A stretch of 32,000 bases of DNA from Candidatus Saccharimonadota bacterium (lineage in GTDB: Archaea > Micrarchaeota > Micrarchaeia > Micrarchaeales > Micrarchaeaceae), in NCBI GenBank assembly GCA_963698035.1, contig OY969114.1, positions 210,001-242,000 on the forward strand, given 5' to 3'. The position numbers were made by a program, and so were the translations under genes. The notes beneath the pieces are model-generated. The model had not been told where the DNA came from, ran no database searches, and saw only the letters and a program-made list of their open reading frames with translations. How positions within the stretch are numbered: position 1 is the stretch's first letter; every line of letters starts with the position of its first letter. Shown here in pieces: positions 1 to 32,000 of the stretch.

Positions 1-4
1 GTGA

Positions 5-1921
5 TCATCTTGCTGTGGTAGCTGGGGGGCAGATGTAATAGTATGGGCCATTGTAGATAACGCACTCTGCAAGGGACACCTTGTTTATGCTGTTGCTTGG
101 TATTTTGACGGATATGTTGATGGCGCCAGACTGGCCTGTCAGCAGTATCCTGTTTGGATTTACCTTGTATTGGAGACTCTCATTTGTCAGGTTGTAATAC
201 GGCTTTATGAGTATCTCGTCTCCATGCATCCCGTATGCGACCGGCACGGCCTGGTAGCTGTACATTACGGACTCCTGCAGGGTGAGCGAGCCGAGCGTAT
301 TGGAGGAATAGCTCAAGCTTGCGTTGTATAGGGTGTAATTGGACGTGGGCGGCGGCAGCGACTGGTTCGCAACCGAGATGCCGATCTTCTCGAATGCGTT
401 GTGCGACGATACGATAAACAACGCGGTTGACAGCGCCAAAATGGCGATGCATGATAGGGCGACCCTGGTCGCCAGAGCGCTGGGCAGCCTCCTGGCGTCT
501 GCCCTCTTTGCTCCGTTCTTTATGTAGAGAGTTACTATCATCGCGGCGAGGAAGAAGGTGTAATAGGGAAGTATGGCATGGTAGAGGAACATCAGGGGCA
601 GCAGCGATAGCAGGAAGATCAGCCTCTTGTCTTCAAGCCAGAGGAATAGTATTATCGATAAGATGGTCGCAGATATGAAGAGTATGCTCTCCAAGCTGAG
701 CAGTGTGTTGTATATCATCAATATCGAGAAGCCTATCGGAGCGGATGAGTTGGGAAGTATGTAGCTGCTTGCCGGAGCAATGACCTGGCTGAAGAACGCC
801 GAGGGGTTTGCAGCGATGAAGTAGCCGTTTATCAGCAGGAAGACCAACAATGTGCCGGCAAGGTTGATGGAGCCCCTCTTTGCGCCATGCGCCCTGAAGC
901 TGTATGCCAGCATCAGTATCACAACAATCCAGAGCTGTTCCTGGAGCGACGCGGCTATGCCAAGCAGTATCCAGAGGTACTTGTTGTCTATAAAGTAGAA
1001 CGCCAGCAGCACGACAGCCAGCATTATAAAGTCGATTAGGGAGGCGTAGACCGCTAAGAACGCGAGAAGGAATACGAGCATGATGACGGGCGGCCTGCGC
1101 AGCGCATCCGGCTCCACGATGAATGCGATTACGAAGACGAGGAGCAGGGTAAGTATGACGTTCAGCACATTGATTCCCGAATAGGTGAAGCCGAGACCGA
1201 TGCTGGAGAGTGCGGCGAACGGGGCAAAGACCAGGAACGAGAGCGCGGGATAGTCGACCCCGCTCTCAAAGAGGTTATCTGTCGTGTAGGTCAGCCCCGC
1301 CGAGAAGTTCTTCGTGAGAGAGTAATTGTAGAGCTGGCTGGCGAAAGAGTGCAAATAGGGGTTCTGCCCGGATACCAGGGCATGCGCTGCTGCTATCGAG
1401 ACGAACTCCTCATCGTCAAGGGAGGTGCTGATGATGCCGCACAGGTATATCACTATTATGAACGCTATAGCGCCAGCAACAAGGGCATAAGAAAGCGCCT
1501 TGGCGGTCCTCTTCTGCTTTGCAGGTAGCTTTATCGTGCCGAGGTATCTTGCAAAGAAGATAAGAAGTATGACAGGAAGGAAGGCCGGCAATATTACGGC
1601 TATCAATTCCGGCCCGTACACGACAGAGTAGAAATTGGCCCCGATTACAAGCGCCACATAGGTTATCTGCACGGCGAGGATTGCCGCCATGGAAACGAGG
1701 AGCGGCTTGAAGCACGCCTTGAGGAAGCCGAATGCCTTCCTTTTGCCGGAGAATAGCAGATAGCATATCGCGTATGCGATGAAGAGCAGCGAGAGAAGGA
1801 GCTCGAGTGCGAGCATGAGCCTCGATATTGCACCGTAGGTTGCGAGCCCAGCTATCTCTGCTATGAATATGAAGGCGGCAATCGCGAAAAGGGCCCTGTT
1901 TCTGTCGAATTCAAGCTTCAA
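5..1921 (-). CDS. Polytopic membrane protein, GT-C-fold glycosyltransferase-like (DUF2029/GT87-like), with a sequon-rich C-terminal ectodomain
   Basis: 638-aa ORF with many hydrophobic helices. A loop reads GQNPYL...YPALSFLVFAPFA, reminiscent of polyprenyl-phosphate-dependent GT-C mannosyltransferases. The C-terminal ~130 aa are non-hydrophobic with several N-x-S/T sequons. The only start-type codon after the upstream in-frame stop is TTG at 1921. Confidence 0.55.
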   Translation of the reverse strand: MKLEFDRNRALFAIAAFIFIAEIAGLATYGAISRLMLALELLLSLLFIAYAICYLLFSGKRKAFGFLKACFKPLLVSMAAILAVQITYVALVIGANFYSVVYGPELIAVILPAFLPVILLIFFARYLGTIKLPAKQKRTAKALSYALVAGAIAFIIVIYLCGIISTSLDDEEFVSIAAAHALVSGQNPYLHSFASQLYNYSLTKNFSAGLTYTTDNLFESGVDYPALSFLVFAPFAALSSIGLGFTYSGINVLNVILTLLLVFVIAFIVEPDALRRPPVIMLVFLLAFLAVYASLIDFIMLAVVLLAFYFIDNKYLWILLGIAASLQEQLWIVVILMLAYSFRAHGAKRGSINLAGTLLVFLLINGYFIAANPSAFFSQVIAPASSYILPNSSAPIGFSILMIYNTLLSLESILFISATILSIILFLWLEDKRLIFLLSLLPLMFLYHAILPYYTFFLAAMIVTLYIKNGAKRADARRLPSALATRVALSCIAILALSTALFIVSSHNAFEKIGISVANQSLPPPTSNYTLYNASLSYSSNTLGSLTLQESVMYSYQAVPVAYGMHGDEILIKPYYNLTNESLQYKVNPNRILLTGQSGAINISVKIPSNSINKVSLAECVIYNGPYYYICPPATTAR

Positions 1922-1958
1922 TGACCCACCTACGATATCTTTTTAGTCTTTGAGATGG

Positions 1959-1972
1959 CTTTTATATATACA
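1959..1972. promoter_or_regulatory. TATA-like box in an 83-bp divergent intergenic region
   Basis: cttttatatatac lies ~35-45 nt from ATG 2005 (+) and ~40-50 nt from TTG 1921 (-). It is near-palindromic, so it could serve both genes. Confidence 0.4.
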
Positions 1973-2004
1973 TTGCTTTATTCTACTCTGCCTATGCTGG
2001 TTGA

Positions 2005-3711
2005 ATGTACGTACTTGGACTGTGGGATGGTCATGACGCCGGAGCGGCGCTCCTGCACGATAACGATATCGTGTATGCCGCAAACGAGGAGAGGTTCACA
2101 AAGAGGAAGCTCGAGGTGAACTTCCCGCACAACTCGATAAGCGCGGCGCTGAAATACGCCGGGGTAAAGCCGGCTGACGTCGAGCATGTCGCATTCAGCA
2201 CGGTCGAATTCACGAAGACCCTGGAGAGGATATTCCCCTCGATGCGGGAGAATTACTACCAGTTCAGGAGAAGAAAGATACTGCGACCCAGGTTCGAGAA
2301 CTTCAGGCACAATCTCAAGTATTTCATGACCCCAATTGGTATACTGCCACTGTGCAACTCGATAAGCAGCTCTGTCATAAAGAGGCAGCTCGGTCACATG
2401 GGCTTCAGGAACTACAAATTGCACGTTGTTGAGCACCACATAGCCCACGCCGCAACAGCCGCGTTCACCTCGCCGTTCCAGAGGTCGCTCGTCATAACTA
2501 CCGACGGGCTCGGGGACGGAGTCTCGGCAACAGCAAGCACATTTGAGAACGGAAAGCTCACCAGGCACATACGCATCGGCGCAAAGGACTCGCTGGGCAT
2601 ATTCTACGAGCAGGCGACCAACATAATAGGCATGAGGGAGATGGAGGACGAGGGTAAGCTGATGGCGATGGCCGATTACTCTTACCCGTTCGACTTCGAC
2701 CAAAACATACTAAAGGAGTTCTTCTCTGCCTCGGGTACGATAATGAAGGCGAGGTACGGGCCGTTAAGGCAGTTCGATATGCTGCAGCGCATCGCCTGGA
2801 AGACCCCGCGCGAGCAGTTCTCCTATTATGTACAGCAGCTCTCCGAGAACATACTTACCAAGTTTGTCAGCAACTGCATGGACCGCTTCAACATCTATGA
2901 CGTTGTCTTCGCCGGGGGCGTCTTCTCGAACGTCAAGGCGAACATGATGATAAGGAGGCTGGACGCCCTCAAGCACTGGTACGTCTTCCCGCACATGGGC
3001 GACGGCGGGATAGCCATGGGCTCGGCGCTCTACGCGAACAACATGATTACCGGGGCGTCAAGATACAGGTTTACCCCGTATCTCGGTGACTCGTTCGACG
3101 AGTCAGAGACCGGGAGGGTGCTGGGAAAGGAGAGGGCGCTGGTGCTGCAGCGAGAGAGCCAGACGGAGCAGGCGTCGCATGCGGCTGAGCTTATCTCCGC
3201 GGGCAACTATGTCTTCTGGTTCCAGAACAGGATGGAGTTCGGGCCGCGCGCGCTCGGCAACAGGAGCATACTCGCCCCGAGCGGCTCCGATGAGATAAGG
3301 GAGAGGCTCAACCTCTACGTCAAGAAGAGGGAGTGGTTCCAGCCCTTTGCGCCCTCGATGCTGGACGAGGAAGCACCGAAGATACTTGAATATGATGGTA
3401 AGGGAATGGACAAGCTTATGACCATGGCATATATGGTGAAACCGGAGATGAGGAGCCTGACAAAATCGACGATGCATATAGACGGATCCGCCAGGCCGCA
3501 GATGGTCGGTGACGAGAACCCCCTATACAGGGACCTCCTCAGGGAGGTAAAGAAAAGGACAGGCCACGGCATAATGCTGAACACCAGCTTCAACAGGCAC
3601 GGCATGCCAATAGTTATGGACCCTAACGACGCCTTGGAGACGATAAAGGCGACCAGGACTAAATACATGTTCATAAACGGCATCTTTGTGACCAACAAAG
3701 CAGGGATTTGA
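2005..3711 (+). CDS. Carbamoyltransferase (NodU/CmcH/TobZ family)
   Basis: 568 aa. The N-terminus MYVLGLWDGHDAGAALLHDNDIVYAANEERFTKRK matches the family's ILG..HD.aAaL..dG.i..A..EER..R.K signature. Length is typical of two-domain carbamoyltransferases. Confidence 0.85.
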   Translation: MYVLGLWDGHDAGAALLHDNDIVYAANEERFTKRKLEVNFPHNSISAALKYAGVKPADVEHVAFSTVEFTKTLERIFPSMRENYYQFRRRKILRPRFENFRHNLKYFMTPIGILPLCNSISSSVIKRQLGHMGFRNYKLHVVEHHIAHAATAAFTSPFQRSLVITTDGLGDGVSATASTFENGKLTRHIRIGAKDSLGIFYEQATNIIGMREMEDEGKLMAMADYSYPFDFDQNILKEFFSASGTIMKARYGPLRQFDMLQRIAWKTPREQFSYYVQQLSENILTKFVSNCMDRFNIYDVVFAGGVFSNVKANMMIRRLDALKHWYVFPHMGDGGIAMGSALYANNMITGASRYRFTPYLGDSFDESETGRVLGKERALVLQRESQTEQASHAAELISAGNYVFWFQNRMEFGPRALGNRSILAPSGSDEIRERLNLYVKKREWFQPFAPSMLDEEAPKILEYDGKGMDKLMTMAYMVKPEMRSLTKSTMHIDGSARPQMVGDENPLYRDLLREVKKRTGHGIMLNTSFNRHGMPIVMDPNDALETIKATRTKYMFINGIFVTNKAGI

Positions 3712-5438
3712 TGGGATTCACAGGGCTCTCCGAATACATTTTCACGATAGGGATTATTGTCGCGTTCGTGGGGACGATCGTGGCGGTCTTCCTGGGCAGG
3801 AGGCAGTTCGGAGAGGTCCTGAAAGGGAGCGGGATAAGGAAGAGGCACCTCATACTTGCGGTAGTGATCGCTGCGGTCTTCCTGTCGGCGGAGCTGGCGA
3901 TTGTCAAGCCGACGCAGCTCCTCTTCTTTGACGATGCGATATACCAGGGTGGTGCGCTCGACCTACTCCACATGGGGCAGGCGTGGATGTGCGATTATGG
4001 GACCCCACTGGTGTGCTATACTGGAGAAATATTCCACGAACCGGTAGGGACCTCGTTCATGCTGGCGATGGGATACGCGCTCTTCGGCGTGCATCTCTCT
4101 GTTGTATACGATACGATGCTGGTAGTCACGCTGATTGGGGTGCTGATGGCGTTCCTTGTTGGAAGTGTTCTCTTTGAGAATCCTGTTGCTGGTCTCTTCG
4201 CAGGGCTGATAGTGGGCCTGTCACCAGTAGTACTGATATGGGCAGTCCCGACCACGTCAGACATACCGATGTTCGCCGTCTCTCTGGTCGCTATCTTCAT
4301 GATGCTCGTATTCGTGAAGAGGAAGAGCGTATACACACTGCTGGCCGTGCTGCTCTCGCTTGCGCTTGTAACGTACACAAAGGTAGATGCACTCCTCTAT
4401 GTTCCGGTCATATTGCTGATGTTCCTTGTGCTCGACAAGAATGGAATAAGAAAGAACTTCAAGCTCTTCAAGAGGAACTTCATGGAGCCAGCGTTCCTCG
4501 CGGTGATACTCATTTTCGCAGTCACGATAATGCCGGAAGGCATCTATTCCTATTCGCAGCTGACAACTGGCGATTATGGAGCGCAGGGCACCAACATCCC
4601 TTACAGCTGCAGTGCAAGTGTAGGCTATATCATCACTAACACAACTATAGGCCTGCAGAACATTGGGGCGAATATCTGCGCTAACGCGCTCTTCTGGTTG
4701 GATACCTATGAGGGGCAATTTGCACCGCAACCGCTAATCTACACCGGGCTTGCAATAGTTGGAGTAGGAGCGCTGCTCTTCAGAAAGAGAAAGGAGCTTG
4801 CAGCGCTTGCTATCTGGTTCGGCTCTTTCTTCATGCTCTACGCCGCTTTCTACGCGGGATCCGTCCTCTATGGGGTAGATTGGAGGTTCATGCTCGCCCT
4901 GATAGCGCCAGTCAGCATACTTGGCGGGTATGCTGCATCACTCTCATTCATAGGAAAGCGATTGCAGAGCAGGAAGAGGAGTAGAAAGATAATAAAATGG
5001 GCGGCGTACGCCTTCATAGTCGCGATAATATTCTATCCGTTGTACGCGCTTTCACCAATTCTGGACGTGCAGCCATCGTCGATACAGCAGGCTGGCGACG
5101 CTCGGTTCTACGAAGGATTCGTCTTCAACAATAGCAAGTTAATACCATCGCAGTGCCTTGTCTTCAGCTACGATCCAACCCTATTCATGATAAACAACCG
5201 CACCTCCGCCCAACTGTCGGATCTATATCCGCAGGCCTACCAGAGCTACAAGGAGCAATACAACTGCCTAGTCGTAGACTGGGGTTACTGGTGCTACACC
5301 CCGAACGACATCTGCACATATGTGCAGAACACCTTCACGCTAAACAGCATAATCAATGCGACCTACGTGCCATTCAATAGGACCTACGCATTCTACTATG
5401 TAACAGGGCTGGCGAACCAGACCAACTCAACGGGATAA
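3711..5438 (+). CDS. GT-C-fold membrane glycosyltransferase (PMT/ArnT-like) with a C-terminal ectodomain
   Basis: About 575 aa and multi-pass. The first loop carries an acidic FFDDAIY motif, as in the DE/DD motifs of GT39/GT83 enzymes. The C-terminal soluble region carries sequons (NNRT, NATY, NRTY, NQTNST). ATG 3711 overlaps the TGA stop of the carbamoyltransferase (TGATG); an in-frame TTG lies at 3708. Confidence 0.6.
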   Translation: MGFTGLSEYIFTIGIIVAFVGTIVAVFLGRRQFGEVLKGSGIRKRHLILAVVIAAVFLSAELAIVKPTQLLFFDDAIYQGGALDLLHMGQAWMCDYGTPLVCYTGEIFHEPVGTSFMLAMGYALFGVHLSVVYDTMLVVTLIGVLMAFLVGSVLFENPVAGLFAGLIVGLSPVVLIWAVPTTSDIPMFAVSLVAIFMMLVFVKRKSVYTLLAVLLSLALVTYTKVDALLYVPVILLMFLVLDKNGIRKNFKLFKRNFMEPAFLAVILIFAVTIMPEGIYSYSQLTTGDYGAQGTNIPYSCSASVGYIITNTTIGLQNIGANICANALFWLDTYEGQFAPQPLIYTGLAIVGVGALLFRKRKELAALAIWFGSFFMLYAAFYAGSVLYGVDWRFMLALIAPVSILGGYAASLSFIGKRLQSRKRSRKIIKWAAYAFIVAIIFYPLYALSPILDVQPSSIQQAGDARFYEGFVFNNSKLIPSQCLVFSYDPTLFMINNRTSAQLSDLYPQAYQSYKEQYNCLVVDWGYWCYTPNDICTYVQNTFTLNSIINATYVPFNRTYAFYYVTGLANQTNSTG

Positions 5439-6149
5439 GTCCACGTTCCTGAATATCACTCTGAGGATTGCCCTGCCGTCCCTCAAGGAGGTCAGCTTCC
5501 CGGATCCCCAGACCCTCTTCTTCTCGAAACTCGGCACTTCTATAACCTTGAGGCCTACCCTTGCTGCGCGCACGTGCATTTCGGTCTCAATCCCATAGCC
5601 GGTCTCCGAGAGGCGCAGTCTCCTTATCGCATCCTTTGTGAATGCCTTGTAGCCGTATGCAAGATCGGTGAAGTGAGAGCTATAAAGTAGGTTGACTAAA
5701 AGCACGAATACCTTGTTCCCGAACCGCCTTACCAGAGTTATATCCTCGCTTCCGCCCCCAGTAATGTACCTAGAGCCTGAGCACATGTCGTAACCCGTCT
5801 CTATTCCTGCTATGAGCAGCTTCAGCTCCTCGGGCCTGTGCGAGAGGTCTGCGTCCATCGCGATAAGTATTTTGCCCCGCGCCTCTTTGAACCCTCTGAT
5901 GAGCGCGGCACCCTTGCCTGCGCCCGTAGATATCACCTTCACTCCCATTCTCTTTGCGATACTTGCAGTGCCATCGGCCGAATTGCTGTCAACGACTATT
6001 ATCTCATAGCTGTAGCCCTTCATTACATCCTTTATGCCGGATATCACCCGCTTTATGTTGCCCGCCTCATCTAGCGTCGGTATTACTATGCTGATATAAA
6101 CCCTCCCGGCCAAGATATCACCCCTCCTTGCCATCTTTGGCTGCGACAT
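5427..6149 (-). CDS. Family 2 glycosyltransferase, dolichyl-phosphate sugar synthase-like (Dpm1/AglD-type catalytic domain)
   Basis: 240 aa. It contains ISIVIPTLDEAGNI, EIIVVDSNSADGT and AMDADLSH (DxD), the classic GT2 signatures. There is an alternative ATG at 6134. The 5' end overlaps the upstream gene's 3' end. Confidence 0.8.
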   Translation of the reverse strand: MSQPKMARRGDILAGRVYISIVIPTLDEAGNIKRVISGIKDVMKGYSYEIIVVDSNSADGTASIAKRMGVKVISTGAGKGAALIRGFKEARGKILIAMDADLSHRPEELKLLIAGIETGYDMCSGSRYITGGGSEDITLVRRFGNKVFVLLVNLLYSSHFTDLAYGYKAFTKDAIRRLRLSETGYGIETEMHVRAARVGLKVIEVPSFEKKRVWGSGKLTSLRDGRAILRVIFRNVDLSR

Positions 6150-6945
6150 GCGCTCTCCTCCTCTTTCTTATTATCGCGAAGACTATCATGAATATGATGA
6201 GGAGTATTACCACGAGCGCTATAATGTATGGAAGATATTGAAGGAGCGGGCTCACTGAGGGGGTGCTCGTGTAGAAGCTGAGCACAGACTGTCTGATTGT
6301 TGTGTAGTGCAGTCCGTTTGCATCGTACGAGGCTGACGCGGCTATCCCGTAGGATACCTGCGAGAGCGGGGGATGCGTGAAGGAGAACCCAACTTTCTGC
6401 ATGGCGCCAGGCTGCAGAGCGACGCTCTGGTTTGACGGATATGCGTTGAATTCGGGCGGCAGGAGCATCGCGACGCGGACATTGAGCGTGCTGGATCCCA
6501 GGTTGACCAACGATACGTTTATCGTATTGCCGCTCTGGTTGATTCCGGAGACGTCAACAACGCTCGAAGTGTGATTTACAAAATTTAGGATGCATGGGAA
6601 GAGAACAAAGAATGAACTCGTATCCTGCGAGTAGGCTACAGTAAAACTGCCAGCATAGCTGCCTGGCGTTGAAAAGTTGTTGAAGTAGAACTTCATGGTC
6701 CGATTCTGGCCCGGCGAGATGGACTGGAGCGACTCGGAGCCGTTAAGTGCGGTGCCCCCGGCGAATTTTGGCAGAACGAGCAGGCTTGTTGCGGTCTCGT
6801 TGCCGGAGTTGAGCAGTGAGAAAGTTGTGTAGTTGGAGGCATTGCTGATTACTCCGTTTGAGCACGTCCCTGTAAGGCTCACAGTGCCGGCGCTCGCCAT
6901 TCCAAAGAAGAGCAGCAACGCTGCAAGCGCAAAAATGGTCTTCAT
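6118..6945 (-). CDS. Secreted, C-terminally membrane-anchored glycoprotein with two tandem CARDB-like beta-sandwich repeats
   Basis: Signal peptide MKTIFALAALLLFFGMASAG and C-terminal TM helix plus basic tail (IRKRRRAH). An internal duplication is visible: FSLLNSGNETA...ISPGQNRTMKFYF versus VSLVNLGSSTL...LQPGAMQKVGFSF. Many N-x-S/T sequons. Confidence 0.6.
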   Translation of the reverse strand: MKTIFALAALLLFFGMASAGTVSLTGTCSNGVISNASNYTTFSLLNSGNETATSLLVLPKFAGGTALNGSESLQSISPGQNRTMKFYFNNFSTPGSYAGSFTVAYSQDTSSFFVLFPCILNFVNHTSSVVDVSGINQSGNTINVSLVNLGSSTLNVRVAMLLPPEFNAYPSNQSVALQPGAMQKVGFSFTHPPLSQVSYGIAASASYDANGLHYTTIRQSVLSFYTSTPSVSPLLQYLPYIIALVVILLIIFMIVFAIIRKRRRAHVAAKDGKEG

Positions 6946-7009
6946 TTATTCCCCCTATCAAATTGGGGTGCAACCTTTTTAATACTGACGGAGATTGGAA
7001 AATTTTGTA

Positions 7010-7096
7010 TGCAGGGGGAGAGATTCGAACTCTCGCACCCTCTAAAGGGAACGGGTCCTAAGCCCGTCGCATTTGGCCAGGCTCTGCCACCCCTGC
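7010..7096 (-). tRNA. tRNA-Leu (anticodon UAG), class II with long variable arm, no encoded CCA, no intron
   Basis: The reverse complement folds by hand. Acceptor GCAGGGG/CCCCTGC plus discriminator A; 3-bp D stem; anticodon stem ACGGG/CCCGT with loop CTTAGGA. Variable arm CCCT-TTAG-AGGG; T arm GAGAG-TTCGAAT-CTCTC. Confidence 0.9.
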
Positions 7097-7104
7097 GCAA
7101 ACAC

Positions 7105-7137
7105 ATATTTTATATTACTTCTCGAGGTATTTATATA
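7105..7137. promoter_or_regulatory. Two TATA-like boxes between tRNA-Leu and serS (divergent promoters)
   Basis: ttttatat (7108-7115) lies 30-37 nt upstream of serS ATG 7145. tttatata (7130-7137) lies 34-41 nt upstream of the mature tRNA 5' end on the other strand. Confidence 0.35.
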
Positions 7138-7144
7138 GGATAGC

Positions 7145-8443
7145 ATGATTACGACGAAGTATGTGAGGGAGCACATAGACGAGATACGCGACTCCATAAA
7201 GAGGCGCGGCAGCAGCTACCCTATAGATAAGCTGCTCCAGCTTGACGAAAAATGGAGGGCACTTAAGACCGGGCTGCAGCAACTGCAGGCTGAGCGCAAC
7301 ACGGAGAGCCTCAAGATATCAGAGCTGAAGAAGAAGGGCAAGGATGCTGAAAAGAAGATATCGCAGCTTGCAGAGATAAAGCAGAAGATAGAGCTTGGAG
7401 AGAAGGAACTGGTCGAAAAGGAGCAGGCAATAGACAGCATGCTCTGGGACCTGCCCAATGTGCTTGACAAATCTGTGCCGACAGGCAACCCGCCAGAAGG
7501 CAACGTTATGATTAGGAAGTGGGGCGTGCCCAAGGATAACAATGCTGGCAGCCATGAAGAGATACTTACAAAGATGGGGCTGCTTGACATTGAGAGGGCA
7601 GCAAAGGTAGCTGGTTCGAGGTTCTTCTTTCTCAGGGGTGATCTTGTCCTGCTCGAGCAGTCGCTCCTTAGGTACACTCTTGATTTCCTGGTGGCGAAAG
7701 GATATACGGCGATACTCCCACCGTTCATGCTGAGAAAGAAATACTACAGGGGGGCTGCGCCCCTTGCCACTTTTGAGGATGCGCTTTACGCGGTCGGGGA
7801 GTCGGGCGAGGCGCGGGGACTCAAGAATGCGGAGCATATCGACGACGAGCTCTACATGATAGCGACGTCTGAGCACGCGATGGCTGCGATGCACGCCGAA
7901 GAACTCTTTTCAGGGAAGGAGCTGCCGCTGAAATATGCGGGGATAAGTTCCTGCTTCAGGAGGGAGGCGGGCGCGCATGGCAAGGACACTAAGGGAATAT
8001 ACAGGGTGCACCAGTTCGACAAGGTCGAGCAGTTCATATACTGCAGGGAGGAGGATGAGAAGAAGTACTTCGACGAACTGCTCTCCAACAGCGAACAGCT
8101 CTTCCAGACGCTCGGCATCCCCTACAGACTGCTCGCCCTTTGCAGCGGTGACACCGGTTACCAGATGTCCAAGACCGTCGACATTGAGGGCTACTTCCCC
8201 GGCAGGAAGGACTACAGGGAGCTCGGATCCTGCTCGAGCGCAGGCATGTGGCAGAGCATGCGGCTTGACATAAAGTACGATCATCAAGGAGAGCGTAGAT
8301 ATGTCTACACGCTGAACAACACAGGGCTGTCAGCGATGCGGTTCCTCGTCTGCCTTGTCGAGAATTACGCGAACGGCGACGGCACAATAACCGTGCCAAA
8401 GGCACTCCGCACTTACATGGGGAAGGATGTAATAGGCAGGTAG
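7145..8443 (+). CDS. serS: Seryl-tRNA synthetase (class II, type 1)
   Basis: 432 aa with an N-terminal coiled-coil arm. Motif 2 reads FRREAGAHGKDTKGIYRVHQFDKVE, and the motif 3 region is present. Confidence 0.95.
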   Translation: MITTKYVREHIDEIRDSIKRRGSSYPIDKLLQLDEKWRALKTGLQQLQAERNTESLKISELKKKGKDAEKKISQLAEIKQKIELGEKELVEKEQAIDSMLWDLPNVLDKSVPTGNPPEGNVMIRKWGVPKDNNAGSHEEILTKMGLLDIERAAKVAGSRFFFLRGDLVLLEQSLLRYTLDFLVAKGYTAILPPFMLRKKYYRGAAPLATFEDALYAVGESGEARGLKNAEHIDDELYMIATSEHAMAAMHAEELFSGKELPLKYAGISSCFRREAGAHGKDTKGIYRVHQFDKVEQFIYCREEDEKKYFDELLSNSEQLFQTLGIPYRLLALCSGDTGYQMSKTVDIEGYFPGRKDYRELGSCSSAGMWQSMRLDIKYDHQGERRYVYTLNNTGLSAMRFLVCLVENYANGDGTITVPKALRTYMGKDVIGR

Positions 8444-8461
8444 CCTTGCTTTTGTGATTTC

Positions 8462-9661
8462 ATGAAGGAAGAGTACAGCATAAGGAAGGAGCTGAAGAGG
8501 CTCGCGTCTGTGCACGGCTCTGGTACAGAGCTGATAAGCGTATACATACCGCCGGATTTCAACATATTCGAAGAGATAGCGAAGCTTCGGGAGGAGCACG
8601 GCCAGTCCGGCAACATAAAGTCGAAGAGCACGCGCCAGAATGTGCAGGGCGCCCTTGAGAAGATAATGCAGTACCTGAAGCTCTACAAGAGGCCGCCAAA
8701 GAATGGGCTCGCGGTCTTCTGCGGCAACATATCCAGCGTACAGGCAAAGCCGAACATAGAGCTCTTCTCGATGGAACCGACGCAGCCCATAAAGGCAAAC
8801 ATCTACAGGTGCGACTCGGAGTTCCTCCTCGAGCCCATCCTGGCCTTTCTTGAGGCGAAGGAGCTCTACGTACTCGTCGTCATGGACGGCAGGGAGGCCA
8901 CGATCGCACTTCTGAAGGGGGCGCACGTCACCCTGGAGAAGAGGATAAGGTCATTCGCGCACGCTAAGGTGAGGAAGGGGGGGCAGTCTGCCGGGAGGTA
9001 TGAGCGCGCCATATCCGAGAGCATAAACGACTATTATAAAAGCGTTGGAGACTCGATCAACGTGGTCTTCGAGAAGTACGGCTTCAGGATAAGCGGGCTC
9101 GTAGTGGGCGGGCCGGGCCCGGCCAAGGACAACTTCGTCAAGTCAAAGGTACTGAACTACCAGATAAAGGTACTTGGGGTCTTCGATACAGGATACACCG
9201 ACGAGACGATGGGGATAAACGAGCTGCTTGAGCAATCCAAGGAGCTCCTCAAGGAGCAGGCAGCGGTGCGGGAGCGCAAGGTGATGGATAGGTTCCTGAC
9301 CGAGGTGTCGAGGAACGGGCTTGCCACATCAGGATACGAGAACGTAAAGAAGGCGCTGCTCAACAACAACGTAGTGAGATTGATCATAAGCGAGGATGTA
9401 GAGCTCACAGACATCACCTACAGGTGCACAACCTGCAAGGAGGAGTTCTCGGCCGTAGAGAAGGGCAACGCGAGGCAGACAAGGCACCTCGAGGGCGGCT
9501 CGTTAGAGATTGTCAGTGCGACAGACGCGATAGAGGAGCTTATCGAGACCGCAGACAACATGGAGGTGGAGGTCGCCTTTGTGTCGTCGGAGAGCCAGTA
9601 CGGGAAGGAGCTGTTTCTAGGCTTCGGGGGCGTGGCAGCCATACTCAAGTATAAGGCATGA
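8462..9661 (+). CDS. prf1: Peptide chain release factor aRF1
   Basis: 399 aa. NIKS motif (SGNIKSKSTRQN) and GGQ motif (KVRKGGQSAGRYERA). Confidence 0.95.
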   Translation: MKEEYSIRKELKRLASVHGSGTELISVYIPPDFNIFEEIAKLREEHGQSGNIKSKSTRQNVQGALEKIMQYLKLYKRPPKNGLAVFCGNISSVQAKPNIELFSMEPTQPIKANIYRCDSEFLLEPILAFLEAKELYVLVVMDGREATIALLKGAHVTLEKRIRSFAHAKVRKGGQSAGRYERAISESINDYYKSVGDSINVVFEKYGFRISGLVVGGPGPAKDNFVKSKVLNYQIKVLGVFDTGYTDETMGINELLEQSKELLKEQAAVRERKVMDRFLTEVSRNGLATSGYENVKKALLNNNVVRLIISEDVELTDITYRCTTCKEEFSAVEKGNARQTRHLEGGSLEIVSATDAIEELIETADNMEVEVAFVSSESQYGKELFLGFGGVAAILKYKA

Positions 9662-9675
9662 ATTAGGTCGGCTAA

Positions 9676-10227
9676 TCAGCCGAGCTCTGATGCGATGCCG
9701 CACATCGCCAAGAAGGCGCTGTCGCCAGACATGTATAACACGCTTGGGGTTATGACGGTTGTATTTACGGTGCTGTAGTTCAGGAAGAGGCTCGGCTCGC
9801 TCCTGCTAACCGCTATGCAGTTGCTTATCGAGTTGTAGGTATAGTTGTTTATCATGCCGCCTACCCCGTTCTCGAAGACGCAGGTCGTCTGGTTTATCGC
9901 AAAGAAGTCTATCGTGCTGCTGTTCCTGTGGATCTGCACGTTCCCCGTTATCTCCTCTATTACAGAGGAGGCGCACTCTATCGTTGCGCTGACGGCTGTG
10001 CCGTTATACGCGGTCGCGTATATGGCAACGCGCCCGGCGGAGTTGAAGTTGCTCTTGAATGTATTGAAGTCTGCAGTCTTGCCGCTGTGCTGCAGGTAGT
10101 ATGTGGCCACGCCGAGCAGCACCAGAATGGCGATTATTATTCCAATTATGTAGGTGTAGCGCACCCGCCTCTCGGCCTTTTTTGCCTCCTTCTTCTGCGC
10201 GGTAGATTCCTGCTGCTTCCTCTCCAT
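9676..10227 (-). CDS. Type II membrane protein with an uncharacterised four-Cys ectodomain (paralogous to the C-terminus of the upstream ORF)
   Basis: Preferred start is ATG 10227, which forms a TAATG overlap with the upstream stop; the ORF track extends to 10260. Basic N-terminus, one TM helix (YIIGIIIAILVLLGVATYY), then a ~130-aa sequon-rich domain with 4 Cys. Confidence 0.6.
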   Translation of the reverse strand: MERKQQESTAQKKEAKKAERRVRYTYIIGIIIAILVLLGVATYYLQHSGKTADFNTFKSNFNSAGRVAIYATAYNGTAVSATIECASSVIEEITGNVQIHRNSSTIDFFAINQTTCVFENGVGGMINNYTYNSISNCIAVSRSEPSLFLNYSTVNTTVITPSVLYMSGDSAFLAMCGIASELG

Positions 10228-11972
10228 TACTGCACCTTTATGACGGTGTTGAGCTCGCACGCAGGCCCTGAGGCGGCGGTTCCGCTGGCGTAGAGCACGT
10301 GGCCGTAGATGCCCCTGTAGATTATGCTGCTGTTCAGGCTTTCAGTTATAACTATGACGGGCGTGCCATTGGCGAGCAGCTGGTCGAAGCAGTTGGGCTG
10401 CGAGTATATCGAGTTCGAGGAGCTCACGCAGCTGTAATTATCTAACGTAACCATGCTGACCTGCTTGCCGAGGCTGCTCTGCAGGGTCTGCTTCAATGCG
10501 GTGGTGCACTGCAGTATCGACGGCGCTGCGGCGGCTGCGCTGCTGTTATAGGCTATTACGACGCTGGAATGCGAACTCAGCTGGCTGATGAAGCCACTTA
10601 TCGGCAGGAAGCTGTTCGCCTGCTGGGCGTACATGTATTCGAGATAGGAGAGCGCTATGCCGACTACTATTATGATTATGAAGAGCAGCATCCATGCCCT
10701 CTTGGCCCTGCGGTGGAGGTGCACCCTGCCCTTCTTGCGGAGCCTGCGGAAGAGCAGCAGGTATATTAATATGACGATTACTACGACGACTACGAGCGAT
10801 ACCATCAGGATGTATAGAGCCCCCGTAGACAGATTTGCTGATAATGGAGCGGACGAACCGGCCAGGAGCGCGGCCACTATGGGCCCGTCAATCGCCTTTA
10901 TCATGGTGGGACCTGTTATTGGAGTGATGGTGCTCCCTATGCCGCTCTTTACCTGCTCCAGCTTTGCGTATATGCCATTGGAGCTCGATGTGTTTATTCC
11001 GGCAACGAGCTGCGTATTTATCGACTGCTGCAGAAACGCGAGGGCCGCGAGCGCGGGCGGCTCTATCTGGTAGTTTAGCTCCTTGAGCAGCAGCGCAGCG
11101 GTGTTGTTGGCGGCGAGCGAGTGCACCACGTTGTACTGGACGGATAGGACGTTGTAGATGGCGGTGAGATTCCTGTACTGGGCGTTTAGCGTGCTGTTGT
11201 ATGTGGTGGCGTTGAGCCTGAGGTTGTATGAGAGCAGGTCGGCGAAGGTCTTCTGGTATGCAGATAGACTGGACTTCAGGCTAAGGTTGTAGTATTCTGA
11301 CGAAAGTAGGCTTGCATTTGCGGATGTAGCGTTGAACCTGCCGTACTGCTGCCCTATTATGACGTTGAGCTGGACCTTCTCCTGCGGCGCAAGGAACGAG
11401 AGCGCCGCGCCTGTGGCGTTCGCTGCCACCCCTTCTATGCTACCGTTTGATAGGGGCTCGCTCAGAAGGCTCGGCAGCAGCGCCTGTATGTTGTATATCT
11501 GGGACGAATTGAAATTTAGATAGGTGCAGAAGTCGAATATCTGGCAGTACCATGGTGAGCTGCTTGTGGGTATGGACGGGCAGGATTGCTGTATAGCGGG
11601 GTTGAAGCCTGGCGGCGGAGGGAACATTCCGTTGGTCTTCAATATCGCAGCATCGCTCGAGACATTTGCCGCAGCCTGCTGTAGCTTCAGCAGCGACTGG
11701 TAAGCGTTGTTGGGGGTGAACGAGGTCAGCACAGAGTAGTACTCGTTGTAGCTTGCATTTAGGTTGTGATACTGCACCGATAGGTTGCCGATCTGGTAGG
11801 CAAATGCAGAGGAAGGCCCTCCATACGCGTTCATCGCCTTTTTACATATGGGCACGGTCGCACAGGAAAAGCAGCCGTTGAAGGCTGTGCAGGTCGCACC
11901 TGGCTGGTTCAGCCCTGTTAGCTGCAGGCAGCTGCTCAGGTTCTTCGCTGCGGTAACCTCATAGGCATACAT
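10227..11972 (-). CDS. Large surface glycoprotein body: Cys clusters, Tyr-Asn periodic helical region, TM hairpin, C-terminal four-Cys ectodomain. Probably the 3' part of a frameshifted gene.
   Basis: 581-aa ORF with many sequons but no signal peptide of its own. Two TM helices flank a basic loop (RRLRKKGRVHLHRRAKRAW). Protein-like sequence continues in frame upstream of ATG 11972 (AEAWAIATFTPTNATLSQLYNY). Confidence 0.65.
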   Translation of the reverse strand: MYAYEVTAAKNLSSCLQLTGLNQPGATCTAFNGCFSCATVPICKKAMNAYGGPSSAFAYQIGNLSVQYHNLNASYNEYYSVLTSFTPNNAYQSLLKLQQAAANVSSDAAILKTNGMFPPPPGFNPAIQQSCPSIPTSSSPWYCQIFDFCTYLNFNSSQIYNIQALLPSLLSEPLSNGSIEGVAANATGAALSFLAPQEKVQLNVIIGQQYGRFNATSANASLLSSEYYNLSLKSSLSAYQKTFADLLSYNLRLNATTYNSTLNAQYRNLTAIYNVLSVQYNVVHSLAANNTAALLLKELNYQIEPPALAALAFLQQSINTQLVAGINTSSSNGIYAKLEQVKSGIGSTITPITGPTMIKAIDGPIVAALLAGSSAPLSANLSTGALYILMVSLVVVVVIVILIYLLLFRRLRKKGRVHLHRRAKRAWMLLFIIIIVVGIALSYLEYMYAQQANSFLPISGFISQLSSHSSVVIAYNSSAAAAAPSILQCTTALKQTLQSSLGKQVSMVTLDNYSCVSSSNSIYSQPNCFDQLLANGTPVIVITESLNSSIIYRGIYGHVLYASGTAASGPACELNTVIKVQ

Positions 11973-11989
11973 GTAATTATATAGCTGGC

Positions 11990-12298
11990 TCAGCGTAGCG
12001 TTCGTTGGGGTGAAGGTGGCAATCGCCCAGGCCTCAGCGCTGCGTAAGCAGCAGTGTTATTAAGCACGAGCCTGTATCCGTTGGTCTGGTTTATCACCAC
12101 AATCTGGCCGTTCGGCAGCTCCATTATGACGTAGTTGTTGGAGCCCACTGATTCATTGTGAAATGTAGCGGAATTTATGGTGGACTGGTTTATGTACTGG
12201 CTCAGGAAGCCATTGAGGCCCGTGCCCACAGCGTGCGGCTGCAGCGCAATCGTCGAGAACAGCAGCAGGACAGTTAATGCAATATATGGCCTGAACAT
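11990..12298 (-). CDS. Signal-peptide-bearing N-terminal fragment of the same surface glycoprotein (frameshifted)
   Basis: 102 aa with signal peptide MFRPYIALTVLLLFSTIALQP and sequons (NQS, NES, NQT, NNT). The tail RPGRLPPSPQRTLR looks out of frame. See the finding at 11993-12056. Confidence 0.55.
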   Translation of the reverse strand: MFRPYIALTVLLLFSTIALQPHAVGTGLNGFLSQYINQSTINSATFHNESVGSNNYVIMELPNGQIVVINQTNGYRLVLNNTAAYAALRPGRLPPSPQRTLR

Positions 12299-12330
12299 CG
12301 TCGCACCGGTAACTAATCATTGGATGCGAA

Positions 12331-12340
12331 TATTTATAAA
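12331..12340 (-). promoter_or_regulatory. TATA-like box for the 12298 operon
   Basis: The minus strand reads tttataaata, 33-42 nt upstream of ATG 12298. Confidence 0.4.
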
Positions 12341-12391
12341 GATTTTTGGATCTTACGGCTTTCGCTAGACGTCATAAAAAGAAAAAGTTAA

Positions 12392-12411
12392 GGGAAGGCA
12401 AATGCCTTCCC
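12392..12411 (-). terminator. Hairpin plus T-tract terminator of the S-layer gene
   Basis: Perfect 9-bp stem GGGAAGGCA-AA-TGCCTTCCC located 26 nt after the S-layer stop. On the transcribed strand it is followed by ttaactttttcttttt. Confidence 0.6.
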
Positions 12412-12436
12412 TTCTGTCTGCCTAATTGCTAGCTGT

Positions 12437-15370
12437 TTAGGTTGTGCTTGCCGCTGCGTAGAGGTCCTGGATGAATGCATTCGCTTCCGCAGTTGTCTGC
12501 GATGCGGAGTATCCTGCTACCAAGATCTTGTTGCCGAACGCCTGTAGATATGTGGTTGAGCCTGTGTAGTTCGACCATGGCACTACCTGCTGGCTGAGCG
12601 TGTTCACGTATCCGCTTCCTATCAGGATCAACGAGCTTGCCGGGTTTGCCTGCGAATCCAGAATCACCAACGGCGTTGTCGTCAGGTTCTTCAGCCAGAC
12701 TGGCTGCAGAGCCGTTGACACCGAAGGTGTTGCTGTCAGGTTGCTTATTCCGGTTATTGTGTAGCCGCTGCTGCCCGATAGTGTTGCCGTTGCAGTTACC
12801 TTAGATATGGTGACGTTGTTGACTCCTGGTATCGACACTGCCTGGCCTACTATGTATGGACCGTACTGCCTCTGTGTAGAGCTGGACGGTGCAGACGAGG
12901 ATGGAGCCACTGCGAAGAGTAGTTGGTCTACTATTGTCGCGTAGTTGATTGTCACTGAGGTTGCACTCTCGGCTGCCAATTGGCTTCCGCGCTCTGTCCT
13001 GAATCCCAACGGTGCGTTGAGGGTCCCGGCGCTTACTAAGGATGTGTACGTCATGTTGTTCCTAGTTCCTGGAGTTCCGCCCTGCGTTCCTACAGATGCA
13101 TTCAACCAGAAGAGTGGGGATGCGCCGCTTCCTGATGTCGCGTTGTAAATCGCGAAGCTCAGGCTGTCGGTTGCTGTGTTGCCAGGTATGGCGTATTCAC
13201 TGACTTTGTAGTTGAAGTACTGCACTGCAGATAGTGGACTGCTTGGAAGAGTTGGGCCTGTCAGTGTGAATGTAGATATCGGCTGGCCATTCTGCTGGTT
13301 GTAGTTGAGGGTCGATCCGGACGCCTGGCTATACGTGGTCTGACCAGATAGCAGGTACTGCACTGTTGGCGATATTGTCTGCAAAGATATTGTGTTTGTT
13401 ACCAAGCTGTTCTGTGGCGCGATTGTCACGGTCAGACCAGGGTATGCAGTGCTGAGAGTTATTGTCGTTATGTTAGTGAAGACCGTGTTCTCGGTAGTGA
13501 CCCCGGCCTTGTAGAATACAGACGCGTTGGTTGCTGATGCAGCACCGTTCGAACCCTTTACAGTTACCGTCAGTGGGTTGTTGGTGTTCACGAAGTTGCC
13601 TGAATCTGCCAGCGTTACTGATATTGTGTTGCCTGTCCCAAGTGGACCGTACAGCGTGTTGGATGCCACAAGGTAGTAAGGTGTCAGGTCGTATATGACC
13701 GTCTGGCTTGTCTGGCCTCCGTAGCTGAATGCGTTGCTTATGCCACTTCCTACTGTCAGGAACTGCGCCGGCTCTGTTACGTTCTGTATGCCACTTGCTG
13801 CCCCTGTAGGCGTTGCGGTGAATGCTGAGTTCACGTTCTTGTATGTTATTGAACCTGTCGAACTTGTCTTGAAGTTCAATGGATCGTAGTTGTTTCCGAG
13901 GTTATCTGTTAGGAACTCCAACTTCCATGCGCTTGGATTACCTATGAACGATAGGGATTGGCCTTGCGTTAGGGTTGTTGGGCTGTTGTTGTATACTAAT
14001 ATACTCTGCAGCTGTGTTTCGTTTCCTGTAGATGAGCTCGTGTTGCCCCATAGAAGGTTTACCTTCCATCCCGGGTCGTACGTCTGGTTGAAGACTTGAC
14101 CGTCCTTCAGCACGAAGACATTGGAGTATATTTGTATCTTTGCATACTTCTGATATGCGTACAATCCTGCGAATGTCTGGCCGACCTTTACGTAGACCTT
14201 TGTTCCTGATATGTTGAATGATTGGGTTGTGTTTTCACCTATCGCTGTTACGTTTACCAGCTTGCCGTTGTAGTACAGGTTTATTGCTGCTGGGCTTGCG
14301 CCGCTGCCGTTAGGCTGACCGATGTCCGTAAGCTGCACCGAGAACTGGCCGTTTGAAGCCGTTACGTTCTGGCCTACGTACACAGTGGTCATCGGCGATA
14401 GCGATGATGCTACCTGCACCTGGCCCCCGTTTTTAACAACAGTTGTTGATGATACGGTTGAGACGCTGTGGGTGCTGTTTGACGCTGTCGCACCTGGTAG
14501 CTTGAACCCGATTATGGTCCAGTTCTGGCCTAGGAATGTGAATGCTGCATTGTTTATTCCGATTACCCCATTCGAGTTGGCGGCTCCTGAAGTGACCGGG
14601 ATTGTCTTTGAGAATGTGACTTGGTATGCTCCGCCTGCACTCATCAGCGCGAAGGCGCCGAGCTGCTGGTTGTATACCGGGAATCCTGTCACCCAGAGAT
14701 TCTCTGTCTCTCCGTACTGGCCGGCGTTGTTCAGAAGGCCTGACTGCTGCGAGTTTGTTATCTGAAGTATGTTGTCGTAGCTGTTCTGCGTGAACGATGT
14801 GAACGATACTCCGCCACCTGTGGTCTTAGTTACAGTAGATACAGGCACTCCTGACGCTGCATAATATGGCGATGGCGCAGGAGATGTGGTCAATGCGAAG
14901 CTCTCTAGATATGCGTAGTTCGAGCTTGTCTGTAGAGCCTTTGTGCTGGCTGGTGATCCGACCTGGATTCCCCTGTTGAGGACCGATCCTATCAGTGCGC
15001 TGAATGAGTAGGATCCCGCTGCGTATGCAGCTCCTGTCTGGTTCAGCCATACCTGCTGGCCCGATATTGTAAGTGCTGATGGGTTTGTTACTGTTACATG
15101 TAGTGCGCTCGCGCTTGCCGCGTTGACCGATGCGGTCACTCCAACGGTTGTGTAAGCAAGGTTGCCTATCGCCGCTGCGATGTTCGCTGCCGCGATCCCG
15201 TCGGTTATCTGCGCCTTTGATCCAACTACTATCTGGACCAATGGTTGACCGCTGCTACCTATTATTGCTACATTCTGGAAGGTTACTGGGCCTGCAAATG
15301 CAAGACCTACTCCTAACAGTGCTGCCCCTGCAGCGACTGCTGCTATTCTCTTTGCGTTTATGGATTTCAT
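12437..15370 (-). CDS. S-layer (surface-layer) glycoprotein
   Basis: 977 aa. The N-terminus MKSINAKRIAAVAAGAALLGVGLAFAG is typical of archaeal S-layer protein leaders. Composition is strongly Ser/Thr/Asn/Gly/Ala/Val-rich and Cys-free. I hand-counted about 22 N-x-S/T sequons. The C-terminal region LILIGSGYVN...ILVAGYSASQTTAEANAFI resembles euryarchaeal S-layer C-termini. A strong terminator follows the gene. Confidence 0.8.
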   Translation of the reverse strand: MKSINAKRIAAVAAGAALLGVGLAFAGPVTFQNVAIIGSSGQPLVQIVVGSKAQITDGIAAANIAAAIGNLAYTTVGVTASVNAASASALHVTVTNPSALTISGQQVWLNQTGAAYAAGSYSFSALIGSVLNRGIQVGSPASTKALQTSSNYAYLESFALTTSPAPSPYYAASGVPVSTVTKTTGGGVSFTSFTQNSYDNILQITNSQQSGLLNNAGQYGETENLWVTGFPVYNQQLGAFALMSAGGAYQVTFSKTIPVTSGAANSNGVIGINNAAFTFLGQNWTIIGFKLPGATASNSTHSVSTVSSTTVVKNGGQVQVASSLSPMTTVYVGQNVTASNGQFSVQLTDIGQPNGSGASPAAINLYYNGKLVNVTAIGENTTQSFNISGTKVYVKVGQTFAGLYAYQKYAKIQIYSNVFVLKDGQVFNQTYDPGWKVNLLWGNTSSSTGNETQLQSILVYNNSPTTLTQGQSLSFIGNPSAWKLEFLTDNLGNNYDPLNFKTSSTGSITYKNVNSAFTATPTGAASGIQNVTEPAQFLTVGSGISNAFSYGGQTSQTVIYDLTPYYLVASNTLYGPLGTGNTISVTLADSGNFVNTNNPLTVTVKGSNGAASATNASVFYKAGVTTENTVFTNITTITLSTAYPGLTVTIAPQNSLVTNTISLQTISPTVQYLLSGQTTYSQASGSTLNYNQQNGQPISTFTLTGPTLPSSPLSAVQYFNYKVSEYAIPGNTATDSLSFAIYNATSGSGASPLFWLNASVGTQGGTPGTRNNMTYTSLVSAGTLNAPLGFRTERGSQLAAESATSVTINYATIVDQLLFAVAPSSSAPSSSTQRQYGPYIVGQAVSIPGVNNVTISKVTATATLSGSSGYTITGISNLTATPSVSTALQPVWLKNLTTTPLVILDSQANPASSLILIGSGYVNTLSQQVVPWSNYTGSTTYLQAFGNKILVAGYSASQTTAEANAFIQDLYAAASTT

Positions 15371-15413
15371 ATTCTCACGTAAATTTTATTGTGAAGCTAC
15401 TTTCCAAGGAAAG

Positions 15414-15421
15414 TATTTAAA
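15414..15421 (-). promoter_or_regulatory. TATA box candidate for the S-layer gene
   Basis: The minus strand reads TTTAAATA, 44-51 nt upstream of ATG 15370. A second A/T block (tttttatatataac, 15445-15458) lies further upstream. Confidence 0.4.
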
Positions 15422-15574
15422 GGGATATGCTATCTGTAAGACTTTTTTTATATATAACTCTTTATACTTCGTCTTTTGTCATATACCCATTCTTTTATCA
15501 ACGCATGCTTCCGATGCGTTACCGATGCAGGAGGCTTTGCTACAACCCTACTGCCACTGTATATAGTAGTAGAA

Positions 15575-15584
15575 GTATATAAGC
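15575..15584 (+). promoter_or_regulatory. TATA-like box for the AglB-like gene
   Basis: gtatataagc lies ~40 nt upstream of ATG 15625. Confidence 0.3.
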
Positions 15585-15624
15585 TTTCCTGCCAAAAGCC
15601 TTATGTCCTTGCTGTGGTCTTTTG

Positions 15625-17901
15625 ATGGAGGAGCATGAAGAGCGTGAGTTGCGGGAGAAGCTGGAGAGGCTGAAGCAGCAGGAGACCGAAAAGACCCCCC
15701 ATCCAGAGCACGCCGATAGGAAGAGGACCTTCCTTAACAACAGATATACCTTCCTCGCGATAATCTTCGCCATCCTTGTGATAAACGTTGTGTTTAGGGT
15801 AGGCCTGATCAAATATACGGGCTTCTTCGAGCCCGATGGCTTCTTCCATTATGTTGTGATAATGCAGGCTGTAACCCTAAACCATGGGATCGTGCCCATG
15901 AACCAGATCCTGTCGGGCTTCCCGACCCACAATGCGATAACCGAACCGGGAGGTCTCTATTATGTTACAATCTTGCCTTACGCGATCCTCCAGTATTTCG
16001 GGATCAGCTATTATACCATAATGAGGTACATACCGCTTCTCTTCGGCATACTTGACGCGATAGGTGCCTACTTCCTGGCAAAGTACCTTACGCACAGCAG
16101 GGTTGCAGGCCTTCTCGCCATGCTCTTCATAAGCATCTCTAGCGGTGACATAGCTAGGACTGCAGCGCTTGTCTACAGGGGCGACACCTTCGTCACAATC
16201 TTCATACTTATTGCATTCATTATGTTCGTCAAAACGGTGATGGGCAGCGGAAGGCGCTCGTGGATCTACGCGGCCCTGGCAGGGGTCTCCCTTGCAGTGG
16301 CGGAGGCTGTCTGGGGTGGGGCCCCGTTTGGCCTTGTGGCCTTCCTGGCAGCGATAGTCCTATTGACAGTATACGCCTTCATAAAGGCGAACGAGAAGCT
16401 GCTCAAGTCGGCTGTAATACTATCGCTGGGTGTCCTGCTATTCTATGGGATACAGTGGCTCTTCATACTTACAACGATACTCAGGAACGTGCCTACCTTG
16501 GGCAGCATCCACTTCTTCATCTTCTATCTACCGGTGCTGCTCGGATCACTTGCGGCGCTATATCTCGCAAAGAGGAGGCAGCGCTTTGAGGCGATTGCAG
16601 GCACCTGGCAGAGAAGGGCGATTGTGGCGATTGCGCTCCTGGCGCTCGCTATTATAATTATAGTGGTCGCCTTCCCTGGATACATAGGCCAGCTTATAAA
16701 CAGCGGCGGCTCTGGTGGTAGCTCCCTTGGCGTCACCATAGAGGAACTACAGCCACCCACCCTCTCGTTCATCTGGCAGAGCTTCAGTTGGCAGATTGTG
16801 CTCGCACCCCTTGGCGTTGTGCTCTTCCTGCTTCTTGGGAGGAGGATTGTGGACAAGGAGCACTCGATGATGGCGAACATCGCCTTCATAGCGGTGATAG
16901 CCTACTTCATGGTGACACTCTGGCTGCAGCTCAGTGCAATAAGATACAACTCCCTTGTCTCTGCTCCAATAGCGATACTCGCCGCATACTCTGTGTATGC
17001 GATACCAAAGAGCCTTTGGGGCATCAGGTGGCGCTGGCTCATCCTCATACCGATAGCGATATTCGCAATCCTGATAATACTAAACACCATTCAGACGACG
17101 GCCTCCTCGTTCAGCAGCGGGCAGGCAGATGGAATAACCCCGCAGTTCCTGCAAGCGATGGTATGGCTGCGAAACAATACTCCCACAAACGCGACCGTGC
17201 TGGCGCTCTGGCCTGACGGCTCCGTCGTGGAGGGCTGGGCGAACAGGACCAGCCTTATGGACAGCGTCGGAGGGCAAACGCCACAGAAGATATACAACTT
17301 CTCGCAGTGGCTCTTCTCTACGGAGTCGAATGCAACCTACCTTTACGTGGCGGGCAAGCCGCAGTACTTCGTGGTCAGGGGCTACTGGATTTACGAGATA
17401 GGAGGTGTCGCCACGGAGGGCGATATATCAAACTCTACGGCGTACGGCTACGACATGATGAGCTCGCTGAACATACAGAGATCGCAGAATGCTACCGCAT
17501 ACCTGTTCAACTCCAGCGCATACCCGTACTACAGCGCAGAGCTGATAAGCACGCAGTCCCACAACCTGACTGTAGAGGTGCAGGCCTACATTGGCAGCGT
17601 ACTCTCGACAGGGAGGTTCGCGATAAAGAACGTCATCTTCATAAACCAGAGCGGAGGGCCGTATTCGGAGGCGACATCCACCATCGCAAATACCGCCAAC
17701 TACAGCCTGGTGGTCTACTTCAACGGCAGCAGCATAACCGGTGGCGCGATAATCGGGCCGAAGATGCCTATGAGCAACTTCTTCAAGTTCGTGGTGCTCT
17801 GCGACTATTCGGAATGCCCATATGGCGCCAGCAACGTTACAATGCATGTTATCTACCAGAACAGCGACACCAAGATAATAAAGATAAATTACAGCACCTA
17901 G
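15625..17901 (+). CDS. aglB: STT3/AglB-like dolichyl-phosphooligosaccharide-protein glycosyltransferase (oligosaccharyltransferase) with a divergent catalytic motif
   Basis: About 758 aa with ~13 TM helices plus a C-terminal globular domain. The first external loop reads FFEPDGFFHY (acidic D-x-D-type motif). After the last TM comes LWPDGSVVEGWANRTSLMD, where STT3 proteins carry WWDYG...(T)L(V)D. An in-frame TTG lies at 15622. Confidence 0.65.
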   Translation: MEEHEERELREKLERLKQQETEKTPHPEHADRKRTFLNNRYTFLAIIFAILVINVVFRVGLIKYTGFFEPDGFFHYVVIMQAVTLNHGIVPMNQILSGFPTHNAITEPGGLYYVTILPYAILQYFGISYYTIMRYIPLLFGILDAIGAYFLAKYLTHSRVAGLLAMLFISISSGDIARTAALVYRGDTFVTIFILIAFIMFVKTVMGSGRRSWIYAALAGVSLAVAEAVWGGAPFGLVAFLAAIVLLTVYAFIKANEKLLKSAVILSLGVLLFYGIQWLFILTTILRNVPTLGSIHFFIFYLPVLLGSLAALYLAKRRQRFEAIAGTWQRRAIVAIALLALAIIIIVVAFPGYIGQLINSGGSGGSSLGVTIEELQPPTLSFIWQSFSWQIVLAPLGVVLFLLLGRRIVDKEHSMMANIAFIAVIAYFMVTLWLQLSAIRYNSLVSAPIAILAAYSVYAIPKSLWGIRWRWLILIPIAIFAILIILNTIQTTASSFSSGQADGITPQFLQAMVWLRNNTPTNATVLALWPDGSVVEGWANRTSLMDSVGGQTPQKIYNFSQWLFSTESNATYLYVAGKPQYFVVRGYWIYEIGGVATEGDISNSTAYGYDMMSSLNIQRSQNATAYLFNSSAYPYYSAELISTQSHNLTVEVQAYIGSVLSTGRFAIKNVIFINQSGGPYSEATSTIANTANYSLVVYFNGSSITGGAIIGPKMPMSNFFKFVVLCDYSECPYGASNVTMHVIYQNSDTKIIKINYST

Positions 17902-17929
17902 CGCGTTAGGAGGCCGGCTACTGCAATAA

Positions 17930-17937
17930 TTTTATAA
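17930..17937 (+). promoter_or_regulatory. TATA box candidate for the ABC transporter operon
   Basis: ttttataa lies 21-28 nt upstream of ATG 17958, consistent with a leaderless or near-leaderless transcript. Confidence 0.4.
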
Positions 17938-17957
17938 TATGGCATTCATTCCTTATC

Positions 17958-19520
17958 ATGCAGACCCTGCTTGCCCTGGTCGCGCTCCTTATTGTGGACG
18001 CGTCGTTCTCCTGGGCAAGAATGCTCATCGCACTCTTCATCTCGATAGTTCTGAGCATCGCAATAGGAATCTTGGCTGCTAGGTCGAAGACCGCCGGCAG
18101 GATAATTATACCAGTCCTTGACGTCCTGCAGACCCTGCCCATACTCGCATTCTTCCCCTTCGTAATCTATATAGTGGTCGCAGCGCTGCCGAATTACATA
18201 GGCATAAACGCCTCGGTCATACTCCTCATAACCACGAGCATGATATGGAACATTGCGTTCGCGGTTTATGAGTCGGTGAGCACGCTACCACCTGAAACGA
18301 TAGAGGTCACCGCGGTCTATCGAATGAGCAGGATAGACAGGATAAGGAAGATATACATACCGGCGAGCATGCCCAGGGTGGCTGAACAGTCCGTCCTGTC
18401 GTGGGCGATAGGCCTCTTCTACCTTGTGACGAGCGAGATATTCTCGACAGGAAACGCTGCCTACTCCGTCAAGTATGGTATAGGAGTAGAGATAACGAAG
18501 CTTGCGTTCTCGGGCAACGCGCTCTACTATGTAATTGGCATCGGCGTCTTCGTAGCCTTCGTGGTGGCGACGAGGTTCCTGCTCTTCAAGCCCTTCGAGA
18601 GGTACACCTCGAGGTTCATGGAGCCGCAGCAGAGGAGGGCGCAGCTTAGGGCAGCCTGGCGCGCGAGGGCTTTCTCCGGGCTGGCTTCTATACACATGCC
18701 AAAGATGCGCATACCCTCACTGAGGAAGAAGCATGGCGCAGTGCAGAAACCGGCCGCAAGGGCGAGAAGGAGCTCACTGCCCTACTACATTGTAGGGATA
18801 CTCATTGCGGCTGCGATACTCGCATATCTCTTCTTGAGCTACAGCTATCTCATAGGGTACGAGGCTGCTGCCGTCGTAGCTCTACTGACATCGTTCATCA
18901 GGGTCTGGGTCGCGTTTGCGGCTGTTTGTGTGGTCGCGATCCCATTGTCCGTCTACCTCGTCTTCATGTCGAAGAAGAGCAGCAGCTACGTCACGCTCTT
19001 CCAGATATTCGCCTCCATCCCTGCGACCCTTCTCCTGCCTGCTATCGCCGTAGACTTTTCCGGGATCCCCTTCCATGGAGAGATAACAGCCTTTTTGATA
19101 TTTTTCATAAGCGGCATCTGGTACATGATATTTGGGATGCTGGCTAGCGCGAGGACCCTCAATCCCGAGATTCTTGAGGTAAAGAAGAGCTTCGGCTTGA
19201 AGGGCATACGGGCGTGGAGGAAGGTCTACATAGACGCCCTCATGCCCGGCATGGTAACCGGCGGTATAACCGCGATAGCCGGTATGTGGAACGCAAGCAT
19301 CGTTGCCGAGTATTTCACCACATCCGGCATCTCCGGGACAAACGTCATTAGCTCGGTCAACATAGGGATAGGGAAGCTGCTCGACCTCTCGCTTGCATCC
19401 GGCAATCTCATGCTTGTCGTGACAGCATTAATAAACCTAACAGCGATGATAATCATAATCGACACCCTTGTCTGGAAGAGGCTTTACAGGAGGGTGGCGA
19501 ACCTCTGGGGATCGAGTTGA
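17958..19520 (+). CDS. ABC transporter permease with duplicated transmembrane domains (NitT/TauT-type anion-transport family)
   Basis: 520 aa comprising two ~6-TM permease halves joined by a basic linker (RRAQLRAAWRARA...KKHGAVQKPAARARR). It is followed by an overlapping ATPase gene. Confidence 0.8.
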   Translation: MQTLLALVALLIVDASFSWARMLIALFISIVLSIAIGILAARSKTAGRIIIPVLDVLQTLPILAFFPFVIYIVVAALPNYIGINASVILLITTSMIWNIAFAVYESVSTLPPETIEVTAVYRMSRIDRIRKIYIPASMPRVAEQSVLSWAIGLFYLVTSEIFSTGNAAYSVKYGIGVEITKLAFSGNALYYVIGIGVFVAFVVATRFLLFKPFERYTSRFMEPQQRRAQLRAAWRARAFSGLASIHMPKMRIPSLRKKHGAVQKPAARARRSSLPYYIVGILIAAAILAYLFLSYSYLIGYEAAAVVALLTSFIRVWVAFAAVCVVAIPLSVYLVFMSKKSSSYVTLFQIFASIPATLLLPAIAVDFSGIPFHGEITAFLIFFISGIWYMIFGMLASARTLNPEILEVKKSFGLKGIRAWRKVYIDALMPGMVTGGITAIAGMWNASIVAEYFTTSGISGTNVISSVNIGIGKLLDLSLASGNLMLVVTALINLTAMIIIIDTLVWKRLYRRVANLWGSS

Positions 19521-20257
19521 GCGTAATAGAAGCGAGGGGCATATCGTTCTCATACGGCGACGCGAAGATAATAGAGGATATATCATTCTCGGCCGAGAAG
19601 GACGAGTTCGTCTCGATAATAGGGCAGTCTGGATGCGGCAAGAGCACCCTCCTCAGGATACTCGCCGGGCTTGTGAAGCCAAATGGCGGGGAGGTGCTCT
19701 TCATGGGCAGGAGGGTTGAGGACCCGACACGCGGGATATCATTCGTATTCCAGGACTTTGCGCTGCTCCCGTGGCTGACAAACATGGAGAATATAAAGGT
19801 CGGGCTCTCGATGACCGAGATGACCGACGGGCAAAAGGAGAGGAGAGCCGGCGAGCTTCTTAAGCTGTTCGGCCTTGAGGACTTTGGGGACTCCTACCCC
19901 AACGTGCTGAGCGGCGGGATGAAACAGAGGATTGGAATCGCAAGGGCGATTGCATCGAACCCGAAAGTGCTGCTTATGGACGAGCCATTCAGCTCCCTGG
20001 ACGCGCTGACAGCAGACACCCTGAGGAGCGATGTCGTCCGCATGTTGAGCAGCAGGAAGTCGCCCGTAGACTCTGTGGTGATGGTGACGCACAACGTCGA
20101 GGAGGCCGTTGAGGTCTCCGACAGGGTGGTGGTGCTCTCGAACAAGCCGTCATCTGTAAGGGAGATAGTTGATATAAAATTGGGAAAACCGAGGAAGAGG
20201 GAGAGCGGGGAGTTCATGAAGGAGGTGGATCTTATCTACTCCTACCTGAAAGAGTAA
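19517..20257 (+). CDS. ABC transporter ATP-binding protein (NitT/TauT family)
   Basis: Walker A GQSGCGKST, signature LSGGMKQR, Walker B LLMDEPFSSLD. The TTG start overlaps the permease stop (TTGA). The next Met lies beyond Walker A, so there is no usable ATG. Confidence 0.9.
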   Translation: MSVIEARGISFSYGDAKIIEDISFSAEKDEFVSIIGQSGCGKSTLLRILAGLVKPNGGEVLFMGRRVEDPTRGISFVFQDFALLPWLTNMENIKVGLSMTEMTDGQKERRAGELLKLFGLEDFGDSYPNVLSGGMKQRIGIARAIASNPKVLLMDEPFSSLDALTADTLRSDVVRMLSSRKSPVDSVVMVTHNVEEAVEVSDRVVVLSNKPSSVREIVDIKLGKPRKRESGEFMKEVDLIYSYLKE

Positions 20258-20261
20258 ACTA

Positions 20262-20280
20262 CCACGGCTAAAGCCCGTGG
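20262..20280. terminator. Hairpin between convergent genes
   Basis: CCACGG-ctaaagc-CCGTGG lies immediately after the ABC ATPase stop and overlaps the GT2 stop codon. No clear T-tract. Confidence 0.3.
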
Positions 20281-21011
20281 GCTTTCCATCTGGATTGCTG
20301 CAGTTTGTGATAAAACATTAATTCCTTTGAGTACCTTGTTATTACATGGTTTGAAAGTAATGTAACTTTTGAAACGCCATGGCGCCGTTCATCGAAAAAA
20401 AACGGGATTTCGGCCACCTTAATGTCTTTGTTTGCTGCCATTACATAAAGAAGTAGCTTATAAAAACCGGGCTTTTGCTGTAGATTTTTTAAAAGGCCCT
20501 TTTTGACAATGAAATAACCGGATAGCGGGTCGGTGATTTTTCTTGATTGTTTGACCATCACGTATGCAAGAAATTCTGCAGTCCTGCTCATTATTGCCCT
20601 TCCGAATGTCCTTTTAACTTGGCCGCTTACGATACCCCTTGAAGCTACAACAATGTCAAAGCCCCCGGCAAACTTTTTTATAAGACTTGGTATTGTTTTG
20701 GTCGTATGCTGAAGGTCCGCGTCCATAACAATGACGCTCTCGCCATTTGCGCTTGCCACAGCTTGCAGCGTGGCGGCCGCGGTCCCCGGTTTTATCTTCT
20801 GATTTATAAGCTTTATTTTGTACTTGTTACTTTTATTGGATAGTTCCTTTATCACTGAGATTGTTGAGTCGGTGCTTCCGCCATCCACAAATATAATTTC
20901 TTTTAGGCCGCTGAGTTTACCCGCATTTACAAGACCGTTTATCTGTTTTATTAGGATCCTGATGTTTTTATCTTCGTTAATTACAGGTAAAATTATAGAA
21001 ACTGATTTCAT
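20268..21011 (-). CDS. Family 2 glycosyltransferase (Dol-P-sugar synthase-like), low-GC
   Basis: 247 aa with VSIILPVINEDKNI, IIFVDGGSTDST and VMDADLQH. Composition is markedly more A/T-rich than the flanking genes, and Lys is mostly encoded by AAA. Confidence 0.8.
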   Translation of the reverse strand: MKSVSIILPVINEDKNIRILIKQINGLVNAGKLSGLKEIIFVDGGSTDSTISVIKELSNKSNKYKIKLINQKIKPGTAAATLQAVASANGESVIVMDADLQHTTKTIPSLIKKFAGGFDIVVASRGIVSGQVKRTFGRAIMSRTAEFLAYVMVKQSRKITDPLSGYFIVKKGLLKNLQQKPGFYKLLLYVMAANKDIKVAEIPFFFDERRHGVSKVTLLSNHVITRYSKELMFYHKLQQSRWKAHGL

Positions 21012-21090
21012 TCATACCACTACAAATTATACTTGTATCAAATACTCATGTTTCATTCTGCTGTGGCACATAATAGATGCTTGCAGGCTG

Positions 21091-22152
21091 TCAGAGCAAG
21101 GTAGTTATCCTTCCAGTGAGTATCTGGTAAGCCTCGCAGGAGGTCCACTCGCTCGGCTCCTTTCCTTCTTTTATCATCTTCCTTACATCTTGGGCCGCAT
21201 CGCTGCGCCAGATGCTGCCCAGGTCGTAGTCGGTCTCCCTTATGTTTCCGACTTTCTTGTTCCACATTATAGATGGATAGACGTTGCCCCAGCTGTCAAG
21301 GAATAACGATGCCTCTAGGCTCCTGCTCTTCATCGGGCTCCTCTTTGTCCTTGCGAACTCAACAAGCCTCTTAAGGAATGCATTCTCTATTATTATCATC
21401 GGGTCCATGCTTGTGCCCCTGCTCGACAGGAAGCCCCCTATCTCTTTCGCGGCGACCTCACCATCAGGCCTTATGTCCATCGCCTCATTCTTGTAGAAGT
21501 TCTCTGACGTCTGCGCGAGATTGATGTGGAAGTCGTTGTACGTTATGTCTGGGAACCTCTGCTTCACGGAATTGAAGGTCTGGTCAAACTGCCCTTGGTT
21601 GAACTTGCTCAGCGTGTACCCGAATATGGCATCGATATCCTTGTACTCTCCTTTCAGCCTCCTGATCAGCGCGAATACCTCCATGGCCCTATCATAGTTG
21701 CCAGGAACCCCTCTTATCTTGTCGTGCAGTTCCTTGTAGCCGTCAAGGCTGACGGTTATTACTATCCTGGGTATGCCCAGCGAGAGTATCTGCCTGAGCT
21801 TCGTTTCGACCGTAGCAATGCTGCACAAAGAATTTGTGGGCATAGTAAGTAGATACAGGTCCTTGCAGTTTTCCTTGAATACTTTTGCTATCTCTGCAAT
21901 ATCGCTCCTGAGGAATGGTTCTCCGCCAGTAAGCTCGATCCATTTGAAGTAGTTGTTCTTCTCAACGAACTTCCTTATCTCTTCTATCGTAAGCTCGTCC
22001 TTGGGCCTTATTTCCCATATTCCGCACGTAATACAACGGCTTTGGCACCAGTACGTTACCGCAAAGTTGAGCTTGTACGGTCTGCTAAGGCGCGTAAAAT
22101 TCGACTTCAGGGCAGTAAGTGCAAGACCTGCCAGCTTGGTTGCTCCTGACAT
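21091..22152 (-). CDS. Radical SAM domain protein (MoaA/NifB/PqqE-like superfamily, function unknown)
   Basis: 353 aa. CxxxCxxC cluster motif in YWCQSRCITCGIWE, followed by the GGEPFLR glycine-rich SAM motif. Confidence 0.8.
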   Translation of the reverse strand: MSGATKLAGLALTALKSNFTRLSRPYKLNFAVTYWCQSRCITCGIWEIRPKDELTIEEIRKFVEKNNYFKWIELTGGEPFLRSDIAEIAKVFKENCKDLYLLTMPTNSLCSIATVETKLRQILSLGIPRIVITVSLDGYKELHDKIRGVPGNYDRAMEVFALIRRLKGEYKDIDAIFGYTLSKFNQGQFDQTFNSVKQRFPDITYNDFHINLAQTSENFYKNEAMDIRPDGEVAAKEIGGFLSSRGTSMDPMIIIENAFLKRLVEFARTKRSPMKSRSLEASLFLDSWGNVYPSIMWNKKVGNIRETDYDLGSIWRSDAAQDVRKMIKEGKEPSEWTSCEAYQILTGRITTLL

Positions 22153-22175
22153 GTTAGTAAATACCTCATTGCAAT

Positions 22176-22183
22176 ATTTAAAG
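22176..22183 (-). promoter_or_regulatory. TATA box candidate for the radical SAM gene
   Basis: The minus strand reads TTTAAATA, 24-31 nt upstream of ATG 22152. Confidence 0.4.
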
Positions 22184-22201
22184 TTAATCAGGGCAGGTGC
22201 A

Positions 22202-24214
22202 TTAGAGTAGCGCGAAAGTGACGAAGATCGGGGCGAGCAGTATCGATATGGTGCTCACGACCTTTATCATCGAGTTGAGCGACGGCCCCGCCGTATCCTT
22301 CAGCGGATCCCCGAGGATGTCTCCCACGATCGCCGCCTTGTGTGCGTCGCTTCCCTTGCCGCCGAAGTGCCCCGATTCTATGTATTTCTTTGCGTTGTCC
22401 ATCGCACCTCCTGCATTTGCCATGAAGAGCGCAAGCACGAAGCTTGTGGGTATCATCCCTACAAGAAGGCCTCCCAGCGCGGCCTTGCCGAGCACAAGCC
22501 CGACAGTTATGGGCACCAGTATCGCTATGAGCTCGGGGAGCACCAGCGCCTTGAGCGCGTTGACCGTCGCAATGTCGACAGCCCTTGCATAGTCCGGCTT
22601 TGCCTTGCCTTGCATGAGCCCCTTTATCGTCTTGACCTGCCTCCTTACCTCTTCAACCATCAGGTTGGCGGCGTGACCCACGGCCTCCATCAGGAAGGAT
22701 GAGAAGATGAATGGGAGCAGCGCGCCTATGAATATGCCCACAACTACAAGCGGGTCGAGGACATTCAGTGTGGTGAGCCCTACCGCGCTTGCGAAAGCGA
22801 CGAACAAGGCAACGGCAGAAAGCGCAGCTCCGCCTATCGCGTAGCCCTTTGTCGTGGCTTTGGTCGTATTCCCTATCGCGTCAAGATGGTCCGTGACCTT
22901 CCTGACCGAAGCGGGCATGCCACTCATCTCTGCTATGCCACCCGCATTGTCGGTTATCGGGCCGAATGAGTCTATTGTGAGTATGGTTGCTGTGAGCGAG
23001 AGCATTCCAACTGCGGCTATTCCTATGCCATAAACACTCGCACTCCAGTAGCTCACGAGTATTGCTATAATTATCACAAAGACAGGGAGCCACGTGCTCC
23101 TCAGCCCGACTGCGAGCCCCATTATTACATCTATGCCTGCACCCCCTTTCGCGGCTGTTGCAATCTTGATGACCTGCTTACTCTTGTTGCCGGTGAAGTA
23201 ATCGGTAATCCAGAATATCAGTATCGCGATTACAAGGCCCGAGAGCACGGCCACGAAATCAAGTGTCGGCATGTGCATCAGCACCGTGAGCGCAAAATCA
23301 AGAACAGCAGATATTATTACTGCAGATATTATCCCCATGTAGAGCGCCTTTACCGCGTTGTGACCGCGCGCCCTCATGAAGAACATGCTGGCGAGGCTTC
23401 CGATTATCCCTACTGCAGCGATCATGAGTGGATAGGAGAAAAGATGGAAAGCCGCGCCGCTTATGCTTGCTGCGATGAGCAGCGCCGCAACAAGTGTGAC
23501 AGCGTAGCTTTCGAAAACGTCGGCAGCCATTCCCGCACAATCGCCCACATTGTCCCCAACGTTGTCGGCTATCACGGCGGGATTCCTCGGGTCGTCCTCG
23601 GGCAATCCCAACTCGGTCTTGCCAACCAGGTCTGCACCAACGTCCGCAGCCTTTGTGTATATTCCACCACCGACCCTGGCGAAAAGCGAGATGAGCGATG
23701 CACCAAAGCCGAATCCTATCAAGATTGCGACATTCGATATTGTGAGATACATGAGAAGCAGGCTTATTGCAATAAGGCCAAGCCCGACCGCAACGAATCC
23801 GGTGACAGAGCCGCCGAGTATTGCTGTGTCGAATGCGGATTTTGTGCCCTTTTCCGCGCTCTTCGCTGTCCTGACGTTAGCCCTTACCGCTACGTTCATG
23901 CCAATAAAAGCGGTCAGGTAAGAGGCTACCGCGCCTGTAGCGAACGCGATGTCAAGCTGGCTGCCATTCTTGAGGAAGAAGAATACTATTGCTAGTATGA
24001 TTCCGAATACGACTATTGTCTTTAGCTGCCTGTTGAGGTATGCCCTTGAGCCGTCCCTTATCGCCCTAGAGATCTCCTTCATCTTTTCTGTTCCTTCGGG
24101 CTTCTTGAGCGTACAGACTGCCGCGAAGAGCGAGAAGAGGAGCGCGATTATTCCCACCCCTAGCGTGTAAACATAGAAGCTCAACACTTCACCCCAAGAG
24201 ATAGAGCATTTCAA
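22202..24214 (-). CDS. hppA: Membrane-bound proton/sodium-translocating inorganic pyrophosphatase
   Basis: Signature motifs GGIYTKAADVGADLVGK and DNVGDNVGDCAGMAAD, with ~16 TM helices. The start is uncertain: the track start at 24214 is TTG only 7-14 nt from a TATA-like box (24221-24228). GTG 24187 or TTG 24184 would fit a leaderless mRNA better. Confidence 0.9.
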   Translation of the reverse strand: MKCSISWGEVLSFYVYTLGVGIIALLFSLFAAVCTLKKPEGTEKMKEISRAIRDGSRAYLNRQLKTIVVFGIILAIVFFFLKNGSQLDIAFATGAVASYLTAFIGMNVAVRANVRTAKSAEKGTKSAFDTAILGGSVTGFVAVGLGLIAISLLLMYLTISNVAILIGFGFGASLISLFARVGGGIYTKAADVGADLVGKTELGLPEDDPRNPAVIADNVGDNVGDCAGMAADVFESYAVTLVAALLIAASISGAAFHLFSYPLMIAAVGIIGSLASMFFMRARGHNAVKALYMGIISAVIISAVLDFALTVLMHMPTLDFVAVLSGLVIAILIFWITDYFTGNKSKQVIKIATAAKGGAGIDVIMGLAVGLRSTWLPVFVIIIAILVSYWSASVYGIGIAAVGMLSLTATILTIDSFGPITDNAGGIAEMSGMPASVRKVTDHLDAIGNTTKATTKGYAIGGAALSAVALFVAFASAVGLTTLNVLDPLVVVGIFIGALLPFIFSSFLMEAVGHAANLMVEEVRRQVKTIKGLMQGKAKPDYARAVDIATVNALKALVLPELIAILVPITVGLVLGKAALGGLLVGMIPTSFVLALFMANAGGAMDNAKKYIESGHFGGKGSDAHKAAIVGDILGDPLKDTAGPSLNSMIKVVSTISILLAPIFVTFALL

Positions 24215-24252
24215 TTAAAGATTTAAAAAGGTTTTGTGCTTGGGCATCGTGC

Positions 24253-24759
24253 TTACCACGGTACCTTCTTAAGCTTCAGCCTGTGCGCGCCCATGTTTGT
24301 AAGTAGGTGCAGCACGCCTGTAAGAATTATAAGGAATACAATCCCGTAGATACCGGGCTGGTGACCCAACGGCAGCGTGAATATAAGAGCGAAGATGAAG
24401 AAGCCATACTGATCTAATATAGGGATGCTCCTTCCGGGCTTCACGTTGAACCTTCTCTTTATGAAGCTGCCGAAGAGGTCGCCGAATATCGCCCCTATTG
24501 AGAGGAGCACAGCTATCGGCAGCATGAAGCTCAGGAACGGGAATTCGATTACACCGACGAGTATTCCACATGTCAGACCCGCAAGAGTGCCGACAACTGT
24601 TTTATTGTTTCCAAAAATTCTCCTTCCGCCGATCTTCCTGCCCCTGTCGAGCGGCCCGCCCCTGCCACCGAAGAGGACCGGAGCCCCGTTCGCAGCGTAT
24701 GCAGGGAAGATGTATATTATCGGGTAGAGTATTATGGAATAAATGAGATAGTAGTACAA
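24253..24759 (-). CDS. carS: CDP-archaeol synthase (CDP-2,3-bis-O-geranylgeranyl-sn-glycerol synthase, DUF46 family)
   Basis: 168 aa with 5 TM helices. Contains FPAYAANGAPVLFGG..GGPLDRG...GGRRIFGNNKTVVGTLAG and GDLFGSFIKRR, the conserved CarS blocks. The only possible start is TTG 24759, 12 nt after the abiEii stop. Confidence 0.75.
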   Translation of the reverse strand: MYYYLIYSIILYPIIYIFPAYAANGAPVLFGGRGGPLDRGRKIGGRRIFGNNKTVVGTLAGLTCGILVGVIEFPFLSFMLPIAVLLSIGAIFGDLFGSFIKRRFNVKPGRSIPILDQYGFFIFALIFTLPLGHQPGIYGIVFLIILTGVLHLLTNMGAHRLKLKKVPW

Positions 24760-24771
24760 TTGAACACCGCG

Positions 24772-25584
24772 CTATGCACGCTCTATTGAGTCGTATATTG
24801 CTTTTCTCACATCTTTATATCCAATGTACGTGCTTGTAAGTTGGCTTATTTCCTTTTCCCATACACGACCGATTGATGCTAGTCTCTTGATGAATATGGA
24901 TTTTATAAAATGCTCGTCACCCCTTTTGCCATACAGTGAGAGTTTCCTGTTGACAAGTCCCATATCTATCTTTACCTTGTATTTCACTAGCATTATCCAT
25001 AAATCATAGGCATCTCTCGCTACAGCCCTCTTTCTTTCCAGTATCGCGCCGATCTTGTCAGCAACCAGCTCTTCTGGCTGCTCCGAATAAAGATAGTACG
25101 GCCTTATGTCATCGTAAATTGGCACCCTGCGCATGAGCGCTGGTTTCATGAGGGGGAATGCGTATGTGTTTATATCGATGCGTATCGTCTGCTTTGCCTG
25201 ATTGTTGTGCACTGCATTGTATACCGGACCATCTAGTTTCAGTTCGTATTTTAGTATGTTCCGGTACTCCTCCAGCGTGAAACCTGTCTGATAATAGTCA
25301 TTCATGCGGTTTATCGCTTTCCCCACCTGTTCCTTTACAACACCTTTTTCCGTTGGCTCCATCAAAACAAAGTCGAGATCTTCCGAGAACCTGCCCGTGG
25401 CGTAAAGCTTGGAAAGTGCTGTACCGCCCCTAAATACGAGCATCCTGACAGGCTTAACCGAGAAAAGGTTAAGCAGCAGCATCTCCTGAAGGTAATCTTT
25501 TTCGGCTTGCGCTGGCGTGATAAAGCCGAGGCTGACCGTATAATCTCTCCATTTTTGGAGTTCCTCTTGTTTTGCGCCAGCCAT
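24772..25584 (-). CDS. abiEii: AbiEii/AbiGii-family nucleotidyltransferase toxin (type IV toxin-antitoxin, DUF1814)
   Basis: 270 aa. Contains FRGGTALSKLYATGRFSEDLDF, which matches the family's GGTAL and R.SeDlDF nucleotidyltransferase motifs. Low GC. Confidence 0.8.
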   Translation of the reverse strand: MAGAKQEELQKWRDYTVSLGFITPAQAEKDYLQEMLLLNLFSVKPVRMLVFRGGTALSKLYATGRFSEDLDFVLMEPTEKGVVKEQVGKAINRMNDYYQTGFTLEEYRNILKYELKLDGPVYNAVHNNQAKQTIRIDINTYAFPLMKPALMRRVPIYDDIRPYYLYSEQPEELVADKIGAILERKRAVARDAYDLWIMLVKYKVKIDMGLVNRKLSLYGKRGDEHFIKSIFIKRLASIGRVWEKEISQLTSTYIGYKDVRKAIYDSIERA

Positions 25585-25589
25585 GCATA

Positions 25590-26225
25590 TCAGCTCTTAA
25601 CAACCATCTCGTCCTCCTTCATCTCCGCGGTTAAATCCATTATCAGTATTTCACCTCTATGGGTTGTTGCCTTAGACCTCATGAGTTTCAAGAATTTCAT
25701 TAGGCGTCCAACATTAAGCTTGCCCTTTTTGTAAGCGGCGGATGCCGCCTCCAGTACGTATGCTTCAGGAGGGTTTTTTAAATAAAGGGCGTCCGCGATG
25801 GCTTTTTCGACTTCTGCAATAAATGCGCCACTCTCCTTGTCCCTGTGGAATCCAAAGAACCTTCCCTTGCCTATGGTTATAAATCTTATCGTGAAACCGT
25901 CCAAATTGATTATTTTTTTATGCCGCCTTGTAGTGATAACATCGGTTATTGTTGGTGTCTGCGTGGTCAGGTCGTAGTACCTGAAGGCGGAAAATAGGCT
26001 TATGTACGACGGATATATTATATTTGATGCTATCGTGTATATGTCGCTGCCTGGCAGGTAATAAACGCCGCGCTCCGCCTTGCGTATAAGGTTGGCCTTG
26101 ACCAGCCTGTGGGCAACCAGGGAGGCATACGGGATGTCAACGCCAGTTATCTGAGCCAGTTCGTATGTGCTAAAAACCCTGTTGCCGGTCTGGCTCAGCA
26201 GGTTTAGCAGCTCTATCGCCTTCAT
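25590..26225 (-). CDS. abiEi: AbiEi-family antitoxin / winged-helix transcriptional regulator (COG5340-like)
   Basis: 211 aa. N-terminal wHTH-like region (VFSTYELAQITGVDIPYASLVAHRLVKANLIRKAERGVYYL). The gene lies 5 nt upstream of the abiEii start, the canonical gene order. Low GC. Confidence 0.7.
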   Translation of the reverse strand: MKAIELLNLLSQTGNRVFSTYELAQITGVDIPYASLVAHRLVKANLIRKAERGVYYLPGSDIYTIASNIIYPSYISLFSAFRYYDLTTQTPTITDVITTRRHKKIINLDGFTIRFITIGKGRFFGFHRDKESGAFIAEVEKAIADALYLKNPPEAYVLEAASAAYKKGKLNVGRLMKFLKLMRSKATTHRGEILIMDLTAEMKEDEMVVKS

Positions 26226-26252
26226 GTTATCAGTAGGGTTAACGCAGAAAAG

Positions 26253-26295
26253 ATATTTATACTTTGTGTATATTTGTTTATCGTATTTGATAAAC
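26253..26295 (-). promoter_or_regulatory. abiE promoter region: TATA-like box plus inverted repeat
   Basis: The minus strand reads ataaatat (26253-26260), 28-35 nt upstream of ATG 26225. The inverted repeat GTTTATC-N6-GATAAAC (26276-26295) lies just upstream of it. Confidence 0.35.
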
Positions 26296-26331
26296 TAAAT
26301 GTGTCAAAATTTATACCTCTTCGCCGTGCAC

Positions 26332-28989
26332 CTATTTTATGCTCCCTTCTGCGATCCTGTCGGAGCCGCCTCCGGTGAGGGTCTTGCCGCTCTTCGATGC
26401 ATACTCCCTTAGCAGCTCTATCGCGATCTTGCCCGACTTGCTGCCGGCTATGCAGACCGCATCGCCGCTTTTGTTCGAGAGCAGCACCGCCGCCTTCTCA
26501 TTCGCCTCAATCATCATGTTTGCGATCTCCCTCAGTGTCTGCCTGCTGTAGTCGAGCTCCTTTGTTATCACGCCTGCGGGTTTGGAGACGCCCAATCCCA
26601 TGTATCTGCCGAGGTCCTCAGCGAGCCTCCTGTTCTCCTTCCTTGCGCGTTGCGCCTCCTCCATCCTGTCTTTGATCCCATCGTTGAGCTTGTCGAGGTC
26701 CAGCGATGACAGCCTTGCAATGTTCCTCAGGGTAGCCTCCATCTCGTTTATCTTGTCGAGCGCGGCAGGCCCTGCCACGAACTCTATTCTGTCTATCCCA
26801 TCGTGCGGCCTCGAGGTAGATATTATTTTTATCAGTCCTATCAGCGTCTCCCTTCCTACAATGTGCAGCCCTCCGCATGCCTGCGCGTCTATCAGGTTGC
26901 CGTCGAGGTCCCAGATAGAGATTATCCTGAGCCTGCGAGCAGGCACACCGTGCCCTTGATATATTGTAAATCCGTACCTTGATTCTGCCTCTCCCCTTTC
27001 GAGTTCCTCCGCCTTCACTTTTATGCCGCGTAGGATGAACATGTTCGCCATGTCCTCTATACTTTTTACCTGCTCGTCTGTGAGCTTCTCATAGTGCGCG
27101 ATGTCTATGTGCGCCTTGTTGGGCGTCTTCTTGGCGCCCTCCTGCCATGCATGGCTGCCCAGTATTTTCCTTCCAGAGGCATTTATCAGGTGCGTGGCCG
27201 TGTGGTGTGCCATCAGTCTTATTCTTCTGTCTACATCTACCCTGCACTCGACGCTTGCGCCTTCCCTGAACGTTGGTTTGAATTCCAGCTCGTGTACTAT
27301 GACATTACCTACGTATTCGACTCTCTTTATTTTGATGCCGTTTATCGTGCCGAGGTCGCACTCCTGGCCGCCACTCTCCGCGTAGAATGGCGTCCTGTCA
27401 AGGACGACCATGTTGCCTTCGATTCGCAACACCTTCGATTTGGACTCGGAGGCGAAGTCGTAGAATAGGGTCTTGGTTGCCTTGAGCCCCTCCGCGCTTA
27501 TCGGCAGTTTGACCTCGTGCTGCTTCTCCCTTGCCGCGAAGTCACCCCTCATTATCTTGGTGTAGAGCTCGTCCGGCAGGTCCAACGCCATCCCCTTCTG
27601 CTTTGCGATCTCCGAGACGAAATCCGGGGTTATCCCGTTGCTCTCGTAAAGGGTCCTCATCCTTTCGGGGGTTAGCTGCTCCCTCTTTTCGACTATCGAT
27701 GTGACAATCTTCAGCGCAGACTGCTTTGTGTTTGCGTACCTCTGCCTCTCTATAGACACAACCTCGTTTATTTCTGGTATGCTCTCCTCCAGTCCCTTGT
27801 AGAGGTTCTTGACCTGCGAGGCCTCGATCTCCATCAGCTTGATTATGTCTATCGTTATCCCGTATCTCTCTATGAAGTCAAATATCCTCCTGAGTATTAT
27901 GCGGAGGTTGTATCCACCGCCGACATTGCTCGGCAGCGCGCCGTCGCTTATCGCAAAGAGCAGGCTCCTCGCATGGTCTGCAATCGCATACGCTGCCTGC
28001 ATCGGCCTTATGGTTGAGTGGTACTCCTTCGTCGATACCTTAGCCCTCTTTATTATCTCGCGTTCCTCGTCGCCCTTCATCTCGGTCAGGTCGACCTTAC
28101 CGAGAACTGACGCAAGCCTCGAGTACAGTACGTGATCCCTCTTGAACGGGGCGTTCTTGTAGATGTAGCTGAGCTCGTTGGGGAATATCGCATCGTAGAC
28201 CGTCTGCGCACCAGTGTAATACCATATGAGGCGCTCGAATCCCCATCCAACGTCAACAACCTTACCCTTCAGCTCCTCTGTCTTGCCGTTCTCGTACTTG
28301 AACTCGGTGAAGACGTTGTTTCCCAGCTCCAATCCCTTTGAAAAGAAGTCGAGGCAGGGGCCGAACTCGGAGAAGTCTCCCATCGCCCAGACGCCCTCTA
28401 TGTAGGTGAGATCGGTGCTCTTTATCCCGAGGATCTTTGTAAGCAGCTGGTAGTTGAGGTCTATGCACCTGTCGCGCCAGTATCCCTTCTTCGGGTAATC
28501 AAAGGCGTGCTGGCCAGCCATCATGAATGATGTTAGATGCCTTCCCGTCACTCCCACGTTGGACATGTCATTGAAACGCATGCAGATCTGCGGCACCACG
28601 AGGGGGTTCTCGTTGTATTCGAAGCTCAGCTTCCCGTTCTCTATCCTCTGGAAGTCCTGGATGCTCGCTATCGTGAAGTAGAGGTCGGGCCTCCATCTGC
28701 TCACCACAGGGTACCTCTCTATTATCGCGTGACCATTCTTCTTGAAGAATCCTGCGAACTTGTTCCAGAATTCTTCGTAGCCTACGCTCCTCGGTTTCTT
28801 GCTTATGAATGAATAGGATTCGTGCTCTGGTTCACCACACAATTCTCTCGATTCGTCGGCAGTCCAGAAGAATTTCTTGCACACCTTGCACTGTTTTCTA
28901 ATGAAGCCCTCCTTATCGAAGAGCTTCGTCGAGTAGTACCTCTTCGGCTCCTTTGAAAAGTCCCTCCTTAGTTGATCTTTGCTGAGCAT
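26332..28989 (-). CDS. alaS: Alanyl-tRNA synthetase (archaeal type)
   Basis: 885 aa. N-terminal Cys-containing segment CKVCKKFFWT...CGEPE; editing-domain motifs HHTATHL and CGGLH. Confidence 0.95.
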   Translation of the reverse strand: MLSKDQLRRDFSKEPKRYYSTKLFDKEGFIRKQCKVCKKFFWTADESRELCGEPEHESYSFISKKPRSVGYEEFWNKFAGFFKKNGHAIIERYPVVSRWRPDLYFTIASIQDFQRIENGKLSFEYNENPLVVPQICMRFNDMSNVGVTGRHLTSFMMAGQHAFDYPKKGYWRDRCIDLNYQLLTKILGIKSTDLTYIEGVWAMGDFSEFGPCLDFFSKGLELGNNVFTEFKYENGKTEELKGKVVDVGWGFERLIWYYTGAQTVYDAIFPNELSYIYKNAPFKRDHVLYSRLASVLGKVDLTEMKGDEEREIIKRAKVSTKEYHSTIRPMQAAYAIADHARSLLFAISDGALPSNVGGGYNLRIILRRIFDFIERYGITIDIIKLMEIEASQVKNLYKGLEESIPEINEVVSIERQRYANTKQSALKIVTSIVEKREQLTPERMRTLYESNGITPDFVSEIAKQKGMALDLPDELYTKIMRGDFAAREKQHEVKLPISAEGLKATKTLFYDFASESKSKVLRIEGNMVVLDRTPFYAESGGQECDLGTINGIKIKRVEYVGNVIVHELEFKPTFREGASVECRVDVDRRIRLMAHHTATHLINASGRKILGSHAWQEGAKKTPNKAHIDIAHYEKLTDEQVKSIEDMANMFILRGIKVKAEELERGEAESRYGFTIYQGHGVPARRLRIISIWDLDGNLIDAQACGGLHIVGRETLIGLIKIISTSRPHDGIDRIEFVAGPAALDKINEMEATLRNIARLSSLDLDKLNDGIKDRMEEAQRARKENRRLAEDLGRYMGLGVSKPAGVITKELDYSRQTLREIANMMIEANEKAAVLLSNKSGDAVCIAGSKSGKIAIELLREYASKSGKTLTGGGSDRIAEGSIK

Positions 28990-29865
28990 TCAGACACCAA
29001 GTTTCTGCTGTGGCCACCAGACCTTGCACTCCTTGCCGAAGAAGGCGCAGAAGTTGCACTTCCACTTCTCGTCCTGCGGCACGGGCATCGCCGCTCTCTC
29101 GCCCTTCCAGTACTTCATAGTGAACTGCAGCATCGTTGACATCTCCTCATCGGTGTAGTTGACCTTCTCAAGCTTTATCTGCTTTCCTGAATACTGGTTT
29201 ATATACCTTATATAAAGCGTGTCGCTTATCCTGCCCAGCTTCTCCGCCGCCGAGAAGAAAGCATCCGTGATCGGCTCCAAGCCGAGAAGGTCGCGGGCTA
29301 CCTGCATGCTCTCCAACTGCCTGGTGAACTCTGACGTTATCTTGAGCGAGGAGGTCCTGTACGCATTCCTGAAACTGACCGCGCTGTAGCGCGCTGCGCT
29401 CATGTCGTCGAGAAGCTTCCTGTAGAGCATGACCTGCGCCTTGTGCGTCAGTATCTGGGCATCGCTCGGTATGTTGTCGTTGCTCCGCGTCTTGTCCTCC
29501 TGCACCACGACCTCGTTGTCCTTTATCTCGAGCTGATCTATCTTCCCTACAATTTTGAATCCGTCTATGTCCCCATAGACCTGCACTTCTCGCGTCTTGC
29601 GGTTCTGCTTCAGCGCCTCCAACGCCATGTAGCTCGTGAAGAGTCCTCTGTAGAGGACATCCGCGTAGCTCTTCGGCATGAGCACTATCGGCACGTTCGT
29701 CTCGCTCTCCATCTGGTCGTGCATCTGCCTGCCTTTCATTATCTCTGCGGTTATCTTCTGCCCGTAAATGTAGTTGAGTTCCATCTGCTTCTCGCACCAG
29801 TATTGCGACGCTATGTCAGATGCGCGTATGCTCGACTTCTTCAACCTAGCGAGTGCATTCAACAA
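28990..29865 (-). CDS. PD-(D/E)xK nuclease with a 4-Cys Fe-S cluster arrangement (Cas4 / exonuclease V-like)
   Basis: 291 aa. One N-terminal Cys (SQYWCEKQ) and a C-terminal CNFCAFFGKEC. Nuclease core GKIDQLE...VVQEDKT followed by HKAQVMLY (Q..Y motif). TTG start at 29865. The stop codon abuts the alaS ATG (TGAATG). Confidence 0.7.
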   Translation of the reverse strand: MLNALARLKKSSIRASDIASQYWCEKQMELNYIYGQKITAEIMKGRQMHDQMESETNVPIVLMPKSYADVLYRGLFTSYMALEALKQNRKTREVQVYGDIDGFKIVGKIDQLEIKDNEVVVQEDKTRSNDNIPSDAQILTHKAQVMLYRKLLDDMSAARYSAVSFRNAYRTSSLKITSEFTRQLESMQVARDLLGLEPITDAFFSAAEKLGRISDTLYIRYINQYSGKQIKLEKVNYTDEEMSTMLQFTMKYWKGERAAMPVPQDEKWKCNFCAFFGKECKVWWPQQKLGV

Positions 29866-29965
29866 ACAAATCAGCCCGCCTACCTATCGTCACAGCCATT
29901 GCTCGGAGATTACCTCGTTCATCACTGCTTATCAGTTGCTGATTACATCTATAAATAATGTAGAG

Positions 29966-30604
29966 TCAGGATGCGGCACTGCTGCGTCTGCCCATTTTTC
30001 TCATTGAGAAGTGGTATATCAGATAGATGACAACCACAAAGACTGCTATTGCGAAGAGCACGACCAGTCCGCTCTTCGCCGAAAGGAAGTAGAACCCGAA
30101 TGCCATCAGCACGACATCCCATATGAAGGTCCCTGCTATCGAGTATGCAAAGAACCTCTTCGGTGCCATCCTCGCGAAGCCTGCGGGGAAGCTCATCCAC
30201 GTCCTTACTATTGGAATCATCCTAGATACGAAGACAGTTGTGTTGCCATTTCTTGCGAACCAGTCGTCGAACCTGTCGAGCGACTCCCTCCTTATGTGGA
30301 AGAGGTGCAGATGCTTGTAGACGACCTCTTTTCCAAGGAAGTAACCTATGTAGTAGTCGATCGCGAGGCCTCCTATACTGCCGAGCAGCGCGGCCGCCAG
30401 TGCAATGTAGAAGTTCATCAGCCCTTTCTGGACAAAGAGCCCCGCAAGGGGCAGCACCACCTCGCTCGGCACCGGCAGGGACGAACCCTCAAGGAGCATC
30501 AGGCCAAATACGGCGAAGTACCCATATAGATGGAAGAGGCTGGTTATCGTCGCGTACGACGCGGTGAAGAGCTGCATGAACGTTGAGACTATGTCGAAAA
30601 GCAA
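29966..30604 (-). CDS. DedA/SNARE-associated family membrane protein
   Basis: 212 aa. Contains FGLMLLEGSSLPVPSEVVLPLAG, typical of DedA. TTG start at 30604, with an alternative ATG at 30577. Confidence 0.8.
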   Translation of the reverse strand: MLFDIVSTFMQLFTASYATITSLFHLYGYFAVFGLMLLEGSSLPVPSEVVLPLAGLFVQKGLMNFYIALAAALLGSIGGLAIDYYIGYFLGKEVVYKHLHLFHIRRESLDRFDDWFARNGNTTVFVSRMIPIVRTWMSFPAGFARMAPKRFFAYSIAGTFIWDVVLMAFGFYFLSAKSGLVVLFAIAVFVVVIYLIYHFSMRKMGRRSSAAS

Positions 30605-30637
30605 TGGAACACCGGCAAGTCTATTTTGCTCGGCTAA

Positions 30638-30645
30638 ATTAAATA
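30638..30645. promoter_or_regulatory. Shared TATA-like box between dedA and pelota
   Basis: attaaata lies 33-40 nt upstream of Pelota ATG 30678 and 34-41 nt upstream of dedA TTG 30604 on the other strand. Confidence 0.4.
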
Positions 30646-30677
30646 CTTTCGATGCACTGCATAATCAAGTGCTGAAG

Positions 30678-31703
30678 ATGAAGGTAGTAAAATTCTATGA
30701 AAGCAGCGGAGCGCTCAAGCTGAGAGCGGACAGCATGGAGGACCTCTGGGCTATACAGAGGATAATCTTCGTGGGCGACCTCGTCAAGTCGGAGAGCGTG
30801 AGGCGTTTCAAGGGCAGCGAGAAGGACACCGGCGAGCTCAAAGACGTAGTGATAAGGCTGAGGGTTGAGAAGACCGAGCTCGACAAGAATGCCGCGCGCC
30901 TGAGGATAATGGGAAAGATAGTGGAGGGGAGACCCCTCGAGTATATCAGGCTGAACAGCTACCACACCCTCAACATAGCGCCCGGTGATACTCTTGAGAT
31001 AACCAAAGTGGAGTGGCACGATTACCTGATACAGGTGATAAAGAACGCGGTGAGGGACTCGAAGAAGCCGAGGCTTGGCATAATAGCGCTCGATGACGAG
31101 AAGGCGCTTCCCGCATACCTCTATGGCTACGGGATCGACTTCAAGGATGAGATATACAGCAGACTAAGCAAGAGGATGAGCCCGAAGGACTTCGCTGAGC
31201 AGCAGGTGAAGTACTTCAACGAGCTTATCAAGCTTGCTGGGGACATGAGCGCCGACATAATAGTGATGGCGGGCCCGGGTTTCACCAAGGACGAGCTGAA
31301 GAAATATGCGGAGACGAAGGGGCTCCTGAAGAAAATCCCGAAGAGGTTTTTCTTCTTCAAGATAAGCAACGTGGAGCGGTCCGGGATCTACGAGCTCATA
31401 AGAAGCGAGGACGTCTCGGAGCTGCTGGAGGGCGAGAGGATAAGACAGGAGTTCAGGCTTATGGCCGAATTCCTTGAAGGGCTTGGCTCGGGAAGGTCAA
31501 AGTCGGGCGAGAAGGAGGTCAAGGAGGCGATAGAGAACTACTCAGCAAAGACGATACTTGTCAATGACTCTGTGCTGAGCGACCAGAAGATGAAGGAGCT
31601 GCTCGCTCTTGCTGAGAAGGCAGGGCTGAAGATAGAGATATTTAACTCCGAGGACGAGCTCGGCAGGCAGCTGCATTCATTCAAGGATGTAGCCTCGATC
31701 TGA
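30678..31703 (+). CDS. pelA: Pelota (Dom34-like mRNA surveillance / ribosome rescue factor)
   Basis: From ATG 30678 the protein begins MKVVKFYESSGALKLRADSMEDLWAIQRIIFVGDLV, a typical Pelota N-terminus. The ORF-track start at 30564 adds 38 non-conserved residues and overlaps dedA. Confidence 0.9.
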   Translation: MKVVKFYESSGALKLRADSMEDLWAIQRIIFVGDLVKSESVRRFKGSEKDTGELKDVVIRLRVEKTELDKNAARLRIMGKIVEGRPLEYIRLNSYHTLNIAPGDTLEITKVEWHDYLIQVIKNAVRDSKKPRLGIIALDDEKALPAYLYGYGIDFKDEIYSRLSKRMSPKDFAEQQVKYFNELIKLAGDMSADIIVMAGPGFTKDELKKYAETKGLLKKIPKRFFFFKISNVERSGIYELIRSEDVSELLEGERIRQEFRLMAEFLEGLGSGRSKSGEKEVKEAIENYSAKTILVNDSVLSDQKMKELLALAEKAGLKIEIFNSEDELGRQLHSFKDVASI

Positions 31704-32000
31704 TCAGTGGATTACCCTCTGGCTTGTGAGATTCACAACCTCCCTTATAGTCTGCAGGTTGGCAGAGAGCCCCAACACCCCCACCACATCCGCTATCTCA
31801 GACTCCGTCGCATCCAGGCCATTCACGAGAATGAAGTAGTAAGCATAAGCATAGATTAGATGGTTCTTTATGCCTGCGCCCAGCACTAGATCTACCATCT
31901 TCGGGTTCGGCTCCAGATGTATTACCTTCAGTACGTTGGTAAGGCTCTCCTTGGTTATTTCACGACCGGCGAAGCTCAGGAAGGCAGCCGCAAACAGCAC
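31704..32000 (-). CDS. Hypothetical protein, 5'-truncated by the window edge
   Basis: The ORF is open to position 32000 (98 codons visible). Its stop codon abuts the Pelota stop in convergent orientation (tgatca). No family recognised. Confidence 0.5.
   Translation of the reverse strand: MLFAAAFLSFAGREITKESLTNVLKVIHLEPNPKMVDLVLGAGIKNHLIYAYAYYFILVNGLDATESEIADVVGVLGLSANLQTIREVVNLTSQRVIH

Follow-up and report, generated by a model that had tools for sequence, protein, structure and literature searches.

According to Gfrerer et al., it is unknown how the S-layer protein of Micrarchaeum is anchored, and a second transmembrane (TM) protein may be required. The locus studied here raises the question of whether such a protein is encoded directly downstream of the S-layer gene. 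The locus belongs to a stretch of DNA of 32,000 nucleotides from a Micrarchaeota (DPANN) genome, analysed as a whole and referred to as the window. Behind the S-layer gene, on the same strand, lie a large gene and a small gene, further called AB and C. The features discussed below are the following.

15622-17901, plus strand: gene for an AglB/STT3-like oligosaccharyltransferase, oriented divergently to the S-layer gene (the L002 orthologue is tagged PF02516 STT3).
12437-15370, minus strand: S-layer protein gene, 977 aa (PF05124 S_layer_C, 1.3e-14; TIGR01564, 3.4e-11).
12376-12413, minus strand: terminator-like element of the S-layer gene just past its stop codon, formed by a GC-rich hairpin of 10 bp (12413-12390) and a T-rich run behind it.
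12331-12340, minus strand: TATA box TTTATAAATA of the AB-C promoter, 42 nt 5' of the AB ATG.
10227-12298, minus strand: gene AB, a single gene for a membrane glycoprotein of ~690 aa, which in the assembly reads as the ORFs 11990-12298 and 10227-11972.
12230-12298, minus strand: AB signal peptide, approximately residues 1-23 (hydrophobic segment 1-24, kept in the family alignment).
12030-12031, minus strand: frameshift site in AB, with CC against three bases in relatives (CCC in L002); the 1-nt deletion breaks ...LRP|WAIATF...
10812-12229, minus strand: AB N-terminal ectodomain, a small alpha/beta domain, an 8-Cys cluster with a conserved CxxC and then a sequon-rich, predicted helical region (family alignment, sequons, low-confidence model).
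10641-10811, minus strand: AB TM hairpin, two TM helices flanking the basic loop RRLRKKGRVHLHRRAKRAW, predicted to be cytoplasmic (hydropathy).
10230-10628, minus strand: AB C-terminal four-Cys alpha/beta ectodomain, copy 1 (profile comparison, conservation, model).
9676-10227, minus strand: gene C, 183 aa, with a basic cytoplasmic tail, one TM helix (10093-10149) and a four-Cys ectodomain (9679-10074, copy 2).

The S-layer protein scored 54.7 bits against PF05124 in the Pfam scan (cut-off 23.9) and 42.5 bits against TIGR01564 in the NCBIfam scan (cut-off 25). With matches above the curated cut-offs, the upstream neighbour was classified by its sequence as a Methanococcales-type S-layer protein (PF05123/PF05124, TIGR01564). 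It contains no cysteine and ends in ...DLYAAASTT, and its sole hydrophobic segment, residues 9-27, is the N-terminal signal peptide. Its sequence has no TM segment beyond the signal peptide and no PGF-type C-terminus. Self-anchored archaeal S-layer proteins also have to fix their lattice to the membrane and do so by a C-terminal TM helix, PGF-CTERM/archaeosortase lipidation or a tetrabrachion-type stalk, but their anchor is inside the lattice protein itself. The S-layer protein of the window has neither the TM segment nor the PGF motif, and therefore a separate partner is needed.

The earlier note placed three same-strand ORFs downstream of this gene. All three are present on the minus strand, but they make up two genes rather than three, since homologues fuse the first two ORFs. 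In the AB homologues (P0001/2/3/27 and 13 locus copies) one uninterrupted ORF of 678-787 aa spans both window parts, and the other full-length AB copies seen, within the same length range, are intact in 20 cases out of 20. Word-indexed homologue searches for AB gave at least four AB proteins among the matches listed. Judged from the homologues, ORF 11990-12298 is the signal-peptide and N-terminal part of AB severed by a 1-nt deletion, so the assembly carries either a sequencing error or an inactivated copy. A programmed frameshift at 12030 was rejected: the site lacks a slippery heptamer, and all other full-length copies are read in one frame. Contig L001 stops 2 nt before the site.

The S-layer terminator hairpin and the TATA-like box noticed earlier were both found, and both are conserved across related loci. 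The hairpin with its T-run is kept in ~9 of 12 related Micrarchaeota loci, with compensatory changes in the stem, and a TATA-like box is present at -33 to -45 in 10 of the 12. AB and C as a transcription unit of their own behind the S-layer terminator are supported by these data; given the separate promoter, expression of the pair is not strictly tied to that of the S-layer gene. The TAATG stop/start overlap at 10225-10229 was confirmed as well, the start codon of C sharing one nucleotide with the stop codon of AB. Translation of AB and C is coupled, and they share a TATA promoter of their own right behind the terminator of the S-layer gene, which is expressed at a very high level. Of 16 loci, 15 have the two genes side by side (in L013 they are separated by 600 nt), and L017, L019, L020 and one ENA contig likewise show them as neighbours.

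AB contains 25 sequons versus 9.7 expected; 21 of the 25 are in the N-terminal ectodomain, and none fall within the TM helices or the basic loop. This enrichment, along with even Cys counts, fits glycosylated, disulfide-bonded ectodomains. The suggested TM hairpin was recovered as two hydropathy peaks, residues 497-515 and 535-553, around the basic loop. The stretch with Tyr-Asn and sequon repeats exists, but family conservation in it is limited to the sequons and some Tyr. Across genera the AB ectodomain is conserved over its whole length (mean column identity 45%). A coiled-coil form of the proposed helical stalk is not supported: the family-averaged hydrophobicity spectrum of AB has no 3.5-residue peak, and its only signal is a modest periodicity of 3.7, located in residues 300-410 (22 of 300 shuffles reach the value). 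The AlphaFold model of AB, with predicted helical plus alpha/beta secondary structure, has low confidence, including the stalk region (pLDDT 47.6), because the alignment is shallow. Hence neither result supports an extended stalk. The architecture of AB, from its N-terminus on, comprises a signal peptide, then a large ectodomain that is N-glycosylated and likely holds four disulfides, a TM hairpin whose basic loop is cytoplasmic, and a membrane-proximal outer four-Cys alpha/beta domain.

The last of these domains was claimed to recur in C. On the window pair, the pairwise check against shuffled controls gave weak similarity: for the ectodomains, z=2.2 in Smith-Waterman alignment (73 of 2000 shuffles reach the score) and z=2.9 in semi-global alignment (21 of 2000), and BLASTP yielded E=0.012 with an alignment that takes in the TM helix. 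The similarity of the two window sequences is marginal (p about 0.01-0.04), too weak to decide, and hence profile methods were used in place of pairwise alignment. With family profiles the check was decisive. Comparison of the AB and C profiles by hhalign gave a score of 30.5 (P=1.6e-4) in an alignment of 113 columns that brings all four Cys into register, while 200 column shuffles had a mean of 12.4, a standard deviation of 2.4 and a maximum of 21.6 (0 of 200 reach the real score), and the reversed control scored 13.6. In an exhaustive scan of 1.84e9 proteins, the C-family HMM matched residues 563-710 of a 717-aa AB-type protein (E=3e-5), and in locus L019 AB and C cross-match in both directions. 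Conservation of the four Cys columns is 100% across 16 AB C-termini and 16 C proteins, and a set of 53 diverse C representatives likewise shows no variation at any of the four. The shared ectodomain is thus beyond chance. Its signature is a TM helix followed by an alpha/beta domain of ~130 aa with the four invariant Cys and the F..S..V.I, N, P.I and L..G positions. On this evidence protein C (~180 aa) is a stand-alone duplicate of the AB membrane-proximal module, and an ancient one, because the cross-type identity is ~20% and no greater inside one genome.

The domain had been called unrecognised, and neither AB nor C matched a known family in Pfam, NCBIfam, PDB sequences or Foldseek. CitMHS and TMEM117, retrieved in Pfam/NCBIfam scans of whole families, were discarded as TM-biased chance matches, and syntaxin Vam3 (E=0.16) as noise. 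Foldseek searches of PDB with the AB and C models gave nothing significant, the AB result being uninterpretable because of the poor model. The weak top matches of the four-Cys domain were three-layer alpha/beta domains (vWA, caspase-like, Rossmann-like) with a similar order of beta-alpha-beta elements, all with E>=0.046 and TM-scores of 0.26-0.34. The MIDAS DxSxS motif and the catalytic His/Cys dyad of vWA and caspase-like domains are absent from the four-Cys domain, as read directly in the window copy and the family consensus, whereas the four invariant Cys are unique to the new domain compared with all three. A vWA identity was rejected accordingly (best vWA match E=0.088, TM-score 0.26, no DxSxS). 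The four-Cys family comprises 140 clusters at 50% identity, and the AB/C family appears restricted to Micrarchaeota-like symbionts.

Linkage to S-layer genes in relatives had been set beforehand as a test that could refute the proposal, and it holds: the S-layer gene, AB and C follow one another directly in 12 of 14 informative Micrarchaeota loci, and the same order is found in the distant lineage L019, where AB is ~25% identical or less. On the other side of the S-layer gene, the AglB-like gene adjoins in 6 of 14 Micrarchaeota loci and is within 1.6-3.3 kb in two more; the window copy has no Pfam STT3 match. The neighbourhood is rich in N-glycosylation genes (AglB-like, GT2, PMT_2).

AB and C make up a two-subunit envelope module that appears specific to Micrarchaeota-like archaea. 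We tentatively favour, at somewhat less than even probability, the reading that this module holds the S-layer to the membrane or sets its distance from it, probably at positions that are sub-stoichiometric. Since the S-layer protein is anchorless, a role of AB/C in S-layer anchoring or assembly, suggested by synteny and topology, would be plausible. The paralogous four-Cys domains of AB and C would assemble into a pseudo-symmetric heterodimer at the external membrane surface, giving a three-helix membrane foot. The AB ectodomain of ~470 residues could then project into the pseudo-periplasm, measured by Gfrerer et al. at 20-25 nm, and contact the S-layer protein, so that the complex would act as a tether or spacer.

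The closest functional parallel is SlaB (Sulfolobales SlaA/SlaB; SlaB homologue Nmar_1546). Like AB, it is encoded directly downstream of the lattice protein gene, has a Sec signal peptide, a glycosylated ectodomain and a TM anchor, and serves a lattice protein without its own anchor (the partnership being proposed for AB); the role, holding the lattice 20-30 nm above the membrane, is the one proposed for AB-C. The architectures differ. SlaB combines Ig-like domains with a long trimeric coiled coil and is anchored by one C-terminal TM helix. In AB the ectodomain is Cys-rich and helical but lacks heptad periodicity, a TM hairpin takes the place of the single C-terminal TM helix, an extra four-Cys outer domain of 130 aa follows the hairpin, and there is a small paralogous partner. 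Neither SlaB homology nor an Ig-like or beta-sandwich ectodomain was found in AB/C (Pfam, NCBIfam, PDB sequences; the predicted structure is helical plus alpha/beta), and the analogy is functional only, as the earlier note had stated. Saci_1846, a third S-layer component of S. acidocaldarius, shows that archaeal S-layers can require extra membrane-side accessory proteins; its genomic arrangement and architecture differ from AB-C, and no homology is apparent.

Another difference from SlaB is that AB-C has its own promoter and mRNA far below that of the lattice gene. The latter was seen in Ca. Micrarchaeum harzensis, where Micr_00293 and Micr_00294, presumed to be the AB and C orthologues by position and matching length rather than by sequence comparison, have TPM of 1.95 and 1.19 versus 124.8 for the S-layer gene. 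This 64-105-fold lower mRNA level argues against a 1:1 structural partner and does not suit a stoichiometric anchor such as SlaB. The A_DKE proteome table contains only ~40 A_DKE entries, hence the absence of AB/C from it carries no weight.

The mRNA of the presumed orthologues, average in level, would also suit a helper in S-layer biogenesis or glycosylation, that is, a low-abundance AB-C membrane complex that would receive the secreted S-layer protein at the surface of the membrane without being a permanent structural tether, as a platform for folding, glycosylation or lattice insertion, possibly with AglB. The conserved neighbourhood of AglB, the S-layer gene and AB-C with further glycosyltransferases points the same way, as do the CxxC motif of the AB ectodomain and the weak Rossmann, vWA or caspase-like matches of the membrane-proximal domains. 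However, these fold matches are not significant (best E=0.046), Pfam and NCBIfam scans found no catalytic or chaperone family, and a thiol-disulfide role towards the S-layer protein is unlikely since that protein lacks Cys. We regard this explanation as rather unlikely.

Slightly harder to credit is that AB and C are unrelated envelope membrane proteins whose position reflects inherited gene order in a small compact genome, with no functional coupling. Very small genomes can retain synteny even where genes are not functionally linked, and aRF1 and SerRS, whose functions are clearly unrelated, are equally syntenic on the opposite side. AB-C has its own promoter and terminator, and L004 and L010 tolerate other genes inserted between AB and the S-layer gene. 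Yet in distant lineages the aRF1/SerRS flank is replaced by Hjc and AAA_14 while AB-C remains together, and L019 retains the S-layer gene next to AB-C.

The apparent restriction of the family to symbionts and low expression, which fits sparse contact sites, could suggest that the glycosylated, disulfide-stabilised AB ectodomain reaches through or beside the S-layer and serves as adhesin, receptor or bridge-forming protein in contact with the Thermoplasmatales host, which is wall-less, with C as its membrane partner. The large variable ectodomain on a conserved Cys framework agrees with this, but its conservation across genera does not, as host-facing adhesins usually diverge faster. Foldseek against PDB revealed no adhesin or fusogen fold, within the limits of the AB model, and the constant linkage to the S-layer gene is left unexplained; such a device is improbable. 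Least credible is that AB-C, rather than a passive tether, is a device by which S-layer-covered Micrarchaeota engage their hosts: the disulfide-locked, heavily glycosylated helical AB ectodomain, on a pseudo-dimeric four-Cys foot in the membrane, would cross the S-layer and mediate membrane contact or the ARMAN-Thermoplasmatales cytoplasmic bridges. If true, this would amount to a helical machine for contact or fusion of a new, archaeal kind, with no relation to known fusogens.

The analysis corrects the gene model, with one frameshifted gene (AB) instead of two. Two protein families that lacked annotation are defined, together with a four-Cys extracellular domain that is new and for which Pfam and NCBIfam have no model. 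Attachment of the Micrarchaeota S-layer was explicitly left as an open question by Gfrerer et al., and the same question extends to Methanococcales-type S-layer proteins without a TM or lipid anchor. The locus offers a conserved two-gene candidate, the best available, which can be tested with the existing co-culture and the existing anti-S-layer antibody.

The S-layer protein gene of the window and the features 3' of it are arranged as follows.

Features of the S-layer locus
12437-15370, minus strand: S-layer protein gene, 977 aa (PF05124, 1.3e-14; TIGR01564, 3.4e-11)
12413-12376, minus strand: 10-bp GC hairpin (12390-12413) and T-run, after the S-layer stop codon
12340-12331, minus strand: TATA box TTTATAAATA
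11990-12298, 10227-11972 and 9676-10227, minus strand: three ORFs 3' of the S-layer gene

All three ORFs described in the earlier note are present, the last two overlapping in TAATG, but its three-gene model is not retained. Homologues of the 581-aa ORF product are 688–707 aa long and also include the region of the 102-aa ORF; in 13 genomic loci the whole region is a single ORF of 678–787 aa. The frame of the 581-aa ORF stays open 5' of its ATG, reading ...WAIATFTPTNATLSQLYNYMYAYEV, and is matched there by ...LRPWALSTFAPSNASLSQLYGHMHTYEV of the homologous protein P0001. DNA alignment places one missing base at 12030-12031 (CC in the window vs CCC in L002, the closest relative). Therefore two genes are present: AB (~690 aa), split here by this 1-nt deletion, and C (183 aa). 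The frameshift site carries no slippery sequence. AB alone among the genes of the 32-kb window is visibly disrupted, and the sole independent contig over the region ends 2 nt before the frameshift site. The missing base may reflect an error in the assembly or, alternatively, true inactivation of the gene in the window's strain.

The order S-layer gene, AB, C is observed in L002, L003, L005–L009, L011–L013, L015 and L016, with 128–213 nt between the S-layer gene and AB. AB adjoins C wherever both are visible, with the exception of L013, in which 600 nt separate them. In L010, an IS-type transposase gene and a gene for a 779-aa multi-TM protein (3625-7868) separate the S-layer gene from AB, and in L004 an AAA ATPase gene and a PIN gene (1-2276) lie upstream of AB; these inserted genes are of mobile or toxin-antitoxin type. 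Locus L019 is AT-rich and its AB very divergent; the gene preceding this AB ends with ...ILVAGYTAQDTIEAGDQFIQAL, and this end is homologous to the C-terminus of the window S-layer protein (phmmer, 1.1e-18). Hence the linkage to S-layer genes that the earlier note proposed to look for in relatives is conserved in these 12 loci and L019. A distant C-like protein, P0155, stands alone. The position of the pair could also be mere inherited gene order; in distant lineages AB-C is kept although the downstream flank shifts from aRF1/SerRS to Hjc or AAA_14. L005 (DATJLP010000008.1) bears the title 'Candidatus Acidoferrum sp.', the name of a bacterium; the contig is probably mis-binned, given that it carries the full Micrarchaeota order AglB / S-layer gene-AB-C / aRF1-SerRS.

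The terminator hairpin recurs, with compensatory substitutions (e.g. GGGAAGGC/GCCTTCCC vs GGGAGGGC/GCCCTCCC), in about nine of 12 related loci, and a T-rich run always follows it in the window and in the intergenic regions of L003, L006, L007 and L008. This conservation suggests a functional terminator or attenuator separating the very highly expressed S-layer gene from AB-C. Ten of the 12 loci have the TATA box, at −33 to −45.

AB starts with a signal peptide and a small alpha/beta domain (pLDDT about 78) and contains eight clustered conserved cysteines, including a C-x-S-C motif and PWYC...C. Its long sequon-rich middle stretch is helical by low-confidence prediction; it is followed by a basic loop RRLRKKGRVHLHRRAKRAW flanked by two TM helices and by a C-terminal domain of ~130 aa with four invariant cysteines. 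C consists of a basic N-terminal tail, one TM helix and a ~130-aa domain, also with four invariant cysteines, modelled as alpha/beta (pLDDT 77). By the positive-inside rule, the large AB ectodomain and both four-Cys domains face outward. The conserved cluster C-L-x-E-T-G-L...C-T-x-x-N-x-C-x-S-C-x-x-V-P-x-C (about 11840-11900, AB residues 124-152) includes a CxxC motif, lies extracellularly and could form structural disulfides or be redox-active.

The relatedness of the two four-Cys domains, noticed by eye in the earlier note, is marginal from the window pair alone: BLASTP gives E=0.012 with the TM helix within the alignment, and in shuffle tests the local alignment reaches z=2.2 and the semi-global one z=2.9. 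The family profiles settle it. Comparison of 17 AB C-termini with 22 C ectodomains by hhalign aligned 113 columns with all four cysteines in register (score 30.5, P=1.6e-4), clearly above the maximum of 200 column-shuffled controls (21.6) and the reversed profile (13.6). An exhaustive hmmsearch of 1.84 billion representatives with the C profile matched 140 proteins, nearly all of 150–220 aa; one match was a 717-aa AB-type protein (residues 563-710, E=3e-5), in whose locus AB matches the C profile and the small downstream protein matches the AB profile. When 16 AB C-termini and 16 C proteins are aligned together, each of the four cysteines is 100% conserved in the AB set and in the C set alike, and secondary structure elements follow in identical order in the two models. 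Domains of the two types share about 20% identity, and pairs from the same genome are no more alike (20.0%); thus the duplication is ancient and not maintained by gene conversion. The C-family variants P0054 (350 aa), P0135 (294 aa) and P0151 (296 aa) have 100–170 aa of additional ectodomain placed after the TM helix and ahead of the four-Cys domain, and therefore the module is reused in other architectures.

Scanning every family member against Pfam and NCBIfam yielded sub-threshold TM-biased matches only; profile searches of PDB sequences gave no match below E=0.16, and Foldseek with the C model none below E=0.046, its weak top matches being generic three-layer alpha/beta folds, e.g. vWA and caspase-like domains. 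The domain, unrecognised at first reading, has thus no match in these resources, and the AB-C pair and its four-Cys domain are both new and uncharacterised.

Several other features of the window were observed. The AglB-like ORF (15622-17901) has a start codon called TTG and no Pfam STT3 match (best TgpA_N, 0.005); in L002 the orthologous protein, of 757 aa, carries the PF02516 STT3 tag. At 24772-26225 a gene for an AbiEii-type toxin (6.9e-23) and an adjoining unannotated 211-aa ORF lie within DNA of lower GC content (0.466–0.469 vs about 0.52–0.55 across most of the window) and are likely a toxin-antitoxin insertion. Two eRF1-fold genes are present: aRF1 (8462-9661, 399 aa), adjoining gene C, and a gene for a 379-aa eRF1_1/eRF1_3 protein (30564-31703), probably Pelota. 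ORFs of 638 aa (5-1921) and 275 aa (6118-6945), both on the minus strand, have no Pfam match; the latter is kept beside a GT2 gene in L002.

Apart from its signal peptide, the S-layer protein is devoid of TM segments, and it lacks a PGF-type end. In Ca. Micrarchaeum harzensis (A_DKE) it is the most abundant protein, and the pseudo-periplasm is 20–25 nm wide (Gfrerer et al.). We rank first, at somewhat less than even chance, the reading that AB-C tethers or spaces the S-layer, since the pair fits by position and topology the description of Gfrerer et al., where anchoring may need a second TM protein. The earlier note proposed a glycosylated helical stalk. Its glycosylation agrees with the N-x-S/T sequons (25 observed vs 9.7 expected from composition in AB, none of them in the TM helices or cytoplasmic loop; 6 vs 2.7 in C; one each in the cytoplasmic aRF1 and SerRS), whereas a coiled-coil stalk is not supported: no heptad periodicity was found in AB. 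Unlike SlaB, AB lacks such periodicity and the AB-C unit has its own promoter, both of which count against a stoichiometric stalk. So does low expression: Micr_00293 (708 aa) and Micr_00294 (174 aa), which follow the A_DKE S-layer gene and were taken as AB and C orthologues by position and length only, have TPM of 1.95 and 1.19 vs 124.8 for that gene. No mention of Micr_00293 was found in the literature searched. Rival readings make AB-C a biogenesis or glycosylation helper or a host-contact device; glycosylation and envelope genes are abundant in the wider window (AglB/STT3-like, divergent relative to the S-layer gene; two GT2; a PMT_2-type transferase; a carbamoyltransferase). The finding itself is real and better founded than could be seen at first reading. 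Its functional reading, tethering or spacing of the S-layer, is put forward as a hypothesis; most likely AB-C corresponds to known accessory or anchor proteins of S-layers without being homologous to them.
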